From: Escherichia phage Lw1
DNA length: 64,000 nucleotides
Direction: 5' to 3' (one strand)
Sequence record: KC801932
Shown: positions 1 to 64,000 of the stretch, one piece after another
How positions within the stretch are numbered: position 1 is the stretch's first letter
How the letters are laid out: every line of letters starts with the position of its first letter
The notes under the pieces: model-generated
What the model saw: only the letters and a program-made list of their open reading frames with translations
Databases searched by the model: none
Told to the model about the DNA's origin: nothing
Translations under genes and position numbers: made by a program

Positions 1-432
1 CGCAAAATGCCTGATGACCTGGGTATTGCAATCATGAACATCGCTCACGGTTTGGCCCGTCGATACAACTTCAACCGTTATTCCGAAGATTGGAAAATGG
101 ATATGATCGATGATGGTATTTCCGCTACGATTTCCGGTTTACACAACTTTGATGAAACCAAATATACAAACGTTTATGGGTATATCAATAAGGCTTGTTG
201 GCAAGCGTTTGTAACCCGCATTCTCTACGAAAAGAAAGAGAACGCGAAGAAATACAAATACTTCCTGGAACACGTTTACGATAGTGACGATGCTGATATG
301 ACTTCGATAGCTGATGAAACTTTCATTCAGGATATTCATGATAAATTAAATCAGTATGAAGAGTCCGCGAAAAAACCGAAGGATAAAATCGAGGTTGTGG
401 ACGAATCGCCAACTTTGGAAATGTTTCTATGA
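1..432 (+). CDS. 55: Late-transcription sigma factor gp55, C-terminal part (gene begins upstream of window)
   Basis: Frame open from nt 1; translation closely matches remembered T4 gp55 (GLAIM.IA.GL, HNFDETKY, DETFIQDI, YEES, VDDSP). Confidence 0.85.
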   Translation, partial: RKMPDDLGIAIMNIAHGLARRYNFNRYSEDWKMDMIDDGISATISGLHNFDETKYTNVYGYINKACWQAFVTRILYEKKENAKKYKYFLEHVYDSDDADMTSIADETFIQDIHDKLNQYEESAKKPKDKIEVVDESPTLEMFL

Positions 433-656
433 AAATTAAAATTGACCTGAACAAAATTTTAGCAGACGCTGAAAACGAAATTGATCTGCTTCCGTACCTC
501 GTGAAATTAGAGTTGCAGAACGTAGGGGTTCCGGTTATTATCGACCCTACTGATGTACGAGATCCAGACTTTGCTATAGAAAGCGGACGACTGGACTATG
601 TAATAAATGCCGAAACAATGATCATGGAGATCACTTACTATGACCGAGCAGCATGA
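429..656 (+). CDS. Hypothetical protein (75 aa)
   Basis: ORF with ATGA overlap to gp55 stop; no recognised motif. Confidence 0.35.
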   Translation: MKIKIDLNKILADAENEIDLLPYLVKLELQNVGVPVIIDPTDVRDPDFAIESGRLDYVINAETMIMEITYYDRAA

Positions 657-987
657 AGTAATCGACGAAGTAGTACACGACAAAACAGCCACAGAACTTC
701 GTGAAGAAGAACTGGAATCCCTGAAAGGTACGCGTGTTGAACAGGAAGCGCTAAGCAAAGCACAGAAGTATATGCGAAAGAACCGCGCTGAATGGAAACG
801 ACTTCACAAACACGCAGAAAATGCCCTGTTCGATGGTAACAAAGCACAGTATGTGTACGCTATCAAAAAGATGCGTGATATGCTTAAACAGCCATACAAC
901 GATGAACTGATTGAAACGATGTGGATCACTTCAAATCAACAGCTTAAAGATCTATTCGTAATGGCTTCCGAAAAATACGGCAAATAA
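640..987 (+). CDS. Hypothetical protein (115 aa), charged/coiled
   Basis: ATG-initiated ORF between 55 and 47; position where T4 carries a-gt, but no glycosyltransferase features. Confidence 0.4.
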   Translation: MTEQHEVIDEVVHDKTATELREEELESLKGTRVEQEALSKAQKYMRKNRAEWKRLHKHAENALFDGNKAQYVYAIKKMRDMLKQPYNDELIETMWITSNQQLKDLFVMASEKYGK

Positions 988-1004
988 ACCCCTTCGGGGG
1001 TTTT
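987..1004 (+). terminator. GC hairpin plus T-run (aaccccTTCGggggtttt)
   Basis: Perfect short stem followed by TTTT immediately upstream of gp47 RBS. Confidence 0.45.
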
Positions 1005-1013
1005 GAGGTATAT

Positions 1014-2033
1014 ATGAATTATGTGTTAATTGGCGATACACATGCAGGACTTCGCCAGGATAACCCCTGGAACGAAGATAACCTGTATGAAGTATTCAAA
1101 CAGATAGTAGCGTATTGCAAAGAACATGGGATCACTCGCGGTTTCCATGCGGGTGATTTCTTTGATGTTCGAAAAGCAACCACACAGACAACGATGAATT
1201 TCGTTCGTGAAAAGCTGGTTCCTCTTCTGACTGAGGCTGGGATCGTTATCGATACTTTGGTTGGCAACCACGATTGCCAATTTAAAGACAAAATCCGGCC
1301 CAACGCGCCGCGCGAGATACTCAGTCAGTATGAATGCTTTAATGTCATCGACGAACCGACCACAGTCGATTTAGGCGGTGGAAAATCGATTGACCTGATC
1401 CCGTGGATTTGTCAGGAAAACAGTCATAGGATTTTCGAGTTTATCAAACAGTCAAAATCAAATTTCTGTCTGGGACACTTCGAACTTTCTGGTTACTATT
1501 TCTACAAAAACAGTAAAGCGGATCACGGGCTTGAACCGGACTTCTTGAAAAAGTATGAACGCGTTTACTCTGGACACTATCACCATGCAAACGAAGGTGA
1601 TAACGTGTTTTACATCGGTACACCGCTTACTATGAGCGCCAACGATGAAGACGAAACACGCGGGTTTTATGTGTTCACTGGTAAACCTGAACTCACTTTC
1701 ATTGCAAACCCAGTGTGCCACCATCGCCGGATTATGTACCCGTCACAGAAAGATGTTGATCTGGAAGAGTACCGCAATTGTTCTGTGCGTCTGATCGTGA
1801 GTGAAGTTGACAACGGCCTTGCGAAGTTCCAGACGAAGATCGAAGAAATCGCATACGAAATCAGCATCATAGATAAAATTCAGACTGATGCAACCGTAGA
1901 TACTGACTTTGAGATCAAAACCGTCCGTGGGCTAATCAGCGAATATGTTGCTAATATGCAAATAAGCGACGACGAAAAAGAAGATGTTAACAAGCTGATA
2001 AGTGAACTTTACGCGGAGGTGTCAAGTGCATAA
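1014..2033 (+). CDS. 47: Recombination endonuclease subunit gp47 (Mre11/SbcD-like)
   Basis: 339 aa like T4 gp47; phosphoesterase motifs (IGDTHAG, GDFFD, GNHD, GHFELSG, SGHYH). Confidence 0.9.
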   Translation: MNYVLIGDTHAGLRQDNPWNEDNLYEVFKQIVAYCKEHGITRGFHAGDFFDVRKATTQTTMNFVREKLVPLLTEAGIVIDTLVGNHDCQFKDKIRPNAPREILSQYECFNVIDEPTTVDLGGGKSIDLIPWICQENSHRIFEFIKQSKSNFCLGHFELSGYYFYKNSKADHGLEPDFLKKYERVYSGHYHHANEGDNVFYIGTPLTMSANDEDETRGFYVFTGKPELTFIANPVCHHRRIMYPSQKDVDLEEYRNCSVRLIVSEVDNGLAKFQTKIEEIAYEISIIDKIQTDATVDTDFEIKTVRGLISEYVANMQISDDEKEDVNKLISELYAEVSSA

Positions 2034-2301
2034 ACGATATGAAAAATATTTTGGGGAAACCCCATTGTATTTGCCACTGCTTACGATGTTCGGTATTGAC
2101 CATATTGTAAGCGAAAGCGATGATAGTGTATGTTTGACGTTCGTTAAAGGGAACTGGCATTCTTCAAGAACGTTTTCTATCCTGATGCTTGATGCGTTAG
2201 ACGATGATACATTGTCATATGCTCTTGAGGTCGAACTCGTTAATATGGTTGCAGAACTTAGTGAAGGTATTTTAAGTGAAACTAAACTTCAAAAAAATTA
2301 A
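2026..2301 (+). CDS. Hypothetical small protein (approx 91 aa) between 47 and 46
   Basis: ORF bridging 47 stop and 46 start; likely GTG start at 2026 preceded by GGAGG; start uncertain. Confidence 0.3.
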   Translation: MHKRYEKYFGETPLYLPLLTMFGIDHIVSESDDSVCLTFVKGNWHSSRTFSILMLDALDDDTLSYALEVELVNMVAELSEGILSETKLQKN

Positions 2302-3967
2302 GTATCAGAATATTCTGTCGGTAGGGAATACCCCGATCGAACTTGAATTCGATACTGCAAAGAAAACCCTGATCACGGGTAAAAATGGTGGTGGTAAATC
2401 CACACTGATCGAAGCGTTGACGTATGCTCTTTTTGGTAAGTCATTTCGTGATTTAAAAGTCGGGCAACTGGTAAACAGTGTCAACAAAAAGAAATGTCTG
2501 GTTGAACTGGATATTGAATACGGGAAAGATTCGTACAAAGTCGTTCGCGGACAAAAGCCGAAAGTATTCGAGATCTGGAAAAACGGTGATAAGTTAGCAG
2601 AAGATTCAGCAGCGGGTGATTATCAATCTCAGCTTGAATCCATGCTCAATATTAACCTGGTTGGATTCAAACAGGTAATCGTTTTGGGTACTGCTGGCTA
2701 TACTCCATTCATGGAACTGAAAACACCGGATCGCCGTAAACTGGTTGAAGACCTGTTGTCGCTATCGGTTATCAGTGAAATGGATAAGCTGAACAAATCA
2801 TATGTCCGTGGTGTTAATCAGCAGTTGGATACCCTGTCAATGCAGGTTAACCACATCCAGCAGCAGATCGCTACACACCAGCGCTTCATTGATGAACAGC
2901 GAGCTAAAGCGAACCAGAACAACGCACGATACAAAGAGATCTACGATAGCCACGTTGAAACCGCTAAGAATATCAAAGCACAGCTTATGCAGTTGCAAGC
3001 GGAGATCGCAGAAACGGTGATCACTGGCGCAGACCGAACGGAAGATATAAACAAACTCCGTGATGGATATACGCGCCTCTCTATGACTGTAGAACAGTTT
3101 AAAAAGCTGGAAGTGATGTATCAGAAAGGTGGTGAGTGTCCGGCCTGTAAACAGGCGATTACGCCCACTCCTGAACGCATGGAAGAGATCGCAAACAACA
3201 TCAAAGCGGGTACGCAACGATTAACGCTGATCAAAACCAAACAGGACGAGTTGCAAGGCATTATGAACGAGTTGCTTCAACAGCAACGCGCACTGAATGC
3301 TATGAAAACGAAATACGAAGCCCTGAAAGGTACGCTGCAAAATGAAGTTGCCAACGCTAAACGCGCACAAGCGATCATGGAACAGGCAAGCGCGGAAGTT
3401 GTTATTGATGAAGAACCTGTTAAGCAGTTGCAACAACAGGAAGCAGATCTGAACGATAAACGTCAAGGATATGTGAAAGAAAAATATATCCGTGGTATCG
3501 TTACAGATATGTTAAAAGATTCGGGTGTAAAAGCCAGCATCGTAAAACGTTATATCCCGTACTTCAACAAGCAGATCGCATACTATCTGGATCTGTTGGG
3601 CGCTGACTACCAGTTCACGTTAGATGATGAATTCAACGAATCAATCAAATCACTGGGGCGCGATGATTTTAGTTACGCATCATTTAGCCAGGGTGAACGC
3701 GCACGAATCAACTTATCGATTCTGTTTACATGGCGCGACGTAACAAGCAAAGTTTCCGGCGTGGACCTGTCTCTTCTGATTATGGACGAAGTTTTCGATA
3801 ACGCTCTTGATAAAGAAGGTGCGTTTGCTGTAGGGGCTGTTCTGAATGGTATTGATGGTAATATCATGGTGATTAGCCACAACGATTTAGACCCTGGTGA
3901 TTTCGATCGTCATATCGTCATGGCTAAATTGGGGCGCTTCTCGAAGATGGAAATCAAGAAGTCTTAA
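2276..3967 (+). CDS. 46: Recombination endonuclease subunit gp46 (Rad50/SbcC-like ATPase)
   Basis: 563 aa; Walker A GKNGGGKST; coiled-coil middle with CPACK zinc hook; N-terminus matches remembered T4 gp46; GTG start. Confidence 0.9.
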   Translation: MKLNFKKIKYQNILSVGNTPIELEFDTAKKTLITGKNGGGKSTLIEALTYALFGKSFRDLKVGQLVNSVNKKKCLVELDIEYGKDSYKVVRGQKPKVFEIWKNGDKLAEDSAAGDYQSQLESMLNINLVGFKQVIVLGTAGYTPFMELKTPDRRKLVEDLLSLSVISEMDKLNKSYVRGVNQQLDTLSMQVNHIQQQIATHQRFIDEQRAKANQNNARYKEIYDSHVETAKNIKAQLMQLQAEIAETVITGADRTEDINKLRDGYTRLSMTVEQFKKLEVMYQKGGECPACKQAITPTPERMEEIANNIKAGTQRLTLIKTKQDELQGIMNELLQQQRALNAMKTKYEALKGTLQNEVANAKRAQAIMEQASAEVVIDEEPVKQLQQQEADLNDKRQGYVKEKYIRGIVTDMLKDSGVKASIVKRYIPYFNKQIAYYLDLLGADYQFTLDDEFNESIKSLGRDDFSYASFSQGERARINLSILFTWRDVTSKVSGVDLSLLIMDEVFDNALDKEGAFAVGAVLNGIDGNIMVISHNDLDPGDFDRHIVMAKLGRFSKMEIKKS

Positions 3968-4664
3968 ACTTACAGTTGTCAAAATGCCATCGTTTCATAT
4001 TGGTGGCATCACCAACTTTAGCGCAATGGGGGCAAGTTAATTGCTCCCTTTTCTTTTGTATTTTTCTGTCTGGGTTCTTGGTACAATATGGAATATGACT
4101 GTTCAAGTAATGCACTGTCGATTCTGTACCACAATGAGGACAAGAACCGCGCTCCGATACTACGTTTCTGTTTTTATGTGCTCGCATGACTCCTGCAAAT
4201 GCATTCACTTTCCCTTCATTGCCTGGCTTGTTCTTGCAGTTGTCGAAGTGCCAGCGGTTCATATTACCTACTAAGCCGGACGTATTGCAATGAGGACACG
4301 TAACCCTGTTCTGTTGAAGTTTGGCCTGTCTCATGCGTAAGCGTGTCTCTTCGCTGAACTCTTTTTGTTTCTGGGCTTCAAGTGCTTTTTCTTTTAACCA
4401 TCCATAGCGGCGGTTTGCTGTACGCGCAGACGATCGAGAAGTGCCGACTGTAAGCATGTTAGCAGCATAAATTAGTTTATGGTTGCCTGGATACATCTTA
4501 ACCAATAGCAGATGTGCTATGAAATGTTGACGTGCTGACAGTTCAACCAGATTTTCGGGATCGTCCGATCCTCCCATACATTTTGGAACGATGTGGTGTT
4601 TCTCTTTGTACTCTGCATCCGTTCCGGCAGTCATGAGTTGTTCGTAAATCTTATGATAATTCAT
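3954..4664 (-). CDS. Free-standing HNH homing endonuclease (Mob-like)
   Basis: HHIVPKCMGGSDDPENLVELSARQHFIAH HNH motif; C-terminal repeated CPHC/HFDNC zinc-binding modules; overlaps gp46 3' end on opposite strand. Confidence 0.8.
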   Translation of the reverse strand: MNYHKIYEQLMTAGTDAEYKEKHHIVPKCMGGSDDPENLVELSARQHFIAHLLLVKMYPGNHKLIYAANMLTVGTSRSSARTANRRYGWLKEKALEAQKQKEFSEETRLRMRQAKLQQNRVTCPHCNTSGLVGNMNRWHFDNCKNKPGNEGKVNAFAGVMRAHKNRNVVSERGSCPHCGTESTVHYLNSHIPYCTKNPDRKIQKKREQLTCPHCAKVGDATNMKRWHFDNCKFKTS

Positions 4665-4712
4665 GATGATAAACCCTGTTTGATAGTCCGTTAGATACCC
4701 CTATTTAGGAAC

Positions 4713-4910
4713 ATGATTATGTTAGAACGAGAATTTGAATTGATGACCTCTCCAGAAGCGGAGAGGTTTTATCTTCATAACGAACTGTTGGAAGAAAAAC
4801 ACGTTGTCACTATGGAAGATGTCAAAGAAGCCTTTAAAGACAATCAGTTAGAGCTAACGCGAATACTGAATAATAAATCGTCTATGTGGTTTCTCGAAAA
4901 AATCTATTGA
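4713..4910 (+). CDS. Hypothetical protein (65 aa)
   Basis: Small acidic ORF; followed by hairpin at 4937. Confidence 0.3.
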   Translation: MIMLEREFELMTSPEAERFYLHNELLEEKHVVTMEDVKEAFKDNQLELTRILNNKSSMWFLEKIY

Positions 4911-4936
4911 CATCAGAACATAAATACCTTAAAGTT

Positions 4937-4969
4937 GCCCGTGTACTGAGTTGCACGGGCTTTTATTTT
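4937..4969 (+). terminator. Hairpin plus T-run (gcccgtgtactgagttgcacgggc ttttatttt)
   Basis: Inverted repeat followed by T-rich tract, immediately upstream of RBS GAGGAA and ATG 4982. Confidence 0.45.
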
Positions 4970-4981
4970 GAGGAACGGAAA

Positions 4982-6679
4982 ATGATTAACGAAAAAATGA
5001 CACACCGCGAAGCGTTGGAAATCTTAGGGGCCACGGGTACTGAATCCAAAGCTGAAATGTCCAAACTCTTCAAACGTGCTTCTCTGCGTAATCACCCCGA
5101 TCGTGGTGGTAGCACAGAACTCATGCAAAAAATTAACCAGGCATATGACGTAGTAACGAGAACAAACAGTTCTGGTGAAACTATGATGGATATGCGAGCG
5201 CGTCACGCAGCGAATAAAAAAGCGTGGGAAGAAAAACTGGATGCGTATTTTGTTGTTGCTAAGAACTATTTCAGCACGAAATTTAACGCACAGGAATTCG
5301 CTGAATACTTCACCAAATACACCGGACAGCCGACGACCTTCACACAGGAAGTCAAGAAAGATACAATTTCCGTATCTGCTGTGTTCCGTTTCACTTCTGG
5401 TGATGCTCACTTTGATTTCGCTTTCTACTGCAAGCCAGAAGAAGGTAAAGGTTTGATGTCTCCTGATGCAAGCGCATTGGGTAGTGTTTCTGTCAATACT
5501 CTGGTACTGGTTGGAACCAAAAAACATAAAATGGCAAGCCGTGAATATCAATGGGGCAAAAACCCAGATAAGATCACACCGGAAAGCCTGTTCCCGTCCA
5601 AGAAACTTGCATCAATTTTCAGCCCGACACAAAAGAACCTCAAGTTCAAACGTGCTGACTATATGACTTCTTTCCGCAAGCACTTAGACGCAGAAATCAG
5701 CGGCAATGATATCTATGTTCCTGTAGGCGACCTGAAAGTTCGTTTCTATCGTCATGTAATGATGCGTAAAGGTGCGTATGTGTTTAGTGCGGTATACGAC
5801 CCAGCGGTAAGTAAATTCCGTTCTGCTGCAAACCTTCGCGGAACTATGTTCGAAGACGAAGACGGCGCATGTTTGGATATGATTATCGACACTTTCAAAG
5901 AAATGCAGAAAGCAAAACCGAACGTTAACGGTATTGTCAGTATCATTGACAAGATGAACGCAGAATTCGCAGCGGGACACCGTTCAGCATCTTTCGTCAA
6001 ACGTATGGCACAGCAAGCAGCAGCACCGAAGCCGGAAGAAAAGCCGAAACGCACTGTTAACCGTATCAGCAAAGATGATTATTTCAACGCATTGAAACAA
6101 GCGGGTGCAACATTCCGTAGCAACTACGGTGAGTTTGATAACGGCGCTGGATTGACTTTCCACTTCAAGCGCGAGATCAGCAACCGTAAAGGCTTCTGGA
6201 GTTTCAGCAGTTTTAATTTCATGCACTCCGGTCAACGTCATGTTGAATGGTTGAAAGATATCGACATTGACGAAGACAGCAAAGGTGCAAGTATCGGTCT
6301 GATGGTTGATACTCTGAAACAGTTGCGTGGTGTTGCTGATTGGTATACTGCAAGAAAGATCCTGGAAGCGATGCGCGATAACTTCAAAGCTGGTAAGTTC
6401 TCCGCACCACACGTTAAGAAAGAAGCCGAACAGAAACGCACTGAGGCGCAAGCTAAGGACGAGTTAGGCGCACAGCCTACCAAACCCCATGAAGCGAAGA
6501 AAGAAGCCCCAGCAGTTGATAAGGCTCACGAGGCGCAAATGGCGAAAGAGAAAGCACAGATGAATGCAACTATTCGTTCTATGCTCTCCGCTCTGGTTAA
6601 AGCTGGACGCAAAGACACGCCGGAAGAAATTAAAAAAGCAGTTGATGAAGCAATCGCTCTTTGGCGCTTGAAACACTAA
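4982..6679 (+). CDS. J-domain (DnaJ-like) protein, 565 aa, with Lys/Glu/Ala-rich C-terminal tail
   Basis: N-terminal J domain with HPD motif (LRNHPDRGGS...INQAYDVV); start placed at ATG 4982 with GAGGAA RBS rather than the upstream GTG of the ORF track. Confidence 0.7.
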   Translation: MINEKMTHREALEILGATGTESKAEMSKLFKRASLRNHPDRGGSTELMQKINQAYDVVTRTNSSGETMMDMRARHAANKKAWEEKLDAYFVVAKNYFSTKFNAQEFAEYFTKYTGQPTTFTQEVKKDTISVSAVFRFTSGDAHFDFAFYCKPEEGKGLMSPDASALGSVSVNTLVLVGTKKHKMASREYQWGKNPDKITPESLFPSKKLASIFSPTQKNLKFKRADYMTSFRKHLDAEISGNDIYVPVGDLKVRFYRHVMMRKGAYVFSAVYDPAVSKFRSAANLRGTMFEDEDGACLDMIIDTFKEMQKAKPNVNGIVSIIDKMNAEFAAGHRSASFVKRMAQQAAAPKPEEKPKRTVNRISKDDYFNALKQAGATFRSNYGEFDNGAGLTFHFKREISNRKGFWSFSSFNFMHSGQRHVEWLKDIDIDEDSKGASIGLMVDTLKQLRGVADWYTARKILEAMRDNFKAGKFSAPHVKKEAEQKRTEAQAKDELGAQPTKPHEAKKEAPAVDKAHEAQMAKEKAQMNATIRSMLSALVKAGRKDTPEEIKKAVDEAIALWRLKH

Positions 6680-6739
6680 CTGATTGTGTTATACTGGGAA
6701 CTGTTGAAAAGCAGTTCCCTTTTTTATGAGGAAAATACT

Positions 6740-7066
6740 ATGAGTTGTCCAACATGGGCGCATTTTGAAAATTTGAAAGAAGGTACGCAGAAACGCGTGT
6801 ATATCAATTTGGGTTGGATTCCACCAACTGATTTTGAATTAGCCGTAATAATGGTTAATGCCAGCAAAGAGATCAGCGAAACTTTCGAATGGGAAAGACT
6901 TACTTTGCCTGTTCATCCAGGGTTCTTTATGGCCCGTGAAAAGTTCGAAGAAATGAAACGAGCGGTAGAATGTATCAATGGGTTGACTACGCCATCTTTA
7001 CGTATGCACTACCGGAACCTATTCACCCTGAAAAAAGCATGGGAAATCGCGGAGGTTGAATTATGA
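6740..7066 (+). CDS. Hypothetical protein
   Basis: ORF with GAGGAA RBS before ATG 6740; no recognised motif. Confidence 0.35.
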   Translation: MSCPTWAHFENLKEGTQKRVYINLGWIPPTDFELAVIMVNASKEISETFEWERLTLPVHPGFFMAREKFEEMKRAVECINGLTTPSLRMHYRNLFTLKKAWEIAEVEL

Positions 7067-7344
7067 TTATTCAGGTATCCGTACAGGGTAATACTCTGAC
7101 CGTAACCTATTCAATTATGACCGCTATGGCTGCATGTCGTGATCATGTGTTGACAAAGCCGCCTGTGACTGAAATTCTGGAAATTGATATATGGAACGGT
7201 GGTGTAATTTGTGGATCTTATGGATTTACACCACTGGAAGAAAATTTAAACACAATGGAAGAATGGTTATATGGGAAATTGTACACCAATGAAACTACCA
7301 AAGCATACGACGCTGTTAACTCGCGAAAAACTACATTCTGTTGA
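7063..7344 (+). CDS. Hypothetical protein (93 aa)
   Basis: ATGA-coupled ORF upstream of frd. Confidence 0.3.
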   Translation: MIIQVSVQGNTLTVTYSIMTAMAACRDHVLTKPPVTEILEIDIWNGGVICGSYGFTPLEENLNTMEEWLYGKLYTNETTKAYDAVNSRKTTFC

Positions 7345-7546
7345 ATGGAGTCCGTTAGACGTGATGATCTTTGATATCGAATCACGGATCATTAATGCTC
7401 GTATGAACGGATTAGGAATCTTTTCTGTTGAATTCGAAAAGATTCGCGGTTATAATGCTGACTGTAAAAACAAGTTGCGCGTCATGGTGGAAGCAATGGG
7501 CTACATCGTGGATATTGAAGACAATAAAATGTGGATCGGATTATGA
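7271..7546 (+). CDS. Hypothetical protein, start uncertain
   Basis: ORF overlapping previous one in another frame; ends with ATGA overlap into frd. Confidence 0.25.
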   Translation: MGNCTPMKLPKHTTLLTREKLHSVEWSPLDVMIFDIESRIINARMNGLGIFSVEFEKIRGYNADCKNKLRVMVEAMGYIVDIEDNKMWIGL

Positions 7547-8124
7547 GCAAAGTAAAAGCAGTTTTCGCAGTCGGTAATGACGCATACGAAGAAGATTTTG
7601 CGTTTGGCTACCAGCAGGGTTTACCGTGGGGGCATTGCAAAGAAGATTTGCAGAAATTCAAAGCAGAAACTGCAAATAGCGTCCTGATCATGGGTGCGAA
7701 CACTTTTACTTCTCTGCCTGGTAAATTGTCAGGGCGAGTACATTGCGTTATGTCTGCATCCGGTCAACGTCTGGTAACGAAGAACGGAAATACCGCTGAT
7801 TACATCATCCACTGTGGCGGGTTGTCTGCTGCAATCGACGTGATGAAAGCAACGCATCCAGATAGTGATGTGTGTATCATTGGTGGTAAGGGGTTGCTTC
7901 TGGAAGCAATCAATAATACACTGGTTGATGAATTAGTCATAACTCACGTTTATGGACATCGTGTGTATAATGCACCAGCGTTTAAACGTGATGTCTCGTT
8001 TAGCGTCAAAGAATTCTATGATGCAGTCTTGAAGTATGGATATTGTGATTTTGAAACTATCCATATTCACGACAACGAACGCGTTGCAAAACTTGTGATC
8101 GACCGACATACGAAAAAGGCATGA
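7543..8124 (+). CDS. frd: Dihydrofolate reductase
   Basis: 193 aa; DHFR-like motifs (VFAVG, LPW, IMGANTF, IIGG); gene order frd-td as in T4. Confidence 0.88.
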   Translation: MSKVKAVFAVGNDAYEEDFAFGYQQGLPWGHCKEDLQKFKAETANSVLIMGANTFTSLPGKLSGRVHCVMSASGQRLVTKNGNTADYIIHCGGLSAAIDVMKATHPDSDVCIIGGKGLLLEAINNTLVDELVITHVYGHRVYNAPAFKRDVSFSVKEFYDAVLKYGYCDFETIHIHDNERVAKLVIDRHTKKA

Positions 8125-8125
8125 A

Positions 8126-8992
8126 ATGAAACAGTATCTTGATATTATAAACACAGTTCTAACACACGGTGTAGAATCAACGGATCGTACTGGTGTTGGT
8201 ACACTTCGCATCTTCGGAATGCAAACCCGTTGGAACCTCGCAGAAGGTTTCCCAGCAACAACCAGCAAACAACTATTCTTCAAACCGTGTAAGCATGAAT
8301 TGCAATGGTTCCTGTCCGGTTCTACTAACGTTGATGAACTACGTGAAATGACCTGGGGAATAGGAAGCGATAAACGCACTATTTGGGACGATAACTACGA
8401 AAATCAGGCTAAAGCACTGGGATACTCTCATGGTTATCTGGGGCCAATCTACGGCTACCAGTGGCGTTCGTTTGGTGGCAATGGTGAATTCGATGGTAAT
8501 TTCCCTGGTGTTGACCAGATCGCTCGAATCATCAAAGAACTGAAAGAGAAACCAGACGATCGCGGGATCATCGTTTCCGCATGGAATCCGGTTGATCTTG
8601 ATGCAATGGCTTTGCGTCCGTGTCACTGTTTCTTCCAGTTCGTCGTAATCAACGGTAAACTGTCTCTACAGTGGTATCAGCGTTCGGTTGATGTCTTCTT
8701 AGGGTTGCCGTTCAATATAGCCTCATACGCTCTCCTGACGCATATTATCGCTGATATTTGCGGGTATGAAGTAGGCGATCTGGTTTGGACTGGTGGTGAT
8801 GTTCATATCTACAAAAATGCAATTGAACAAGCGAAAGAACTATTGAAGCCGGAACGCACACCGTTACCGCTTCCGACTCTGGTAATGCCGAAGGTAAATA
8901 GCTTACTTGATTTGGATCAAGAATTCTTTGACTCCATCCATTTGAAAGACTATAATCACCACGGCTCGCTAAAAGCAGCTATGGCAGTATAA
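8126..8992 (+). CDS. td: Thymidylate synthase, uninterrupted
   Basis: 288 aa; conserved ThyA blocks (DRTGVGT, IVSAWNP, LRPCHCFFQF, QRSVDVFLGLPFNIASYALLTHI); single continuous ORF. Confidence 0.93.
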   Translation: MKQYLDIINTVLTHGVESTDRTGVGTLRIFGMQTRWNLAEGFPATTSKQLFFKPCKHELQWFLSGSTNVDELREMTWGIGSDKRTIWDDNYENQAKALGYSHGYLGPIYGYQWRSFGGNGEFDGNFPGVDQIARIIKELKEKPDDRGIIVSAWNPVDLDAMALRPCHCFFQFVVINGKLSLQWYQRSVDVFLGLPFNIASYALLTHIIADICGYEVGDLVWTGGDVHIYKNAIEQAKELLKPERTPLPLPTLVMPKVNSLLDLDQEFFDSIHLKDYNHHGSLKAAMAV

Positions 8993-8997
8993 ACAAA

Positions 8998-9018
8998 AGG
9001 GGCTACGGCCCCTTTCTT
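8998..9018 (+). terminator. GC hairpin after td (aggggc tac ggcccct)
   Basis: Perfect stem-loop followed by T-rich sequence. Confidence 0.45.
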
Positions 9019-9032
9019 AACAAGGTAAGATA

Positions 9033-11282
9033 ATGAGTGATATTAAAACAGTAGTAAAATCCTCTGGTGTAAGTCAACCATTCGACAAAGAAAAACTGTT
9101 TAAAGTCCTGAACTGGGCCAGTGTTGGAAAGAATATTGATGTTAACGCATTCCTTGAAAGTGTCGTTGACCTGCTTCGTGACGGTATGACTACCAAACAG
9201 ATCCAGGGCGTAGCTATCAAGTATGCAGCGGATCGCATTTCAGTAAAAGAACCTGACTGGCAGTATGTAGCGGCTAACCTCGAAATGTTCGCCCTTCGTA
9301 AAACCGTTTACGGGCAATTTGACCCGATCCCATTCTACGAACACATCACTAAGCTGGTTGAGGCTGGAAAATACGACAAAGAGATCCTAACCAAATGGAC
9401 TAAATCTGATATCGAATATTTCGAAGAGAACATTAAGCACGATAAAGATTTCGAGTTCTCTTACGCTGGTGTTCAGCAGTTGATCGGGAAATATCTGTTG
9501 CAGGATCGCACAAACGGTGACATCTACGAAACCCCGCAATACGCTTTCATGCTGATTGCTATGTGTCTGCATCAGGACGAACCGCGAACCCTGAGCGCAT
9601 TTAATCATGTGGTTGATTTCTACAACGCAATTTCGGATCGTAAGCTGTCGTTACCTACGCCTATTATGGCTGGTGTGCGTACTCCTACGCGTCAGTTTTC
9701 CAGTTGCGTAGTGATTGAATCAGGTGATTCACTGGGTTCTCTGAATGCTGTAACCTCTGCGATCGTGAAGTATATTTCACAACGTGCTGGTATCGGTGTA
9801 AACGCCGGACATATTCGCGCGATGGGTTCTAAAATCCGTGGTGGTGAAGCAGTTCATACAGGCGTGATCCCGTTCTGGAAACATATTCAGACAGCGGTTA
9901 AATCCTGTTCACAAGGTGGTGTTCGTGGTGGTGCTGCAACGTTGTATTATCCGATCTGGCATTTGGAAGTTGAAAACCTGCTGGTTCTGAAAAACAACAA
10001 AGGTGTTGAAAACAACCGTATCCGTCACCTGGATTATGGCGTACAGCTTAACGATTTGATGTATAAACGTTTGATGAATAACGATTACATCACTCTGTTC
10101 AGCCCTGATGTTGCTAACGATCGTCTGTATGATGCGTTCTATCAAGCGGATCAGACTGAATTCGAAGAACTGTATACCAGCCTTGAAAAAGACCCGACTG
10201 TACGCAAGAAACGTATTAAAGCGGTAGATCTGTTCCAGTTGCTTGCACAGGAACGCGCACAGACTGGACGCAAATATATTTTCAACAGTCATCACGTCAA
10301 TCAGCAGGGTAGTTTCTCTGTTCCGGTTCGTATGTCGAACCTTTGCTGTGAAATTGCGATCCCTACAAGTCCTCTGGATGACGATGATAAACTGGCTGGC
10401 GAAATTGGACTGTGTACGCTTATGGCTATCGTTCTCGATAATGCCGATATAAGCGAATTTCCGGCCCTTACGCGCATTGCAGTACGCGCACTGGATAACT
10501 TGCTGGATTACCAGAATTATCCTGTTGCAGCGGCACTGAAAGCTAAACAGCGTCGTTCTCTGGGTGTTGGTATCACCAACTATGCTTCGTGGCTGGCAAG
10601 TAACTATTGCGACTACTCAGAAGCATACGCCGGAAACGTTCATGAACTGATGGAAGCGTTTCAATATAACTTGTTGGTTGCCTCTATGGAACTGGCAAAA
10701 GAACGCGGCGCGTGTGGACTGTTCCACGAAACAAAATATTCACAGGGACTGTTACCGATCGATTGGTACTGCAAGAACGTTGATGAACTCGCATCACCTG
10801 TGTATAACTGCGACTGGGAATGGTTGCGTGGTGAAATCAAAAAATACGGCTTGCGTAACTCAACGCTTTCTGCTTTAATGCCATGTGAGAGTAGTTCTCA
10901 AGTAAGTAACTCCACAAACGGTATTGAACCGCCTCGCGGCCCTGTGAGTGTGAAATCTTCGAAGGAAGGTTCATTTAACCAGGTAGTTCCGAACCATAAT
11001 GACCAGATTGATTTCTATGATTATCTCTGGACAATGGCTAAACGCGGTAACAAAGGTTATCTGTCTCATGTTGCTGTTATGCAGAAGTTTGTTGACCAGG
11101 CTATCTCTGCAAACACCGACTATGATCCGGCTAACTATGCTGATGGTAAAGTTCCGACTGAGGAAATCTTAGATGACCTCCTGTACGCGAACTATTTCGG
11201 TGTTAAAACACTGTATTACCACAACACCCGCGATGGTGCTGGTGAAGATGAAGCGGAAGATTGCGAAGGTTGCAAGATTTGA
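9033..11282 (+). CDS. nrdA: Ribonucleotide reductase class Ia large subunit
   Basis: 749 aa; ATP-cone N-terminus; catalytic-site blocks (SSCVVIESGDS, NLCCEI, C-terminal redox cysteines). Confidence 0.93.
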   Translation: MSDIKTVVKSSGVSQPFDKEKLFKVLNWASVGKNIDVNAFLESVVDLLRDGMTTKQIQGVAIKYAADRISVKEPDWQYVAANLEMFALRKTVYGQFDPIPFYEHITKLVEAGKYDKEILTKWTKSDIEYFEENIKHDKDFEFSYAGVQQLIGKYLLQDRTNGDIYETPQYAFMLIAMCLHQDEPRTLSAFNHVVDFYNAISDRKLSLPTPIMAGVRTPTRQFSSCVVIESGDSLGSLNAVTSAIVKYISQRAGIGVNAGHIRAMGSKIRGGEAVHTGVIPFWKHIQTAVKSCSQGGVRGGAATLYYPIWHLEVENLLVLKNNKGVENNRIRHLDYGVQLNDLMYKRLMNNDYITLFSPDVANDRLYDAFYQADQTEFEELYTSLEKDPTVRKKRIKAVDLFQLLAQERAQTGRKYIFNSHHVNQQGSFSVPVRMSNLCCEIAIPTSPLDDDDKLAGEIGLCTLMAIVLDNADISEFPALTRIAVRALDNLLDYQNYPVAAALKAKQRRSLGVGITNYASWLASNYCDYSEAYAGNVHELMEAFQYNLLVASMELAKERGACGLFHETKYSQGLLPIDWYCKNVDELASPVYNCDWEWLRGEIKKYGLRNSTLSALMPCESSSQVSNSTNGIEPPRGPVSVKSSKEGSFNQVVPNHNDQIDFYDYLWTMAKRGNKGYLSHVAVMQKFVDQAISANTDYDPANYADGKVPTEEILDDLLYANYFGVKTLYYHNTRDGAGEDEAEDCEGCKI

Positions 11283-11287
11283 TTAAT

Positions 11288-11306
11288 GCCCCTTCGGGGG
11301 CTTTTA
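11288..11306 (+). terminator. GC hairpin after nrdA (gccccTTCGggggc tttt)
   Basis: Same hairpin style as at 987. Confidence 0.45.
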
Positions 11307-11318
11307 TAAGGTAAACTC

Positions 11319-12494
11319 ATGTTAACAGTAATGAACACAAACCCCGAACACAAACACTTAGAACAGCCGATGTTCTTCGGTGAGGATACGGGGGTTGCCC
11401 GATATGAAGAACAAAAACACAGTGTATTTGAAAAGCTGACTGAAAAACAACTGTCATTCTTCTGGCGACCGGAAGAAGTGGATCTGTCGATTGACCGTAT
11501 GCAGTATGCGAAAATGCCGGAACATGAAAAAATCATTTTCGATTCTAACCTGCAATATCAAACCCTACTGGATACCATTCAGGGACGCGGCCCTAACCTT
11601 GCATTTCTCCCGATTGCCTCTGATGTATCAATGGAAACGTGGATCGAAACATGGGCGTTCAGTGAAACAATTCACAGTCGCAGTTATACGCACATTCAGC
11701 GCAACCTGCATATCGATCCGGCTAAAGAGTTCGACAAAATCCTTCGTAACGAAGCGATCATGAAACGTTCTGCATCAATGACCAGTTATTACGATAACTT
11801 GATCAGCGAATGTCATGAACTGAAAAACATCGTTCTCAAGATCGAAATGATGACATCCCACGGATACCCAGACGAATCGATCGCTGAATACGAACAGAAA
11901 CGCAAAGAGCAAATGCGCAAATGTAAGGTTGCTCTTTATCTGTGTATGCACGCTGTCAACGCTCTGGAAGCGATTCGTTTCTATGTCTCGTTTACCTTTA
12001 CGTTCAACTTTGCCGAACAGGGCAAGATGGAAGGTAACGCAAAGATCATGCGTCTGATTGCCCGTGATGAAGCACTTCATCAGAAAGGTACTCAAAGCAA
12101 GATCCGACTCTGGCAGATGGGTAAAGATGACCCAGAAATGGCAGAAATCGCGTATCAGTACGAAGAAGAAGCAACACAGATTTTCCTCGAAGTTTACGAG
12201 CAGGAAAAAGAATGGGCTGAACACTTATTCAGTATTGGTGATGTTGACGGCGTGACACTGAAAAGTACAATCGCCTATATCGAACACTTAACCGACCAAC
12301 GTATGCGAGCGGTTGGGTTACAGTCTCCGTTTAAACCGAGTCCTAACCCGTATCCGTGGATGAACAAATGGTTGAAGTCTGACAACGTTCAGGTAGCCCC
12401 GCAAGAGGTTGAAGTAAGTTCTTACCTGGTTGGCAACCTCAACACTGAGATCAGCGACGAAGCCTATGCAAAATGGCGACAAAAATACGCTTGA
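11319..12494 (+). CDS. nrdB: Ribonucleotide reductase class Ia small subunit, uninterrupted
   Basis: 391 aa; di-iron/tyrosyl radical ferritin-like blocks (ETIHSRSYTHI, ARDEALH); continuous ORF. Confidence 0.93.
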   Translation: MLTVMNTNPEHKHLEQPMFFGEDTGVARYEEQKHSVFEKLTEKQLSFFWRPEEVDLSIDRMQYAKMPEHEKIIFDSNLQYQTLLDTIQGRGPNLAFLPIASDVSMETWIETWAFSETIHSRSYTHIQRNLHIDPAKEFDKILRNEAIMKRSASMTSYYDNLISECHELKNIVLKIEMMTSHGYPDESIAEYEQKRKEQMRKCKVALYLCMHAVNALEAIRFYVSFTFTFNFAEQGKMEGNAKIMRLIARDEALHQKGTQSKIRLWQMGKDDPEMAEIAYQYEEEATQIFLEVYEQEKEWAEHLFSIGDVDGVTLKSTIAYIEHLTDQRMRAVGLQSPFKPSPNPYPWMNKWLKSDNVQVAPQEVEVSSYLVGNLNTEISDEAYAKWRQKYA

Positions 12495-12777
12495 TTGTCG
12501 CGTCGTAAACAAGTATAAAGGTAACTGGGATGTCGATATTCAAAGAGGTACGAAGTTCGGCAATCCCTTTTACAAGGGAACACGGGGTGAAAACATTCTT
12601 AACTTCATCCCGTATTTCCAAAACTTGATTCGAACTGGCGTGATCACAATCGACGAACTGAAAGAACTGGACGGGAAGCGGTTAGGCTGTAGTTGCAAAC
12701 CCTTACCGTGTCACGGTGATTATATTGCTCACTGCGTCAATGTGTTGACCGGAAAGGTGAATAAGTTGGATATATAA
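12466..12777 (+). CDS. DUF4326-family protein (approx 103 aa)
   Basis: GNPF and C.CKPLPCHGD signature typical of DUF4326; ATG 12466 overlaps nrdB 3' end. Confidence 0.6.
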   Translation: MQNGDKNTLDCRVVNKYKGNWDVDIQRGTKFGNPFYKGTRGENILNFIPYFQNLIRTGVITIDELKELDGKRLGCSCKPLPCHGDYIAHCVNVLTGKVNKLDI

Positions 12778-13175
12778 TGGACGATGTAACGTTTGGTGTA
12801 ATATTTCCTTTGCGTCTGGGTTCAGACAAAAGGATAGATCGGAGTTTTGTTAAATGTGGTGAATTCCGGCATTGTGTATATTTTATTGAAATCGACGGTC
12901 GGATAGTGTATGTTGGCAAGTGTCGTGATTTGTGGAAGCGGTTAGACACATACCGCAATTCGAAATACTGGCGGGAAGCAAACCCCAGTAACATTTTGAA
13001 AACCGCACGTCTGGAAATGGCAATCAAAAAAGGTAAACGTGTAAATCTTATCGTGACAACACACGACGAAAGCACGTATCACGATTTTGAAATCAACATG
13101 ATCCGAAAAATTAATCCTGAATGGAACAAACAGCACTATGACAAATCTAACCAAAAATCAGAAAACCCTCTTTGA
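12777..13175 (+). CDS. denA: GIY-YIG-like endonuclease II (DenA-like)
   Basis: 132 aa; VYFIEIDGRIVYVGK ... NPEWN resembles T4 DenA layout; position nrdB-denA-rnlA as in T4. Confidence 0.5.
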   Translation: MDDVTFGVIFPLRLGSDKRIDRSFVKCGEFRHCVYFIEIDGRIVYVGKCRDLWKRLDTYRNSKYWREANPSNILKTARLEMAIKKGKRVNLIVTTHDESTYHDFEINMIRKINPEWNKQHYDKSNQKSENPL

Positions 13176-14295
13176 CCAGTTGATGAAACTGTGTAACGAA
13201 AGCGAATGCTTCTATTTCATTGATCAAAAAACCGTGATGCAAACCCATGTTCGCATCTTTAACTATCGCATGGCGAGCTATTCCGACTGGTTAAAACCTG
13301 GTGCGCTGGAATGTCGCGGTATCATGTTTGTGATGGATGGGGATACCCCCGTAAAACTCGTCAGTCGCCCGATGGAGAAGTTTTTCAACTATGCCGAAGT
13401 AAAGGCATGGGAAGCACTTAAAGCCGCTCCTGTAACGATTGGTGAAACCGTAGTTGATGTGATGATTAAGGAAGATGGTTCCCTTATTTCCACCTTCTGT
13501 GATTCCGGCTATCTGGGCGTTAAGTCTAAAGCATCAGTTCAATCTGAACAGGCTATGGACGCTATGAGCGTGATTCAGAGAAACCGCGCACTGTTCGATC
13601 GTCTGACCGAACTGGTTAATGATGGTTTCACAGTCAATATGGAATACGTCGCACCAACAAACCGTATCGTAATTGGTTATCAGGAACCAGCAGTGGTGAT
13701 CCTGAACATCCGTAATAACGACACGGGCGAATACGTCGATTATCAGGACATCTTCGCAGATAGTGTATTACGTCCGTTCCTGGTTGAGCGTGAGAAAATC
13801 GAAGTCACCGATCTGGATGCATTCATTACCGAAGCCTACACGAAAGAAGGTTTTGAGGGTTACGTAATCAAAACTGATAAAGGGTTCGTGAAAGCGAAAA
13901 CTAACTGGTACGTAAACCTACACCGCACGAAAGATAGCATCAACAATAATAAGGATCTGTTCTTAAATATTGTTGAAAATACCGTAGATGACCTGAAACA
14001 AATGTTCCTCGATGATATGTACGCACTCAAGAAAATTGACGCATTCGAAACGTTATTCCTTGATAGTCTGAATCGTCTGACTGCAAAAGCATTCCAGGCA
14101 ATCGAAGACACGAAAGGCAAATCACACAAAGATTACGCGATCGCCCTGAGTTCTGACTTAACCCCTGACGGTCGTATCATCTTCGGGCCTATGATGCGTT
14201 ATTTTGATGATACCGATAAGCAAAAGCTGGTCGATAACATCGTTGCATTAATGGCGAAGAACTACGAACAGTTTATACCGGAAGAATATAAATGA
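13138..14295 (+). CDS. rnlA: RNA ligase 1
   Basis: 385 aa; N-terminus matches remembered T4 Rnl1 (IFNYRMASYSDWL, ALECRGIMF, SRPMEKFFN); KEDGSL nucleotidyl-transfer motif. Confidence 0.85.
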   Translation: MTNLTKNQKTLFDQLMKLCNESECFYFIDQKTVMQTHVRIFNYRMASYSDWLKPGALECRGIMFVMDGDTPVKLVSRPMEKFFNYAEVKAWEALKAAPVTIGETVVDVMIKEDGSLISTFCDSGYLGVKSKASVQSEQAMDAMSVIQRNRALFDRLTELVNDGFTVNMEYVAPTNRIVIGYQEPAVVILNIRNNDTGEYVDYQDIFADSVLRPFLVEREKIEVTDLDAFITEAYTKEGFEGYVIKTDKGFVKAKTNWYVNLHRTKDSINNNKDLFLNIVENTVDDLKQMFLDDMYALKKIDAFETLFLDSLNRLTAKAFQAIEDTKGKSHKDYAIALSSDLTPDGRIIFGPMMRYFDDTDKQKLVDNIVALMAKNYEQFIPEEYK

Positions 14296-14618
14296 CATTA
14301 CCCGCCTTTCCAAAGTTAACTTCTTTGGTGTGGCCTGTACTTGTTGCCCTGTCTCTGGCAGGGCTTTTGTACATGACAATCACGCTGAAAAGTGAAAACG
14401 ATCAATTGGCTAAAGATATCAAAGAGTTACGCGATGATGTCAAAAAAGTCAAAGAGACAAACAACACCAATACGGTGATCTACGTCGAACAAAAAGCGAA
14501 GGATCAGCAGTTGGTCAAGGATGCCGGACGTAAAGACCTGTTGTTCAAGAAACCAGGACTGATCGAAATCAAGATCAATAAATCCTTCGAAGAGTATATG
14601 AGAGATTTCGAAAAATGA
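14292..14618 (+). CDS. Putative i-spanin (pseT.3-like)
   Basis: N-terminal TM helix then charged coiled-coil; directly precedes lipoprotein ORF and pseT. Confidence 0.55.
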   Translation: MTLPAFPKLTSLVWPVLVALSLAGLLYMTITLKSENDQLAKDIKELRDDVKKVKETNNTNTVIYVEQKAKDQQLVKDAGRKDLLFKKPGLIEIKINKSFEEYMRDFEK

Positions 14619-14941
14619 AAATAACGACATTAGCCCTTGTTCTGGGCGTTCTGTTGGTCGGGTGTGCTGAGAAGCCCCCTGAAAAGATTTTGCCGACTTT
14701 ACCCGCTAAGGTAAACCCTGTTGATGTGAAATGGAAAGTAATGGCGGAAGTAAGGGAAATCGACGGGAAGAAATATCTCGTTATGCCGTTTGACGGCAAC
14801 CCATACGTTGCGCTATCATATCCAGACTCATTGATTTTTCGTAGCTGGATGAATGACGTTAAGCGACAGAAAGATCAAACCGATAATATCCTATGTACCG
14901 TGGGATATTCCGAAAAATGCAAATTGAGAGATTCTAAATGA
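14615..14941 (+). CDS. Putative o-spanin lipoprotein (pseT.2-like)
   Basis: Signal peptide with lipobox LLVGC; ATGA-coupled to neighbours. Confidence 0.6.
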   Translation: MKITTLALVLGVLLVGCAEKPPEKILPTLPAKVNPVDVKWKVMAEVREIDGKKYLVMPFDGNPYVALSYPDSLIFRSWMNDVKRQKDQTDNILCTVGYSEKCKLRDSK

Positions 14942-15825
14942 ACCTGTTTATTACTGTAGGCGTACCAGGTAGCGGGAAAACTACATGGGCGAAAGAAAAA
15001 GCGCGTCAACTGGGGAACACTCTGACTGTTTCCCGTGACGATATCCGTCGAACCCTTTATTGTGCTGGCGGTGATCTAACTGGCTACCGCTTCACCGAAG
15101 AGAAAGAAAAACTGGTAACTCAGATGCAAACCAATATTGTTCTTAGTGCTCTGGGGCATGGAAAGAACGTTATTGTACACAATACGCATCTTAAACCAGG
15201 CGACCATATCTTCTGGAAAGAACTCGCGAAAGGAACAGGCGCGGAGTTGCATTTCGAATACTTTGATGTTGATATCGTCGAACTGCTGAAGCGCAACCAT
15301 AAACGCGGTGTAAATGCTTTGCCTGTCTCCCGTGTATGGGAAATGTTTACACAGTATCGTAAATTGCGTGGTTGGGTTCCGGCTATGCAGTACGCAGATC
15401 CAAACAAACCAAAATGCGTTATCTTCGACGTTGACGGAACGTTAACCAAAGTTGGACAGCGTAGCCCGTATGACTTTACGAAGGTAATCAACGATCCGGC
15501 TAACCCTCCGGTTCAGGAACTGTTCAGAATGTATAAAGCCTCTGGCTATGCCTGTGTTGTTGTATCGGGGCGTGAGGGTACTGTACAGTGCGCACATGAT
15601 ACCGCTGCAAGCCTGATCGGGTATGGTGTTGACCTGAGCGATGGTATTTTCATGCGCGAAGAAGGGGATCATCGTCACGATTTTCACGTAAAAGAGCAAA
15701 TACTTGTTGAAAAGATTCTCGATAAGTATTATCCTGTTCTTGCAGTGGACGACCGAGATACCCCTACCGGAATGTGGCGAATGAACGGTATCCCATGTTT
15801 CCAGGTTGATTACGGCGACTTCTAA
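14938..15825 (+). CDS. pseT: Polynucleotide 5'-kinase/3'-phosphatase
   Basis: P-loop GVPGSGKTT at N-terminus; HAD phosphatase motif VIFDVDGTLT in C-terminal half. Confidence 0.88.
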   Translation: MNLFITVGVPGSGKTTWAKEKARQLGNTLTVSRDDIRRTLYCAGGDLTGYRFTEEKEKLVTQMQTNIVLSALGHGKNVIVHNTHLKPGDHIFWKELAKGTGAELHFEYFDVDIVELLKRNHKRGVNALPVSRVWEMFTQYRKLRGWVPAMQYADPNKPKCVIFDVDGTLTKVGQRSPYDFTKVINDPANPPVQELFRMYKASGYACVVVSGREGTVQCAHDTAASLIGYGVDLSDGIFMREEGDHRHDFHVKEQILVEKILDKYYPVLAVDDRDTPTGMWRMNGIPCFQVDYGDF

Positions 15826-15831
15826 AAACAG

Positions 15832-15866
15832 TTGACAGTGATTGCGGGTATGATAAGATACCCGCA
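15832..15866 (+). promoter_or_regulatory. Sigma70-like promoter TTGACA-16-TAAGAT with hairpin in spacer
   Basis: -35 at 15832-15837, -10 at 15854-15859; inverted repeat gcgggtat/atacccgc spans spacer and -10; followed by AGGAG RBS and ATG 15885. Confidence 0.4.
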
Positions 15867-15884
15867 CACAAAAGGAGATATATT

Positions 15885-16151
15885 ATGATCGAACGTGAAA
15901 ATGTAAATGTAATAGTTGAACTGGGTGATCGTGTTAATGTTGATAATCCGGTTGATTTACAACTGAAACTGAACCAGTTAGGCCAGCGTCTTGTTGATCG
16001 GCTTCCTGCTGGTTACAACGTGAAACTTGTCCGTGACGGTCAGTTCTCCTTCCTGCTGGGGATTATTAGTCAACGTGGTATCGTTGAACAACAGTTCGGA
16101 ATCCAATGGAATCCGGTTTCTAAATTCGTAACGTGGGCTGGTGTATTATGA
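15885..16151 (+). CDS. Hypothetical protein (88 aa)
   Basis: ORF with strong RBS downstream of promoter. Confidence 0.4.
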   Translation: MIERENVNVIVELGDRVNVDNPVDLQLKLNQLGQRLVDRLPAGYNVKLVRDGQFSFLLGIISQRGIVEQQFGIQWNPVSKFVTWAGVL

Positions 16152-16399
16152 ACGAAGCTAAAAAGATCCATCAAGCATGGTTGTTGATGGATACCCGAAT
16201 GGTTCGATATGGTTGTGTTTTTGGTTTGGTTGACAACGATCCGACATTGGATATTGTAACAAGTCCGGTTGTTGAATACGAAATTCCTAGCGATAATTCG
16301 TATGTGATCGTGAAAACTCGTTCTGGTAGTACATATCATATTGTCGAACCAGACAACAATTTTCTGAAAGACCTTCTGAAATACATGGGCGACCGATGA
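16133..16399 (+). CDS. Hypothetical protein (88 aa)
   Basis: Overlapping-coupled ORF upstream of cd. Confidence 0.35.
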   Translation: MGWCIMNEAKKIHQAWLLMDTRMVRYGCVFGLVDNDPTLDIVTSPVVEYEIPSDNSYVIVKTRSGSTYHIVEPDNNFLKDLLKYMGDR

Positions 16400-16920
16400 A
16401 ATTACTTCATATGATCCGCGCCATAAAACACAGTCAGGGTTCTCGATGTGTATCGACCCGTGTAGGTGCGGTTATTGTAATGAATGGGCGCGTGGTGTCC
16501 CAGGGTTCGAATAATACGGTTGATTCCGATTGTCGTTGTGCTGATCATAACGAGCACATGCTGAATGATGAAGGTAAGCTGAAAGCTGTTCACCGTCCAG
16601 AACATTCAGCATGGTCGAACGACAACGAGATCCACGCCGAAATGAAAGCGTTGCTAAGTGCTCATACTAATGGTATCATGCTTAACAACGCAGAGTTGTA
16701 CACAACCACTTCACCGTGTCCGAACTGTGCAAAACACATCGAATGGTATGTTGCGATTGGTGCAATAACTGCTGTATACTACCTCGATAAATACGATCGT
16801 GGTAATGACGAATGGATTTCACGTTTGCAAAAATATGGTTGCAGAGTGGAACAAATTAAACGGGAAGAGTTGGAACCTCATATCAACTTTTCTAATTTAG
16901 TGTTTAACAACAATGAGTAA
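16396..16920 (+). CDS. cd: dCMP deaminase
   Basis: Zinc-binding deaminase motifs HAEMKAL and SPCPNCAK. Confidence 0.85.
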   Translation: MKLLHMIRAIKHSQGSRCVSTRVGAVIVMNGRVVSQGSNNTVDSDCRCADHNEHMLNDEGKLKAVHRPEHSAWSNDNEIHAEMKALLSAHTNGIMLNNAELYTTTSPCPNCAKHIEWYVAIGAITAVYYLDKYDRGNDEWISRLQKYGCRVEQIKREELEPHINFSNLVFNNNE

Positions 16921-16924
16921 CAAA

Positions 16925-17269
16925 ATGTCTGAATTGAAAGTAAAAGCATCTTTTGAATACGTGATTATCGAAGCAACTGCTCGACCGCAGGGTTCCGAAA
17001 TCGTATCATCAACTGGCATTGTAGTAGGTGTGCGTCAACAAGGGGAACAACCGTATTTTGGTAAAGTTGTTTCTGTAGGGCCGGAAGTACCGGAAGAAAA
17101 CGCAAAAGCCCTGTTGGGTAAAATGGTTCCGCTTCCACATGCTCAAATGGCGAATGTTCCAGATCCAGACCTGGTTGCTGGCTACATTTCCGAAAAAGAA
17201 GCAAAAGAGAAAGAAACGAAATACGTTTCTGCACATTACAAAGCTGTTCAGGCAATTTACGAGATCTAA
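16925..17269 (+). CDS. 31: Co-chaperonin gp31 (GroES-like capsid folding cofactor)
   Basis: approx 114 aa; matches remembered T4 gp31 pattern (GIVVG.R.QGE, SVGPEVPE, HYKAV); order cd-31-rIII as in T4. Confidence 0.7.
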   Translation: MSELKVKASFEYVIIEATARPQGSEIVSSTGIVVGVRQQGEQPYFGKVVSVGPEVPEENAKALLGKMVPLPHAQMANVPDPDLVAGYISEKEAKEKETKYVSAHYKAVQAIYEI

Positions 17270-17271
17270 TC

Positions 17272-17523
17272 ATGGCTAAATCAATTCAAAGCATTATCGC
17301 TGATACCGTCAGCAAGTCCAAAAAACTGTTCGACAAAGGCGATATCCTGGAAGCTCCGGCACGTATCGACGTGATGGCAGCAATGATCATCGATGCGCAT
17401 CAGGGTAAACTGAAATCTCGTGCCGATGAAGTCATGGCATATGTTGTCCAGTTTGAAGACGTATGCAAATACGCGAAGGGTGTAGACCCGCTGGTACAAG
17501 AGATCTACCGTAAGCAATTCTAA
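17272..17523 (+). CDS. rIII: rIII-like lysis inhibition accessory protein
   Basis: 83 aa ORF immediately downstream of gp31, the T4 rIII position; sequence identity not verified. Confidence 0.45.
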   Translation: MAKSIQSIIADTVSKSKKLFDKGDILEAPARIDVMAAMIIDAHQGKLKSRADEVMAYVVQFEDVCKYAKGVDPLVQEIYRKQF

Positions 17524-17529
17524 AAATTT

Positions 17530-17607
17530 GGCCCCTTAGCTCAATTGGTTAGAGCGAACCCCTCATAAGGGTGTGGTTTCCGGTTCAAGTCACGGAAGGG
17601 GCCACCA
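17530..17607 (+). tRNA. tRNA with anticodon CAU (Met or Ile2 type)
   Basis: Hand-folded cloverleaf: 7-bp acceptor stem GGCCCCT/AGGGGCC, D-arm GCTC/GAGC, anticodon loop CTCATAA, T-loop TTCAAGT, encoded CCA; A-G mismatch in anticodon stem and a bulged A in T-stem. Confidence 0.65.
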
Positions 17608-17760
17608 AATCAGGGTGCTGGCGCAATGCCGTTAAATGGTTCCGAATATGCAACCTTATCCATTGGATAGGCTCTGTTGGTATCGGGTAATAGGTTCCCC
17701 GGAATGCGGGGTGAAGTAAAGAAACTTCCAGCCCATCAAATTAACTTAAAGAGAAATGAA

Positions 17761-18192
17761 ATGAATACATCTGGTCTGATTACCCTGTTTAAACTGGCTC
17801 CGAAAATCCGTGCTGTTATTGCCTCGCGTTCAGAAGATCATCTCAACGCAGGGATCATGCAAGTATTTCAAGAAGAAATTCCTGATTTTGAACGTGTGTT
17901 CGGTGATGCGCTTACCGCATATTCTACACAGGGTTATCTCGCTGCACCGTTAGTGAACGACCCCAACGCATATCGACGGACATATTTCAACTGGCAGATC
18001 ATTACGCTGGTTAAGCGTAGCGGTATTACTCCGACAAACTACCAGCTTTTAACAGTTGACGCGTCGAAGTTTTTAATCCAATATCTGATGACAGGTGGAT
18101 TCAAAAACGAACTCGTACCTGTGGATAACGATGCGTTAATCAGAGAATTCGACGACGCAAAAAATCTAATCGAATCATTGAAATCTATGTGA
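17761..18192 (+). CDS. Hypothetical protein (approx 143 aa)
   Basis: ORF; start placed at ATG 17761 (MNTSGL) rather than the upstream extension across the tRNA-flanking region. Confidence 0.4.
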   Translation: MNTSGLITLFKLAPKIRAVIASRSEDHLNAGIMQVFQEEIPDFERVFGDALTAYSTQGYLAAPLVNDPNAYRRTYFNWQIITLVKRSGITPTNYQLLTVDASKFLIQYLMTGGFKNELVPVDNDALIREFDDAKNLIESLKSM

Positions 18193-18199
18193 GGTTTAT

Positions 18200-18481
18200 A
18201 TGAAGTTCCGTAAATATGATAGTCGCAATCATAACAGGTATGACGAAAGCTGTTTTATACCAATGAGCGCAAAAACATTTAAAGAGCGGTATGGGTATAG
18301 CTTTACTGAATGGAAATCTGAGTTAGATAAAGACGATTATCGTCGTAACTTTAAATTCAGTGAATGTTATTGTGACGATGATCCATATGATCAAGATATA
18401 TACGGGACAACAACACCTATCATTGAACGAACGATTGACGAACTTTATGATTCTGTTTGTTTGTCAGCAGACGAAATTTAA
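18200..18481 (+). CDS. Hypothetical protein (93 aa)
   Basis: ORF with RBS; no recognised motif. Confidence 0.4.
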   Translation: MKFRKYDSRNHNRYDESCFIPMSAKTFKERYGYSFTEWKSELDKDDYRRNFKFSECYCDDDPYDQDIYGTTTPIIERTIDELYDSVCLSADEI

Positions 18482-18522
18482 TCAACAGGCTATCTTCGGA
18501 TAGCCTTTTTTCTGGAGAAACT

Positions 18523-19092
18523 ATGCGCTATTTAAAATACGCAAGCTGGATCTTACTGGTTCCGGTAGACATTATCACAGGTATCCTGGCTATCTTGCTG
18601 GCCCCCTTCGTGGTTCCGTTCTATGACGAAAAAGTAGGACATTTGCCTAAAGGGTTCCGATGGATGGAAACCTACGACAACCCGATCGATGGTGACGGTG
18701 GACACATCGAACGCTGGAAAGATATTCGAAAATGGGGCGCTGTCGGTGTCTATGCTCAACGTGTAGCATGGCTATGGCGTAACAAGGCGTATAACTTCGC
18801 GTATCACGTGCTGGGACGTGAGTCTATATCACACACCTACTGGAAAGGAAACAAACTGGTAGACAGCAGTTCAAGCGATCCTAAACATCACGGCTTCCTG
18901 GTGATGTGGAACGAATCTGCATGGGGTGTGTTCGGCTTCGTGCCGTGGCTACGGGTGCATAACATTCAATTCTGTCTGCGTGTCTATTGCGGGTGGAAAC
19001 TGAAATCAGAAGTAAACAACCCAGACAACAAAGACCGTGTGATGCTGGCATTCCACATCAACCCGTTCCGGTTCTATAAGGTAAACACATGA
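18523..19092 (+). CDS. Hypothetical membrane-associated protein
   Basis: GGAG RBS before ATG 18523; N-terminal hydrophobic helix. Confidence 0.4.
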   Translation: MRYLKYASWILLVPVDIITGILAILLAPFVVPFYDEKVGHLPKGFRWMETYDNPIDGDGGHIERWKDIRKWGAVGVYAQRVAWLWRNKAYNFAYHVLGRESISHTYWKGNKLVDSSSSDPKHHGFLVMWNESAWGVFGFVPWLRVHNIQFCLRVYCGWKLKSEVNNPDNKDRVMLAFHINPFRFYKVNT

Positions 19093-19367
19093 TCGAAGAT
19101 ATCAAGGGGTATAAACCCCATACCGAAGAAAAGATTACGATTGTAAATCGTATCAAAGCAGTTGAAAATGAAATGGGTGCAATCCTCGATGATCTGGATA
19201 AACGATATTCAGGAGACTATGCGTGTTCAGATCTGGAATCACACACAGAAAAAGAACTTGATGAAATGCTCGAACGCACACATCAAATTCAACTGGCAAA
19301 AGACCGACTGAAAGAAGCCTCTATGTGGGCGTGTCGTGCGGTATTCCAGCCAGAAGAAAAGTATTAA
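19089..19367 (+). CDS. Hypothetical protein (92 aa)
   Basis: ATGA-coupled ORF; followed by weak hairpin and T-run. Confidence 0.4.
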   Translation: MIEDIKGYKPHTEEKITIVNRIKAVENEMGAILDDLDKRYSGDYACSDLESHTEKELDEMLERTHQIQLAKDRLKEASMWACRAVFQPEEKY

Positions 19368-19422
19368 AACCAAGCCGTTGCCGAAAGGTAGCGGCTTTTT
19401 TCGTTTTTATGAAAAATAATGC

Positions 19423-19451
19423 TTGCATCAAATACGGCTTTCTTGTATCTT
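19423..19451 (+). promoter_or_regulatory. Sigma70-like promoter TTGCAT-17-TATCTT
   Basis: Hexamers at 19423-19428 and 19446-19451, 17-nt spacer; upstream of GAGGA RBS and ATG 19493. Confidence 0.4.
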
Positions 19452-19492
19452 TAACCACGTAGGCAAGACAACTTAACTTTGAGGATGACATT

Positions 19493-19783
19493 ATGAAAAC
19501 TTACAACATGAAAGACCTGGTTTGCTTCAAAACTCGCCGTGAAGCCCGTGCGTATGTTTTGGCGGCTGGTAAGAATACCTCTGCTGTAATCGACCTGGGT
19601 ACTGATAAAGAGGTTGGTGCTCGTTGGGCCGCTGTTGTGGTTATCGCTGTCCCTGTTACCCCTGCTAAAACTCTGGTTCTGGGTGCTCGCAACAGCGAAA
19701 CTCTGAACACCAGCACTTGCAATAACAGAGGCGTTCATAGTGTCAAAGTGTTCAAACGTCGCAGCATTGGCGCGAGGGTTTAA
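19493..19783 (+). CDS. Hypothetical protein (96 aa) with MKTY N-terminus
   Basis: Strong RBS; locally GC-rich, Ala/Val-rich; N-terminus MKTYNMKDL loosely resembles T4 internal-protein capsid-targeting leader. Confidence 0.45.
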   Translation: MKTYNMKDLVCFKTRREARAYVLAAGKNTSAVIDLGTDKEVGARWAAVVVIAVPVTPAKTLVLGARNSETLNTSTCNNRGVHSVKVFKRRSIGARV

Positions 19784-19786
19784 ACA

Positions 19787-20014
19787 ATGAGTTCTATTAA
19801 CACAGAAAAAGATTTTGTGATGTTTGTCGGGGTACAGACTGTAAAGAAAGATATCTTCGGTAAACTGTACCTGTCAAACGACGATCGCAACCCTGCATCA
19901 TTCGAAACCGATGAAGATGCATATATCGCGAAGAACATCAGCGATAATGAAGACATTCGCCAATATGCGCGGATCTATAACCGTGAAGTAACAACCCGTC
20001 TGGAGAGAGCGTGA
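19787..20014 (+). CDS. Hypothetical protein (75 aa)
   Basis: ORF in operon context. Confidence 0.35.
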   Translation: MSSINTEKDFVMFVGVQTVKKDIFGKLYLSNDDRNPASFETDEDAYIAKNISDNEDIRQYARIYNREVTTRLERA

Positions 20015-20244
20015 TGAAATACATTCTCGAATATCATGAGCATCAAATAACAGAACCAATGATCGATAAGATGCGGTGTTATAACCAAAACATCATCAGC
20101 ATCAAACCGCTGTCAGTATATCGTGAATTTGTGGGATACTCCTTCGCGATGTACACAAATTCCGAAGATGACGCAACCGCTTATCTGAAAAGTATCGGTG
20201 CAATCTTCGACAAATTCGACAAAGTATGGAAGGTAGGTTTCTAA
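20011..20244 (+). CDS. Hypothetical protein (77 aa)
   Basis: ATGA-coupled ORF. Confidence 0.35.
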   Translation: MMKYILEYHEHQITEPMIDKMRCYNQNIISIKPLSVYREFVGYSFAMYTNSEDDATAYLKSIGAIFDKFDKVWKVGF

Positions 20245-20706
20245 TGAAACAATATTTTATTGAAGCGGCAGATCGTATCGTTCTGGCTATGCTGAACTGG
20301 AACCGTCGTCAGGATGTTTCTATCATGGCATCAACCAACGGGACAACATACGACCGTTATGATCCGGCGCGTGGACTCCATGAACCCTATGAGGTGAAAG
20401 AGTGAATGTCGAAACGATGGATGTAATGTTGGTCATTGTATCTTTTATTTTGGGTTATTGGGCGGCATCATGAAATACTATGGATTCAAAACGAGTCATT
20501 TCGGTAAAGCATACCGCACTGACAACATCGATCGCAAACGTCCGTACTATGATTCCCTTGTACGTGCAGGGCGCAAACGTGCTCGCCAGGAAGGGAAGAA
20601 GCAAGGAGAATCCGAGCTATGAACTGGAAACAAATAGTCGGAATTATTGCAGGTGTTATCATCGGACGCGGTTTGTATGATCTAATCTTTTCGGCGGGGG
20701 TTCATT

Positions 20707-21147
20707 GTGGACATTGGTTCGGGTAGTCAATATCCATCATGTGCATTGAGCAACTTCGCCCCGCATCCGTTCACTTTTGACGGGGTAGAATGTGCATCAA
20801 TGGAGGGTTTTTTACAAAGCCTGAAATACAGCAACCCAGATATGCAAGCGCATGTGTGTACTCTGGTAGGTAAAGCCGCCAAGTTCAAAGGCAAGAAAAA
20901 GAAATGGTATCGCGATCAGACCCTATACTGGAAAGGTACACCGATTCACCGTGAGTCCGAAGCGTATCAGATTCTTATCGAAAACGCGTACAATGCTCTT
21001 TTCCTGAATGACGGGTTTCGCCGTGCGTTGAAAGCAACCGGAAAAAGCACCTTGACTCATTCAATGGGAAAGAATAAGATGAATGAAACAGTGCTCACCG
21101 AACGTGAGTTTGTTCGAAATTTAACCCGACTAAGGGATCTGCTATGA
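20707..21147 (+). CDS. NADAR-domain protein (YbiA-like, ADP-ribose/N-glycosidase family)
   Basis: LSNF.PHPF..DG....S.EGFLQSLK signature of NADAR/DUF1768; probable GTG start at 20707 preceded by GGGGG. Confidence 0.6.
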   Translation: MDIGSGSQYPSCALSNFAPHPFTFDGVECASMEGFLQSLKYSNPDMQAHVCTLVGKAAKFKGKKKKWYRDQTLYWKGTPIHRESEAYQILIENAYNALFLNDGFRRALKATGKSTLTHSMGKNKMNETVLTEREFVRNLTRLRDLL

Positions 21148-21353
21148 TTGATTATTCAGTCATTCAAATGTATACCGGGAACTGGCGACTGTTTTATTAT
21201 TTTCGTTGGTTTCCGTGGTATAAATGGACCCCGACCTTCGGTGACGGTTGCGGAAATGATACTGGTATTCCGGTTGAATACAACCAAAAGAATGATGTTA
21301 TTGATTGGCATCGTAAGAACGAACAACTAAAAGAAAGGTTGAAATTATTATGA
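21144..21353 (+). CDS. Hypothetical protein (69 aa), Trp/aromatic-rich
   Basis: ATGA-coupled ORF. Confidence 0.3.
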   Translation: MIDYSVIQMYTGNWRLFYYFRWFPWYKWTPTFGDGCGNDTGIPVEYNQKNDVIDWHRKNEQLKERLKLL

Positions 21354-21556
21354 TCTATTTCGCAATCGTGGTTGGTGTCTTGATATACCTTGCTATTGGT
21401 GTATACTGTGCAGCACGGTTTACCTGGTGTTTTGGTGTAAGTCATAACGGCTACCATACATTCTGGGGTACTGTGTTACAATATACCATTTTCCCGTTGA
21501 TTGTGCTGTTTTGGCCTTTCTTCGCGTTGTGGTTCATTTTTGCATTATTTGTTTGA
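21350..21556 (+). CDS. Hypothetical small membrane protein
   Basis: Two predicted hydrophobic helices. Confidence 0.35.
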   Translation: MIYFAIVVGVLIYLAIGVYCAARFTWCFGVSHNGYHTFWGTVLQYTIFPLIVLFWPFFALWFIFALFV

Positions 21557-21563
21557 GGTTATT

Positions 21564-21827
21564 ATGAGTGATGAAAGAGTAACATGTGCGTTCTTGTTCA
21601 AAGGCGCGATTAACCCGCTGGCATTACTCCATGCACAGGGTGCTTTGAGTTCTACCCTGATTATGGGTGTTGTCTATAAAGCGGGTGTGTATTACGTCAC
21701 AATTGGCGCAAACAACATGAACGTAATCAACAGCTATGTTGAAAAGTGTAATGTTAAAGGCATTGTGTTTAACAAAGTTGAAATGGATGTTCCTGGTTTC
21801 GACGCTGTTTATATGTACAGGGGTTGA
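21564..21827 (+). CDS. Hypothetical protein
   Basis: GAGG RBS before ATG 21564. Confidence 0.35.
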   Translation: MSDERVTCAFLFKGAINPLALLHAQGALSSTLIMGVVYKAGVYYVTIGANNMNVINSYVEKCNVKGIVFNKVEMDVPGFDAVYMYRG

Positions 21828-21829
21828 TA

Positions 21830-22050
21830 TGAGTTATGTAGTGTATTTTGACTGTTCGGATCTCGACCCGTTTGTTCTGCAACAGGCGAAGAAATACCAT
21901 CAGGATATCGTTGGCATCAGTGTAACAAATGATGATATGCTGTGCATTGAATTTGATTATTATCGTACATTCGAACGTGATTATTTCATGGGTGAACTGA
22001 ACGCGTTCAAAAGTACCCTTTTCTTTGATCGTTATGAGGTTAAATCTTGA
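21830..22050 (+). CDS. Hypothetical protein
   Basis: AGGGG RBS before ATG 21830. Confidence 0.35.
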
Positions 22051-22664
22051 AACCAGTTATTCTTACCGATATTGACGGGATCGCCGTAAAATGGCAAAGC
22101 GGCCTCCCGTTCTTTTTGTCTAAACACAATATGCCTACTGATATTGCTCTGGACATGGTCACCGATGAAAGATTTCGTGATATGACCGAAATATTCGGGT
22201 GTGATCACCAACTGGCTAAAATCCTGATGGAAGAATATAACAACAGTTCGTTTATTCGCTATCTAAGCGCGTATGACGATGCGTTAGTTGTGATCAACCG
22301 TCTGAAAGCCAAATATGATTTCGTCGCTGTCACGGCGCTGGGAACCACTCCTACGGCAAGTCTGAACCGTATTGCAAACCTGAACACATTGTTCCCGTCT
22401 GCATTCAAAGAAGTGATGGTCGTCGGACATGGTGAAACAAAAACACATCGTTACCTGGAAGCAAAAGCCAAATACGGATCGCGGTTGGTTTGCTTTGTTG
22501 ATGACCTTGCGGTAAACTTAAACGAGTGTCATAACGTCATCAGTCAGTTGCCGTTATTTCACATGTTGCGTGGTGAACGTGAACAACCAAATGTTCCGCA
22601 CAGTATCGTAAAATCATGGTTTGAAATTGAAGAGAAATTAGATGATCTTATCAATATTGAATGA
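22047..22664 (+). CDS. HAD-superfamily hydrolase (possible 5'(3')-deoxyribonucleotidase)
   Basis: N-terminal DxDG motif (ILTDIDGIA) and later FVDD; TTG start with AGGT RBS. Confidence 0.45.
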   Translation: MKPVILTDIDGIAVKWQSGLPFFLSKHNMPTDIALDMVTDERFRDMTEIFGCDHQLAKILMEEYNNSSFIRYLSAYDDALVVINRLKAKYDFVAVTALGTTPTASLNRIANLNTLFPSAFKEVMVVGHGETKTHRYLEAKAKYGSRLVCFVDDLAVNLNECHNVISQLPLFHMLRGEREQPNVPHSIVKSWFEIEEKLDDLINIE

Positions 22665-24165
22665 ACTTGCATCGACTCTGAAAACCTCAGAGAAGGAAGC
22701 AATTTTAAAACGTAATGCAAACAACCTATTGTTGAAAGAGATTTTCCGAATTACGTACACAAAACAGATTATGTTCTATGTGCGTAAGTTTCCCCAGGTG
22801 GACGGCAAACCAGGAACAACCCCGCTATCAAATGCAATCGCGGACCTGATGTCCGATTTAGCATCGCGGAAGTATACAGGTAATGCAGCCCGCGATCGCC
22901 TGATGGATATTGTGTCATCAGTAAACGAGAACGATCGCGAAGTGTTGCGCCGTATCATTAACCGCGATCTTGAATGTGGTGCGGGTACAACTCTGCCAAA
23001 CCGCGTATGGAAGAAACTTATTCCAGAACAGCCTCAATGCCTCGCTACGCCGTTTAGTGAAAAAGCCTTAAAACGTATTCGCTTCCCTGCTTACTCTCAG
23101 CTTAAAGCCGATGGTGCGCGTTGTATGTCGGATCTGTTAGAAGACCAGATTCGCAAAGCAACCCGCGCGGGAAATGAGTATACAGGTTTGGTTGATCTGG
23201 ATAAGGATTTGAAAAAGATCCGCGAATATCTGGGTTATGATGTTGTGCTGGATGGAGAATTGATTTATGTCCCTGGTGGAAAATCCGTTGAAGTTCCTGT
23301 GTCTCCTGTTACGTTTAGCCTTGCTGGGTTTATGGGCGATGACGATGATTCTGTTACTGACTTTGTGGCTGATGTTAGGCGGGAAGCCACCGAGGGAGAA
23401 AAACAGGAAGAGGCGAAACGCGAAGAAGGAAACGGAATCGTAAACAAATCCCTGAAAGGCACTATCAGCGACGAAGAACAACAGAACATCGTTTATGTTG
23501 TCTGGGACATCATACCGTATGAAGTTTATTATGGTGATGCTCCGAGTGTTCAGCCTTACAAAGATCGCTTGTCTATCCTTGATGGTGTTATCGCTGGCAC
23601 TGGTGTAACATCGGTTCAGTTGATTCCTTCTATCCTGGTGCAAACCATCGCGGAAGCAAAACAGGATTACAACAATTACCGCAATGACGGTAAAGAGGGT
23701 TCAATCCTGAAAAACGTTGATTTCGTCTGGAAGGATTCACGCGTTGCGGATCAGGTTAAGTTGAAGAACAAAACCCCGATCGAACTACGAATCATCGACG
23801 TATACGCGCACACCAAAGAACCTCATAAGGTCGGCGGGTTTGTTGTTGAGGACTTATCAGGAGAAGCCAGGACGAACACAGGTTCCGGTTTAACTGATAC
23901 AGACTACCGTTACGATGAAGACGGTGTTACCCGCGTGTATATCCCGTTAGACGAACGTGGAGAACTGGATCGCGAGTATATCATGACGAACAAAGATGAC
24001 TATATTGGCGCTATCGTCGAAATGGAAGTTGACGGACTCCAGAAGTCTAAAACGCGTAAGAAGGGCGAACCTGAATACAGTTTCTTCTTGCCAATCATCA
24101 AGAAGATTCGACGCGATAAGACGGAACCTGATGATATTCATGTGGTTTTTGCCGATCTGTTTTAA
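22642..24165 (+). CDS. 30: ATP-dependent DNA ligase
   Basis: 507 aa; N-terminus matches remembered T4 gp30 (MIL.ILNE.AS, LTY, LECGA, IPEQPQ); KADGAR adenylation motif. Confidence 0.9.
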   Translation: MILSILNELASTLKTSEKEAILKRNANNLLLKEIFRITYTKQIMFYVRKFPQVDGKPGTTPLSNAIADLMSDLASRKYTGNAARDRLMDIVSSVNENDREVLRRIINRDLECGAGTTLPNRVWKKLIPEQPQCLATPFSEKALKRIRFPAYSQLKADGARCMSDLLEDQIRKATRAGNEYTGLVDLDKDLKKIREYLGYDVVLDGELIYVPGGKSVEVPVSPVTFSLAGFMGDDDDSVTDFVADVRREATEGEKQEEAKREEGNGIVNKSLKGTISDEEQQNIVYVVWDIIPYEVYYGDAPSVQPYKDRLSILDGVIAGTGVTSVQLIPSILVQTIAEAKQDYNNYRNDGKEGSILKNVDFVWKDSRVADQVKLKNKTPIELRIIDVYAHTKEPHKVGGFVVEDLSGEARTNTGSGLTDTDYRYDEDGVTRVYIPLDERGELDREYIMTNKDDYIGAIVEMEVDGLQKSKTRKKGEPEYSFFLPIIKKIRRDKTEPDDIHVVFADLF

Positions 24166-24183
24166 ATAGCACTTTTTGTTTAA

Positions 24184-24239
24184 AAAGCCCTTGCATACGT
24201 GCGAGGGCTTTGTTATATTACACACATCGAAACGAAACA
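24184..24239 (+). promoter_or_regulatory. PeSL-like promoter cassette, copy 1: TTGCAT-17-TATATT with spacer hairpin and conserved leader
   Basis: -35 24191-24196, -10 24214-24219 (TGT extended -10), hairpin aaagccc/gggcttt; leader ACACACATCGAAACGAAACAG. Confidence 0.55.
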
Positions 24240-24256
24240 GACAAAAGGAACATCCC

Positions 24257-24529
24257 ATGCAAATCACTAAAGAACTCGAAGGCAAAGTAATCAACCTGAC
24301 ATACCGTGCGCGTTTTGAAAAACTGGCTAATGGTGGCGAATCTTTGGGTGAAGCGGTAGCGTTATTCGAAAGACTTCGGGTTAAACGTGTTGTTGATGGT
24401 TGGGTTATTGCTCTCCCTGTTGCAGATGAAGATAAAGCAGTATATGACCCAGTTGCCGATTCATGGGATATTGAAATCTGTTTAGTTAACGTTGAAGTAG
24501 AACTTTGCTTCGAAGAAGAAAATAATTGA
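24257..24529 (+). CDS. Hypothetical protein (90 aa)
   Basis: First ATG after cassette 1 with AAAGGAA RBS. Confidence 0.45.
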   Translation: MQITKELEGKVINLTYRARFEKLANGGESLGEAVALFERLRVKRVVDGWVIALPVADEDKAVYDPVADSWDIEICLVNVEVELCFEEENN

Positions 24530-24537
24530 AATAGTTC

Positions 24538-24590
24538 TTGTATTGTGTGTAGGGTAGTGTGGTATCTTACACACATCGGAACAAAGGAGA
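24538..24590 (+). promoter_or_regulatory. PeSL-like promoter cassette, copy 2 (divergent: TTGTAT-19-TATCTT, related leader)
   Basis: Leader ACACACATCGGAACAAAGGAGAG followed by ATG 24597. Confidence 0.45.
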
Positions 24591-24596
24591 GACACC

Positions 24597-24887
24597 ATGA
24601 AAAATAAAGAATACGACCCAGCAGAAATTAAAGAACGGTTATCAGTAGCAAGGAGATTCCTTGAATCTATCGATCCAGATAAACTTGGAAAACTCCCAGA
24701 CACGATTTGTTTAAATTGTGGTCGCTGTGTGTTGGTTGGTAAATGTTGCGACAACCCAAACATTGTCGTCATGGAACGGAAAGAAGTTTCGCCGGAAGTG
24801 TGGGATAAGATTCAGGAAATCATCAAAAACCCTCCAGAACCAACGAAACGTTTACGAGAACTTATGAGCAAGGAATACACGTTATGA
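24597..24887 (+). CDS. Hypothetical Cys-containing small protein (96 aa)
   Basis: AAGGAGAG RBS; CLNCGRC..GKCC cysteine cluster. Confidence 0.45.
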   Translation: MKNKEYDPAEIKERLSVARRFLESIDPDKLGKLPDTICLNCGRCVLVGKCCDNPNIVVMERKEVSPEVWDKIQEIIKNPPEPTKRLRELMSKEYTL

Positions 24888-25264
24888 AAAATGAACCAAG
24901 CAAGACTGTACGCCTTATCCGTTGGGAAGGCAACGAACTCCGTTATGAAGACGGCGACCGCGAATTCGTTCATGAAATGCTGGCGCATAATCTGGGATTG
25001 AAAAACGCTAACCTGGTGCAGATGCAGCAGACAGCAGATCCTGACACATGGCAATGTGTTATTGTTGAACTGAATCCTAACAAGGAATACACGGAAGATG
25101 AACTCTTTGTGCTTGTCCAGGACGTTCCAGCGCGTCAGAAATGTTTTATGATAGACATGCCACGGGAAAACTACGAGAACATCAAAAAAGCCCGTCAGAA
25201 GCCCAAAAACAACGTATTCGATCTGTTTATGGGCTATCATGAAGAACCACAAACAACGGCCTAA
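24884..25264 (+). CDS. Hypothetical protein (126 aa)
   Basis: ATGA-coupled to previous ORF; convergent with following minus-strand gene. Confidence 0.4.
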   Translation: MKNEPSKTVRLIRWEGNELRYEDGDREFVHEMLAHNLGLKNANLVQMQQTADPDTWQCVIVELNPNKEYTEDELFVLVQDVPARQKCFMIDMPRENYENIKKARQKPKNNVFDLFMGYHEEPQTTA

Positions 25265-26364
25265 GCCTCGCTTGTTTTGCTGTTATCGTTAGTCGCAGCA
25301 GCCACCTGTACACATTCCAATGTTTGCAGGTGGAAATCTTTTGATACGTCACGGATACATTCAACGATCAAATACTTACCCGCGTATTCATCCCCCAACA
25401 CTTCAATCATCCCCCCTACTTTAACATCCATTCGACCCTGATTAATATCAAACTTAATCCGTTTTTCATAACCGGACAGTAACTGACATTTAACCGCCTG
25501 GAATGGCTGGCCTTGTTTGTCGGGGTTCTGGAAGTTGGTATTGTATACCGCGTTCCGGTTCATTGTGATCCACGCGTTTTCAACGTCTGTACTTGCGAGT
25601 ATATCGCTGTATAACTTCTTGTCAGTCATCGAGAAACTAAAGAAACTTGCATCCCCTAACAGGGTAGTGTTATCCTTATACGTAATGTATTCAGCTTTCG
25701 TGAATACCAAAGAATCACCTAAAAACGGATTGCTTACGTTATACTTGTAAGCCTTTAACGGGGTTTGTGCTAGGATCTCCGTATTGCTTCGCATAAAGAT
25801 ACCGGAACCATCTTCCCACAAATAACAGAAGTCTGACGAATCAACGCTCTGACCGTTATCCCTTATGTAATCAAACACGGTTTCATACGTCCCGCTTAAA
25901 CATGCCGGAGGTATACGCACGTTTGAAGCATCAATGGTCGGGGTAATCAGCTTCATATCGTTGTATAGTGCCGTCATACACTCTGTAATCGTCTGTACGG
26001 CGTTATTACTGAATGAACGGGAGAACTTACGACGAAATACCGTATGCACCGGAGAAAGGTTTAGGCGCAATATAGAACGGTTCATATCATCGGTTTCGAC
26101 GTTCGAATACAGAACACCATAGTAATGCTGTTCCAACGTCTGATTATACTTGAAAGATACCTGAATAATTGGTTTCTCTGTCAACTGATAGATTAACTGG
26201 TTATCGTAGATCTGCATCAATGTTTCAGAAGTACCGTTGATAATAGTTTTCTCACTCATTGAGACAAGGGCAGGTAGCAATTCAAGATAGACGTTATCCG
26301 CAAACTTTTCATATGTTGGATATAATTTAACCGATACAATACGGTTTATAACTTTATTGGACAT
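25261..26364 (-). CDS. Putative baseplate hub subunit (possibly gp27-like)
   Basis: 367 aa; AGGGAGGA RBS; divergent from gp28-like gene; assignment by context and size only. Confidence 0.3.
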   Translation of the reverse strand: MSNKVINRIVSVKLYPTYEKFADNVYLELLPALVSMSEKTIINGTSETLMQIYDNQLIYQLTEKPIIQVSFKYNQTLEQHYYGVLYSNVETDDMNRSILRLNLSPVHTVFRRKFSRSFSNNAVQTITECMTALYNDMKLITPTIDASNVRIPPACLSGTYETVFDYIRDNGQSVDSSDFCYLWEDGSGIFMRSNTEILAQTPLKAYKYNVSNPFLGDSLVFTKAEYITYKDNTTLLGDASFFSFSMTDKKLYSDILASTDVENAWITMNRNAVYNTNFQNPDKQGQPFQAVKCQLLSGYEKRIKFDINQGRMDVKVGGMIEVLGDEYAGKYLIVECIRDVSKDFHLQTLECVQVAAATNDNSKTSEA

Positions 26365-26424
26365 TAGACATCCTCCCTTTATTCTATTTACTAAATAGTA
26401 AATATCGGGATACTTGAGGCGATT

Positions 26425-27000
26425 ATGAACAAAAAGAACACACTTGATAAATTTATGGTTACTCGTTTAAACATCAAGAACAGCAAAAGCAAAATAGTTA
26501 CCTTGCCTACTGGTGAGAAAGTCACGATCCCGCGTCTGGGTTATCGTCATTTCACCCAGATTAAAGCAATGAAAGACCCTATGCAGTTGCTTGAATATAT
26601 CATCAACGAGATCAAACCGCGTGAGTTAACCGCAGCAGAAACTGAATTCCTTCTGATCCATTTGCATTACCATAATGATGATAAAGCAATGGAAGCATTA
26701 AAAGAGATCGGAATCAATCTGGATGATATGAAAATCAGCGAGGCTAAGTATGAATACACTTTCGATAACATTCGATTGGTATTCAATAAACCGACCTTGA
26801 TGCTGGATGATTTGGCTTTACTGATTAAAGAAGCATACGACAACGGGGAACCGATCGAACTTACGGACGATAACCGAATTCAATTAATTAACAGCCTGTA
26901 TCGTTATGAATATGACGATGTAAAACGTGGTGTACTCCAGGAAGTTTATATTGTGCATGAGGGGAAAACCATCAAAGGGCTTAACATCATCGGTGAATGA
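26425..27000 (+). CDS. 28: Putative baseplate distal hub subunit (gp28-like)
   Basis: 191 aa, first gene of colinear block ending in gp54/gp25; by position and size. Confidence 0.45.
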   Translation: MNKKNTLDKFMVTRLNIKNSKSKIVTLPTGEKVTIPRLGYRHFTQIKAMKDPMQLLEYIINEIKPRELTAAETEFLLIHLHYHNDDKAMEALKEIGINLDDMKISEAKYEYTFDNIRLVFNKPTLMLDDLALLIKEAYDNGEPIELTDDNRIQLINSLYRYEYDDVKRGVLQEVYIVHEGKTIKGLNIIGE

Positions 27001-28748
27001 TAATGGCTAACAATCCATATTACAGCGACGAACAACGCCGCAGGATGCAAAATCCAAAACCACAGCCACAACCCACCGTTCGTAAGATTAACGCAACGTT
27101 GGATAAGGCTTCGATGCAGGAATTGAAGGACATCAACGACAACACTCTCGAAACCGCGTTGAATACGCTGGATATCAAAGACAGTGTGAAGTCCTTCGAA
27201 GACCGTTTTAAAGAGAAATTTGCAGGGTTCCAGGAACAGTACGAACAGGATCAACAACCGTTAGCCGACCAGTTACCGGATTTTGTTGGTCCTTCTCGTC
27301 CTTCTGTTCTGACTGATAACAGCACGAATAGTGTTGATAATTCTGTTAGCGTATCAAATCAGAACAATCCGTTTAGTAAGCTGGAAGCACACACCAGCAC
27401 TATCGCAGACGCTATCACGAAGTTTATTGAACTGGCAAGCAAAAAGCCCGAACCAGCGCCGGAACCTGAACCCGTACCGGAAGAAGAACCAGAAGTTGAT
27501 AAGAAGAAAAAGAAAATACGCGATAAAGACAAAGACGAAAAGAAATTCAGTAAGAAAGTTCTGTTTCTTCTGGATGCGATCAAAAGCAATACGTCAGCTC
27601 TGTTGTCTCGTTTCATTGGTTATTCTCTGGAAACGATAGCGAAGTTTGCGAAGTGGACGTTGATTATCGGCAGTATCGTATTCGCGATCGAGGTGTTGGG
27701 TAAAGTTATTGCCTCGTGGTTTAATGATTTACTTAATGATGGGGAAGCATCCAAACAACTTTTTGGATCATATTTCAACAATATAAAGGCGTTGGCAAAA
27801 AGTATAGATGAAGGATTAGATAAATTAGGTGATAAAGATGCAACATTAGCAGAAAAATTAAAAGCTCTGTTAGTAGAACCATTTAAGATTCTGGGTAATA
27901 CCATTAAAACCGCAATCACGGAAGGTATCGGTAATCTGATTTACGCTCTGGGTGAATATACCGGATCTGAAACGATTACCAACGCCGGACGCGGAATGAA
28001 AGTATCAGCACTGCGCGACAAACAAAAATACGGTCTTGAAATTGATCCCGATGACCTGATTATGCTGAAAGAGCAAGAGATTCAGGATCAGAAAGATAAA
28101 ATCACACAGGCCCGTGAAAAGGTTGTTGAGCAAGTCAAAGCAACACAAGGCATGTTTAGCTATGGTTTCGGGCAACAGACAGAAGCACAACAGGTTCAGT
28201 CTAAGCACCTTGAAGAACTCCGTAACCAGGTTGATCTTGAAGAACAGATCACGAAGGAGAAAGAGAAAGAACTCCAGATGCTGAAAGATAACCCTAACCT
28301 GCTTAAAAAGCAAGTGTTGAAGGAAAACACCGCGAACGCTAAACGTGTTGATGATGCTAAACAGGTGGAAGCAGCGCAAAAGGCTACCAAACCAAAAGCA
28401 GAAAGTGAATTCGATCGGGGTGATGCTATTCTGGATAAAGACGAGATCACTGGCAAAGACAAAGAGTTAATGGAAAAGATCCTTGAATCTCTGGAAGAGA
28501 AGAACAATTCCAAAAAGCTCGATGAAGATGACAGCGAACGATATCGTTCTATGCTCGACCAATGGCAGAACAAAATTGCTGTTGTACCGGAAAGCAGCGC
28601 ATCAATCGACAAACAACCGGAACCTGTACGCGCACCTGTTGAAGCAACCGCATCAAACAATGTTCAGGTAAACAACAAAACAGTAAATAACACGGTTCAA
28701 CATTCTGTTCAACGAACCGAACGTAAACCGTTGATTGCATTAGCATAA
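26997..28748 (+). CDS. 29: Putative baseplate hub / tail length determinator (gp29-like)
   Basis: 583 aa (T4 gp29 approx 590), highly charged coiled-coil-rich, ATGA-coupled. Confidence 0.5.
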   Translation: MIMANNPYYSDEQRRRMQNPKPQPQPTVRKINATLDKASMQELKDINDNTLETALNTLDIKDSVKSFEDRFKEKFAGFQEQYEQDQQPLADQLPDFVGPSRPSVLTDNSTNSVDNSVSVSNQNNPFSKLEAHTSTIADAITKFIELASKKPEPAPEPEPVPEEEPEVDKKKKKIRDKDKDEKKFSKKVLFLLDAIKSNTSALLSRFIGYSLETIAKFAKWTLIIGSIVFAIEVLGKVIASWFNDLLNDGEASKQLFGSYFNNIKALAKSIDEGLDKLGDKDATLAEKLKALLVEPFKILGNTIKTAITEGIGNLIYALGEYTGSETITNAGRGMKVSALRDKQKYGLEIDPDDLIMLKEQEIQDQKDKITQAREKVVEQVKATQGMFSYGFGQQTEAQQVQSKHLEELRNQVDLEEQITKEKEKELQMLKDNPNLLKKQVLKENTANAKRVDDAKQVEAAQKATKPKAESEFDRGDAILDKDEITGKDKELMEKILESLEEKNNSKKLDEDDSERYRSMLDQWQNKIAVVPESSASIDKQPEPVRAPVEATASNNVQVNNKTVNNTVQHSVQRTERKPLIALA

Positions 28749-28759
28749 GGGAAATTTAC

Positions 28760-29854
28760 ATGAAAATCAAAGTTTTACAAGATACTGTGCAATCATTTGC
28801 AAAAATCAAAAATGCTGGCATCCCCTCTGGGGGTGCTACAACAACTAAAAACGCGTTGACACAACCAATCGTAACAGCGGAATTTCCTTCCCAACGTGCA
28901 GCAGGTATTGATAACGCTTATAACGCATCAAGCCTGTATAATAACGGCTTGCTGTTCACTGCATATGAATTCACTGGTGGATTTGCACCAGGCAGTAAAG
29001 ATAACTACCGTTCACTACGTCAAGCAGCACAGAACGCACAACAGATCCTGAGCGCGAATACAGGCAACGTTCGATATAAACAAGTTTTGAATACCCGTAC
29101 TATGGGTACGCTCAACCCCATTTGTCAAATACTTTTACCGCGAAGCCTGAACGATAACGAGGTTAACAGCCACCGTTACCAGGATGCAACCGATAGTATC
29201 GTTGCTAAAGGACCGTCAAGAGTTGTGTCTAACGTTATCTGGGGCGTTATTGAGTCTGCTAGTGGTGGTATTTTGGCAGACCGTAGAGAAGCAGTTGATG
29301 TTGGTACGAAAGCAGCGTTTCAAGGTTCTGATAAGCGCACAAAGATGTATTACAATACATTCGTTATCGAAAGTCGTTATGACCTGCTGGAACTTATTAA
29401 AATCTATTATCTGTTCACGGTGCTGGGATATGGTACGACATCAGGAGGAACTGCCGCTGAAATAGCAGAATTAGCTAAACAAACAATTAATAAAGCATCA
29501 ACAACAGGGGCAAAACTTATTAATAATGCAGCCGCTGGAAATGGCCCTACACCTACTGTATCTAATGGTTCGATTATAAGCGATCAGATGGTTGATTTTG
29601 TAACTAACATTGAAGTTATTAAATCACCTCCTGTATGGTTTATACGTGATTTCCAGACGGGCGACAGTTTACGGTTCCCTCATTCTACATTTGGGCCAGC
29701 AGGGATCACCAGCGTTCGTTTCGGGCGCACGATGGACAATATCGTAAATACGTTAAGAGAATCACCCAACACGCCAATATCCGTTGAAATCGAAATACAG
29801 TTCATGGAACTAATCGATATGCGTCAAGATTCGATTTTCGATGTTCAATACTAG
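28760..29854 (+). CDS. 48: Putative baseplate tail-tube cap (gp48-like)
   Basis: 364 aa, same length as T4 gp48; immediately upstream of gp54. Confidence 0.5.
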   Translation: MKIKVLQDTVQSFAKIKNAGIPSGGATTTKNALTQPIVTAEFPSQRAAGIDNAYNASSLYNNGLLFTAYEFTGGFAPGSKDNYRSLRQAAQNAQQILSANTGNVRYKQVLNTRTMGTLNPICQILLPRSLNDNEVNSHRYQDATDSIVAKGPSRVVSNVIWGVIESASGGILADRREAVDVGTKAAFQGSDKRTKMYYNTFVIESRYDLLELIKIYYLFTVLGYGTTSGGTAAEIAELAKQTINKASTTGAKLINNAAAGNGPTPTVSNGSIISDQMVDFVTNIEVIKSPPVWFIRDFQTGDSLRFPHSTFGPAGITSVRFGRTMDNIVNTLRESPNTPISVEIEIQFMELIDMRQDSIFDVQY

Positions 29855-29862
29855 GGGGAATA

Positions 29863-30726
29863 ATGTTCTATAGCGTAGATGAATTTTTGTCAGGAATGGC
29901 AAACCGTGACTTTCAGCGAAGCAACCTGTTTAGTGTTGTGTTTGCAACCAGTCCAGCATCACGCATTCTGGATAGTACGATCGGGAGTATCCGCGACACG
30001 TTAATTGATGGCACAATGAGTTCCATTAACGCGAACAACCCGAACGAGTTCATGAACGCTATCACAGGGGGTGTAAGAAAGCTATTCAGCTACACAGTTG
30101 ATAAGGCTATTATGTCCCTGAACAAAACCGGGTTTAGTAAGATTATGGGGGCGTTAAGCCCTCGTCTGATTACTTCCCTGTTTGGTGACAGCGTTTACGG
30201 GCAACTCTTAACAGAATTCCGTGATAAAATGATGTACAATATGGGTTTGAGTATCGTCGGTGTTCAGTTGCCTGGTAAAACATTAGGCTATGAATACGTG
30301 TACAACGGCGGTGTTCCTCAGATCCGATTTACCCGACCGGAGAACGGCGAATTGTCGTTAACGTTCCGTGTTGACTCAGAAGCACGTAACCTGAAAGTAT
30401 TCAATGAGTGGATGTCTGCTATTCGTGATGATATCACCGGACAGTTTGCATTCATTGATGAAGTATCAAGCGCGATCCAGGTTAACTTACATAACCGTGA
30501 CGGTGTTCCGCACAGCACATATGTATTCCAGAAATGTCTACCTGTCAAGGTAAGCAGTCCTGAATTAAGCTATGAGAACAACAACGAAATCTGGACATTC
30601 ACCGTTGACTTTGCGTATAAAACAGGTTGGCTTGTTGAAGCAGATAAAGAAGGTTGGGACGGGTTCAAACAATCCATCATCGAAGGTGCAGCAATTGCCG
30701 TTCGTGGTGTGGTATCAGGACAATAA
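29863..30726 (+). CDS. 54: Baseplate tail-tube initiator (gp54-like)
   Basis: Conserved blocks recalled from T4 gp54 (DFQR.N.FS.VFAT.P; IQVNLH.R.G.PH; SPELSY; FTVDFAYK). Confidence 0.7.
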   Translation: MFYSVDEFLSGMANRDFQRSNLFSVVFATSPASRILDSTIGSIRDTLIDGTMSSINANNPNEFMNAITGGVRKLFSYTVDKAIMSLNKTGFSKIMGALSPRLITSLFGDSVYGQLLTEFRDKMMYNMGLSIVGVQLPGKTLGYEYVYNGGVPQIRFTRPENGELSLTFRVDSEARNLKVFNEWMSAIRDDITGQFAFIDEVSSAIQVNLHNRDGVPHSTYVFQKCLPVKVSSPELSYENNNEIWTFTVDFAYKTGWLVEADKEGWDGFKQSIIEGAAIAVRGVVSGQ

Positions 30727-30753
30727 GGGGCTTTATGCCCCTTTGAGGTTAGC

Positions 30754-31497
30754 ATGATTGATATAATTCGCGTCAAACTACCCACAGGGGTAAAGCGTTT
30801 CCCTATGTTCACTGTTCGTGACCAGTTGAGTTTCTTGCTCACCAGTGCAGATATGGAAGGGAAAACGCTAACAGAACAACAACAGATGCTGGATGAAATT
30901 CTGGATATTCTTTATCCGGGTTACTCCCGTACAGAGCAAGAGAATATATTCACGCGGGTATATTGTGTATCATTCGGTAAGAGTGTAATCAAAATCCGTA
31001 TGAAAAATAAAGACAGTTACACAGAAGCATTCATGCAGGTTCATGATTATGTTTTGAATAATGAATATGCGCTTGATGATTCTATTACCCTGGGATTCAC
31101 ATTTCCTAAGAATCGAGACAACAGCGAACATCTATTCATTGAGTGTATCCAGTATGTGAAACAGGACGGTGAACGCTACGAATGGAAAGCGTTAGACGAT
31201 GACACGAAGAATGCTATTTTGGATCTGGTGTCTATCGAGGACATGGAGAACATCATTAAGCTGTTGCGCAAGTCGTGCCATGTTACTGTTCGTGATATCG
31301 AGTTTAGTGATTTGCTCACGTTGTACAAGATCCTGTTTAATAAAGCAGAATTGAATGAGTTCTTCAAAACCAACTATTTGTTAAATAAGAATGCAGTACA
31401 CATTGAACCTATAATGAATGCAAGCCCGATGGAACGTTCAATATACGTTGCATTACTGGCAGAAGATTTGAAACGAAAAGAGAATCCAAATGCGTAA
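30754..31497 (+). CDS. 51: Putative baseplate hub assembly catalyst (gp51-like)
   Basis: 247 aa (T4 gp51 approx 249); position before gp26/gp25. Confidence 0.4.
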   Translation: MIDIIRVKLPTGVKRFPMFTVRDQLSFLLTSADMEGKTLTEQQQMLDEILDILYPGYSRTEQENIFTRVYCVSFGKSVIKIRMKNKDSYTEAFMQVHDYVLNNEYALDDSITLGFTFPKNRDNSEHLFIECIQYVKQDGERYEWKALDDDTKNAILDLVSIEDMENIIKLLRKSCHVTVRDIEFSDLLTLYKILFNKAELNEFFKTNYLLNKNAVHIEPIMNASPMERSIYVALLAEDLKRKENPNA

Positions 31498-32047
31498 ACA
31501 TACTCCCAGACATATCCAAAAATATAATGTAACATATCGCCCTTTGACTGTTGGTGATGTCGGTGACACGGATAACTTCATTTTAGAAGGGAAGGTGTTC
31601 AAGCATCAACGCGATTATGTTTATCTTATGGCCCTGTTTGATACAATCAATAAGGATACTGTAGATCTGCAAATCAAATGTCCTGAATGTGGGGAACTGA
31701 TTAAGTTCACTCTGAATCGTCATCATATCCTGGTGGATGAATTCGAAGAAAAACTGTTTGGTAATGAAATTAAGATTTCGGTCGAACCACATACAACCGG
31801 AAAAGAAGAGTTACCCGAACTGATTAAGTTTGTTGTGATCGACGGGGAACAAATCTTATGGGACGATTGTAAGGAGTCCGAGAAAGAGGCTGTACTTGAT
31901 AGCATTGACTATCAGGTGTTTAAATCGATAAATACCGCTCTGGATAAGCCAGCAATGGTCGCAAACATTCCGGTTGGGTGTTCGTGTGGCTACAAACACA
32001 TAGTCTCTCTACGTGGCTTAGAGGCGTTTTTAAAGGTGGTTGGATAA
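31490..32047 (+). CDS. 26: Putative baseplate hub subunit (gp26-like)
   Basis: 185 aa with CPECG and CSCG cysteine pairs; position before gp25. Confidence 0.4.
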   Translation: MRKHTPRHIQKYNVTYRPLTVGDVGDTDNFILEGKVFKHQRDYVYLMALFDTINKDTVDLQIKCPECGELIKFTLNRHHILVDEFEEKLFGNEIKISVEPHTTGKEELPELIKFVVIDGEQILWDDCKESEKEAVLDSIDYQVFKSINTALDKPAMVANIPVGCSCGYKHIVSLRGLEAFLKVVG

Positions 32048-32440
32048 ATGGCTGTTAACCTTCGCTTACTATACAGCGATATCGACCCGAACTTAACGAA
32101 AGACTGGAACAAAGACGTTACCTCCTCGAAAGGGGCGGCAGCAGTAAAGAACAGTCTAATCGGTATCGTAACGACACAAAAAGGCACACGTCCTTTCGAT
32201 AGCAACTTTGGTTGTGAGATAGGAGAGCAGATTTTCGAGAACATGAACCCGTTAACAGCGGAATCAGTAAGAACCTCGATTGTATCCGCGATCCGCGCAT
32301 ACGAACCCCGTGTTTACAATCTGAATGTTGAAGTGATCCCACAGTATGACGAAAACGCGATCACCGTAACCGTTTACTACAGTATCATTGATGAACCGGA
32401 AGAGATTGAAAAAATCAAACTCCAGCTATCATCCTCATAA
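32048..32440 (+). CDS. 25: Baseplate wedge subunit gp25
   Basis: 130 aa; strong match to remembered T4 gp25 (LYSDIDP, DWNKDV, KNSL.GI.TT.KG.RPFD..FGC, FENM.PLTA, IKLQL.SS). Confidence 0.8.
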   Translation: MAVNLRLLYSDIDPNLTKDWNKDVTSSKGAAAVKNSLIGIVTTQKGTRPFDSNFGCEIGEQIFENMNPLTAESVRTSIVSAIRAYEPRVYNLNVEVIPQYDENAITVTVYYSIIDEPEEIEKIKLQLSSS

Positions 32441-32442
32441 CA

Positions 32443-32476
32443 AAAAGCCCCTTCCTTTCGGTTGGGGCTTTTTTAT
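32443..32476. terminator. Bidirectional hairpin terminator (aaaagcccc ttcctttcggtt ggggctttttt)
   Basis: Stem with A-run on one side and T-run on the other, between convergent gp25 and minus-strand ORF. Confidence 0.5.
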
Positions 32477-32477
32477 G

Positions 32478-32711
32478 TTAACGGGTTTTGAGATTAACCA
32501 GCCATGAAGTTTGTGTTTCTAAGCTAATCGCTTTCCAGTCATACGCGACACTATATCCAGAATAAGTTTGACACACAACAGCATTTTCATTCAGAAACTT
32601 AACTTTGTGCTTCGCTTCCTCTTCGTTCAAAGCAGCGCACACGAAGTTCTTTTCATACACGCCACCGTTAGGCTGGATAATGGTTTCTTCAATCAGATAT
32701 ACACTGTTCAT
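32478..32711 (-). CDS. Hypothetical protein (77 aa)
   Basis: ORF ATGA-coupled to upstream ORF. Confidence 0.4.
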   Translation of the reverse strand: MNSVYLIEETIIQPNGGVYEKNFVCAALNEEEAKHKVKFLNENAVVCQTYSGYSVAYDWKAISLETQTSWLVNLKTR

Positions 32712-32923
32712 GCTAATTCCTTCTCGATTGCTTCGATGATGTGGAGAACGTAACCGTTCAATTCTTTTGCTTTGTTGGCGGCTTCAACCATACCGTAACG
32801 AGGAACTTCTAAAACGTTCGCACCTTCGAGCAGGTTGCTTTCGATGTCTACGATTACGTAGCTTTCACCGATTACCGCGCCTTTTCTCCAGTCTTTTACG
32901 AATTTCATCATTTTAGCTTTCAT
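32708..32923 (-). CDS. Hypothetical protein (71 aa)
   Basis: First ATG (32923) after PeSL cassette, AAGGAA RBS. Confidence 0.45.
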   Translation of the reverse strand: MKAKMMKFVKDWRKGAVIGESYVIVDIESNLLEGANVLEVPRYGMVEAANKAKELNGYVLHIIEAIEKELA

Positions 32924-32940
32924 TTTCTCGTTCCTTTTGG

Positions 32941-32998
32941 CTGTTCCGTTTCGATATGTGTAATATAGCAAAGCCCTCACCATTAGGCAAGGGCTTTT
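32941..32998 (-). promoter_or_regulatory. PeSL-like promoter cassette, copy 3 (TTGCCT-17-TATATT, hairpin, conserved leader)
   Basis: On minus strand: -35 at 32985-32990, -10 at 32962-32967, leader CACATATCGAAACGGAACAG. Confidence 0.55.
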
Positions 32999-33005
32999 TG
33001 TATTT

Positions 33006-33650
33006 TTAGAACTTATTATACAGGATGAAGTTTATTCCTATAGAATTCAATGCTTTACATGCAGCATCGAGGTCTTTAGGTTCTATTTCGATGCTATACT
33101 TAATGCTCTTGAGTACAGGAACTGTTTCGGATTCAAAAGAATCAAGAGTAGGAGTTTCCTGAACTGGTTCTGATGATTTCGTAATCACAATTGATTCCAG
33201 TTCGGATTGAAAGCGCGAAATCGCTTTCTTGTTTGCATACTTGAATTCTTTTGCGTATGCAAACAGCGCACGAATTTTCGAACGGGTTGTGACTACCGTA
33301 CTTTCCTTGTACTCAGCACTACGCAGAAACGATTTGTTGTTGATAAACATTTCTGCTGCAACCAGATTGTTTTTGTTGAAGTATGCTATCATTTCGCTCC
33401 GAGAATGAGTATATACAAATACATACACTTCACGATCTACTGTATACAGACGAGTATATACATGGGCTAAAAATAGATTTTCGCATACCTTATTAAAACG
33501 GTCTTCATTACTGATTGTTGAATTTCGTCTTTCTTTTGTATACGCGGAAAATGCAGAGGATTTGAAGTTCTTAGAGAGTTCTTCTATTTCCTCAATCGTT
33601 TTACCGACCATTAACCTCAACAGTTTTTCATTTTTTGATACATAAGCCAT
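33006..33650 (-). CDS. Hypothetical protein (214 aa)
   Basis: Long ORF, Lys-rich; no confident motif. Confidence 0.45.
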   Translation of the reverse strand: MAYVSKNEKLLRLMVGKTIEEIEELSKNFKSSAFSAYTKERRNSTISNEDRFNKVCENLFLAHVYTRLYTVDREVYVFVYTHSRSEMIAYFNKNNLVAAEMFINNKSFLRSAEYKESTVVTTRSKIRALFAYAKEFKYANKKAISRFQSELESIVITKSSEPVQETPTLDSFESETVPVLKSIKYSIEIEPKDLDAACKALNSIGINFILYNKF

Positions 33651-33666
33651 ATTTCAATTTCTCTTT

Positions 33667-33957
33667 TTAGTGCATAAAAGATTTGATGTAGGTCACAATA
33701 TGTTCCCGACACGAGTCTACTGAGGTGTTTTCAGCAATAGCTGCATTGCAGAAGATTTCACCATCAAGCCAAAACGACAGCAGATATTGAATATCCCTTC
33801 CTTCGTTTTCCTCCTGGTGTTTCTTGATCCGTTCAAAGGCATCTTCGACGCTTTCGGTAGCGGTCAACAGTTCAGAATCACCATCAACCCCAGCCATTTC
33901 CCCAGCTTCTTCGCTGAATTCGCTTTCCAGTTCTTCCCAGTATACGATCGTTATCAT
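33667..33957 (-). CDS. Hypothetical acidic protein (96 aa)
   Basis: ORF; Glu/Asp-rich. Confidence 0.4.
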   Translation of the reverse strand: MITIVYWEELESEFSEEAGEMAGVDGDSELLTATESVEDAFERIKKHQEENEGRDIQYLLSFWLDGEIFCNAAIAENTSVDSCREHIVTYIKSFMH

Positions 33958-34090
33958 TGATTACCCCAAACAGATTTTACATTTACAGAGAGGACATTCT
34001 GCCTCTTTAACGCGTAGGCGTTTCGTTGTTGTCTTCTTTGCCGTATTGTGATCATATACATGAAGACAACGGAAGCAGATCACCAAACGT

Positions 34091-34558
34091 TTAGCCGTCA
34101 TAACCGCCACCGCATTTAACATCACCTTCAATGAACAGTTCGCGGTTGTCTCTCAAAAGATTGTATTTCTTTTCGAGTTCCGGCCCGAATGCGTCAGCGT
34201 CTTCATAATAGCTATAATTATAACAACCGCATTCATCATCCCATTCAGGATCATCACCGCATTCGTTGAAATGTACCACTTTGATATCATCAACGCCCAG
34301 TTCTTTCATTTTATTCCAGATATACCGGATGTCAACGCTATGATAACTGAATGCTTCAAGGGTGATACTATCACCATCAATTTGAGGAATACCCCATTTA
34401 GAACGTTGGTCATCGGTAATGATATCCAGTAAAGATTCTACGTTTTCATGTCCGTAAATCTTCGCGACCTCTTCCTCTTTACCAGGACGAACAAGCCCGA
34501 TCCCGATAATAAAGCTACTGCTTGAACTGTTACTTACAAAACCAGAACGGATCTTCAT
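34091..34558 (-). CDS. Hypothetical protein, MKIRSGFVSNSSSSSF family member A (155 aa)
   Basis: N-terminal 17 aa identical to ORF 37968-38480; C-terminus Cys/acidic (ECGDDPEWDDECGC). Confidence 0.5.
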   Translation of the reverse strand: MKIRSGFVSNSSSSSFIIGIGLVRPGKEEEVAKIYGHENVESLLDIITDDQRSKWGIPQIDGDSITLEAFSYHSVDIRYIWNKMKELGVDDIKVVHFNECGDDPEWDDECGCYNYSYYEDADAFGPELEKKYNLLRDNRELFIEGDVKCGGGYDG

Positions 34559-34746
34559 CGTCTTACCTCGTATTTCGCGTTCTCAGCGATTTTTTCTTGA
34601 TAGATGTTATATGACATTACCAGAGGCGCAATCGCCACGATAAGCCCTATAAAGCACACAGAGAACTCACGTTTATTGAAAGCCAGGAACGCAATTGCGC
34701 TCCCGACTACAAACACACCTAATGCCAGTAAGAAGAATAGCGTCAT
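34555..34746 (-). CDS. Hypothetical small membrane protein (63 aa)
   Basis: Two hydrophobic helices; ATGA-coupled on both sides. Confidence 0.4.
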   Translation of the reverse strand: MTLFFLLALGVFVVGSAIAFLAFNKREFSVCFIGLIVAIAPLVMSYNIYQEKIAENAKYEVRR

Positions 34747-35360
34747 TTCGGCAACGTGTCCATTTTGCGTGATTTTTCCAACAGGGTTTTGATTACCGTA
34801 TCCATCGCCTGTTCTGTATCACCATCATGATAGATGATCGCGGTTTGATGCAAACCTTTCACCAAACGATTAATAATGTACGCCATTTCGGTCGGTAACA
34901 GTTTACCCGTTTCGTTGAATTTTTCAAACAGTTTGAACAGTTCTTCGTTATTCCCTTTCTTACTGAAATTGAAATTGTGCATACCAGACAGAAGACCATC
35001 CAGATACAGAACTGTTTTGTTATCAGAGCGGAGGTGTCCACCGATTTTGTAGTAGTTGCTGAAAACGTATGGCGCTTCACGAACATCATTGATTTCTAAA
35101 CCAGCATCATCGATATTGCCTACGTGGGAGAAGAAATCCGCATCGTTATCGAACAGGTTGATCGCGCCTTTCTTGTACGGGAAGCCAGCCAGATTAATGA
35201 CCCCCTTTTCATACGCATTATCGTTATCAACGACAACGTATTCAGGAAGCATAGGGGCATACGGTTTGTTTTTGTCGTGGTTTTCGCGATACGCTAAAGG
35301 TTCAGCCAGATAGAGGATATCGCCTTGTTTGACTTCATCCCAAAAGATATTACGTGACAT
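34743..35360 (-). CDS. Hypothetical protein (approx 205 aa)
   Basis: Start placed at ATG 35360 (MSRNIF) with GAGGAA RBS downstream of hairpin. Confidence 0.45.
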   Translation of the reverse strand: MSRNIFWDEVKQGDILYLAEPLAYRENHDKNKPYAPMLPEYVVVDNDNAYEKGVINLAGFPYKKGAINLFDNDADFFSHVGNIDDAGLEINDVREAPYVFSNYYKIGGHLRSDNKTVLYLDGLLSGMHNFNFSKKGNNEELFKLFEKFNETGKLLPTEMAYIINRLVKGLHQTAIIYHDGDTEQAMDTVIKTLLEKSRKMDTLPK

Positions 35361-35400
35361 ATTAAATTCCTCAATATGCCCCCTTTCGGGGGCTATTTCA

Positions 35401-37620
35401 TTACAGTTTAACTTCTTTTTCTTCCAGAACGATTTCGCAATCGAATGTTGCATCTTTCCAGAACTCATGCGGGATGATTTTGTCTGCTTTAACCGATACT
35501 TTGGTTTCTTCAAAATCCAGATCCGCAAACCAGGCGTGGCCTACAACGATACCGTACATTACACGGCTCAGGCGCTTGTTCAGTGCGCGTACTTCGTTGA
35601 TGGTTGCCTTTGTTTCTTTATCAAGGTACTCGATTACCTTATCCTTGTCAAGCGCTGCGAGTTCAGCTTTAACAGCATCGTAAGCCCACAGGATGATCAG
35701 GTCGCCGTTGTTCAGTTTCTTCTTACCTTCGGCACGTTTCGCAACAGTTGCCGCTACAGCAGGAAGGGAGGAAACACCCTTGATTTTCAGATTCAGTTCT
35801 TTCGACATATAAACATCAGTCGAATCGGTACGGGTTACTTTCGGGGAGAATCCATAATCACGAATACCCTGTTCAGATAACCATTCACCAGCGGCTTCAC
35901 CGTATTTCTGTTTCAGACCTTCGGCATTACGTAAACCGATCGCGTCGTCACGGAAGAACTTCATCACCTTCTGACGACCTTTCAGGATTTCCAGACGGAT
36001 AGAGTCGTTTACATACTCTTTACCGGAGATCCCGCGAGTCATCGCACGGTTAACCAGAGGCAGACTTGTAAAGTCAACCAGTACCGACATGCGGTCTTCA
36101 CCGATTTTTGCCAGCGGCTTGATAGTCAAACCAGAAGCGCGAAGGTTTTTCAGTGTCGGAATATCGGTTTCCAGTGGCAGAACCTTAACGTTTACGATCC
36201 CATCTTTAACGATGGTGAAGTTACGCACCTGCTTAGTTTCGATTTTTTCCGGCAGTCCCAGTTCTTTCTGTTTGCTTTCTGGGATAGTTACGTAACCTTG
36301 CAGATCCGTGTTAATGGAAATGTTAGGACGTGAACTGTTGCCGACCAGATGTTTAACCGATACTTTGGTTGTTGTCTGGGTAAATTTCGGTGTCCATATT
36401 TCGTGCGTTACCATTTGTGCGGCTAATGCTTTGCGTTCTTCCGGTGTTTTCGCATTTGCGATCTGTTCTGACAGTTGATCCAGAGTATCATCTTCTTTCT
36501 GTACTGTCTGACGGCCTGTACGGTTGTACGCCCAGTGTTCAGAAGACAGGTCGATCACTGTGTCAGTTTCTGCCAGCAGTTCGAGAGCATCAACCAGAGT
36601 GAATGCGTTTTCGTCTGGAACCATGTTGTAATCAACACCTTCAATCAGACGTTTACCCGCATCAACTACCGCTTCCGCGATCAGGTCTTTGGCGTTGGAA
36701 TAATCCTGCTTAGTAAAGCAGTTATCGTAAGCCTTAATCAGACGAACGTCACCGACTTTTTTCAGCACTTTCCATGCCAGATCAGGGTTCATGGTATGAA
36801 GTGCATGATACAGAACCACGTACAGAACCTGTTCACCTTCCATCGTAGCCGGATCAAATCCGTCGATATCGTTGATTGCGTTTTCACCCAGCGCCCAGAT
36901 GTTTTTGATGTGTTCTGGAACCAGTACAACACCATTTGCAGCGTTCAGGACATACACGCGCCCTTCGTCCAGATAGATCGCATGGGTAGCGTCACCGACC
37001 TTGACTTCAACACGCGGTGATGTTTGCGCGGTGATGATTTCAGCAAATGCTGGCTCGTATGCGTCGAAACCTTCAACGAATTTATGCAATGCGTTGGTTG
37101 CTTCTGCCATTTTTTCCAGCAGCGGACGGTTTACATAATAACCGTATTCCAAGAACGCGATGCTGTTAAAAGTCAGCGGGAGAACCGCACACGCTTTCAG
37201 GATGTCATCGGTACGCCAGCAGTTATCATAACCATCCGTAAGGAAGATCAGGCTGTTCAGATTGCCGTTTTCGGATTGCAGATCAGTTGCGATTTCCGCA
37301 GCCAGGTTCAGAGGTTCAACGAAACCAGTACAACCAGTGGGTTTCAGATAGCGGTCGATCGCGGTGCAGATGTTAGTCAGATCGGATACGTTGCTAACCT
37401 TCTCACCACGGAACACAGTACCGTAATCGCCTTTGCTGGAGAAGTACAGAATCGAAACTGTATCATCCTGTTTAACCAGACTCGCCAGGTTTGCTTTCAG
37501 ATGTTTACGGATTTTCGGGAGTTCGTTATACATAGAACCGGAAACGTCACACACGAAAACGTGGTTGGTCGGAGTCGGCTTCGATACTGCGTTTTTGAAT
37601 TCGATATTTGTAATTGACAT
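35401..37620 (-). CDS. von Willebrand factor A (vWA) domain protein, 739 aa
   Basis: N-terminal vWA fold with MIDAS-like DVSGS and later LTDGYD; large uncharacterised C-terminal region. Confidence 0.65.
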   Translation of the reverse strand: MSITNIEFKNAVSKPTPTNHVFVCDVSGSMYNELPKIRKHLKANLASLVKQDDTVSILYFSSKGDYGTVFRGEKVSNVSDLTNICTAIDRYLKPTGCTGFVEPLNLAAEIATDLQSENGNLNSLIFLTDGYDNCWRTDDILKACAVLPLTFNSIAFLEYGYYVNRPLLEKMAEATNALHKFVEGFDAYEPAFAEIITAQTSPRVEVKVGDATHAIYLDEGRVYVLNAANGVVLVPEHIKNIWALGENAINDIDGFDPATMEGEQVLYVVLYHALHTMNPDLAWKVLKKVGDVRLIKAYDNCFTKQDYSNAKDLIAEAVVDAGKRLIEGVDYNMVPDENAFTLVDALELLAETDTVIDLSSEHWAYNRTGRQTVQKEDDTLDQLSEQIANAKTPEERKALAAQMVTHEIWTPKFTQTTTKVSVKHLVGNSSRPNISINTDLQGYVTIPESKQKELGLPEKIETKQVRNFTIVKDGIVNVKVLPLETDIPTLKNLRASGLTIKPLAKIGEDRMSVLVDFTSLPLVNRAMTRGISGKEYVNDSIRLEILKGRQKVMKFFRDDAIGLRNAEGLKQKYGEAAGEWLSEQGIRDYGFSPKVTRTDSTDVYMSKELNLKIKGVSSLPAVAATVAKRAEGKKKLNNGDLIILWAYDAVKAELAALDKDKVIEYLDKETKATINEVRALNKRLSRVMYGIVVGHAWFADLDFEETKVSVKADKIIPHEFWKDATFDCEIVLEEKEVKL

Positions 37621-37629
37621 TTAAATTTC

Positions 37630-37968
37630 TCAGTATTTGGTTGTTTTATGTGCGTTTAAAATGCTTTGGATTTTTTCGGAAATCGTTTGCTGGTCTGGTT
37701 CACATCCCAACTTACCGCCAATCACCTTATAAAAATCTTCAACAGAGCTTACGTTAAAATCCGACATATCGAAACCTAAAGAATACATATGTGGATTTGT
37801 AAATTTGTAAACACCTACATCATACTCGTTAAGGTCGAAACGTTCAAGATATTTCTTCAAAGAGAATAAATCGAACGGTAGCGGAAGATGTTGTTCAATC
37901 GATACAGGTTCCCCCAGCTTATGCGCTTTTAGCGTTGCCGCTTTCGTGTACGTCATTTCTTCTTTCAT
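37630..37968 (-). CDS. Hypothetical protein (112 aa)
   Basis: ORF immediately upstream of vWA gene. Confidence 0.4.
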   Translation of the reverse strand: MKEEMTYTKAATLKAHKLGEPVSIEQHLPLPFDLFSLKKYLERFDLNEYDVGVYKFTNPHMYSLGFDMSDFNVSSVEDFYKVIGGKLGCEPDQQTISEKIQSILNAHKTTKY

Positions 37969-38480
37969 CAGTGGTGACTCTTTGATGTATGTTCAAGGTT
38001 ACGGAAGATGTCGCCGTGTTCCATTTGTGTTCCAACAGGTCCGCATTCATCCGAGTAAGTAAACTCGTAGATAAACACACCGTTCTGATTACCGTACTTC
38101 ATGTTGTACTCTTCATACAACCACATCTTGATCAGAGCGTCTTTCTCTTCGGTTTCTAAATCGTACCAATCCCGACCATCATATGCAAGCGCAATTTGAG
38201 GATTTGAACGATAACGGGTTTCCGCGCTATCTTCGGTTTCCCAATCATAACGCTTATCGTCATAAAACGATTCAAAGCTGTTACCCATATGACCGCCCAA
38301 ATCACGGTGTACATGGTTGATCACTTCTTCGGATGTCAGCGACGGGGTATAGTAACCGCACGTAGGATGACAGTCACCCATCATTTCGCGCAGGTTGTCG
38401 ATATTAGTCGGATCTTTCGGGAACCGGACAATGAAACTACTTGATGAGCTATTGCTCACAAAACCAGAACGGATTTTCAT
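37968..38480 (-). CDS. Hypothetical protein, MKIRSGFVSNSSSSSF family member B (170 aa)
   Basis: Same N-terminus as ORF 34091-34558 with divergent C-terminus. Confidence 0.5.
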   Translation of the reverse strand: MKIRSGFVSNSSSSSFIVRFPKDPTNIDNLREMMGDCHPTCGYYTPSLTSEEVINHVHRDLGGHMGNSFESFYDDKRYDWETEDSAETRYRSNPQIALAYDGRDWYDLETEEKDALIKMWLYEEYNMKYGNQNGVFIYEFTYSDECGPVGTQMEHGDIFRNLEHTSKSHH

Positions 38481-38728
38481 TGTGCATCCTCAAAATTAAT
38501 TAAATCTTTTGTAATCGTAGGTATGTCTTTTTTCGAAACGGTCGCGTTACACAACAGTTTCCCCGTGAAACCATCGTATATACTGACGCTATAATAGGCA
38601 CACGTACATTTGACTTTCTCTAGTCTTTTCATTTCGTCAATGATTACATGGATGGAAACGGATGTCGCCTTTAAATCAACTAATTCATAATAATCATGCG
38701 ATACAGTTTCAAGAGTATAGATATTCAT
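38477..38728 (-). CDS. Hypothetical protein (83 aa)
   Basis: ATGA-coupled ORF. Confidence 0.35.
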   Translation of the reverse strand: MNIYTLETVSHDYYELVDLKATSVSIHVIIDEMKRLEKVKCTCAYYSVSIYDGFTGKLLCNATVSKKDIPTITKDLINFEDAQ

Positions 38729-38934
38729 GGTTTGCCTTTTGTTTCGGATTTCAGGACGATGTTACTGTAAGGATCTTTTGCTACCAGTTCCCACAGGTCG
38801 CCAGGGTGTTCACCGCTACGGTAAACCGACGAACATATAATCTCATTAAATTTGCTTACGGCTTCGTCGATGTCGTCATACCCGTGTTTGAGGGGCTTAC
38901 GATTACACCGGATGAAAAACATTTCTTTATTCAT
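38725..38934 (-). CDS. Hypothetical protein (69 aa)
   Basis: ATGA-coupled ORF. Confidence 0.35.
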   Translation of the reverse strand: MNKEMFFIRCNRKPLKHGYDDIDEAVSKFNEIICSSVYRSGEHPGDLWELVAKDPYSNIVLKSETKGKP

Positions 38935-39205
38935 TGACTTTCACCATATTAGACATTATTTCTTCAAATGTCACGGGAATTTCTTTAGGATCGCGATCAC
39001 CATCGTCCCATTCCTCTCGATGTCCTTTAATTTTGCTAACTGCGATCTTTTTGTCGTTTTCCCACACGGTTACTTCAATGCGGTCGCCAACGTAAGGAAA
39101 GCTGGGGTGTTTGTTGATTGCATCAACACAGGTTTGGAGGGATTCAGAGACTTGAATGACTTCACCGAAATCATAATCTCCATGACGGGCCAGAACATAG
39201 ATCAT
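38927..39205 (-). CDS. Hypothetical protein (92 aa)
   Basis: Overlap-coupled ORF. Confidence 0.35.
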   Translation of the reverse strand: MIYVLARHGDYDFGEVIQVSESLQTCVDAINKHPSFPYVGDRIEVTVWENDKKIAVSKIKGHREEWDDGDRDPKEIPVTFEEIMSNMVKVNE

Positions 39206-39375
39206 AGAACCCCCAGGGTGCGCCCCATTTTACTCATGATATCAGCAAATATCATGAAGTTGACAATAAACACAACGACAATACAAATATTAGATGTTAT
39301 GCGATGCCCTCGTTCGGCACATGCCATAGAAAGATATAACAACACATAAAGGAAAACAATTATTAGCCATAGCAT
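39202..39375 (-). CDS. Hypothetical small membrane protein
   Basis: Start placed at internal ATG 39375 (MLWLIIVF) to avoid overlap with upstream ORF; two hydrophobic helices. Confidence 0.3.
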   Translation of the reverse strand: MLWLIIVFLYVLLYLSMACAERGHRITSNICIVVVFIVNFMIFADIMSKMGRTLGVL

Positions 39376-39385
39376 AATATAATCC

Positions 39386-39589
39386 TCACTGGATATAGCG
39401 GTTGTAGTTGACGTGCCACATGAGACTTGACACAACATCATAAGCAAGCAAAGAGAACAAGACAAAAGTCACTATCAAAAGGATAGCTAACCAAGTAGTT
39501 CCGATCTGGTGTTTTGAAGATAACAACAAACACACGATACTGACAAAAGAAAGTACAGTGATAACAAGCATCACGATTGAAGGGGCCAT
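39386..39589 (-). CDS. Hypothetical small membrane protein (67 aa)
   Basis: Two hydrophobic helices; preceded by hairpin terminator at approx 39606-39625. Confidence 0.35.
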   Translation of the reverse strand: MAPSIVMLVITVLSFVSIVCLLLSSKHQIGTTWLAILLIVTFVLFSLLAYDVVSSLMWHVNYNRYIQ

Positions 39590-39630
39590 AATACAATCCT
39601 CACAAAAGCCCCTTTCGGGGCTTGATTTAA

Positions 39631-39909
39631 TCAGTGTCCGAACACACCACGAATTGATTCAGCGAAAGCGTAGAACGCGGGGTTGTTTTCTTTCAACATT
39701 GCTTCTGATTTCAAAAGATACTCACCTTTAAACTTAGTACCAAACAGACAGTAAGAGAAAGAGCGATCCCACATGAAGCAGTTGTAATACTCACCACAAC
39801 GAACTTCAACCATCACGTAACCAGGATTAGAACCTTCGGCATACTCTTTCAGGAGGTTGTATTTCGCATCAGCACCAGGAAAACCAGCCAGCAAATCGTT
39901 GTAAGTCAT
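39631..39909 (-). CDS. Hypothetical protein (92 aa)
   Basis: ORF preceded by degenerate PeSL-like leader (GAAACGAAACCGAAAAAGGAATACATC). Confidence 0.4.
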   Translation of the reverse strand: MTYNDLLAGFPGADAKYNLLKEYAEGSNPGYVMVEVRCGEYYNCFMWDRSFSYCLFGTKFKGEYLLKSEAMLKENNPAFYAFAESIRGVFGH

Positions 39910-39981
39910 GATGTATTCCTTTTTCGGTTTCGTTTCAACAAGGACACTGTATTATAATTCAATCATCATTGCAAGCACTTT

Positions 39982-40236
39982 TTAAAAAAGATGCGTTAAA
40001 TGTCCTGCATTGCTGGGGTATTCGACGTAATCACCACGGAAGATGTTCAAATCTTTATCAAATTTAAACCCATGTCCTTGAACATCTTCATGACGAGATA
40101 CATAAGATACTCCATACTTTTCAAGGTCTTCCATATACATTTCGGTGATTCTCTTCGCTTTATCCAATCCGCGTCCCTCAAATCGAGAACGTCGATAATT
40201 CGCAAGAAGAAACGCATATAATTCTTCGTATGTCAT
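39982..40236 (-). CDS. Hypothetical protein (84 aa)
   Basis: ORF ATGA-coupled into methyltransferase gene. Confidence 0.4.
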   Translation of the reverse strand: MTYEELYAFLLANYRRSRFEGRGLDKAKRITEMYMEDLEKYGVSYVSRHEDVQGHGFKFDKDLNIFRGDYVEYPSNAGHLTHLF

Positions 40237-41144
40237 TTCAATACCTTTCTGATTTGTTTCGCTATGGCTTCGATCACGGGTATTGAAACTGAATTTCCCG
40301 CTTGACGATATGCCTGTTTTTTACTATCCGGTATGATAAATGAATCAGGGAATCCCTGCAAACGAAAACACTCACGGGGAGTAAGTCTTCTGGGGTTCTT
40401 TCCTTCCTGCAACACCAGACATTGAACGCCGTCCTTGTAATACTGCTGGGTTATCGTCCCAGTGTGCGTAGAATCGCTTGTGACGGCCTGATAACCAAAC
40501 CCCTTACCATTCGCCTTGTTTCGTTCCTTACGCTCTCTAAAGCCTTTCCACGCGTTATCTGATAGGGTGTATGAATCATCAGCATCTTCGAGGATATCGC
40601 CCACTCTCGTAGGGGTACGCGGAGGAACAGGAAACGAAAAGAATACATCATCCAGGAAGCAAACAATAAACACACGTTCACGTCTTTGTGGTAGTCCGAA
40701 ATCTTTTGTATTCAGTCGTTGATAGAATACGTTATATCCTTCGGCCTCCAGAAGCCCGTAAATCGTTTTAAACGTCTTCCCCTTGTCATGGGTTAGTAGT
40801 TCAGGCACGTTCTCAAAGAACAGCACACGGGGCTTTTTAGCGCGTATGATGCGGAGTATTTCAAAGAACACAGTACCGCGAACATCATCGAACCCCAGTT
40901 TTAATCCTGCTTTACTGAATGCCTGACACGGGAACCCAGCCAACAGGATATCGTGATCAGGTACTTCGGTTTCTTTTATCTGGAACAGATCTCCCTGTAG
41001 GTTATCATTGCCCCAGTTTTCGATATATGTTTGCTGTGCGAACTTGTCGATTTCAGACGTTAAAAGGCATTCGACACCGCCGAACGCCTTATCAAATCCT
41101 AATCGAACCCCGCCCACACCAGCACAGAGGTCAATTATTTTCAT
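40233..41144 (-). CDS. DNA (cytosine-5)-methyltransferase
   Basis: Canonical C5-MTase motifs: I DLCAGVGG, IV GFPCQAFS, VI ENV, VIII QRRERVF, C-terminal X. Confidence 0.85.
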   Translation of the reverse strand: MKIIDLCAGVGGVRLGFDKAFGGVECLLTSEIDKFAQQTYIENWGNDNLQGDLFQIKETEVPDHDILLAGFPCQAFSKAGLKLGFDDVRGTVFFEILRIIRAKKPRVLFFENVPELLTHDKGKTFKTIYGLLEAEGYNVFYQRLNTKDFGLPQRRERVFIVCFLDDVFFSFPVPPRTPTRVGDILEDADDSYTLSDNAWKGFRERKERNKANGKGFGYQAVTSDSTHTGTITQQYYKDGVQCLVLQEGKNPRRLTPRECFRLQGFPDSFIIPDSKKQAYRQAGNSVSIPVIEAIAKQIRKVLK

Positions 41145-41401
41145 ACGTCAAAATCAATCTCGTCAATTTTGTATGAGTTTTCGTCAATGTCCGCCCATAG
41201 GGTTACATTGACGTGTTTACTATCTTCGTACAGATTACGCCCGTTCATCCCGCCCGTGTAATTGCTTTCGGTACGTTCAGTAACTTCCAGTCGGAGGCTA
41301 TCGCGCATGATCTGAACAACAGCCTGTTCCAGCGTAACCGCGTCTGGGTTTTTGGTATCGCCCAGTACAACGTCTTTAACGTTCAAAATAACATCAGTCA
41401 T
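41141..41401 (-). CDS. Hypothetical protein (86 aa)
   Basis: ATGA-coupled ORF. Confidence 0.35.
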   Translation of the reverse strand: MTDVILNVKDVVLGDTKNPDAVTLEQAVVQIMRDSLRLEVTERTESNYTGGMNGRNLYEDSKHVNVTLWADIDENSYKIDEIDFDV

Positions 41402-41685
41402 TAGTAAAATTTCCCATAGGTGTTGAAATTTACGTGCGTCGGGCTTGCTTCTTCAACACGAATTTCATAATCATAATCCTCATTTGTTACGGAACGATCA
41501 TGTTTGATGACATCAACGATATATACCCGGAAGAATGCATGATACAGCGCATCGCGGATCTTTTCAGCAAGTACCGGAGGCTCACTATACAGGTTAATCA
41601 TATCGGAAACAATATCCTCTACGCGAGGAATATCGCGTTTATCAATATAACCAGTATATAAATTTACTTCTTTCATTAATGCCAC
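41401..41685 (-). CDS. Hypothetical protein (94 aa)
   Basis: Coupled ORF. Confidence 0.35.
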   Translation of the reverse strand: MALMKEVNLYTGYIDKRDIPRVEDIVSDMINLYSEPPVLAEKIRDALYHAFFRVYIVDVIKHDRSVTNEDYDYEIRVEEASPTHVNFNTYGKFY

Positions 41686-41921
41686 TCCGTTTCGATACCG
41701 TATTTGTATGCGTCAATCCCCAGAGGGGTGATCAACAGACACATATCAGTATTTTCGTTTGGCGACTTAAACGCCGCAGTTGCGTAACCTTTTTCAATCA
41801 GGGCATTACGCCCTGATTTACTGGGTACGTCATCGAAATCCAATGTTAACACCTGTGATGCATATCTGTAAAGTTTATACAGCACGTCAATTTCAGCACC
41901 GGATAATTTCGGGAATGTCAT
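41676..41921 (-). CDS. Hypothetical protein (81 aa)
   Basis: Coupled ORF. Confidence 0.35.
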   Translation of the reverse strand: MTFPKLSGAEIDVLYKLYRYASQVLTLDFDDVPSKSGRNALIEKGYATAAFKSPNENTDMCLLITPLGIDAYKYGIETEWH

Positions 41922-42916
41922 TTGTAGTACCCCACAACGTGATCGCGATAAACGCGTTCGATAAAGTCGTTCCAGAACTCGCGATCAACCTCTTTCGGAT
42001 AATTAGAGACTGCTGCAAGGCGTTCGACTTCACCCATGATTTCTTCCAGCTTTTCCTGGACAAAAGTGAAAGGTTTCGTTCCGGCTTTAACTTCTTTTAA
42101 AAGCTGGCTCTCTTCCAGAGGATATACGATATCACCATGTTTGTAAATGCTGATAAGCTGTAAGCCTCCGCGCAATGCGTGAGAAAGTGCTTTCCAGTCG
42201 ATCCCGTTGTTGGCTTCTGCCTGTCTTGCTCGTTCACCATATTCGTCCCAGAGTTTATACACTGACTTTTTCATTTCAGCTACGGTGATCGTAGACTGGA
42301 ATTTGCGCCCCAGCACTTCATAGAAGTCCTGACAACCGGATTTCAGGGTTTTGTCTGTAGTGAATCGACAGAACTCATTGGTCGGGAATGTGTGAGAGAC
42401 TTCACCAACTTTGATGTGATGTGTTGCGTCACCCAGATTAGACGGCATACGAACAATGCGGCTATTTGGTGTATCCTGCAACACATCGTATACTTCACGC
42501 AGTGCAGCCAGGCGAGAACCTTTAACGCCATACTTCGCCGCTTGCTTACGAACATAACCAAACAGGCCAGTTAGTTCCGTAGTGTAGAAACGTGAACGGT
42601 TAGCGCGGATATACTGCCAGATTTCGGAGTTAGCGATCATCTTACTATCATCAGCATGAAGCATATCGAGCGCTACGGTATCACCATCACACGCAAGGCT
42701 AATGAACTTAGGCAGACTATACAACTGACGGTCGATGTCGTCTACGGTGTTCTTAGAGCTTTTATCGCCCGTGCTCGTGTCGATAGTCTTCGGGGCTTTA
42801 CCCAGTAAGATATCGCGTGGATGCGGGAGAAAGATCCCTTTATAATCTTTGTCGCTTGTCGGGGTGTTCAGTCCATACAGGTGAGAACCGAACACAGTTT
42901 CCATTACAATTTTCAT
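41918..42916 (-). CDS. Nucleotidyltransferase-fold protein (Pol-beta superfamily), 332 aa
   Basis: N-terminal GS...SDxD signature (FGSHLYGLNTPTSDKDYKGIF). Confidence 0.5.
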   Translation of the reverse strand: MKIVMETVFGSHLYGLNTPTSDKDYKGIFLPHPRDILLGKAPKTIDTSTGDKSSKNTVDDIDRQLYSLPKFISLACDGDTVALDMLHADDSKMIANSEIWQYIRANRSRFYTTELTGLFGYVRKQAAKYGVKGSRLAALREVYDVLQDTPNSRIVRMPSNLGDATHHIKVGEVSHTFPTNEFCRFTTDKTLKSGCQDFYEVLGRKFQSTITVAEMKKSVYKLWDEYGERARQAEANNGIDWKALSHALRGGLQLISIYKHGDIVYPLEESQLLKEVKAGTKPFTFVQEKLEEIMGEVERLAAVSNYPKEVDREFWNDFIERVYRDHVVGYYK

Positions 42917-43311
42917 AGTTCAATACCTAATGTTTTTGCGATATCTTTCAGTTGAAATGTAGCGATTTCGGGAACAACAACATAATGAGTACCGAACTCT
43001 TTTCGTATTTTTTCGCACAGTTCAGTACGATACTGAATTTCATTGTATACAGTTTCGCTGCGATACATATAAAATCCACCCCATCCACCACCAGAACCCG
43101 AAGTCAACCCGCACTTACGATCGACTTTCTCAACGTTCCAGTCTTTCGCGTCAGCATCTTTGTTGGTGGATGCGTACAAGTATTGACGAGCAACCTTGAT
43201 TACGTGAAACACGCGAGGATTTTCGACTCTGCGATTATTGTAATTTCTTGTACCCGGATCGTAAATGGTATCACCCACTTTCACATCAGTTAAATCTTTC
43301 AAATTATTCAT
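42913..43311 (-). CDS. Hypothetical protein (132 aa)
   Basis: ATGA-coupled ORF; Gly-rich loop GSGGGWGG. Confidence 0.4.
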   Translation of the reverse strand: MNNLKDLTDVKVGDTIYDPGTRNYNNRRVENPRVFHVIKVARQYLYASTNKDADAKDWNVEKVDRKCGLTSGSGGGWGGFYMYRSETVYNEIQYRTELCEKIRKEFGTHYVVVPEIATFQLKDIAKTLGIEL

Positions 43312-43559
43312 TTCATTTTCCAGCAGTTTTTCTTTTCACAGTAGAATAACGGGAGTTTAGACAGCACCGGAGTAACCACATCTTCGCCCGTTTTCGTATT
43401 ATGTGTCAGTTCAACAGTCAACGACTGACCAGAAGCAGATTTCACAATATCCAGTTCTAGGATCTCACGATTACCCTTTGTATTGATTTCCGCAACATAG
43501 TAATCATGCCCGTTGATATCGACAACATCGCCCATCAGAATGCTTCTGGTATGTTTCAT
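43308..43559 (-). CDS. Hypothetical protein (83 aa)
   Basis: ATGA-coupled ORF. Confidence 0.35.
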   Translation of the reverse strand: MKHTRSILMGDVVDINGHDYYVAEINTKGNREILELDIVKSASGQSLTVELTHNTKTGEDVVTPVLSKLPLFYCEKKNCWKMK

Positions 43560-44131
43560 TTGAATGTCACCTTCGTATACAGCGAGGACATCAAAGAACG
43601 GTCAACACCGTCAATAACAATCATACCCTGGTACGCGTCTTTGTCTTTGCGGGAGTACATACGGCACAGCAGCGAACCATCTTTTGCGATGTATTCAACC
43701 TGGTATGTGCGACGTTCTGTTTTCAGAATATCACCAATAGCAACCGGACGTTCTACCTTTTCACGAGTATTGAGCGCGAACGATAATACATTGTCACCAT
43801 CACAAACGACCGCTGTATCTTTCGCGGATACATCGCGACTGTCAATGCTATGGATGCTCACGGAATAAACACTATCGGAAATCAACATATGTGCATCACC
43901 GGAACCTACTTTAGCGATGATAGTTGATGCGGTCTTAGTACGCGTATCGGAAGCAAACACATACACAGTAATCGGTACACCACTTTGAGTGTCTTTCGCA
44001 ACAGATTGAACAGTGAACGATTCTTTTAACCCACGAGATCGTGAGTGATTGATATAAACACTATCACCAGGGATCAGAGCGCGACGGACAACTTTGGTTT
44101 CTTCGGTTTTAATAAATGCAGTTTTGTTCAT
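43556..44131 (-). CDS. Hypothetical protein (191 aa)
   Basis: ATGA-coupled ORF. Confidence 0.4.
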   Translation of the reverse strand: MNKTAFIKTEETKVVRRALIPGDSVYINHSRSRGLKESFTVQSVAKDTQSGVPITVYVFASDTRTKTASTIIAKVGSGDAHMLISDSVYSVSIHSIDSRDVSAKDTAVVCDGDNVLSFALNTREKVERPVAIGDILKTERRTYQVEYIAKDGSLLCRMYSRKDKDAYQGMIVIDGVDRSLMSSLYTKVTFK

Positions 44132-44397
44132 AATGATTTCCTCTCAAATTCTTCATCAGATTTCCAGTACACGTTAAAGTTACGGCAATCATGATCAGAA
44201 GTCAACGTATATTTTTCACTTGTTTTTTCATCGGTGATAACCATCGTTTCATTTTCGATAGAGTCAACACCATACACAAACACTTTATCACCGCGCGTAT
44301 TCAGGAACGCGTCACCTTCTTCAATCAACTGCCAACAGTTCACTGGTAAACCGCCCGTGCTTATCGGACGGCTAACAAGACAGTAAGGACGTTTCAT
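44128..44397 (-). CDS. Hypothetical protein (89 aa)
   Basis: ATGA-coupled ORF. Confidence 0.35.
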   Translation of the reverse strand: MKRPYCLVSRPISTGGLPVNCWQLIEEGDAFLNTRGDKVFVYGVDSIENETMVITDEKTSEKYTLTSDHDCRNFNVYWKSDEEFERKSL

Positions 44398-44582
44398 TAA
44401 TCAGCAAGCCTTATGTTATTTGGATCTGGAACGAAAGTATCTTTCTGGGTAATCATGAACACCAGGAAAGCGGCGATTTCAGGATCATCAATAACGTTGA
44501 ACTTGCGTTTGCCTTTCCAGCGTACCGCGATTTTACCATCATCGAGTTTTCTGATTGCTGCAACTTCTGCTTTCTGAGTCAT
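44397..44582 (-). CDS. Hypothetical protein (61 aa)
   Basis: First ATG (44582) after PeSL cassette, AGGAGG RBS. Confidence 0.4.
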   Translation of the reverse strand: MTQKAEVAAIRKLDDGKIAVRWKGKRKFNVIDDPEIAAFLVFMITQKDTFVPDPNNIRLAD

Positions 44583-44589
44583 AATTACC

Positions 44590-44648
44590 TCCTTCGTTTC
44601 GATGCCCCTAATATAACAAAAGCCCTCACGCGAACGCAAGGGCTTTTT
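44590..44648 (-). promoter_or_regulatory. PeSL-like promoter cassette, copy 4 (TTGCGT-18-TATATT, hairpin, related leader)
   Basis: On minus strand: -35 at 44634-44639, -10 at 44610-44615; leader GGGGCATCGAAACGAAGGAGG. Confidence 0.5.
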
Positions 44649-44750
44649 TAATCTTTTTATCGACAGAAAGGACAACTAAACTTATCGCCGCTTCCACCAT
44701 GACGAGGACAGCAAATTTTTTCGATTGGTGTCATTGTTAAAATTTTCATT

Positions 44751-45809
44751 TTAAAGTCCAGTAAACGCAACGATAATCTGATAGTGGTCATCGAAGAACT
44801 CACCACGTTTCTGTTTGACTTCGTGCATAGGCATCCAGAACGCCTCTGCTGCATCGTCAGCGCCTCCCATAATACGGGGCAGACTTCCATCATTGTTAGG
44901 CTCTAACTTGATGTATTGCGCTACAGTCGGTTTTGAGAAGTGTACGGAACGCTTCGGATGGTCGAACAGCATAGAATTGCGGATTGAACCACGGATAACC
45001 TTTTCAGGAACCTTGATCCGAACTTCTTCGAGCAATTCGCGGATCGCACAATCCAGGAACGTTTCATTCGCGTTTTTGTGTCCACCTGGCAGGGCTAATG
45101 CGCCTTTACCTGGTGCAAACTTACGACGAATCACTAACACATGGTTATTACAAACAACCACGCTATCACCAGTACAACAGTTTAACGCGTCGGGGTATGG
45201 GTACGCTTTGAACTTCTCCAGTTCATCTTCCCATTTCTCGAACTCGTAGTACAAGCGCCAGAACGTATCGGTCATCATCCATCCGTTAAGAGAACCCACG
45301 ACAGCAGCAGGAACATAACGGGCGATCTTCTCGTCCCATCCATTTTTATGTAAAAAGATGGTTGGACGCAGGTCGGTAGCAGATAAATCTTTGCCGTCAA
45401 CCTTAACCGGATCAACCGGAACATGAGTCCATCCGAACGCTTTAAGCCAGTACGAATCAGCATCTTTTTCGTAACCGTAGATCGCGATGTTATCGCCTTT
45501 GGTTTCGTCGATTGCTGTACGAACAGAGGTTTTCCATTTTTCTTCATTGTAAAGGTAATCTGGAATCGGCTTGAATTGCACACGGGCTACATCTTCGTAT
45601 TTGAACTCAGACAGTAACCAGCTTGTAATCATACGTTCCCGTTCGGTTGCCGTCAGCGGGTTTAAAACGTTAGGGTAAGCATAAGCTGAACCCAGGAGGA
45701 TATAAACGGTCTTCGACTCTTCCAGTGCTTTACGCACCATTGCCGCGTGACCATTATGGAAGGGTTGGAATCTGCCAATTACGACAGCTTTATCAAATTT
45801 GTATTTCAT
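44751..45809 (-). CDS. natV: Bifunctional NMN adenylyltransferase / Nudix hydrolase (NadM-Nudix, NatV-like)
   Basis: N-terminal GRFQPFHNGH nucleotidyltransferase motif; C-terminal Nudix box GGHKNANETFLDCAIRELLEEV; start at ATG 45809 with GGAG RBS. Confidence 0.8.
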   Translation of the reverse strand: MKYKFDKAVVIGRFQPFHNGHAAMVRKALEESKTVYILLGSAYAYPNVLNPLTATERERMITSWLLSEFKYEDVARVQFKPIPDYLYNEEKWKTSVRTAIDETKGDNIAIYGYEKDADSYWLKAFGWTHVPVDPVKVDGKDLSATDLRPTIFLHKNGWDEKIARYVPAAVVGSLNGWMMTDTFWRLYYEFEKWEDELEKFKAYPYPDALNCCTGDSVVVCNNHVLVIRRKFAPGKGALALPGGHKNANETFLDCAIRELLEEVRIKVPEKVIRGSIRNSMLFDHPKRSVHFSKPTVAQYIKLEPNNDGSLPRIMGGADDAAEAFWMPMHEVKQKRGEFFDDHYQIIVAFTGL

Positions 45810-45956
45810 AACGTGCTCCACGTTTAAAGGGTAATCATAAAACAGACGCAATAATCAATACACCAAGCAAACCGCCAATAAAGCCGAAGAATAGCGAAAT
45901 GAAGATAGATAAGATGATCTGTTTTATGTTCATTATAGTATTCTCGTTCTAAGAAT

Positions 45957-45982
45957 CAAGCCCCCAGTGCGGGGGCTTTAAA
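45957..45982 (-). terminator. Hairpin terminator after SPFH gene
   Basis: Minus-strand aaagcccccgcactgggggctt stem-loop. Confidence 0.45.
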
Positions 45983-45985
45983 ATC

Positions 45986-46912
45986 TTATTTACGGGAATC
46001 GAAAATCACTTTACCAGCGTAATCCGAACCCATGACAGTCTGAGGTACACCACCTTTATAACGGGTAGAGTAGTTCATCTGTACATCCAGTTCTTTCCAG
46101 CGGATCATTTCTGGGGTAATTGTGCGTTGCAGTACGGCGTTAGCCTCCGCTTCTTTCTTCGCTGCGTACAGTTTAGCATCAGCATCACGTTCGTTGGCAA
46201 TCGCATCGTTTTCACGCGCCTGACGATTTGCTTCCGCTTGTTTTACCTGTTGCTGTGAAGTCTGTTCGACTTTTGCCAGTTCCGCACGAGCGGCGTTAAC
46301 CTGTTCTTCACGAATTTTCGTGTTAGTTACCTGTTCCATGATAACATCCGGCAGGGTGATATCCTGCAAGAATACCTGTTTCACGGTGTAACCGTAAGGA
46401 CGCGCATACTCTTCGACTTCCTGTTGAATTGCGGTCTGCAACTGGTTCTGGATCTTAGCATCAAACAGATCCTGTGCTTTTGGAACCGATTTGCCGAACT
46501 CGCGAACGGTTGACAGCAGTTTTTCGGTTACATACTTATCCAGTGCCTGTTCCTGGTCTCCCGCGTTGATGCGGTTGATAGGCGCTTTGTTACCGTCAAA
46601 TTGCAGCATAACGGTCATATCAACAGTGGATTTAAACTTATCCTGTGAAGGAACCTGCAATTTATCGAACTTCTTCGCAATGTCTTTCGTGCTGAAAGTA
46701 TCGAAATCAGCCAGCGGGTTTACGATATGGAAACCAGGCAGTACAGGTTTCGGAGAAACCTTACCCATGAAGGTCTGAGTTTTGACCGTGCCGTCCTGTA
46801 CTACTGTAAAGGAGTTCGGAACCAGCCACAGTGCGGCTACTACGCCCAGAGCGATCAGAGTGGTTTTCTTCGGGTTGTTCAGGATAGTATTCATATTCAT
46901 AGTATGTCTCAT
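45986..46912 (-). CDS. SPFH / band-7 (HflK/C, stomatin-like) membrane protein
   Basis: N-terminal TM helix, SPFH core, long Ala/Glu/Gln coiled-coil C-terminus typical of HflK/C. Confidence 0.65.
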   Translation of the reverse strand: MRHTMNMNTILNNPKKTTLIALGVVAALWLVPNSFTVVQDGTVKTQTFMGKVSPKPVLPGFHIVNPLADFDTFSTKDIAKKFDKLQVPSQDKFKSTVDMTVMLQFDGNKAPINRINAGDQEQALDKYVTEKLLSTVREFGKSVPKAQDLFDAKIQNQLQTAIQQEVEEYARPYGYTVKQVFLQDITLPDVIMEQVTNTKIREEQVNAARAELAKVEQTSQQQVKQAEANRQARENDAIANERDADAKLYAAKKEAEANAVLQRTITPEMIRWKELDVQMNYSTRYKGGVPQTVMGSDYAGKVIFDSRK

Positions 46913-46976
46913 TTAAGTTTATGTTTCAATTCGATAGTTATTCTATCATCACCATTCAGCTTGTCAAATACTTTTT

Positions 46977-47360
46977 TTAAGAAAGTTTTGTCAGCTTGTA
47001 AATCGTTTGATAGCACAAGCCTTTTATCTCGTCCAGGATGTTCTTCAATGAACTATCAACTGCGTCGTAGATTTCTTCGGCTTCGGCGGCTATTTTACGG
47101 AGATACGCTACCGTGTCAAGCACATTTTCAACTTTTAATACGGGTTTGTACCTTCCGGTAATGCCTATATGGATTTCGGTGAACTTATCGACCAGATCCT
47201 GCATATCTTCGTAAAACCCTTCATATGCTTTATGCTGTGAGTATGAACCAGTCGCAAAGTGTGCGCTGTGCATATACGTAACAGACATTAGGCATGTGCC
47301 GATAAAGGCATCGATCTTACTTGTGGTATCGCGTTCTGTAATTTCGTTAAACGTCTGCAT
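46977..47360 (-). CDS. Hypothetical protein (127 aa)
   Basis: ORF; helical. Confidence 0.4.
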   Translation of the reverse strand: MQTFNEITERDTTSKIDAFIGTCLMSVTYMHSAHFATGSYSQHKAYEGFYEDMQDLVDKFTEIHIGITGRYKPVLKVENVLDTVAYLRKIAAEAEEIYDAVDSSLKNILDEIKGLCYQTIYKLTKLS

Positions 47361-47370
47361 CTTTCATCCC

Positions 47371-47685
47371 TTATGAACGATGAATAGAAGCGAATTCAGT
47401 TGCTACCCTAAGCCCTAAGCGTTTGCATTCAGGTTCAGATTTACACTGTTTCTGCTGCCATTTTCGTTCCATATAATTATAGAAAAGTTCACTTGTATTT
47501 ACGCTGGGAGGGATGGTGTCTAGATACACCTGTAGCGCTGCATTGATGTAGTAGTCGAATTCTTTCGGTACGACTGAATCATCTGCGTGTGATGCTGGAG
47601 ACAAGATTAACAAACCAAACATCAGCGCTTTGGATATGCGTTTAATGTTCATAAGCAATTTCTCTACGTGCTTACGGATCACCAA
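47371..47685 (-). CDS. Hypothetical secreted protein (104 aa)
   Basis: N-terminal signal peptide (LLILSPASHA). Confidence 0.4.
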   Translation of the reverse strand: MVIRKHVEKLLMNIKRISKALMFGLLILSPASHADDSVVPKEFDYYINAALQVYLDTIPPSVNTSELFYNYMERKWQQKQCKSEPECKRLGLRVATEFASIHRS

Positions 47686-47712
47686 TAGACCCGTTCCTGT
47701 ATATATTTATAG

Positions 47713-47737
47713 CAAAAAAGGGGCAATAAGCCCCCTT
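47713..47737 (-). terminator. Rho-independent terminator (aagggggcttattgcccctttttt on minus strand)
   Basis: GC stem followed by T-run downstream of minus-strand tk operon. Confidence 0.5.
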
Positions 47738-47760
47738 ATGTTAAATCGATATAAAAATAA

Positions 47761-48153
47761 TCAGGTTATGTCATACCAGCATAAGCTACGCTCATATGCG
47801 CGGATCTTGTTGGCGTTTTCGATGTTTTCATCCCACCCAATTACACCAGCTTTCATCCGGCGCAATTCCTGACGCATCTTTTCACGAACTTTTGAATCTA
47901 TGCGCTTCTTTGCAATTTCGAGCATAACGGAAATGTCACCATGTGCTTTGTTACCGTCGCGGTTCACGTTCTTATCAAACCGGATATATGCGCAACCTGA
48001 TTTGTGTTTCCAATTGGTTGTATACCAACGTAAACCATCAGGGCTTTCCCCGTGTTGTGCATAATACTGTGAAAATGCTTTTGTCTCTTCGATCTGTTCG
48101 ATAGAGGACTTATCACGGGCTGGAACATATTTGTTACGGTAAGTACGGCTCAT
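47761..48153 (-). CDS. Hypothetical protein (130 aa)
   Basis: ORF downstream of tk. Confidence 0.4.
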   Translation of the reverse strand: MSRTYRNKYVPARDKSSIEQIEETKAFSQYYAQHGESPDGLRWYTTNWKHKSGCAYIRFDKNVNRDGNKAHGDISVMLEIAKKRIDSKVREKMRQELRRMKAGVIGWDENIENANKIRAYERSLCWYDIT

Positions 48154-48183
48154 AATGACTCTCCTTTGTTGTCTGATTACACC

Positions 48184-48768
48184 TTAACAGTTCACACCGA
48201 CTTTATCAAGCACCTTTTCATGATAATGCTTGCGACACAACGAAACGTATTTGTCTTCGGCTCCGATTTCGACTTGCGCCCCTTCTGTTACGAAGTTGCC
48301 TTGTGCGTCGATACGGGCGACCGTAGTTGCTTTACGTCCACAGTGACACATTCCCCTCAGTTCGCGGATCTCGTCAGCCCAGGCAAGCAACCAGTAAGAA
48401 CCCTCGAACAGATTCAACTGAAAGTCGGTACGCAACCCGTAGCACATCACAGGAATTTCGAGTTCATCGACAATACGACACAGATCGAAAACGTTTTTCT
48501 TCGAGAGGAATTGCGCTTCATCAACGAAGATACAAGAGATATTATTCCGGCGCAGGATATCCCAGAACAGATCCATTCTGGGTGCAATCAGTTCACAATT
48601 TGCACTTAGCCCAACACGAGAAGCAACAGTGTGTGATGTGCGAGTATCAAGCATAGGCTTGTAGATCACAACGTTCATACCGCGTTCTTTGTAGTTGTAT
48701 GCGTCTGTTAACAGACGCGCACTTTTGCCAGCGTTCATTGATGCGTAGTGATAATACAGTTTAGCCAT
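48184..48768 (-). CDS. tk: Thymidine kinase
   Basis: 194 aa; P-loop MNAGKSA, FVDEAQF, C-terminal zinc ribbon CHCG ... SLCRKH; close to remembered T4 Tk. Confidence 0.9.
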   Translation of the reverse strand: MAKLYYHYASMNAGKSARLLTDAYNYKERGMNVVIYKPMLDTRTSHTVASRVGLSANCELIAPRMDLFWDILRRNNISCIFVDEAQFLSKKNVFDLCRIVDELEIPVMCYGLRTDFQLNLFEGSYWLLAWADEIRELRGMCHCGRKATTVARIDAQGNFVTEGAQVEIGAEDKYVSLCRKHYHEKVLDKVGVNC

Positions 48769-48973
48769 GTTTAGCCCGTTCCTCTGCTACTGCATCAAAC
48801 ACCGCGTCTTCAACTTCTTTTTCGACGAATGAAATGATTTCATCAACCATGCGATCGATGTATAATTGGTTGACATTGCGCGAATCTGGATCATCTTCTG
48901 CTGCATAATCCTGGTAAAGTTCTCCCAGTTCTTTCAGCTTGTGTTTTAACACTTTTTCTTCTTGAACTCTCAT
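48761..48973 (-). CDS. Hypothetical acidic protein (70 aa)
   Basis: Coupled ORF upstream of tk. Confidence 0.35.
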   Translation of the reverse strand: MRVQEEKVLKHKLKELGELYQDYAAEDDPDSRNVNQLYIDRMVDEIISFVEKEVEDAVFDAVAEERAKHG

Positions 48974-49142
48974 TCTCTCGCCTCTTTACGTTCTTTATCG
49001 ATTAAGTCATCAACGAAACTGACAATATCATCCCACCAGTCCAATGCTTCCTGTGATGCTTTCGCGTCACCTTCGAGGAAACGATCGCGGGACTTTACGA
49101 AGTTCTCTACTTTCTTATAGAGTTTTTCTTTATCTGCGTTGA

Positions 49143-49619
49143 TCATAATTCCACCTTACGCATATCAATAGACGGATCGAAGTGTACCACGATGGTCGGA
49201 TAGTCGCCAGTAGAATCGTTTATAATGTCTTTAATGCGTTCCCAGTCGCCTCCAGCAAGCCCCGCACCAATAAGAGGGTAACGTTCAGGACACGCCCTGG
49301 CGCTTTCCACGGCGCTTTCAAAGCATGAACGGATTGCGTCGTAATCCACTTGTGGGCCAGCACCCCAGAACTTAAACTGGGTATAGGCGTTGAACACCAT
49401 ACGACCATCCTCTTGAACATAAACAGAGTTACGGCCCAGTTTTTTCTGGTTGCCTTTAAGCGTCATTGCATCCATTCGAAACGCGCCAGGGATTTTCTTC
49501 TTTACTTCTTTTGCAATCCCCGCACCCATATTACAGAAGCAGTTACACCCATGAATCAGGTGTACGTCACGACGAAGGAACAACTCAACAGCGTTCCCTT
49601 TAATCTCTTTGATAATCAT
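49143..49619 (-). CDS. Macro domain protein (ADP-ribose binding / hydrolase)
   Basis: Macro-like glycine-rich motifs (GCNCFCNMGAGIA, IGAGLAGGDW). Confidence 0.7.
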   Translation of the reverse strand: MIIKEIKGNAVELFLRRDVHLIHGCNCFCNMGAGIAKEVKKKIPGAFRMDAMTLKGNQKKLGRNSVYVQEDGRMVFNAYTQFKFWGAGPQVDYDAIRSCFESAVESARACPERYPLIGAGLAGGDWERIKDIINDSTGDYPTIVVHFDPSIDMRKVEL

Positions 49620-49850
49620 TCTTTATTACCCATTTTATAGCCGATCCCAATGACCAGCCCCATCAAAATAACCGCGCTTATCAAAAGCGCGAATTGTAGA
49701 CCTATGCTCATTTAAATTGATCGTCCCATAGTTGCCACGCTTCCAGTTCATCATTGTATTCAGGGAGTGAACGTTCCCCTGGTTTCTTGACGTAATACCA
49801 GATAATGATAGCAACGGCGATAACAGTACCGTAAAAGATAATTAATCCCA

Positions 49851-50177
49851 TTAGTATAATCCTATTCCGGCGTTATATTCATCCACCAGATAGGTACGCA
49901 GTTTTTCGCAGCGTTCCTTATTCGGTGCGCGGGTACAGAGTTTCATCATTGGTTCAGACTGCAAGAACTCGCGTTGTTTAGCCAGCTTTTGACGTTTGTA
50001 CAAGTGCGCGTTTTCTTCGCCCCACACATAAGCCGCGTCCAGTTGTTCCGCGATCACCTGGTAACATACCACAGTATCTTTAATGTCTCGATGGTCGCAG
50101 AGTTCAGACAGACGGTTGTCATCAACAGCGAACACGGAACCAGAAACCAAAGTCAGCAACAGCGCAAGTTTTTTCAT
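49851..50177 (-). CDS. Hypothetical periplasmic protein (108 aa)
   Basis: Signal peptide MKKLALLLTLVSGSVFA. Confidence 0.4.
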   Translation of the reverse strand: MKKLALLLTLVSGSVFAVDDNRLSELCDHRDIKDTVVCYQVIAEQLDAAYVWGEENAHLYKRQKLAKQREFLQSEPMMKLCTRAPNKERCEKLRTYLVDEYNAGIGLY

Positions 50178-50179
50178 TA

Positions 50180-50581
50180 TTACTCTCCAAGTACGTAAAC
50201 AAAGCGGTCTTCGATTGAATCGTTAACACATTCGTAAATTCCCCCAGCGCGTACAGCTTTACGAATGCCGGATTTTACGATTTCCATGATCTCTTTGTTG
50301 CTTCCCCATACATTCAAATTGAAGTATAGCGCACATTCGATTGGATAGTCTTCTACGTTGCGATACACATCATCACTTTCACATACAAACAGTATGCGCT
50401 TTTCTTCTCCATATTCGAAGTAAATGCTAAACGCGTTCATACTGTTTTTATCAACAGTGATTTGAGTGATTTTAACGTTCGGTTTGCTTTTGAGTTCAGC
50501 AAGAACACTCTGAATAATAGATAACGCATTCAGTTTAATAAGTCCGCATTTTCCTACAATAACACGATGTGATGTACTCAT
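50180..50581 (-). CDS. Hypothetical protein (133 aa)
   Basis: ORF downstream of hairpin-promoter at 50610. Confidence 0.4.
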   Translation of the reverse strand: MSTSHRVIVGKCGLIKLNALSIIQSVLAELKSKPNVKITQITVDKNSMNAFSIYFEYGEEKRILFVCESDDVYRNVEDYPIECALYFNLNVWGSNKEIMEIVKSGIRKAVRAGGIYECVNDSIEDRFVYVLGE

Positions 50582-50609
50582 AATTCAACCCTCAATAGTT
50601 GGTACACAC

Positions 50610-50640
50610 ATAATAAAAAAGCCCCTGCAAAAATGCAAGG
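50610..50640 (-). promoter_or_regulatory. Terminator hairpin doubling as promoter spacer (TTGCAT-17-TATTAT)
   Basis: Minus strand: -35 50633-50638, -10 50610-50615; spacer forms hairpin gcccttgca/tgcaggggc followed by T-run. Confidence 0.4.
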
Positions 50641-50648
50641 GCTTTCGA

Positions 50649-51296
50649 TTAAATAATTTGCTTTTCTTCTAACAGTTTCGCGGTATGGTTAACCATGCGA
50701 GCATAATCACGGGCTTCTTTCTTCGTATACTTGAAGCCAGCGTTATAGCTTGCCAGCGCCTTTTTCAAGTCGCCTTTGTGGTAATCAAGCCAGTATTCCA
50801 GTTCATGAATGGCAAACTTAGAACCTCCCCGAAGGGATTCGAGCTTATTGATTACTACGCGTTTGGAATATGATTTATCCATCCGTGCGGAAGCACTGTT
50901 TACAGTGACTTGCCAACAGCCATAAGCATGATGACCTTTTTTGCCCTTTCCGGTGTTCTCACATGCGCGAGATTCGATCCAGGCAATAGCCGCTAAATGA
51001 TATCCCAAACGTTTCGATTTTTCTTTTTCAGCAGGTTTTGCAGTCGTTAGATCATAGTCGTTGCCAACTCTGAAAGCATACTCCAAAACCTTTTTCTGCT
51101 TTGGTGTAATTTCGTCCAATTCCTTGACATATGCAGGGGCATTGGCTGGTGCTTTCTTGATCACTGTTGCCTGTTGAAGCGGAAGTGTTGACTGAACAGC
51201 AGGAAGTTTTTCGATGAATTCTCCTAGCGGATCTGTCTTTGCGTGACCAGAAAAAGAGCATAAGAAAATGCTGGTCGCTAAAATAATTTTCTTCAT
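50649..51296 (-). CDS. Lytic transglycosylase-like protein with signal peptide
   Basis: Signal peptide; SLT-like catalytic region (AIAWIESR) and YNAG motif. Confidence 0.5.
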   Translation of the reverse strand: MKKIILATSIFLCSFSGHAKTDPLGEFIEKLPAVQSTLPLQQATVIKKAPANAPAYVKELDEITPKQKKVLEYAFRVGNDYDLTTAKPAEKEKSKRLGYHLAAIAWIESRACENTGKGKKGHHAYGCWQVTVNSASARMDKSYSKRVVINKLESLRGGSKFAIHELEYWLDYHKGDLKKALASYNAGFKYTKKEARDYARMVNHTAKLLEEKQII

Positions 51297-51356
51297 TGAT
51301 TAGTACCTTTTGTAACAAGAGAGGGCAATGATACCCTCACCTTATTATTTACGCAA

Positions 51357-51917
51357 CTAAAATTCTGGTTCTTCCGACTCACCCAGTTTATTGATGATGA
51401 ATTCAGCAACGTTATAGTTTGAAATCGACTTATTGGGATCGTACAGGGAAACGAGTTTTTCGAAAGATACTTGTACGACTTTCTTAAAGTGGACACCCCA
51501 GTTAGTAAAAAAGATCTCACTATTATCGAAACCACAATCAGGACTGAATAAAGCGCGATACTTATATCCGCTATAACCTTCCAGTCGGCTACTATGGTGT
51601 GCGTTACTGGTGATAAGGAAACGCCCCTGATGTGTTTCAACAACATAAAAGAAACCCAGACGTTCTTTATCATCAAATATACTGACAAATTTACGATGTG
51701 ATTCCTCGCGTTCAACACGGGTTTCAATGGCTTTCCATGTTGGTTCGTATTCAGGCCAGTCGTGTTCAACAACAACAGCCTTTAACGGTTCTTTACCATC
51801 ACGGGAACGCTGGCGTTCAACCCGTCGCGCAATAAAACGCAACTTTAGTTGGTCTTCGTATGACATTTTATCTACATCAGACAGTTTGATCACGATATAC
51901 TTTTGTTCGCGTTCCAT
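51357..51917 (-). CDS. Hypothetical protein (186 aa)
   Basis: ORF; TAATG-coupled to upstream Zn-ribbon ORF. Confidence 0.4.
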   Translation of the reverse strand: MEREQKYIVIKLSDVDKMSYEDQLKLRFIARRVERQRSRDGKEPLKAVVVEHDWPEYEPTWKAIETRVEREESHRKFVSIFDDKERLGFFYVVETHQGRFLITSNAHHSSRLEGYSGYKYRALFSPDCGFDNSEIFFTNWGVHFKKVVQVSFEKLVSLYDPNKSISNYNVAEFIINKLGESEEPEF

Positions 51918-52093
51918 TATTTCACCACGATTTTATTATGACAGATAGGACAGGTGATCATTCTGTAGGTATCACGACCACCAGTGTAATCAGTATGCGT
52001 TTCTTCACGCACGTCTGTAGCATCATAGGAAAGAAGTGTTTCACATTTCCGACAGATCACTTCTTTTGGTTGCATCTTAACGACTTGTACCAT
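51917..52093 (-). CDS. Small zinc-ribbon protein (approx 58 aa), paralog 1
   Basis: Hand-translated ORF below ORF-track size cutoff: CRKC ... ITCPIC; similar to next ORF. Confidence 0.35.
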   Translation of the reverse strand: MVQVVKMQPKEVICRKCETLLSYDATDVREETHTDYTGGRDTYRMITCPICHNKIVVK

Positions 52094-52100
52094 AATAACC

Positions 52101-52298
52101 TCAGTTCAGATTTAAGTTGACTTTACTACCGCACTTAGGGCAGGTAATGAACTTCTTCACGATGTAGTCAGCAGGACTATAAAACCCGTTGTAAATGGTT
52201 ACTGTCTTGCTTTGAATGTCTTCCAGTTCGTATTCTAACCCAGTACGACAGGATTCACAAACAGTAATTAATTTTGGCGAAACGATAATTTTGATCAT
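52101..52298 (-). CDS. Small zinc-ribbon protein (approx 65 aa), paralog 2
   Basis: CESC ... ITCPKC; start placed at ATG 52298 (MIKIIV). Confidence 0.4.
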   Translation of the reverse strand: MIKIIVSPKLITVCESCRTGLEYELEDIQSKTVTIYNGFYSPADYIVKKFITCPKCGSKVNLNLN

Positions 52299-52335
52299 GT
52301 ATACCTCACGAAAAAAGGGGCCGAAGCCCCTTTGA

Positions 52336-53679
52336 TTAAAAGTTGTCTTCGACGAATGCTGCCAGGCGTCCACGATACACAGTATTCAGGATTATGTGAC
52401 TAGCATGGTCATATTCTTTAAGTTTTTCAACAGCATAGACAAAACCGTTGTTTACAGCAGTGTTTCGCGGGTTGTCAATCTGCTTAATATTCCCGCATAG
52501 TATCAGAAGTGTATTCTCTCCGCAACGGGAAATAATGGATTTTATTTCATGGTTGCTCAAGTTTTGACATTCGTCAACAATCAGCACTGAACCTTTACCA
52601 GGATCTGGGTGTCCGATAGAACGCCCACGGAAGTAATACAGGCTAGGGAACTGCACCACGCCTTTTTCCAGAAGTCCTTCAACGTACTTGTCAACTTCCG
52701 GTTGATCCTTAAACAGAATATTCAGGCTCGTGATACACGGTTCAACCGATGGTCGGAGTTTTTCACCCAGAGTACCAGGCAAGAACCCTATTTCACCAGA
52801 CAGCGGACTATCTGCCTTGACATACATCAGGTTTGCGAAGTGTCCCGCGTTAACCATGTGCATTGCGCCAGCAACCGCCAGCATTGTTTTACCCGAACCC
52901 GCCGCACCCATGATGGTCACAACGTCATTGTTCTTGTCCAGGATCGCATCAACGAATGACGCTTGCAGAGCATCGCGGGGCTGAATTGTTTTCATCAGCT
53001 TACGCTTTAACGCTTGTTCGTGCTTAATAGGCAACACTTCAAGCTGAAACTCTCCAGCAGCCACCACACGCCCTACAATCTCACCATCCGATAGAATGTA
53101 TTGGTTAGGGTAGAAATCCGCGTCAGGAAGCGATGAATACGTTATAACGGCAACAGGCCCGACATACTCCATGACTTCGACAGTTTCCCAGAACAGCGGC
53201 AGGTCGATATAACCTGAATACAACACATCACTATCTTTCAGCGAGTCATCGCCAGTGTATTGAAGAACCGGACAACCTTTAGACATCGCGATCAACAGCA
53301 TGTTAATGTCACGAGTCACCAGCGTTGCGCCCTGTTGAATACAGGTTGCAATGATCCGCGCATCCTGTTTATCGAGAGGGAACTCTTCGGGGCCGACATA
53401 ATCGACAATTTTGAGTGTTACACTTTCCGGTACTGCTGGGTTTGTTAAGTTTAACGAAACCCCTGTTTGGGTAATTGCTTCATAATTTTGTCCCAGGATT
53501 GCTTTGGACAATAGCCGGATCGCCAGTCGTGCTTCATGAGCGGTTCGCTCTTTGCTTTTCAGGTGATCCAGTTCTTCCATCGTTGCAGCAGTGATAATAA
53601 TTTCAGTATCAGGTTCGATGAAAGAGTAAACTGAATAGGGGTTCGAGATCAAAACGTTTGTATCGAGAACATATTTCAT
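52336..53679 (-). CDS. phoH: PIN-PhoH fusion protein (PhoH2/YlaK-like ATPase)
   Basis: N-terminal PIN (MKYVLDTNVLIS), C-terminal PhoH P-loop GAAGSGKT and DEAQN-like box (VDECQN). Confidence 0.8.
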   Translation of the reverse strand: MKYVLDTNVLISNPYSVYSFIEPDTEIIITAATMEELDHLKSKERTAHEARLAIRLLSKAILGQNYEAITQTGVSLNLTNPAVPESVTLKIVDYVGPEEFPLDKQDARIIATCIQQGATLVTRDINMLLIAMSKGCPVLQYTGDDSLKDSDVLYSGYIDLPLFWETVEVMEYVGPVAVITYSSLPDADFYPNQYILSDGEIVGRVVAAGEFQLEVLPIKHEQALKRKLMKTIQPRDALQASFVDAILDKNNDVVTIMGAAGSGKTMLAVAGAMHMVNAGHFANLMYVKADSPLSGEIGFLPGTLGEKLRPSVEPCITSLNILFKDQPEVDKYVEGLLEKGVVQFPSLYYFRGRSIGHPDPGKGSVLIVDECQNLSNHEIKSIISRCGENTLLILCGNIKQIDNPRNTAVNNGFVYAVEKLKEYDHASHIILNTVYRGRLAAFVEDNF

Positions 53680-53727
53680 AGAAATTTCCTGTTAATTGCG
53701 GGAACGAGGATTCGCCCCGCACTGCAA

Positions 53728-54195
53728 TTACATACCCAAACGGATGATATGGATATATGGGAACGGGTGTAAATGGCTACGCATACAATAAGTGAGTGTG
53801 CGCACCAGTTCGTAACGTTCGTCCCTTGTTGTGTCGCATTCATCGAAAATCAGGTTGATCGCCTGATGTTCAATTCTACGACCGCGAAATATCGAATCCA
53901 GATCCTGTTTAACTGATAACAGAACTGTATTGTCGCAGTTTTTATCAAGTTCGTATCGAGTAGCACTGTCGATCGCCATATGCTTAGTCGGCGCAACGTA
54001 GATATTCAACACACCTTTTGATTGTTTGATGATATCAAACGCCGCTTTGGTTTTGCCACTCATACGCCCCATATCCAGAGCGGTTTCAAATACTGATACT
54101 TCCCCGATCTGTTCGCCCCATCGACCTTCAATGATACGGGACAGGTGCATATTTCTCGACTGCCTTACAGCGTCAACATAAAATTGTGAAATCAT
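53728..54195 (-). CDS. Hypothetical protein (155 aa)
   Basis: ORF. Confidence 0.4.
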   Translation of the reverse strand: MISQFYVDAVRQSRNMHLSRIIEGRWGEQIGEVSVFETALDMGRMSGKTKAAFDIIKQSKGVLNIYVAPTKHMAIDSATRYELDKNCDNTVLLSVKQDLDSIFRGRRIEHQAINLIFDECDTTRDERYELVRTLTYCMRSHLHPFPYIHIIRLGM

Positions 54196-54204
54196 GTTAT
54201 CGCC

Positions 54205-54600
54205 TTACGCAAGTTCAATATGCGGCGCGTCGATGAACTTAGTTTCAATAGGAAGACGCGGATCATTCTTCCAGTTGATACCGAAACGCAGTTTCACGCC
54301 CAGTTCATCACCAGCTTTTTTCATTGCGTCCAGGACAGGCAACCACACTTTCGGGTTTTTCTGCCAACCTTCCGGCAGTACACTAGGATACAGATCCACA
54401 GCATCGCCAGTGATGTGCTTTGATGCCATTGTCTGAGATACACCCTGGCGCACGTATTCGCGCTGTTGCTCTACGGTACGCAGACCTTCACGTACACCGA
54501 AATCAACGGTTGAGAGTTCAAGAGCACGGTTTACAACCTTAACCAGTTCAGGCTTAACACCTTTCAGGTTGTTCAGGCTTTTCTGACTAAATTTAAACAT
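54205..54600 (-). CDS. Peptidase M15-family cell wall hydrolase (endolysin candidate)
   Basis: Zn-peptidase signature SKHITGDAVDL and C-terminal H (PHIEL), as in L-Ala-D-Glu peptidase endolysins. Confidence 0.55.
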   Translation of the reverse strand: MFKFSQKSLNNLKGVKPELVKVVNRALELSTVDFGVREGLRTVEQQREYVRQGVSQTMASKHITGDAVDLYPSVLPEGWQKNPKVWLPVLDAMKKAGDELGVKLRFGINWKNDPRLPIETKFIDAPHIELA

Positions 54601-54666
54601 ACATACCTCTTTATGAAAATACCCTATGGGCTACACAGGGTATTTACGGTTTAAGAGGCGCAACAG

Positions 54667-55089
54667 TTACATTTCCCAGAGAGCATCATCCGCTCTACGG
54701 ATGGTCCATTCTCTGTGCATTTTACGACTTTCTTCTCTGATTTCGAGAGGCAGATTATCGTTGTTGATTTGGTCAACATATTCCCGTGCATCTTTTTCGC
54801 TAAGGAAAAAAGCATGGAAATTATAATGATTGCGCCCCAATACATTTCGATCCATCAATGAACATCGACTATGATTTTCCCAGTCATTGTAAATGGTAAT
54901 ACACTTAACAAATAACCCGATTCCACGATGATTATACGGGAATCCAGTGATGATATGTTTACGACCCATTTCTGCTTTAACACCAGTGATGCTAAACACT
55001 TCATACAGAATAGCACCAGGTTTAATGTCTTTCAGTTGAGCACGTTTTTCAAAAGCATTCATAATATACACCTCACAATTAGTTTTCAT
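54667..55089 (-). CDS. Hypothetical protein (start uncertain)
   Basis: ORF; alternative start at MNAFEK. Confidence 0.35.
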   Translation of the reverse strand: MKTNCEVYIMNAFEKRAQLKDIKPGAILYEVFSITGVKAEMGRKHIITGFPYNHRGIGLFVKCITIYNDWENHSRCSLMDRNVLGRNHYNFHAFFLSEKDAREYVDQINNDNLPLEIREESRKMHREWTIRRADDALWEM

Positions 55090-55117
55090 ATACAGATTAC
55101 CATAGTCAGGTTATCTG

Positions 55118-55438
55118 TCAACAGGGATTATCGTTTTTTGATGGAAAAGTTAACTGGAACAAACGGTCATGCAACGCGTCGATACGTTCACACGCTTGCT
55201 TGAGTATCACTTTATCCCCCGCGCTGGTTGTCTCAATGCAGCCCAGTTCGTCCGCATCAATCGCGATCACATCATCCATCAGTGAAGCGAATATGTTCAC
55301 GTCAGGGTGAGTCAGTTCCTGTATTTCCAATATCATCCCGTCATGCTGGGATAACAGTTCGATGATATCTCTTTGCAGATCTCCCTGGTACGGGAAACCT
55401 GTTTGAAGATGGTTGATTATTCTTTCTGCTTTGGTCAT
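55118..55438 (-). CDS. Hypothetical acidic protein (106 aa)
   Basis: ORF downstream of terminator hairpin. Confidence 0.35.
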   Translation of the reverse strand: MTKAERIINHLQTGFPYQGDLQRDIIELLSQHDGMILEIQELTHPDVNIFASLMDDVIAIDADELGCIETTSAGDKVILKQACERIDALHDRLFQLTFPSKNDNPC

Positions 55439-55447
55439 ATTTCACCT

Positions 55448-55470
55448 ACAAAAAAGCCCCTTTCGGGGCT
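55448..55470 (-). terminator. Rho-independent terminator (agccccgaaaggggcttttt on minus strand)
   Basis: Perfect GC stem with tetraloop and T-run. Confidence 0.5.
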
Positions 55471-55476
55471 TCTGGA

Positions 55477-55740
55477 TTAAAGTTCACAGCAACGGCACAC
55501 ACCGTAATTGCTGAAAGGTTCTTCGCCGCTCAAATAAGCCCAGAAGTCGCAAGCCTGTTCAGCGGTTTCGAAGATTGCAGCCTCGTAGAAACCACGTTCT
55601 TCATTACCTGCTTCGTTGATATAAACCGGAGTCCAGAGGCTCGGTTTGAAGCAGTCAGAAACAACTACCCAACCATCTTTCGCTTTCATTGCTTCTTTAT
55701 TCGCTTCAACCATTTCCAGAATTTCGTTCAGTAAGCTCAT
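55477..55740 (-). CDS. Hypothetical protein (87 aa)
   Basis: ORF. Confidence 0.35.
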   Translation of the reverse strand: MSLLNEILEMVEANKEAMKAKDGWVVVSDCFKPSLWTPVYINEAGNEERGFYEAAIFETAEQACDFWAYLSGEEPFSNYGVCRCCEL

Positions 55741-55811
55741 TTTGAATCCCCTTTAATCCGTTTCGTTGTCTACGAGAGAGATATTATCATACTGGGGATT
55801 CATGTCAACAC

Positions 55812-56075
55812 TTATTCGAAACGAATCGTGCTATTTTTGAAAAACATTCCAGAGCACACAGCACCAGCGATCGGTTTACCGTTTACGCCCGTAGCCGTAA
55901 ATCCGGTTGCGTATGTATCCTTTTCAGAACAGGAAAACCAGCTATATCCTGTGAACTGAATATTCGAATACCCTTGCGCTTCCAGGATACGCTGTGCTTC
56001 TCGTTCGTCGGTACAGCTTGATTGCAATAGAACGAGAACCACAACCAGTAAGACACATCCAATAACTTTAAACAT
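55812..56075 (-). CDS. Hypothetical lipoprotein-like small protein
   Basis: Signal peptide ending LLQSSC (lipobox-like). Confidence 0.35.
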   Translation of the reverse strand: MFKVIGCVLLVVVLVLLQSSCTDEREAQRILEAQGYSNIQFTGYSWFSCSEKDTYATGFTATGVNGKPIAGAVCSGMFFKNSTIRFE

Positions 56076-56077
56076 AA

Positions 56078-56554
56078 TTACACTCTTTTTAAGTTGGTTT
56101 TACCTGCTTGAACCCAGCTAACACCTAAAGAACCACAACGGAAACCGCTGATAGCACCGAGACATACAGTTGTATGACTGAAAGTGTTAGGTAAATCGAC
56201 CTGGTTATCAGGAGAGATACCCAAATCATGTACGCTTACATCAGTTGCATACAGATAACCACCAGACACATACAGGGAATTGATCGAACCGAACGCGTCA
56301 TTAGGCCATTTAAAACGGTATTTGTCGCCCCATAGCTCAACTTCATACACCTGATATTCATCGAACAGAGGATCGTTACCCTTCGTTGCTGTATAAAGAG
56401 CACTACGCCATTCATACAGCTTTGCTTCAATGTCACTGACATTGATTTCTTTGCCAGCGCTTAAATCATCAAGCACTTGCTCAAGTTCGCGGATTGCTCC
56501 GCTTAATTCACAAGAAAGATTCATACAATACCCTCTTCTTTGAGCACTTCCCAA
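56078..56554 (-). CDS. Hypothetical protein (158 aa)
   Basis: ORF. Confidence 0.35.
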   Translation of the reverse strand: MGSAQRRGYCMNLSCELSGAIRELEQVLDDLSAGKEINVSDIEAKLYEWRSALYTATKGNDPLFDEYQVYEVELWGDKYRFKWPNDAFGSINSLYVSGGYLYATDVSVHDLGISPDNQVDLPNTFSHTTVCLGAISGFRCGSLGVSWVQAGKTNLKRV

Positions 56555-56880
56555 ATAAGTTTATCCAGGTGCATTAGGTTCCACATAACAGAGTCATACG
56601 AACCCAGCGAGCGGGAGTAAATTACACCCCATGAACGATATGCTTTTTGAAACTCTTCCGCGCTGTTTGTATCGCACGGCATATCATCACCAGAAGCGAT
56701 CAGCAGTTTAAACACCATCAGGCTGTTGAGCAGTTTTGAACTTGCGTCCTGTTCTCTCAGCTTAGACCAATACCGTTCGATAATCGCTTTTGCTTTCGGT
56801 TCAGTAATACGCCCATTACTACAACGTTCACGATACACATACATCAGTTCATCGAGTATTTCTGTCATAACACACCCCAT
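56521..56880 (-). CDS. Hypothetical protein (119 aa)
   Basis: ORF. Confidence 0.35.
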   Translation of the reverse strand: MGCVMTEILDELMYVYRERCSNGRITEPKAKAIIERYWSKLREQDASSKLLNSLMVFKLLIASGDDMPCDTNSAEEFQKAYRSWGVIYSRSLGSYDSVMWNLMHLDKLIWEVLKEEGIV

Positions 56881-57191
56881 TTACTTTTGATTCTGTTGCA
56901 TTCTTCCGCACACTCTTTTTCCGCAAGGATTTTGCGAACAACCGCGTTTCTGATTTTCCAGAGATAATCGATCATCTGCATATCTTCGGGAGTGTGATAA
57001 CCTTTCATATCGCATTCAAATACGATAGCATCGCGTTCTGACATTGCCATTATCGCGGTAGCCGAACAAATGGTCATCCCACTATATTTTTCAATCAACG
57101 ATTCCAGTGTACGCTTTTCTGCCGGAATGTCAACAGTTATCGGAACAGGACGGATTCTTGTAGTCGAATCGTCGAAGGATTGATAAATCAT
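56865..57191 (-). CDS. Hypothetical protein (108 aa)
   Basis: ORF directly downstream of radical-SAM-like gene. Confidence 0.35.
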   Translation of the reverse strand: MIYQSFDDSTTRIRPVPITVDIPAEKRTLESLIEKYSGMTICSATAIMAMSERDAIVFECDMKGYHTPEDMQMIDYLWKIRNAVVRKILAEKECAEECNRIKSKWGVL

Positions 57192-58342
57192 TTTAACTCC
57201 ACTGCATAAACATCGGTTTCGGGGGCTTTGTGTACGCGCATATCTTTACCACATACCGCATAAGCCGGACAGTTGCGACAACCGTTATGATCCGTGTTGC
57301 CTGTCAGTTCTTTACGGAACTGTTTTGTTTTCGGGTGTTCCCAGATATCTTTGATAAAATCATCGGCTTCAAGGACATTCAAACCTTCACCCCAGCCACC
57401 TTCAACCCAACGTTCGGTAAACGAGCAAGGGAAGAATTCGCCTTTTTCGTTGATGTAAGAGCTAAACATCGTCGCTTCACAATCTTCCGCATACTGCTTG
57501 TATTGTTCGAAGTTCGGGTGTCCCTCCATCGCTTCAACGAAAGCTGGGGCTGAACAGCTATCGAATCCAAATCCTACACCAGAATCAAGGCAGTATTCAA
57601 CAAGTTTTTTGTATTGTTCGCGGGTGACTGTATCCCAGTTCTTACCACGTCCCTTTTGTTTCAGACCCAGGAACACGATCGCGTTGACTTGTTTCAGGCG
57701 CGGATCATTACGCACAGCATCAACAACGGTAAACGCATCATCATAGGTCTTTGAGCTAACCATGAAATGTAGGTTGATTTGCTGTTGTCCTGCTTCTGCC
57801 AGGTTTGCGACGGAATCGAAAGCAACATCGAAGCCAGCATGTTTATAAACCGATACTGCAACAGCCCCAGCAACCGCCGCTAAACGCGCTGCAACGTCTT
57901 TTGATACATCAGCAATGGTAAGGTTCGGTACAATGCCTTTAGAACGCGCATAGGCCATCATATCGAACATATCAGGGTTTGTTTGTCCCTGTGCATCAGC
58001 ACCGAGTGCGCATTGGGTTAACCAGGGCATTTTATCAATGATGGATTTGAAAGAAGCAAGATCCATATTGTAGCCGTTCGGGTTATTGGACTTGTAACAG
58101 AAACCACACAGCTTACCAGCGGGGCCATTACATTTAGTTGTGATCTCGATATCGAGGATAAAAGGAAAATGACTATAAATAGGATCGTCAGCAGGAGTTT
58201 TGCCCCAAGTCATCATATGACCTGTTTTCATATCAAAATTAAAATTAACCTCTTCGGAACGATAGATTTTCTTTCCTTTCGCTTCCAGTAGAAGTCCAAC
58301 AGGCGTTTTGATATGTTTGGCGTTTACTTTAACGTGTCTCAT
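57188..58342 (-). CDS. Radical-SAM-like Fe-S enzyme (approx 384 aa), non-canonical Cys spacing
   Basis: TTKCNGPAGKLCGFCY (Cx7Cx2C) near N-terminus, further Cys cluster CRNCPAYAVC near C-terminus; start at ATG 58342 with AGGT RBS. Confidence 0.45.
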   Translation of the reverse strand: MRHVKVNAKHIKTPVGLLLEAKGKKIYRSEEVNFNFDMKTGHMMTWGKTPADDPIYSHFPFILDIEITTKCNGPAGKLCGFCYKSNNPNGYNMDLASFKSIIDKMPWLTQCALGADAQGQTNPDMFDMMAYARSKGIVPNLTIADVSKDVAARLAAVAGAVAVSVYKHAGFDVAFDSVANLAEAGQQQINLHFMVSSKTYDDAFTVVDAVRNDPRLKQVNAIVFLGLKQKGRGKNWDTVTREQYKKLVEYCLDSGVGFGFDSCSAPAFVEAMEGHPNFEQYKQYAEDCEATMFSSYINEKGEFFPCSFTERWVEGGWGEGLNVLEADDFIKDIWEHPKTKQFRKELTGNTDHNGCRNCPAYAVCGKDMRVHKAPETDVYAVELK

Positions 58343-58354
58343 AGGAACCTCATA

Positions 58355-59083
58355 ATGTATTACGTTTACAGAATCACAAATGTTATAGAGAACAAGCACT
58401 ATTATGGATCAAGAAAACCTAAAAAGTCAATGCTTGCTTCCGACGATTTAGGGAAACACTATTTCAGTAGTTCCCGTGATAGTCATTTCATCCAAGATCA
58501 GAAGGAAAATCCAGGACACTACAAATATAAAGTAATCGTATCGGGGTTGTCAAGGGAAAAGGCGATGAAACTTGAGAAAAGGTTACACGAAATCTACAAG
58601 GTGGACACGAACCCACATTTTTATAACAAACACATACACAACAGCGTTGATTTTTCATGTACACCAGAAACAGGAAAGAAGATTTCACAAACACACCAGA
58701 AATATGCAGCAAAGAAAATTTCAGAATCACATAAAAGGCGATTCAAGGAAGGTATAGCATCACATAAAGGAGAGAACAACCCACGATACAACGATCATCG
58801 GTCTTATGAAGAGATACACGGAGAAGAAAAAGCGGAGACTATACGCAAAGCACAATCTGAATCAAGAAGAGGAAAAGGCAATTCCCGCGCGGTTACGTGG
58901 AAATTTACTTCCCCTAATGGAGAAGAATTTTTAGTTGAAGGAGAATGTAAAAAGTTTTGCAAAGACAGAAATATTTCCATGCGTAAACTGAAAACCTATC
59001 TGGGTGAAGTCATCACAACATGCGATAAACCCTACTATATCTCTAAGAATACCGTAGGATGGAAATTAGAAAAGATTATTTGA
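58355..59083 (+). CDS. Free-standing GIY-YIG homing endonuclease (Seg-like)
   Basis: N-terminal YYVYRITNVIENKHYYGSRK GIY-YIG motif from ATG 58355 (AGGAA RBS); basic C-terminal DNA-binding region; sole plus-strand gene in minus-strand island. Confidence 0.7.
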   Translation: MYYVYRITNVIENKHYYGSRKPKKSMLASDDLGKHYFSSSRDSHFIQDQKENPGHYKYKVIVSGLSREKAMKLEKRLHEIYKVDTNPHFYNKHIHNSVDFSCTPETGKKISQTHQKYAAKKISESHKRRFKEGIASHKGENNPRYNDHRSYEEIHGEEKAETIRKAQSESRRGKGNSRAVTWKFTSPNGEEFLVEGECKKFCKDRNISMRKLKTYLGEVITTCDKPYYISKNTVGWKLEKII

Positions 59084-59330
59084 ATCTTCTTTTACGTTCG
59101 TCAGCCAATTCTTGTTTGTACGTTTTAATGTACTTCCCGTTAAGAATTCGAAGTTGCTGGAAAACTTTGTTGCACAAAGCACGTTTCGCTTTGTATTCTG
59201 GTGTATTGCGGATTGATTCGATCGTCATACCCATTTCGTTTTTAGGGTAAGCGCTCAACTCCCTGCCGATCTCTCTGTACCAGTTGCTTAACTGGTCACG
59301 CTTTGCTTTGTACTCTTCAAAAGTTAACAT
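59076..59330 (-). CDS. Hypothetical protein (84 aa)
   Basis: ORF convergent with GIY-YIG gene. Confidence 0.35.
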   Translation of the reverse strand: MLTFEEYKAKRDQLSNWYREIGRELSAYPKNEMGMTIESIRNTPEYKAKRALCNKVFQQLRILNGKYIKTYKQELADERKRRFK

Positions 59331-59644
59331 AACAATCTCCGGTTTAGTTTCTATGTGTGTAAGGTATCATTACCATACACACAAAGCAAGCTATATTTTC
59401 AAAATTAATCGGAATAATACAAAACAGAACACAGCAGAAAACACCCAACATACAACGAAGAACAACGCGATTCTTTTCAAATCATTCAAGGAATCTTCCA
59501 AAATCGGTTGCAACATCTTTCGGATCTGCTTCAAGTTCATACAGTTCACGAGCTAACGAACTTGGTTTGATATCACGCCCTAAATGGGCACTAACGGCAC
59601 TTAACCACTTAATGTAAGGATCGAACTTGCTCATGGTATGCCTT

Positions 59645-59896
59645 TTATTTGATGCGTACTGCGTTGAAAGCCTGGTTACGAAGTTCGAAAGCCTGTTCAA
59701 GCTGTTCCGTGGTGAACAGAGGGCTGTCAGTGTTCGTAGTGAAACTGCAAATCGTTTTGCTGTCTGCGTTGACTTCTTCAACAACGATATCATAACCCCA
59801 GATCCCGCTAAGTTCGCACTTCACATTCCGGTACTTGATGTATACCGCAACAACATCTTCTTTCTTATAATTCCGGCTTTTGTAGATGATTTCCAT
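59645..59896 (-). CDS. Hypothetical protein (83 aa)
   Basis: ATG 59896 with AGGAGG RBS just downstream of conserved leader. Confidence 0.45.
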   Translation of the reverse strand: MEIIYKSRNYKKEDVVAVYIKYRNVKCELSGIWGYDIVVEEVNADSKTICSFTTNTDSPLFTTEQLEQAFELRNQAFNAVRIK

Positions 59897-59899
59897 GAT

Positions 59900-59932
59900 A
59901 TCCTCCTTCGTTTCGATGTGTGTAATATAACA
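59900..59932 (-). promoter_or_regulatory. PeSL-like cassette, copy 5 (extended -10 TGTTATATT plus conserved leader; no -35 or hairpin)
   Basis: Minus strand TGTTATATTACACACATCGAAACGAAGGAGG; upstream half of cassette absent. Confidence 0.4.
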
Positions 59933-59967
59933 GATCAGGGTTATCGAGTTTTAGCAATTCGTGCTAA

Positions 59968-60246
59968 TTATGCCATTTTCTTAGCGATTTTCCAGGCGGC
60001 TTTGAACGCTGGAACGTCTTCAATCTCAACCCAGAAACCAGATCCGAAACCATCATTGTAGCAAGGACAACCGTCGCAGTAGTTTTCCCAGGTCATCACT
60101 TCACCACCAACAGAAGCACCAGTTTCCATAGCGCGTAACGCATCTTCAACTTTTTCCAGTTTTTCGGCGTTGTCGTCGTAAATGGTGAAGTACCATTTGC
60201 CGTTGTATTCGTTACCCAGTTTGATTGCTTCGCGAACAAGTTTCAT
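59968..60246 (-). CDS. Hypothetical protein (92 aa)
   Basis: Start at ATG 60246 (MKLVRE) downstream of cassette 6; CDGCPC motif. Confidence 0.45.
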   Translation of the reverse strand: MKLVREAIKLGNEYNGKWYFTIYDDNAEKLEKVEDALRAMETGASVGGEVMTWENYCDGCPCYNDGFGSGFWVEIEDVPAFKAAWKIAKKMA

Positions 60247-60261
60247 GATGATTTCCTTTTT

Positions 60262-60320
60262 GTCTGTTTCGTTTCGATGTGTGTAATATAACAAAACCCC
60301 TCACCATAGGCAAGGGGTTT
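60262..60320 (-). promoter_or_regulatory. PeSL-like promoter cassette, copy 6 (TTGCCT-17-TATATT, hairpin, full conserved leader)
   Basis: Minus strand: -35 60308-60313, -10 60285-60290; leader ACACACATCGAAACGAAACAGACAAAAAGGAAA nearly identical to copy 1. Confidence 0.55.
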
Positions 60321-60335
60321 CTTTAACAAAACGTG

Positions 60336-60584
60336 CTATTTTGTTTCTTCGAGGATTCGAAGGATTTCGGCGCGGGGGATCGGATGTTTTGCCAGCTCAC
60401 GGATCGCATGATCAAGATGCGTTTTACACATCAAGAATTCTTTCCCGCATTTGTGGCATGTCGCATACATATCACCATGTATACGGTCGATTCCATCCAT
60501 CACATAATACTTCATAAAGACGTAAGGTGTTCCACCATTCCAGCCCCGCGCAACGTGATTACACTCTCGATTGAACCATGACAT
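60336..60584 (-). CDS. Hypothetical protein (82 aa)
   Basis: ORF; CHKCGKEF zinc-ribbon-like motif. Confidence 0.35.
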   Translation of the reverse strand: MSWFNRECNHVARGWNGGTPYVFMKYYVMDGIDRIHGDMYATCHKCGKEFLMCKTHLDHAIRELAKHPIPRAEILRILEETK

Positions 60585-61186
60585 CAGTAATACCCTGGAT
60601 CTTTGAAGTGTGCTTTCATGTATCGCAGAATTTCATGAAGCATCTGGATTTGCTCATGTCCACGTTGTGAAGACATATCGATCATGACGCGAGTCATTTC
60701 GACGTTCTCCAGGCTTGATATACGCTGTTTTAAGGCGTTGTTTTCCTCTTCCAACTCAACCATACGGTCATATGCTTTGATACGCTCCAGAGGCATATCA
60801 GGGCGCTGTTTGAGGACACGGGCGCGGGACACTTCGCATTCGTGATTTGCTTTCCAGTGATCACGTTCACTAGCAATTTTATCGTTCTCCTGGTGTAGAC
60901 GTACAATCTCTTTAAGGAGGCGTTCAGTGGTATCGGGATCAAACGAAACCATGTATTGCATCAGGGATTGCAACCACAGATCCTCTAGCACCGACTGTAA
61001 CGCTTTAGGCCCAATAATGGTAAACGCGCGTTTCTTCATGTTGCTACCGAAACCGTAGTTAACGTTACCCGTAATCGAACCTGGTTGATTCGTACCATCC
61101 CACTTGTCACCGATAACAGGTTTTACTTGCTGAATAGCACGATTCAGTATTTCTAATTCTTCATCTAAAATCATTTCATATCCCAT
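60584..61186 (-). CDS. Hypothetical protein (200 aa)
   Basis: ORF with coiled-coil C-terminal half. Confidence 0.4.
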   Translation of the reverse strand: MGYEMILDEELEILNRAIQQVKPVIGDKWDGTNQPGSITGNVNYGFGSNMKKRAFTIIGPKALQSVLEDLWLQSLMQYMVSFDPDTTERLLKEIVRLHQENDKIASERDHWKANHECEVSRARVLKQRPDMPLERIKAYDRMVELEEENNALKQRISSLENVEMTRVMIDMSSQRGHEQIQMLHEILRYMKAHFKDPGYY

Positions 61187-61575
61187 AATTCATATTGTGA
61201 GCGAAGGATAGCGTAAAGGCTACCGATATGGATCGTGTCTACCGGACACTGGAACAGATCCCCGCGCATCATGTTAAACTCGATATCGTTACGTTCAACA
61301 TAGTTGCCGATCATTGATGTCCAGCCCATCACCAGGTTGTAACCATCTTCCGATAACCCATAAGCCAACTTAACCAAGATGCATCGCTTATCAGCCAGTT
61401 CTACGCGCATATGGGTACTGGTATGGGTGACCTTGTTCGGGAATCTGCGAAACATTTTAGTAAGGAGTTTTGCGGTTTCAATATTGAACGCCAGTTCTTG
61501 ATCCTTACTGGTCTGGTTATCATGACGACGATCCAGATATTTCTTCATTTTCGGATTCAGATTCACATGTTGCAT
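61171..61575 (-). CDS. Hypothetical protein (134 aa)
   Basis: ORF. Confidence 0.35.
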   Translation of the reverse strand: MQHVNLNPKMKKYLDRRHDNQTSKDQELAFNIETAKLLTKMFRRFPNKVTHTSTHMRVELADKRCILVKLAYGLSEDGYNLVMGWTSMIGNYVERNDIEFNMMRGDLFQCPVDTIHIGSLYAILRSQYELWDMK

Positions 61576-61784
61576 AATATATCCCTCACAGGTTTATAAC
61601 GTTCTTTTCCAGTGCCGTTGCATGAACTGCATTTTGGCGATCCGTGGTTATCATATCGCCCCGAACCATTACATGCAACACATTTCCGTAATTTCCAGCC
61701 ATACACGAACCGCATGTAATAATCGGTTCGTGCTGCCTTGCGCTCATGGAAGTTCATACTTTGTTGTAAACCTGAACAACCCAC
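61563..61784 (-). CDS. Small DnaJ-type zinc finger protein
   Basis: Two CxxCxGxG repeats (CVACNGSG, CSSCNGTG). Confidence 0.4.
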   Translation of the reverse strand: MGCSGLQQSMNFHERKAARTDYYMRFVYGWKLRKCVACNGSGRYDNHGSPKCSSCNGTGKERYKPVRDILCNM

Positions 61785-61957
61785 ATTTCGATGTTCGGCG
61801 CGTAAGTAACGTTTACCATCGGCATAGTGCGGTATTTGTAAGCGGCTTTGTACGCATCGAGTTCAGTTGGAACACAGAAAGAGAAACCGTTGTCATAACG
61901 TTCTGCGTTAGAAACTTCATAACCAACTACAGCAGCAATATTTTTGTTCATGTTCAT
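61754..61957 (-). CDS. Hypothetical protein (approx 67 aa)
   Basis: Start at ATG 61957 with AAAGGAAAA RBS downstream of cassette 7. Confidence 0.4.
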   Translation of the reverse strand: MNMNKNIAAVVGYEVSNAERYDNGFSFCVPTELDAYKAAYKYRTMPMVNVTYAPNIEMWVVQVYNKV

Positions 61958-61969
61958 GATGTTTTCCTT

Positions 61970-62030
61970 TCTGTGTTTCGTTTCGATGTGTGTAATATAC
62001 AAAAAAGCCCCTGCATTGCAAGAGGCTTTT
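61970..62030 (-). promoter_or_regulatory. PeSL-like promoter cassette, copy 7 (TTGCAA-16-TATATT, hairpin, conserved leader)
   Basis: Minus strand: -35 62016-62021, -10 61994-61999; leader ACACACATCGAAACGAAACACAGAAAGGAAAA. Confidence 0.5.
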
Positions 62031-62033
62031 GAA

Positions 62034-62993
62034 TTATTTTGGCAATTTTTTGATTAATGCTTGTAAGTCGTTGATTTTAGAAAACAGTTCATCGCTATAT
62101 CGCATCAATTCCTGTCTGCGTTTCGCAGCCCATGAAACCAATGTTTTTGCATCATCAACACCATAAGTGTATCCATCAGCGGATAGACGAATGATCGCAC
62201 GAGAACCGTAGTCAGCATTTGCATGTTCGATTAAAAACTTCACCGCTTCGAGAAGTTCGGAATCTTCCTTACTGACTAGAACACCGTTATCATCAGGAAA
62301 TTCGTTTTCATCATGAACACTTGCAAAATCAAGGTCGATATAATCATCCTGATTCACCTGGCGGCGCGTGTTGTCTTCGAGACTTTCAATCTGTGAAACC
62401 ATAGTTTCGACCGGATCTCTTTCAATTGGTTCTCTGTCGGTTCCTACTTCTTCCAGGAACATCAACAACCAACCAGGGATCAACGAATCAAAAGAACGCT
62501 GAATATGGCTTGCATGGTCACTACCCAGTATTTTCAACGCACAACCGTCTTTAGTAGCGGTATGGATATAGATAACATTACGGTCACGCATACGGCGGCT
62601 ACCATGAGAAAGATAGCGACGTAGCGAAGTGTTATGTCCATAGCGTCCCAGATCCAGGTTACACAGGGAATCAATAGCCCCACGGTTAGCAATCCGGTAG
62701 CGCGTACCAGTTTCAAATCGCAACTTTTCGGTAGTCACTGGTGTGAATTCTTCGTAAAGAATGTAATATTCTTTCGGGATCTCGCGATCAAGAACTCTCA
62801 ATACACCATTCTCCGAAGGAGTGAGCACAGAACGAACATTACCGTTCGCATCGCAATGTACCTGCATGACTTGAGGATAATAGAACCCTTTAGCCTTTAG
62901 GGTGTATTCATGCAAACGACTCAAGCGCTTTCTGTAGTACCATTTACCAGTAACAAACGGGGTTGCAGATCCTGCTAAACTAATTGGTTTCAT
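62034..62993 (-). CDS. Hypothetical protein (319 aa)
   Basis: Long ORF ATGA-coupled to DUF262-like gene. Confidence 0.4.
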   Translation of the reverse strand: MKPISLAGSATPFVTGKWYYRKRLSRLHEYTLKAKGFYYPQVMQVHCDANGNVRSVLTPSENGVLRVLDREIPKEYYILYEEFTPVTTEKLRFETGTRYRIANRGAIDSLCNLDLGRYGHNTSLRRYLSHGSRRMRDRNVIYIHTATKDGCALKILGSDHASHIQRSFDSLIPGWLLMFLEEVGTDREPIERDPVETMVSQIESLEDNTRRQVNQDDYIDLDFASVHDENEFPDDNGVLVSKEDSELLEAVKFLIEHANADYGSRAIIRLSADGYTYGVDDAKTLVSWAAKRRQELMRYSDELFSKINDLQALIKKLPK

Positions 62994-63523
62994 TTTGTGG
63001 CCTTATACATTTCAATTACGCGTTTCATGTGCTCTTGTGATTGAGGCACACCAGCGAAGTTCAATTTAATGAAGAATTCAAGACGATCCTTTTTGGTGCA
63101 TTCATCCAGCCCCAGGGCAGGTAATGACAAGTTTTCAAAGGCTCGTTGTTCATGTCGTTGCATATCATCCCAGAACAGACGGGAACCATCCGGCATAGGA
63201 ATCCCAATCTCACCCTCATAGACTTTGATGATAGTCGTCAGGCGTTGTTTCCCGTCGATTACTTCTACCCAATGGGATTCATTGAATTCACTATCAACGG
63301 CAATCGCGATAATACCACATGGGAAACCAGTGATCAACGTAGTCAGGAATTCATCTTGTTCTTTCTGCGTCCACACGTAGGGGCGCTGATACGATGGATT
63401 CAGATCCAGATCCTTATTTTTCCACCAGTGAATATAACTTCCAACCATGATCGCATGTTCACGACTTTTGAAAGTTATCCGTTCACGAATTCGGTTACGG
63501 GCTGGGATATCATCTTTAGACAT
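62990..63523 (-). CDS. DUF262 / ParB-like nuclease domain protein (177 aa)
   Basis: VIDGKQRLTTI (DGQQR-type motif) and upstream QRPYVW block. Confidence 0.5.
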   Translation of the reverse strand: MSKDDIPARNRIRERITFKSREHAIMVGSYIHWWKNKDLDLNPSYQRPYVWTQKEQDEFLTTLITGFPCGIIAIAVDSEFNESHWVEVIDGKQRLTTIIKVYEGEIGIPMPDGSRLFWDDMQRHEQRAFENLSLPALGLDECTKKDRLEFFIKLNFAGVPQSQEHMKRVIEMYKATK

Positions 63524-63845
63524 TATGGATCACCCACAGCAATAAACAAGAATTGATAACCGCGAAAGTGGTACAAATTGCAGCAAAAACACGCGCATTA
63601 TGAACATCAGTTTTCAGTTCTGCGATCTCTTGATCCTTTTCGCTTTCGAATTCGTCGCGGGTTCCATAGTAACCAGGATCAGCAGGGGTAGCAATACGCA
63701 CAGCATCTTTTTCTACAATAGTCGCATAACCATTGTTTACATTTGTTGCACCGTACCAATCACCACGGTCATTGTTAATGATCAGGTGTTGTCCCTTTTC
63801 ATTGTGCTTTGCTTCACCAGTGACAACTACACGTTTACCGTTCAT
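63516..63845 (-). CDS. Hypothetical protein with C-terminal TM anchor (109 aa)
   Basis: ORF; C-terminal hydrophobic helix. Confidence 0.35.
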   Translation of the reverse strand: MNGKRVVVTGEAKHNEKGQHLIINNDRGDWYGATNVNNGYATIVEKDAVRIATPADPGYYGTRDEFESEKDQEIAELKTDVHNARVFAAICTTFAVINSCLLLWVIHNV

Positions 63846-63848
63846 AAT

Positions 63849-64000
63849 TTATTCCTTCACATGTTGTAACAGGAAGTCTAACAGCTTTCCTTCCTCTTGC
63901 ATAGCATAAACTTTATTAAGTTTTGCGATGTTTTGAAAATCAGTGGTGTCGGCATATTCCCAGACACCATCATCAGAAACAATAGCACCCACTGATAAAC
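63849..64000 (-). CDS. Hypothetical protein, C-terminal fragment (gene starts beyond window end)
   Basis: Open minus-strand frame running into window end, stop at 63849-63851. Confidence 0.3.
   Translation of the reverse strand, partial: LSVGAIVSDDGVWEYADTTDFQNIAKLNKVYAMQEEGKLLDFLLQHVKE

Follow-up and report, generated by a model that had tools for sequence, protein, structure and literature searches.

The window, by which we mean the whole 64,000-nt stretch of Escherichia phage Lw1 (KC801932) that was analysed, contains near its left end homologs of gp47 and gp46, which are SbcD/SbcC-like (PHROG 100 and 77), and of gp45.2. Gene 46 (2276–3967, plus strand) encodes a Rad50/SbcC-like recombination nuclease subunit of 563 aa, and gene 45.2 (4719–4910, plus strand) a protein of 63 aa counted from a conserved ATG (Pfam Gp45_2, PHROG 1045). 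Between them lies a free-standing, MobE/I-TevIII-like homing endonuclease gene (HEG) of 236 aa with an ATG start (3954–4664, minus strand), which is antisense to genes 47, 46 and 45.2 and diverges from the last of these. The TGA stop of the HEG is the complement of 3954–3956 and the TAA stop of gene 46 is found at 3965–3967, the two genes overlapping by 14 nt (3954–3967). The first-pass annotation had described a 236-aa minus-strand ORF sharing the 3′-terminal 14 nt of gene 46, which the ORF coordinates confirm, and had assigned its product to the HNH endonucleases with C-terminal zinc-binding repeats, an assignment borne out by PHROG 655, by homology to MobE and by three finger modules. Elsewhere in the 64-kb window, neither this HEG nor the HNH-AP2 HEGs of phage RB16 nor MobE have any paralog.

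Domain architecture of the encoded protein

The protein matches PHROG 655 'homing endonuclease' across residues 1–234 (E=7e-63) and T4 MobE over its full length (residues 1–236, 35.6% identity, E=6e-27), and 534 homologs were recovered with E<1e-5. Informative pairs give dN/dS values of 0.06–0.12, and there are no internal stops across nine copies. From the PHROG match, the number of homologs and the dN/dS values it follows that the HEG is not a chance ORF. The AF2 model of the protein has a mean pLDDT of 88.5.

The predicted HNH catalytic core occupies residues E21–H51 (4512–4604, minus strand) and has the arrangement HH-x(13)-N-x(8)-H, with H23, H24, N38, H47 and H51 all invariant in 63 homologs that are 30–97% identical. 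The AF2 prediction for this region is a beta-beta-alpha fold (beta21–24, beta39–42 and a helix at 44–57), and it can be aligned both to the HNH of a group II intron maturase, 6me0 (EIHHILPKHKGGSDDLDNLV..H; profile E=0.003), and to McrA. Pfam and NCBIfam scans of the protein gave sub-threshold matches only, the score for Pfam HNH (PF01844) being 17.1 bits against a gathering cut-off of 21.4 bits, which T4 MobE clears with 24.6 bits; several homologs of the HEG carry precomputed PF01844 assignments. Alignment to MobE also defines a NUMOD3-like motif, FSEETRLRMRQAK, at residues 103–115 (4320–4358, minus strand), which matches column for column a stretch of MobE, ISEETRLKMSKAK, recognised there by Pfam as NUMOD3. 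The Pfam scan did not detect NUMOD3 in the window protein, and precomputed PF07460 assignments are found on many of its homologs.

The remainder of the protein carries three predicted zinc fingers. Finger 1 (C123, C126, H139 and C143; CX2CX12HX3C; 4236–4298, minus strand) is modelled by AF2 as a beta-beta-alpha module at 120–142 and matches the C-terminal finger of T4 I-TevIII (E=3e-4). Finger 2 (C175, C178, H190 and C194; CX2CX11HX3C; 4083–4142, minus strand) forms a similar modelled module at 172–196, and a DNA-level repeat, D1/D2, shows that the finger module has been duplicated. Finger 3 (C211, C214, H227 and C231; CX2CX12HX3C; 3972–4034, minus strand) is common to the MobE C-terminus and I-TevIII (tblastn of I-TevIII, E=2e-5), and its four ligands are invariant in the 63 homologs. 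Taken together, these features confirm the protein as an HNH homing endonuclease of the T4 MobE/I-TevIII family, with nuclease activity predicted, and purifying selection together with the retention of its predicted catalytic residues and zinc ligands shows the gene to be intact.

The inserted cassette and the mosaic 3′ end of gene 46

Comparison with the empty site of iPHaGe-KPN-12i, which has the same haplotype, delimits an inserted cassette of 758 bp (3961–4718, boundaries ± about 6 nt), the empty sequence reading ...GAGATCCGAAA|ATGCTAG... and the window ...GAAATCAAGAA(insert)ATGTTAG.... At its left end the cassette provides the last Ser codon and the stop of gene 46, and at its right end it abuts the gene 45.2 start codon exactly and provides a TAGGAA Shine-Dalgarno for that gene, replacing 46–45.2 translational coupling by a Shine-Dalgarno of its own. 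The insert is best described as placed directly 5′ of the 45.2 ATG and inside the last codon but one of gene 46. Its GC content of 43.3% equals that of the flanks. A transposon or IS element was rejected on the grounds that the ends of the insert bear no terminal direct or inverted repeats, the internal repeats being the duplicated finger modules, and an intron on the grounds that Rfam matches neither an intron nor any other RNA family in 3600–5100 and that gene 46 needs no splicing to be complete.

As regards expression, no TATAAATA late promoter lies within reach of the antisense HEG, sigma-70-like sites near it occur at chance level only, and its own Shine-Dalgarno is weak (AGGG, upstream on the minus strand). 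A terminator-like hairpin is located within the cassette just past gene 46 (4028–4048, plus strand); in a crude scan of divergent HEG-bearing alleles it was kept in EC-W2 and EBPL, and not clearly so in phiKp_9, MX01 and G4498.

The occupation of this junction varies between relatives. In Pseudotevenvirus, 22 records carry the HEG and 34 are contiguous and empty, gene 46 directly joining 45.2 in RB43, CfP1, Miller, GuL6, Olmo and others, while RB16 has an unrelated HNH_3+AP2 HEG at the same position. Three states of the junction are found in Slopekvirus, where Matisse-like phages have another HNH gene (a preprint also describes an HEG next to an SbcC-like gene in slopekviruses), and in Tequatrovirus it is mostly empty, including in T4, T2 and RB14. 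In all contexts examined, at 42–100% protein identity, the HEG lies antisense between gene 46 and 45.2. The first-pass annotation had proposed a mobile insertion rather than a fixed syntenic gene and had suggested comparing the junction with relatives lacking the ORF, with conservation in all relatives as the outcome that would speak against it. The polymorphism in all three genera upholds the proposal and, because of the empty junctions, in which gene 46 abuts 45.2 directly, and of the different HEG in RB16, universal conservation does not apply.

The surroundings of the HEG point to a different ancestry from that of the gene itself. On both sides the window backbone is 99–100% identical to RB16 (99% in the gene 46 body), while between about 3779 and 4718 it is 98.5–100% identical to the HEG allele of PF-CE2/leE, phages with a 'leb/lee'-type backbone only ~85–88% identical to the window. 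Against PF-CE2 the values are 100% for the tract 3779–3940, 98.5% for the cassette and 88% for the gene 46 body. Gene 46 is accordingly chimeric, being RB16-like until about 3712 and of the HEG-linked haplotype from about 3779, where a divergent 3′ tract that we call type a runs from Walker B to the C-terminus (3779–3960, plus strand); this tract is 98–99% identical to leE and EC-W2 and only 64–68% to RB16, RB43 and Olmo. The patch is one-sided, with a left tract of at least 180 nt and a right breakpoint at most 11 nt from the insert: the RB16 match resumes at the 45.2 ATG, the first site that discriminates from PF-CE2 being 4730. By identity the HEG is incongruent with its flanks, as is looked for in a homing gene, and a flanking tract was transferred with it. 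Judged from these sequence identities, the cassette and the one-sided gene 46 tract are shown to have moved laterally into an RB16-like backbone. The combination of this HEG with an RB16-like backbone was absent from both the phage collection and the assembly index. Other parent switches in the window, at 1650–2450 and about 6450–7000, are both RB43-like and have no linked HEG.

The tails of gene 46 sort with the state of the junction. Among the 22 HEG-bearing records 11 have tail type a and 11 type b, neither of which occurs in any of the 34 standard empty records, all of these carrying a third tail type. Identity between the two tails is only 66%, against 96–98% between their HEGs, and tail b is also paired with a HEG variant of 78% identity; because of this the tails are not simply co-converted donor DNA from a single spread. 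Type a is present without the HEG in iPHaGe-KPN-11i/12i, type b has a 96% match to a metagenomic Pseudotevenvirus-like contig, and the RB16 HEG is likewise flanked by its own divergent gene 46 tail, from about window position 3713. The simple explanation that the tail was imported from another genus was rejected, since tail a is 62–69% identical to every other sampled type, including Slopekvirus, and its HEG-less occurrence within Pseudotevenvirus is further evidence against import, as is the Pseudotevenvirus-like match of tail b.

Proposed homing at gene 46 and alternative explanations

We consider it likely that the HEG encodes a free-standing, site-specific homing endonuclease of the MobE/I-TevIII family that is resident at the 46/45.2 junction. 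In a mixed infection, the zinc fingers and the NUMOD3-like motif would bind the HEG-less 'standard' allele, most probably in the final ~180 nt of the gene 46 coding sequence (Walker-B to H-loop) on the side of the HEG 3′ end, and the HNH core would nick or cut the DNA at the bound sequence. T4-type break repair would then copy the HEG allele into the gap, and the 758-bp cassette would be transferred by co-conversion along with the part of gene 46 that separates the cut from the insert. A divergent gene 46 tail would protect HEG-bearing genomes, and the type a tract is proposed to be co-converted, cleavage-resistant or both. The first-pass annotation had placed the target in or next to gene 46, and this has indirect support from the one-sided tract, the linkage of the HEG to non-standard tails and the analogy with MobE in nrdB, which together suggest a site of this kind; the nuclease activity and the immunity conferred by divergent tails are inferred.

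A possible but rather doubtful extension of this proposal would be that tails a and b are cleavage-resistant alleles kept by long conflict, and that a junction-specialised MobE-like nuclease diversifies the C-terminus of a Rad50-like ATPase. This reading rests on tails whose start coincides exactly with the Walker-B codons and which are found reassorted with different HEG variants. It would span at least four Straboviridae genera, with the rival HEGs (the RB16 HNH-AP2 and the Matisse-like HNH) each having a resistant tail of its own, and the HEG-less tail a would be one rare relict or precursor.

Several observations weigh against the homing model: tail a occurs without the HEG, the two HEG-linked tails are too divergent for a single spread, ordinary recombination could yield the same mosaic, no promoter is recognisable for the antisense ORF, and Pfam scores HNH below its cut-off and does not detect NUMOD3. 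Of the alternatives, it is unlikely, although the strong purifying selection and the fidelity to the site down to 42% identity would fit, that the nuclease is kept mainly for the benefit of the phage, either through marker exclusion of HEG-less relatives or through modulation of 46/45.2 expression via the overlap. Partial exclusion by HEGs is documented for T4 against T2 (PMC2993671, PMC2988022), and the replacement of 46/45.2 coupling by a separate Shine-Dalgarno, together with the hairpin after gene 46, would provide a means of modulation. A beneficial gene is at odds, however, with the lack of the HEG in most relatives (the 34 empty records in the genus and most Tequatroviruses), and occupation of the same site by a different HEG family is typical of selfish elements that can be dispensed with; the hairpin, moreover, is not clearly conserved in divergent copies.

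Less probable still, to the point of being distinctly improbable, is that the MobE-like gene no longer homes, or that its nuclease is irrelevant to its spread, and that a patch of 940 bp arrived by ordinary recombination between co-infecting phages, the tails being old linked alleles. Homologous recombination is rampant in T4-like phages and their genomes are highly mosaic, and the HEG-free parent switches elsewhere in the window, the reassortment of tails a and b with HEG variants, the existence of tail a on its own and the failure to find expression signals for the HEG would all be accommodated. It speaks against this alternative that the patch coincides exactly with the HEG and its one-sided tract, that the linkage between HEG and non-standard tail is perfect (22/22 against 0/34), that selection has been strongly purifying with the predicted catalytic and zinc ligands intact, and that three or more genera carry the same HEG lineage sporadically at this site; in addition, mobility has been demonstrated by experiment for the homolog MobE (PMC2790892). 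It is hardly credible that the ORF is a remnant in decay or that it encodes a DNA-binding zinc-finger protein whose nuclease domain is dead, for although the Pfam HNH score is sub-threshold and T4 carries a truncated HEG relic, I-TevIII, the Lw1 gene is full length with no stops in nine copies, has a dN/dS of 0.06–0.12 and keeps the five core residues that are invariant in 63 homologs.

Comparison with known homing systems

T4-like phages are textbook carriers of free-standing HNH homing endonucleases of the Mob type, and the gene described here is an ordinary, previously annotated kind of mobile gene, of which the Lw1 copy bears clear traces of transfer. By itself it carries little weight, orthologs at the same site with 96–99% DNA identity having already been annotated. 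Its interest is that of a clean natural case, in which the HEG at this junction of an RB16-like genome has been exchanged for one of a different family, and it shows HEGs producing chimeric versions of an essential recombination gene. With a delimited 758-bp insert, a one-sided tract and tail linkage, the target site and immunity of a MobE relative become directly testable.

The closest known copies are the orthologs annotated in GenBank as 'putative Mob-like HNH homing endonuclease' in Cronobacter phages GAP161, leB, leE and leN, Enterobacter phage PF-CE2 and others. Their DNA is 91–98.8% identical to the Lw1 HEG, and they share its length of 236 aa, its antisense orientation and the 14-nt overlap with gene 46, but they sit in the 'leb/lee'-type backbone, whereas the Lw1 copy is in an RB16-like one. 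RB16 itself, the closest relative of the window, has 'putative homing endonuclease RB16 2' at the identical 46/45.2 junction; this HEG differs in belonging to the HNH_3+AP2 family, in being co-oriented with gene 46 and in its length of 191 aa. RB16 and Lw1 exemplify competition between two HEG families for a single site, comparable to the replacement of mobC/mobE by SegH/Hef to which PMC2988022 refers.

The best-studied relative is MobE of T4, which is mobile and in which deletion of the HNH domain abolishes a strand-specific nick at nt 122–126 of T2 nrdB; nrdB adjoins the mobE 3′ end, and recombination points cluster at the nick (Wilson & Edgell 2009, PMC2790892). Read from the N-terminus, HNH core, NUMOD3 motif and terminal CPHC...RWHxDxCKFK finger follow one another in the Lw1 protein as they do in MobE, and the motif SEETRxxM is common to both proteins. 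Both genes are free-standing between two conserved genes and overlap a neighbour's stop codon, and the Lw1 tract lies on the side of the HEG 3′ end, as does the MobE nick 122–126 nt into nrdB. The site itself is different, being 46/45.2 in Lw1 and nrdA/nrdB in T4, and whereas T4 mobE is co-oriented with its neighbours, promoterless and read through from nrdA (PMC2790892), the Lw1 HEG is antisense to the flanking genes. The Lw1 protein has one NUMOD3-like motif and three fingers, in contrast to the three NUMOD3 repeats and single finger of MobE, and falls below the Pfam thresholds for HNH and NUMOD3 that MobE exceeds.

I-TevIII, encoded by the nrdB intron of RB3, is a dimer with two fingers of the form CX2CX12-13HX3C, needed for DNA binding according to motif mutation, and its double-strand break falls at a distance of 14/16 bp from the insertion site (Robbins et al. 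2007, PMC1865063). Like I-TevIII, the Lw1 protein has an HNH domain followed by zinc fingers, of which fingers 1 and 3 match those of I-TevIII, and zinc and DNA binding are predicted. Unlike I-TevIII, the Lw1 HEG is free-standing and encodes three fingers, with spacers of 12, 11 and 12.

A MobE-like endonuclease gene beside gene 46

The flagged ORF lies where the first-pass annotation placed it, on the minus strand at 3954..4664 with an ATG start and 236 aa, sharing 14 nt (3954-3967) with the end of gene 46 (2276..3967, plus strand, 563 aa). Its neighbours are clear homologs of T4 gp47 (SbcD-like; PHROG 100, E=5e-121), gp46 (SbcC/Rad50-like; PHROG 77, E=1e-170; Pfam AAA_23 and SMC_N) and gp45.2 (PHROG 1045; Pfam Gp45_2). 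The ORF is a genuine gene and no chance reading frame, since it matches PHROG 655 'homing endonuclease' across its full length (E=7e-63), has 534 homologs at E<1e-5 in a large protein collection and is under purifying selection, with a dN/dS of 0.07 against the EC-W2 copy and 0.08 against the Slopekvirus copy. None of nine copies of this homing endonuclease gene (HEG) contains a stop codon.

The description of the product as an HNH endonuclease with C-terminal zinc-binding repeats is borne out by an invariant H-N-H core, homology to MobE and three CX2CX11-12HX3C modules. A tblastn search of phage genomes gave graded full-length relatives down to T4 MobE (35.6% identity over 236 residues, E=6e-27), and alignment of the window protein with MobE and three other relatives revealed three common elements: an N-terminal block (E-HH-I-P..GG.D..NLV.L....H..AH), the motif SEETRxxM, at which Pfam scores NUMOD3 in MobE, and a terminal CPHC...RWHxDxCKFK module. 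Residues that never vary across 63 homologs (30-97% identity) include H23, H24, N38, H47 and H51, which form the H-N-H core, and the last-finger ligands C211, C214, H227 and C231. Searched against PDB sequences, the family profile hit a group II intron maturase in its HNH domain (6me0, E=0.003) and also McrA (E=0.04). The window protein scores below the Pfam HNH threshold (17.1 vs 21.4 bits) and has no NUMOD3 match in the Pfam scan, and we therefore assign it to the HNH proteins on sequence evidence and MobE homology rather than on a fold search; T4 MobE passes both thresholds.

The C-terminal modules are, in order, CX2CX12HX3C, CX2CX11HX3C and CX2CX12HX3C, and are also visible as DNA-level repeats within the gene. 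Two of the three directly match the fingers of I-TevIII, where mutating this motif showed that DNA binding depends on it (PMC1865063). An AlphaFold model, based on the alignment of 63 sequences and confident at a mean pLDDT of 88.5, predicts a beta-beta-alpha unit spanning residues 21-57 together with three small fingers of beta-beta-alpha form.

The HEG is antisense to everything around it, in contrast to T4 mobE, which is promoterless and expressed by read-through. Upstream of it no late-promoter consensus was found, and no sigma-70-like site scored above chance. A terminator-like hairpin, GGGGGCAAGTTAATTGCTCCC then TTTTCTTTTG, occupies 4028-4048 on the plus strand, with a tail to 4058, 60 nt past the gene 46 stop and within the HEG coding region of the opposite strand, and could stop gene 47-46 transcripts from running antisense through the HEG. 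The hairpin is retained in EC-W2 and EBPL, and not clearly in phiKp_9, MX01 or G4498.

Junction states and the limits of the insert

The window phage is a Pseudotevenvirus (RB43/RB16 group, Straboviridae). In RB43, CfP1, Miller, GuL6, Olmo and others the junction is empty, gene 46 (567 aa) directly abutting 45.2 with its stop overlapping the 45.2 ATG (ATGTTAG), and with a 302-nt probe 34 records are contiguous across it. The antisense 236-aa HEG, with the same 14-nt overlap, is present in 22 records (GAP161, leB, leE, leN, PF-CE2, EBPL, UPEC03 and others), where it is usually annotated as a 'putative Mob-like HNH homing endonuclease'; the comparison of this junction in relatives thus clearly excludes a fixed syntenic gene. 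RB16, the closest relative, holds a different HEG here, of the HNH_3+AP2 class, on the same strand as gene 46 (4006-4581 in the RB16 record, equivalent to window 3961-4718); two HEG families compete for the 46/45.2 site.

Three states are also found in Slopekvirus: the window HEG lineage at 64% protein identity (phiKp_1, PMBT1, phT4A), an empty junction (KP15, Miro) and another HNH gene (Matisse). That two slopekviruses have an HEG beside their SbcC-like gene, and that KP27 does not, was already noted in a preprint (10.1101/2022.04.06.486684). The Tequatroviruses T4, T2 and RB14 are empty at this junction, and at most 60 of 605 Tequatrovirus-type records span the HEG-containing query. Homologs at 42-100% identity are antisense between gene 46 and 45.2 in every context examined (four named genera and three metagenomic contigs), and more distant relatives such as MobE are located elsewhere; by these placements the window HEG belongs to a sub-lineage long faithful to a single site.

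The phages iPHaGe-KPN-11i and -12i have the window-type gene-46 tail (97.7% identity) and lack the HEG. Their junction reads ...GAGATCCGAAA joined to ATGCTAGAACG, with a gp46 tail of ...GRFSKMEIRKC* whose stop overlaps the ATG of 45.2; the window junction reads ...GAAATCAAGAA, then an insert running from GTCTTAAACTT to GGAACATGATT, then ATGTTAGAACG. The comparison thus delimits an insert of 758 bp at 3961-4718 (+/- a few nt), which begins inside the penultimate gene-46 codon and extends right up to the start codon of 45.2. It supplies the last Ser codon and stop of gene 46 (tail ...SKMEIKKS*) and a putative TAGGAA Shine-Dalgarno for 45.2, which would replace the 46-45.2 translational coupling. 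The HEG stop codon lies in sequence derived from gene 46, 5 nt beyond the insert. Terminal repeats are absent from the insert, its GC content equals that of its flanks, and the region gave no match to an RNA family or intron.

The 45.2/DnaJ-like junction is a further variable insertion point, since iPHaGe-KPN-12i has there (2968-3765 of its record) an ORF that the window lacks, an 'endonuclease' of 265 aa whose CapR-homology domain matches Pfam PF21817 (E=1e-12). The product of the DnaJ-like gene itself (window 4886/4982-6679, plus strand; PHROG 7739) is large and conserved, and its N-terminus holds a J domain (Pfam DnaJ E=2e-5, sub-threshold). The gene forms one ORF in CfP1, RB16 and the window but is annotated as two (057w, 058w) in RB43, which suggests a frameshift or sequencing difference.

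A one-sided patch and linked gene-46 tails

A 100-nt sliding comparison gave 99-100% identity between the window and RB16 at 1000-1600, 2350-3650 and 4700-6450; at about 3750-4700 identity to RB16 drops to 36-73%, and the match is instead to PF-CE2, leE and UPEC03 (96-100%). The gene-46 body (2400-3700) is 99% identical to RB16 and 88% to PF-CE2, the tract 3779-3940 is 100% identical to PF-CE2 and 68% to RB16, and the 745-bp cassette region is 98.5% identical to PF-CE2. On the left the foreign tract begins at the Walker-B codons, with CTGCTG followed by ATTATGGACGAA in place of GTACTTGATGAA; on the right the sequence is RB16-type from the 45.2 ATG, the first PF-CE2-discriminating site (4730) already being so. 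From both breakpoints, the transferred patch comprises the HEG and ~180 nt of gene 46 toward the HEG 3' end, with essentially nothing on the other side. The earlier proposal of a mobile HEG amid conserved recombination genes is upheld by the polymorphic junction and by this patch of other-phage type in an RB16-like backbone.

The stretch 3713-3778 matches both RB16 and PF-CE2 poorly and resembles the standard GuL6/RB43 type, so the window is not simply RB16 with its tail exchanged; RB16's own HEG-linked tract starts at ~3713. A second mosaic patch, at 1650-2450 (47/46 junction; ORF 2002-2301), is 95-99% identical to RB43/CfP1 and 58-80% to RB16, which is 99-100% identical to the window on either side. 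The RB16 47/46 junction carries an HNH_3+AP2 HEG ('RB16 1', 176 aa) that the window lacks.

The final ~180 nt of gene 46 occur as discrete haplotypes. With a 175-nt probe the window type (type a) was found in 13 records, comprising 11 with the HEG and the two KPN phages, and a separate probe found the EBPL type (type b) in 11, all with the HEG; together they cover all 22 HEG-bearing records, and neither occurs in the 34 standard empty ones. Standard tails, those of empty junctions, are mutually 89-94% identical even between backbones 12% apart, whereas type a is 64-66% and type b 71-74% identical to them, more divergent than whole gene 46 is from Slopekvirus (76-77% identity). The contrast is sharp even within a single lineage, HEG-bearing PF-CE2 and HEG-less Olmo showing 99% identity over the gene body and 64% over the tail, and tail differences are also non-synonymous (19 of 54 residues in the protein tails). 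The HNH-AP2 HEG of RB16 has its own divergent gene-46 tail, which starts some 65 nt farther upstream, near window 3713. That the tails are mere donor DNA dragged along in one sweep is ruled out: between types a and b identity is only 66%, against 96-98% for the accompanying HEGs, an HEG variant of 78% identity is also found next to type b in a metagenomic contig, and type a occurs without the HEG.

Proposed homing, its rivals and known systems

When T4 and T2 are crossed, T4 MobE proves mobile; a strand-specific nick at nt 122-126 of T2 nrdB, which adjoins the mobE 3' end, is lost once the HNH motif has been deleted, and recombination points in the progeny lie around this nick region (PMC2790892). 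Classical intron-less homing of the same kind is the best-supported reading of the window HEG by analogy. The geometry matches: the one-sided tract and the allele linkage sit in the gene adjoining the HEG 3' end, as nrdB does for mobE. The enzyme would recognise the tail of standard gene 46, the coding region for the Walker B, D-loop and H-loop of the Rad50-like ATPase, conserved sequence being a typical HEG target, and would nick or cut within it; repair from an HEG-bearing genome would then copy the cassette and the tract between, and tails a and b would be resistant alleles. As to the type of cut, MobE nicks and I-TevIII dimerises for a double-strand break (PMC1865063).

The patch could also have been moved by ordinary homologous recombination, with no nuclease involved, and the window does hold other parent switches with no linked HEG, but this leaves the perfect HEG-tail linkage, the site fidelity and the purifying selection unexplained. 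One such switch lies at ~6450-7000, where 92-100% identity to RB43/CfP1 is kept and that to RB16 falls from ~100% to 49-67%, with no obvious HEG at the breakpoint. A beneficial role, in exclusion of HEG-less competitors or in 46/45.2 regulation, is compatible with homing. That the HEG is a dead remnant is very unlikely given its invariant core and finger ligands, purifying selection and nine copies free of stops.

The HEG is already known in kind and annotation: same-site orthologs are annotated in GenBank and the 'mob-like HNH' class has been catalogued in T4-related genomes (PMC2993671). Our literature search found no paper characterising this enzyme or its target. The modest addition made here is a population-genetic picture, namely the 758-bp insert, the one-sided tract, two linked tails and HEG-for-HEG replacement relative to RB16. 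By sequence the HEG falls among the free-standing HNH homing endonucleases of the Mob (MobE-like) group, carries I-TevIII-type fingers and would work alike; T4 MobE differs from it in site, orientation, finger and NUMOD3 copy number, and in passing the Pfam thresholds.

Follow-up and report, generated by a model that had tools for sequence, protein, structure and literature searches.

The rki-type gene of Escherichia phage Lw1, a full-length orthologue of the RB43 DnaK interactor

The locus and its gene

The stretch of DNA analysed here (the window: 64,000 nucleotides of Escherichia phage Lw1, sequence record KC801932) is 97-98% identical to the DNA of phage RB43 and of the Citrobacter phages CfP1, Miller and Xman, and 98.6% identical to that of RB16; these identities assign it to Pseudotevenvirus, that is, to an RB43/RB16-like, T4-related phage. 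Its genes follow in the order gp55, 47, 46, an HNH homing endonuclease (on the minus strand), 45.2, a gene of the rki type, and then frd, td and nrdA/B. The rki-type gene, placed between 45.2 and the frd/td/nrdA block, occupies the same locus in RB43 and RB16. Its position downstream of genes 47 and 46 is as a first-pass annotation of this DNA had described it, and so is its lack of a T4 counterpart, the rki locus being absent from T4 (PMC3486835).

The gene (Table 1) encodes 565 amino acids and a stop codon, within a frame that is open, in the six-frame ORF list, from 4886 to 6679 of the plus strand. The internal ATG at 4982 is the real start, as the first-pass annotation had assumed, judged by the GAGGAA ahead of it and by the conservation of M1 and of an N-terminal 'MINE' in homologues. 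(A GTG at 4886 was rejected; it would yield a longer form overlapping gene 45.2, a promoter and a hairpin.) The gene is real: its codons differ from those of RB43 at 21 synonymous and 3 non-synonymous positions, and full-length homologues of its product reach down to 35% identity. By tblastn the product is 99.6% identical to its counterpart in phage Miller and 98.8% identical to that of RB16. PHROG 7739 covers positions 1-565 of 565 (1250 bits), and the PHROGs label for long and short forms alike is 'unknown function'.

The early promoter and the stem-loop that follows it, as read from the sequence, constitute a PeSL-like composite: the stem-loop would terminate transcripts of gene 45.2, and its 5' arm holds the predicted start of transcription. 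The promoter, the hairpin and the ribosome-binding site are all conserved in RB43 and RB16, and the hexamers of the promoter are those published for the early promoter of rki (TTGACA/TAAAGT; PMC3486835). The promoter of a second such composite overlaps the final codons of the gene; here the hairpin would terminate rki transcripts and the promoter would serve the next gene, with its ATG at 6740. A promoter-like site inside the gene, at 5339-5367, was discarded as a chance occurrence (6 sites found vs 5.3 expected).

Table 1. Positions in the Lw1 window of the rki-type gene, its flanking signals and the parts of its product
Feature	Position	Strand	Basis or description
Early sigma70-type promoter, TTGACA-17 nt-TAAAGT	4907..4935	+	Consensus scan, score 10 of 12
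GC-rich stem-loop followed by T-run	4937..4960	+	9 pairs, 6 G-C, then TTTTATTTT
Ribosome-binding site GAGGAA	4970..4975	+	Read from the sequence; 6 nt ahead of ATG 4982
rki-type gene, fused form (= RB43 ORF057w + ORF058w)	4982..6679	+	565 aa, 63.8 kDa, pI 9.5
J domain, helices I-III, residues 8-60	5003..5161	+	Pfam, PDB profile, AF2, Foldseek
HPD tripeptide, H38-P39-D40	5093..5101	+	In frame; H38Q inactivates Rki (PMC3486835)
Domain D2, residues 68-215	5183..5626	+	AF2: long helix, second helix, six-stranded sheet, short helices
Repeat domain R1, residues 216-350	5627..6031	+	AF2: helix, sheet, three helices; packs on D2
Codon 238, GAA (Glu); TAA in RB43, splitting the gene into ORF057w (Rki) and ORF058w	5693..5695	+	Direct comparison
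Repeat domain R2, residues 362-488, tandem duplicate of R1	6065..6445	+	hhalign, R1 profile, AF2
Predicted disordered K/A/E-rich linker, residues 489-512	6446..6517	+	No predicted structure; composition
C-terminal helical hairpin, residues 514-564	6521..6673	+	AF2 helices 514-541 and 547-564, pLDDT about 81-90
Second promoter-plus-stem-loop composite	6668..6719	+	TTGAAA-16-TATACT 6668-6695; hairpin with T-run 6696-6719

The J domain

The N-terminal part of the protein is a J domain by profile match, by the placing of its HPD and by predicted fold. Pfam DnaJ (PF00226) matches residues 13-60 (E 2e-5; 25.0 bits, slightly below the gathering cut-off of 27.8 bits), and a profile made from 20 homologues finds J domains as its only matches among PDB sequences, limited to query positions about 4-87 and headed by E. 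coli DnaJ (5nro_B, E 1.1e-8). The AF2 model has helices at residues 8-15, 23-36 and 45-60, with the HPD in the loop between the second and the third. Foldseek pairs this model with the J domain of Tim14 (2guz_A, probability 1.00, target TM 0.77) and with that of a polyomavirus (1faf, target TM 0.59). In an alignment of 138 sequences (137 relatives and the Lw1 protein) PF00226 is found in 120 (E <= 0.001), and HPD stands at the aligned position in 124. A 565-residue protein opening with an HPD-bearing J domain is what the first-pass annotation had proposed, and the open reading frame, the frame of residues 38-40, and the profile and fold matches all bear it out.

The resemblance to DnaJ stops there. 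DnaJ_CXXCXGXG and DnaJ_C find no Pfam match in the protein at E <= 0.1, a G/F region is absent as well, and the architecture of the AF2 model differs from that of the class A and B DnaJ/Hsp40 proteins. The Lw1 protein is a class C (type III) J-domain protein.

Architecture beyond the J domain

The AF2 model of the full 565 residues has a mean pLDDT of 78.6, and a sub-model of residues 68-350 has a pLDDT of 88.3 with a pTM of 0.82. Structure prediction had been suggested for the middle region at the outset, and it resolves that region into D2, R1 and R2. Near-invariant residues of D2 in the family described below are K183, P200, F204 and P205; toxicity of the RB43 protein requires residues 160-237 (PMC3486835). 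In R1, D226 is conserved in 99% of the family, and R257 and E291 in 100% of 137 members.

R1 is joined to R2 by a segment (residues 347-359) that is disordered in the AF2 model, and the two domains are, on the evidence of their alignment, a true tandem duplication: hhalign pairs residues 241-345 with 380-484 (probability 98.9%, E 1.3e-17), the family-wide R1 profile matches R2 (E 2.3e-11), and the order of predicted structural elements is the same in both. Extending the duplication to D2, as a third copy, was considered and dropped because hhalign finds no homology between D2 and R1 with either shallow or deep alignments (E about 0.1).

The part that follows R2 has pLDDT below 50 at residues 476-512, although DSSP still assigns helix to 476-488, which is the last helix of R2. 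What remains is the predicted disordered linker, in which the motif DELGAQPTKP (residues 493-502, nt 6458-6487) is kept down to a homologue of 35% identity. The C-terminal hairpin is conserved among the 565-residue forms.

The nearest folds are those of actin capping protein alpha/beta and of PsiB (about 9% identity, with 93-113 of 283 residues aligned); Med17 and the FP domains of Fbxo7 and PI31 score lower. CapZ and PsiB show no relationship to the Lw1 protein at the level of sequence, and the likeness of the models is only a distant one, at the level of fold, to scaffolds of protein-protein interaction; a specific function is not supported by it. (Foldseek of the full 565-residue model against the PDB returns, beyond J domains, only Mediator subunits, MRP1/2, PURA and RnlA, at low probability and high rmsd, which we treat as noise of a multi-domain model, and Pfam matches to DUF6282 and GUCT in the middle region, with E 0.04-0.1, are treated as chance.) The viral Foldseek library returns family members only, among them the J-domain protein of Aeromonas phage 65 and RB43 ORF058w.

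A family defined by D2 and R1

A profile of residues 68-350, with the J domain left out, was searched against 1.84 billion representative proteins and matches 305 of them at E <= 1e-3 and 177 at E <= 1e-10 (representatives at 50% identity). On these matches residues 68-350 define a family whose clusters at 50% identity number at least 305, and in which a J domain almost always lies directly ahead of the module. The median length of its members is 346 residues, and the matches mostly begin around residues 70-100. Those of the 138 aligned sequences that have no DnaJ or HPD match are mostly short (131-298 residues) and lack the N-terminal region; they may be fragments. At the other extreme, in each of ten atypically long members a DnaJ domain stands immediately upstream of the module; one of them (P0173) is a polyvalent protein of 1442 residues with 2'-5' RNA ligase, SprT-like and ART-PolyVal domains. 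One member of the family has around it a series of small open reading frames, all on the same strand and phage-like in arrangement, with a phage-encoded Cpn60/GroEL gene 1.5 kb away. Some are on contigs binned to Bacillota and Verrucomicrobiota, an assignment of host from metagenome-assembled genomes that is unreliable for phage-like contigs.

R2, the linker and the hairpin together extend only about 2% of members. We hold with moderate confidence that D2 and R1 together are the signature of a large, unnamed family of effectors of phages and mobile elements, of which the Lw1 protein carries the module intact and RB43 Rki is a nonsense-truncated allele lacking half of it, and that one lineage has gained R2, the linker motif and the hairpin as a regulatory addition of its own.

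What is established for Rki and Rki16

Rki ('RB43 DnaK interactor'), the product of RB43 ORF057w, was characterised by Perrody et al. 2012 (PMC3486835), who state that no functional J-domain protein encoded by a phage had been characterised before it. Residues 1-237 of the Lw1 protein are 100% identical to it (UniProt Q56BZ1), and beyond codon 238 the only amino acid changes between Lw1 and RB43 are S320G and H503Q. The presence of an Rki orthologue in the window is thus already-known biology: the gene is a full-length orthologue of rki.

In vivo the J domain of Rki can stand in for the DnaJ one, a capacity that is lost with H38Q; DnaK is recovered with Rki in Flag pull-downs, and its ATPase is stimulated (PMC3486835). 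Rki is monomeric and devoid of generic co-chaperone activity, and its toxicity depends on DnaK and worsens when DnaJ is missing (PMC3486835). A truncated protein, Rki(1-159), partly replaces DnaJ in vivo, and full-length Rki is toxic instead (PMC3486835). Recruitment of host DnaK, which the first-pass annotation had deduced from the HPD, is accordingly on record for a protein identical to Lw1 residues 1-237, by pull-down, ATPase assay and H38Q.

Transcript and protein both appear early in RB43 infection, and deletion of rki impairs growth of the phage (PMC3486835). The deletion is suppressed by dnaK mutations or by extra sigma32; extra sigma32 alone gives full rescue and overexpressed GroESL a weak one (PMC3486835), so that more GroEL does not fully explain the benefit to the phage. 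Rki stabilises sigma32, and pull-down of sigma32 by Rki requires DnaK; how binding of DnaK leads to stabilisation is left by the authors to an 'unknown mechanism' (PMC3486835). The further suggestion that the host chaperone system is redirected to a phage purpose is borne out by this DnaK-dependent stabilisation, taken together with the growth defect of the deletion.

The RB16 protein, Rki16, has been seen by western blot during infection and also stabilises sigma32, more weakly than Rki; it complements the RB43 rki deletion less efficiently, and is both less toxic and less potent (PMC3486835). A 2026 review repeats the account of Rki and lists phage class C J-domain proteins without any other known domain.

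Proposed function and its rivals

The Lw1 protein is very probably the full-length Rki orthologue, in its Rki16 form: an early, DnaK-engaging class C J-domain protein that would raise the level of sigma32. This identification is made because residues 1-237 are identical to RB43 Rki, because only 7 of 565 residues differ from Rki16, and because neighbouring genes and promoter are shared. The scheme that follows from it would have the gene switched on by an early promoter of its own, minutes into infection. Experiments on identical or near-identical proteins show what comes next: the HPD-bearing J domain docks on host DnaK and stimulates the DnaK ATPase, sigma32 accumulates, heat-shock proteins including GroEL rise early in infection, and the yield of phage improves, most clearly at low and at high temperatures. 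The link would be the non-J part, which turns the contact with DnaK into a block on the normal passing of sigma32 from DnaK to the FtsH protease. To this we add from the models that the effector may be a compact unit, D2 packed on R1, common to the whole family, to which the lineage of Lw1 would have added R2, the flexible K/A/E-rich linker with its conserved motif, and the helical hairpin.

The main rival would make sigma32 stabilisation a by-product. The job for which the family has been selected would instead be to disable or divert DnaK and to out-compete DnaJ, acting for example against chaperone-dependent host defences or on host proteostasis. The DnaK dependence of Rki toxicity and its worsening without DnaJ suggest just such a competition with DnaJ (PMC3486835), and the breadth of the family fits: the unit of J domain, D2 and R1 is spread over at least 305 clusters (at 50% identity), once within the polyvalent protein with its ART-PolyVal, SprT-like and 2'-5' RNA ligase domains. 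PMC12619734 cites bNACHT25, a defence sensor that depends on DnaJ. The supposed members from hosts outside the proteobacteria point the same way, but the binning on which they depend is not to be trusted for contigs of this kind. On the other hand, sigma32 by itself rescues the RB43 rki deletion mutant fully, which argues for the published model, and the pull-down of sigma32 by Rki, dependent as it is on DnaK, suggests that Rki acts specifically on the complex of DnaK with sigma32. Diversion of DnaK as the selected function is regarded as unlikely, and stabilisation of sigma32 is retained as the preferred reading.

A generic, DnaJ-like co-chaperone that brings phage proteins, still unfolded, to DnaK to be folded or assembled would also have a functional J domain, and partial replacement of DnaJ by Rki(1-159) in vivo is what one would expect of it (PMC3486835). 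That proposal is already largely refuted and very improbable: Pfam finds no G/F region, DnaJ zinc finger or DnaJ C-terminal domain, the PDB profile matches J domains only, and full-length Rki is toxic rather than complementing.

The nature of the K/A/E-rich segment bears on a different proposal, that the tail is a histone-like element binding DNA or the nucleoid and tethering DnaK to DNA. The segment is rich in lysine and alanine, and the protein as a whole is basic (pI 9.5). Histone H1-type tails are strongly basic. Residues about 476-527, in contrast, are 56% K+A+E with 11 K+R against 10 D+E, and the net charge of 20-residue stretches within them runs from -1 to +2, so that by composition the segment is a roughly neutral polyampholyte. 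Its predicted disorder and conserved DELGAQPTKP motif are more typical of a protein-binding site, and Pfam and PDB profile searches of the protein give no match to DNA-binding families. A histone-like tail is accordingly less probable still, and it is the sole label in the first-pass annotation without support. Of the low-complexity, highly charged end described there, the charged stretch itself stands, but it is not the end; the protein closes with the helical hairpin.

The fused form as the probable native one

The RB43 record divides the 1698 nt that match the Lw1 gene into two ORFs in the same frame, 057w (237 residues, 'similar to DnaJ homolog') and 058w. The difference at codon 238, TAA in RB43 and GAA in RB16, has also been reported (PMC3486835). 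Each of the 18 full-length cluster representatives returned is one unbroken protein, 561-573 residues long; three forms of 349 residues, ending after R1, are also among the cluster representatives returned. Among the 60 phage records listed, the gene is split only in RB43 and in one record with a fragmented match. Within R1 the RB43 stop comes after the first helix but before the first strand, and it precedes R257 and E291. Because it cuts through a folded domain that is conserved in the family, and does so ahead of these invariant residues, the RB43 split looks like a derived truncation, and the fused form of 565 residues appears to be the native one. That the gene is really two, 057w and 058w, and the single long frame an artefact, is the least probable reading of all: both RB43 records do have TAA at codon 238 and annotate two ORFs, but codon 238 is GAA in Lw1, nearly all the other records and representatives just described are unsplit, the stop interrupts a conserved domain, and the fused protein of RB16 has been seen by western blot (PMC3486835).

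Most of the functional data come from the RB43 protein, cut at codon 238, inside R1 and without R257 and E291, and the strong toxicity of RB43 Rki may for this reason not reflect that of the native full-length protein. R2, the linker and the hairpin probably tune or restrain activity, judging by a single comparison, in which Rki16, the fused protein, shows lower toxicity and potency than the truncated Rki of RB43.

Finding Rki again from raw sequence adds no new biology. What is added here is a modest lead, made up of the apparently native status of the fused form, the passage of the RB43 stop through a conserved domain, the internal duplication, and a broad family of J-linked modules. With it, further work could turn from the truncated RB43 allele to the conserved module and the protein at full length.

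Comparison with known J-domain proteins

The E. coli proteins DnaJ, CbpA and DjlA share with the Lw1 protein a J domain with its HPD and a basic helix II. Their other features (the G/F region, the zinc finger, the substrate-binding C-terminal domain, the membrane anchor) are missing from it. The large and small T antigens of polyomaviruses resemble Rki in strategy: they too are class C J-domain proteins of viral origin, and they hijack host Hsp70, as Rki does. Rki shows that phages, like polyomaviruses, have taken this course. In sequence the T antigens match the Lw1 protein weakly (1faf, E 3.7e-4), with the Foldseek match besides. They differ in belonging to eukaryotic viruses, and their non-J parts and their targets are unrelated.

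RB43 Rki shares with the Lw1 protein its J domain, its early promoter and, presumably, its interaction with DnaK. It differs in its stop at codon 238 inside R1, and so is without R257, E291, R2, the linker and the hairpin. RB16 Rki16 (UniProt D9ICB9, RB16p058), in contrast, likewise has 565 residues, 558 of them identical to those of Lw1, the seven substitutions being E123V, R419S, H503Q, E504G, A521D, K522R and A525S. GAA at codon 238, the promoter, the hairpin, the ribosome-binding site and the neighbours 45.2, frd and td are all common to the two loci, which differ in that the homing endonuclease upstream is another one in RB16 and the small ORFs downstream are not the same. Rki16 is the best experimental proxy for the Lw1 protein.

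Coding sequence of rki and its relatives

The published 237-aa Rki of phage RB43 is the product ended by a stop at codon 238 of the rki frame (positions 5978-5980 of L001, a stretch of record AY967407). This stop falls within a folded domain that is conserved family-wide, and it removes from Rki the residues R257 and E291, which are 100% conserved in the Rki family (that is, among proteins with the module spanning residues 68-350 of the Lw1 protein). R257 is absent from the annotated RB43 ORF058w as well, which begins at codon 261.

The K/A/E-rich linker of the 565-aa Lw1 protein is predicted to be disordered and is variable outside the segment DELGAQPTKP (general form [DE][LF]G[AS]QPxKP). On comparison of homologues, a motif of this type is kept even at 35% identity, and a role as a short linear binding motif is possible.

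Members of the family are also found in other contexts. In a 59-kb metagenomic phage-like contig (L002), the Rki-family gene lies 1.5 kb upstream of a Cpn60/GroEL homologue. (The latter is the second chaperone-related gene within one run of small same-strand ORFs.) P0131 and P0173, which are among the atypically long members, are polyvalent proteins holding a J domain plus the Rki module. In P0131 these occupy residues 986-1034 and 1054-1263, and the same chain carries 2'-5' RNA ligase, SprT-like and ART-PolyVal domains.

Features of rki, its surroundings and its relatives
Feature	Location	Position	Strand	Size
Mob-like HNH homing endonuclease	window, between gene 46 and 45.2	3954-4664	-	236 aa
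Promoter + stem-loop composite	window, upstream of rki	4907-4960	+
DELGAQPTKP motif	window, K/A/E-rich linker	6458-6487 (residues 493-502)
Promoter + stem-loop composite	window, downstream of rki	6668-6719	+
Rki-family J-domain protein	L002	8001-9038		345 aa
Phage-encoded Cpn60/GroEL homologue	L002	10599-12236
P0131, Rki family	MAG/metagenome contig			1442 aa
P0173, Rki family	MAG/metagenome contig			1931 aa

Surroundings of rki

The homing endonuclease upstream of rki contains repeated CxxC zinc-ribbon motifs. Its site is empty in RB43, whereas RB16 has a different endonuclease there, on the + strand. The Lw1 endonuclease gene and its counterparts in Cronobacter, Enterobacter and Klebsiella phages share 98.7-98.8% DNA identity, compared with only ~81-82% for the rki region of the same phages, and this disparity suggests recent lateral movement of the endonuclease.

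The gene downstream of rki is the orthologue of RB43ORF059w. A mechanical ORF list places it at 6686-7066 with a GTG start, but the ribosome-binding site and the RB43 annotation indicate ATG 6740 as the start (6740-7066). Reading from GTG 6686, which was rejected, would cross a terminator-like hairpin.

The two composites flanking rki share one order of elements: -35, -10, directly a GC hairpin, then a T-run, GAGGAA and ATG. Transcription from the upstream composite likely starts inside the 5' arm of its hairpin, which would accordingly terminate read-through transcripts, yet not form in those initiated at the promoter. Both composites are akin to the PeSL promoter/stem-loop cassettes of T4-like phages, which have been proposed to mediate modular gene shuffling (PMC2839356, PMC4122927).

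Follow-up and report, generated by a model that had tools for sequence, protein, structure and literature searches.

A T4 gene 30.3 orthologue in an RB16/RB43-type phage, probably encoding an AdfN-type anti-DarTG1 ADP-ribosylglycohydrolase

Positions 20707-21147 of the window, by which we mean the whole 64-kb stretch of phage DNA analysed here, raise the question of whether a small phage protein could remove ADP-ribose placed on nucleic acid by host defences. The original prediction had read this frame as a NADAR-domain enzyme and had grouped it with a macrodomain gene and a NatV gene as three ADP-ribose/NAD-related functions turned against such defences. We consider it probable, at roughly 80%, that the gene encodes an orthologue of T4 gp30.3, that is AdfN, the anti-DarT factor NADAR (Johannesman et al., Nat Commun 2025, PMC11825919), and hence an anti-DarTG1 DNA ADP-ribosylglycohydrolase. 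The gene and the elements at its start are as follows.

20707..21147, + strand: adfN, the gene 30.3 orthologue, encoding a 146-aa phage NADAR from a GTG start; NADAR core, no extension.
20692..20700, + strand: G-rich Shine-Dalgarno-like run (GGCGGGGG), 6 nt 5' of the adfN GTG; read from the sequence, its function presumed.
20619..20726, + strand: 35-aa hydrophobic small ORF, read from the sequence, whose last 20 nt lie within adfN.

The predicted frame was recovered in the ORF list at the same coordinates, on the + strand, with a GTG start and a length of 146 aa. Two close relatives (~90% DNA identity) carry ATG at the codon of the adfN GTG, the database homologues of the protein share the first residues 'MDIGSG', and the Shine-Dalgarno-like run is suitably placed; the GTG start is well supported. 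The overlap with the 35-aa ORF suggests tight packing and possibly translational coupling, and the ORF 3' of adfN begins at 21144 via an ATGA overlap. The gene is present as a single copy in the 64-kb window.

To place the protein, it was aligned with T4 gp30.3, and the alignment ran from the first to the last residue of both (BLASTP, 42% identity, E = 2e-36); T4 gp30.3 in turn had one match in the window, namely 20707-21147. The family assignment was equally direct, with a match to PF08010 (Phage_30_3, phage protein gp30.3) at E = 9.9e-56 and 187.8 bits (cutoff 36) that covered profile positions 2-138 of 138, a profile on which T4 gp30.3 scores 237.5 bits. A match to PHROG 652 was also obtained (E = 2.7e-52), in which adfN covers just positions 129-272 of a 296-position profile. 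T4 gp31, gp30.3, gp30.2 and gp30 each place once in the window, in T4 order and on one strand, and the syntenic markers and possible limits of the block are listed below.

16913..17269, + strand: gp31 homologue (GroES-like co-chaperonin; tblastn, 37% identity, E = 2e-16 to T4 gp31), the upstream syntenic marker.
19372..19397, + strand: terminator-like hairpin from the consensus scan only, 5' of the small-ORF block that holds adfN.
22047..22664, + strand: T4 gp30.2 homologue (tblastn, 47.5% identity, E = 2e-57; phrog_420, unknown function), a syntenic marker.
22642..24165, + strand: DNA ligase, gene 30 (Pfam DNA_ligase_A_M; 39% identity to T4 gp30, E = 1e-99), a syntenic marker.
24184..24211, + strand: terminator-like hairpin from the consensus scan only, directly after the ligase gene.

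By alignment and synteny, the window gene is the T4 gene 30.3 orthologue of an RB16/RB43-type T4-like phage. The DNA around adfN is 87-88% identical to that of Cronobacter, Enterobacter and Klebsiella phages, and among its closest relatives, the records examined give the classification Straboviridae; Pseudotevenvirus. Window positions 26-50 kb are 89-92% identical to, and collinear with, Citrobacter phages IME-CF2, CfP1 and Miller and E. coli phage RB16, and the hosts of the group comprise Enterobacter, Klebsiella, Citrobacter, Cronobacter and E. coli. The window is transcribed in opposite directions on either side of its baseplate genes, with positions 1-24165 on the + strand and 32478-63845 on the - strand; of the baseplate genes themselves, gp27 (25261-26364) is on the - strand and gp28 to gp25 (26425-32440) are on the + strand. 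Since this two-direction layout is collinear with RB16, IME-CF2, Miller and CfP1, it is a feature of the lineage and not an assembly artefact.

The two hairpins mark possible 5' (19372..19397) and 3' (24184..24211) limits of the adfN transcription unit, in a window where terminator-like sites were not enriched over shuffled sequence (8 observed, 6.2 expected in the consensus scan). Promoter and terminator scans around adfN likewise returned sites no commoner than in shuffled sequence, and a MotA-box pattern search gave 5 matches against 3.3 expected, none of them near adfN, so that any statement on the timing of adfN has synteny with T4 early/middle genes as its sole basis. Within the same block, 1.3 kb 5' of adfN, a 92-aa ORF (19089-19367, + strand) carries the Pfam PF24729 Acb2/Tad1 hairpin domain (E = 2e-17, 63 bits, cutoff 27). 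Acb2/Tad1 proteins act as sponges for cyclic nucleotides and so oppose CBASS/Thoeris-type defences; if this ORF has that role, the early block of adfN would hold a second counter-defence gene, followed by the hairpin at 19372-19397. The gp30.2 homologue (22047-22664, + strand) has an N-terminal 'DIDG' and a later 'FVDD' and looks HAD-phosphatase-like by eye; it had no Pfam match even at E <= 10 and no PDB sequence match, and its single-sequence AF2 model reached a pLDDT of 39.

Homologues of the adfN protein amounted to 4725 protein clusters at 90% identity and 1169 representatives at 50% identity (E <= 0.001), and by tblastn they occurred in 1506 of 50,697 phage records, mostly of T4-like phages of Escherichia, Klebsiella, Shigella, Aeromonas, Acinetobacter and Vibrio. 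The gp30.3 family is thus essentially confined to T4-like phages, and AdfN homologues have been reported by the authors of the T4 work across the T4 superfamily (PMC11825919). Among metagenome proteins of the family (P0129, P0148, P0184, P0200 and P0237), some are two- or three-fold tandem repeats, such as one of 480 aa in which three stretches match, and others bear N- or C-terminal extensions of 100-400 aa.

Whether the orthologue has kept the catalytic site was examined in three alignments, comprising 54 diverse gp30.3-family sequences (A1), a further family alignment (A2), and one that takes in T4 gp30.3 and YbiA (A3). The relevant positions are as follows.

20746..20757, + strand: L14-S15-N16-F17, the N-terminal 'LSNF' motif, common to YbiA as 'FSNF' (aligned by hhalign).
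20803..20805, + strand: E33 (codon GAG), equivalent to T4 AdfN E36, the essential catalytic glutamate (BLASTP alignment).
20824..20826, + strand: K40 (codon AAA), equivalent to T4 AdfN K43, an essential lysine (alignment).
21058..21060, + strand: H118 (codon CAT), aligned to T4 H123, the phage-NADAR histidine of the last strand.

S15 and N16 were invariant in A3 and at least 90% conserved in A1. Of the catalytic positions, E33 and H118 did not vary in A2 or A3, nor K40 in A2, and all three were conserved to at least 90% in A1. In T4 AdfN, E36A and K43A each abolish function, both in vivo and in vitro (PMC11257639). In the AF2 model of the window protein, H118 immediately follows the beta-bridge residue T117, and in phage NADARs generally a His in the last strand replaces the Glu of the YbiA family or the Asp of the DarG1 family (PMC11125620, PMC11543638, PMC12945103). 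We take H118 as the counterpart of the YbiA Glu on the basis of this published structural comparison, as gap placement is ambiguous in sequence alignments against YbiA, where either H118 or a later His may face the Glu because the phage proteins lack the 13-residue YbiA loop. With E33, K40 and H118 all in place, the original prediction does not fall for want of catalytic residues.

What such a site does is known from T4: work of 2024-2025 established its gp30.3 as a DNA ADP-ribosylglycohydrolase with specificity for guanine, able to neutralise DarTG1. [quoted passage not shown] Purified T4 AdfN strips ADP-ribose from DarT1-modified DNA while its catalytic mutants are inactive, and the protein neither binds DarT1 nor affects DarTG2 (PMC11257639, PMC11825919). 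In two independent in vitro studies, T4 gp30.3 hydrolysed guanine-ADPr and not thymine-ADPr, and cytidine-ADPr hydrolysis is listed for the NADAR and YbiA families only, not for phage NADARs (PMC11125620, PMC12945103). The predicted removal of ADP-ribose from nucleic acid bases by a NADAR is therefore just what the T4 orthologue does, on guanine in DNA (PMC11825919, PMC11125620, PMC12945103). The accompanying claim of a counter-defence role is supported within limits: an ADP-ribosylating defence, DarTG1, is documented as the target of T4 AdfN, but DarTG2 is not countered, and the enzyme is not known to act against Thoeris or NAD depletion.

In the reading that we favour, the DarT1 toxin of a host DarTG1 system would ADP-ribosylate guanines in the replicating phage DNA, and window AdfN would hydrolyse the ADP-ribose-guanine N-glycosidic bond through its conserved E33/K40/H118 site; removal of the adduct would then restore a replicable template and allow the phage to multiply. 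In effect, window AdfN would be an orphan counterpart of the DarG1 antitoxin, borne by the phage. Its enzymatic activity, guanine specificity and anti-DarTG1 role are predicted here from the experiments on the T4 orthologue. T4 AdfN is fully effective only in T-even infection, where it is thought to need a T-even factor (PMC11825919). A preprint had proposed that it requires hydroxymethylcytosine DNA, an idea ruled out by T4-GT7, a phage with unmodified DNA that still depends on and benefits from AdfN, which makes cytosine modification irrelevant (PMC11825919).

The same fold and chemistry might instead serve mainly another substrate, such as G-ADPr on RNA, the adducts of other ADP-ribosyltransferase toxins (YarT-like or pierisin/ScARP-like), or soluble ADP-ribose-derived immune signals. 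All four NADAR families hydrolyse G-ADPr on RNA in vitro (PMC12945103), such enzymes act whichever toxin has placed the adduct (LeRoux discussion, PMC11825919), the window protein is just 42% identical to T4 AdfN, and Iyer et al. have put forward a contextual argument in the same direction (PMC9503650). We nevertheless judge this unlikely, given that the only phenotype shown for the gp30.3 family is anti-DarTG1 activity through DNA de-ADP-ribosylation, that the catalytic residues of the window protein are identical to those of T4 AdfN, and that hydrolysis of a soluble signal by a gp30.3-type protein was not found reported in the literature examined.

The anti-DarTG1 reading also presupposes a functional allele, and natural loss-of-function alleles are known in the family: in RB69, a frameshift removes the last 15 residues and with them the C-terminal helix, leaving the protein non-functional (PMC11257639). 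In the window protein, this helix is intact.

21100..21141, + strand: C-terminal alpha-helix, residues 132-145 (DSSP on the AF2 model), aligned to the end of T4 gp30.3.

Compared with the two relatives at ~90% DNA identity (97-98% protein identity), adfN showed 30-40 synonymous and just 4 non-synonymous codon differences, with dN/dS values of 0.017 and 0.069; the gene is under strong purifying selection. Truncation was suspected where the tblastn match to a relative stopped at residue 136, as it did for EC-W2 and KLB3. It was rejected for the two sequences inspected, with EC-W2 being full length and divergent near the C-terminus, and the database homologue P0010 (with the same 93% coverage) showing C-terminal divergence in a full-length protein. 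That the window gene is an inactive or decaying allele like that of RB69 is accordingly most improbable, in view of its full-length ORF, intact helix and catalytic residues, its dN/dS of 0.02-0.07, and the full length of both EC-W2 and P0010.

A further question is how firmly the protein can be called a NADAR. In its generic form, the NADAR signature named in the original prediction is missing, as PF08719 (Pfam NADAR) gave no match to adfN at E <= 1 and TIGR02464 (YbiA domain) gave 16.1 bits against a cutoff of 73.7, which places the protein outside the YbiA family; a phmmer search against PDB sequences returned chance matches only (Ino80, E about 0.7). The HMM search proposed as a check thus yielded no generic NADAR profile, but it did yield PF08010 over the full profile, and membership of the superfamily stands by other routes. 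A profile of 54 family members found E. coli YbiA (2b3w) as its top match among PDB sequences (E = 0.048), hhalign of the family profile with E. coli YbiA gave 94.4% probability (E = 9e-8, 108 columns), and Foldseek against viral models returned gp30.3 relatives first and then proteins named NADAR. The protein has the NADAR (YbiA) fold with the core domain only, and these profile and fold comparisons support its place in the phage branch of the NADAR superfamily; the Pfam model that matches is PF08010 and not PF08719, and the assignment depends on these comparisons. YbiA scores 133 bits on PF08719 and, in further support of the superfamily link, has a weak match of 17 bits to PF08010. That the protein is a housekeeping N-glycosidase of the YbiA type, with riboflavin-pathway intermediates as its substrates, is scarcely credible, in light of the TIGR02464 and PF08719 results, the change of Glu to His, the absence of the 'EHTENDAYWGDGG' loop, and the restriction of the gp30.3 family essentially to T4-like phages.

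We then considered the two companion genes. Both exist at the domain level and on the minus strand: the macrodomain gene at 49143-49619 matched Pfam Macro (E = 1e-5), and the NatV gene at 44751-45809 encodes NMN-adenylyltransferase and Nudix domains. The proposed trio of ADP-ribose/NAD functions is therefore real at that level, but the genes are not clustered, with macro and NatV lying 24-28 kb from adfN on the opposite strand; the co-occurrence of NADAR, Macro and Nudix in large phage genomes has been described before (Iyer et al., PMC9503650).

The macrodomain protein had PDB sequence matches to 2fg1, 5e3b, 5m3i, 4j5r and 5m31, and the closest relatives of known structure are BT1257, S. coelicolor SCO6735, the M. 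tuberculosis and T. aquaticus DarG macrodomains, and human TARG1. Its sole NCBIfam match was antitoxin_DarG (E = 5e-6, macrodomain part only, far below cutoff). K83 aligns to a lysine that is conserved in the M. tuberculosis DarG macrodomain and that we take to be catalytic. Among the members of the DarG/TARG1/SCO6735 class are enzymes able to reverse the thymine ADP-ribosylation made by DarT2 (PMC12945103), and the PhiKZ macrodomain AdfM counters DarTG2; the macrodomain at 49143-49619 is a candidate for an AdfM-like role against DarTG2, the erasure of thymine ADP-ribosylation. The 2727 phage records with relatives of it include those of T4-like E. coli phages, where the gene adjoins vs, and the gene is absent from the syntenic site of RB16. 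This lineage may carry a two-enzyme kit, with AdfN for guanine-ADP-ribose (DarT1) and the macrodomain for thymine-ADP-ribose (DarT2), like PhiKZ AdfM. A joint reading, in which the phage has such a kit against DarT damage and/or the Pseudotevenvirus AdfN is helper-independent or shifted in substrate range, is tentative, has domain-level similarity as its support and is in our view doubtful.

The NatV gene (44751-45809, - strand, or to 45851 with a TTG start) encodes cytidylyltransferase-like and NUDIX domains and matched the NCBIfam bifunctional NMN adenylyltransferase/Nudix model (NF003786) at E = 3e-79, its 266.7 bits falling short of the curated cutoff (397). The frame at 44751-45851 (- strand) appears to encode a bifunctional NMN adenylyltransferase and Nudix protein of the NadM/NatV type. 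A Nampt partner (NadV; nicotinamide phosphoribosyltransferase) was not found among the large ORFs scanned in the window, and the window therefore gives no grounds for asserting a complete NAD-salvage (NARP2-like) pathway.

Several other genes on the minus strand were noted. In the accessory region, 40233-41144 encodes a C-5 cytosine DNA methyltransferase (PF00145, E = 9e-93), whose RB16 equivalent bears the annotation of a type II R-M methyltransferase; protection of phage DNA by an orphan methylase is a possible role. A fusion of PIN and PhoH ATPase is encoded at 52336-53679, an RlaP-type nucleotidyltransferase (nrdC.11) at 41918-42916, a 739-aa protein with a von Willebrand A domain at 35401-37620, and a protein with a SPASM iron-sulfur domain at 57188-58342.

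Since the window gene is the orthologue of a published gene, the finding is already known in kind, with the family, fold, mechanism and biological role published in 2023-2025, and knowledge of the family is unchanged by it. Its value lies mainly in annotation, as copies of adfN can be named AdfN-type anti-DarTG1 ADP-ribosylglycohydrolases; the copy in Enterobacter phage vB_EcRAM-01 (97.9% identical) is deposited as 'hypothetical protein', as are all annotated relatives listed. For candidate therapy phages directed at Klebsiella, Enterobacter, Cronobacter and Citrobacter, insensitivity to DarTG1-type defence is predicted wherever adfN is intact. Lying outside the Tevenvirinae, the window orthologue can also be set against T4 AdfN on the question of why the latter depends on a T-even infection context for full activity.

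Set beside known systems, the window protein differs from E. coli YbiA (PF08719, a riboflavin-intermediate N-glycosidase, 2b3w), to which it is about 20-24% identical; YbiA has the 'EHTENDAYWGDGG' loop and a Glu, whereas the window protein lacks the loop and has His for Glu, and the genomic and biological contexts differ. The DarG1 antitoxin NADAR (BC4488 family; for example, G. lovleyi 8bat and E. coli C7) is a 219-aa protein with an N-terminal extension and a catalytic Asp, against 146 aa in the window protein, of which 127 residues were aligned, with no extension and with His at the Asp position. DarG1 is beside the DarT toxin, whereas a Pfam scan of the seven ORFs neighbouring adfN detected no ADP-ribosyltransferase domain, and its small-ORF neighbours belong to PHROG families of unknown function. 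Of the features that define DarG1 antitoxins, the extension and the Asp are absent here and an adjacent darT1 was not found among the seven ORFs scanned, and T4 AdfN cannot substitute for DarG1 in uninfected cells (PMC11825919). AdfN-Bas32 and AdfN-Bas60, from T5-like and Vequintavirinae phages, are also phage-borne, guanine-specific anti-DarTG1 NADARs; they were acquired independently, belong to other NADAR clades (archaeal-like and bacterial stand-alone-like) and, unlike the T4-type family of the window protein, are active without phage infection. T4 itself is a member of the Tevenvirinae, whereas the window phage is a Pseudotevenvirus (RB16/RB43 type), and the two genes differ in that 58% of the residues are changed, the window gene starts with GTG, and four small ORFs lie between 30.3 and 30.2 where the T4 genes abut. 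With T4 gp30.3/AdfN, the window protein nevertheless shares PF08010, a length class (146 vs 152 aa), a NADAR core and nothing more, the E/K/H residues, the intact C-terminal helix, and a place in the 31 - 30.3 - 30.2 - 30 block.
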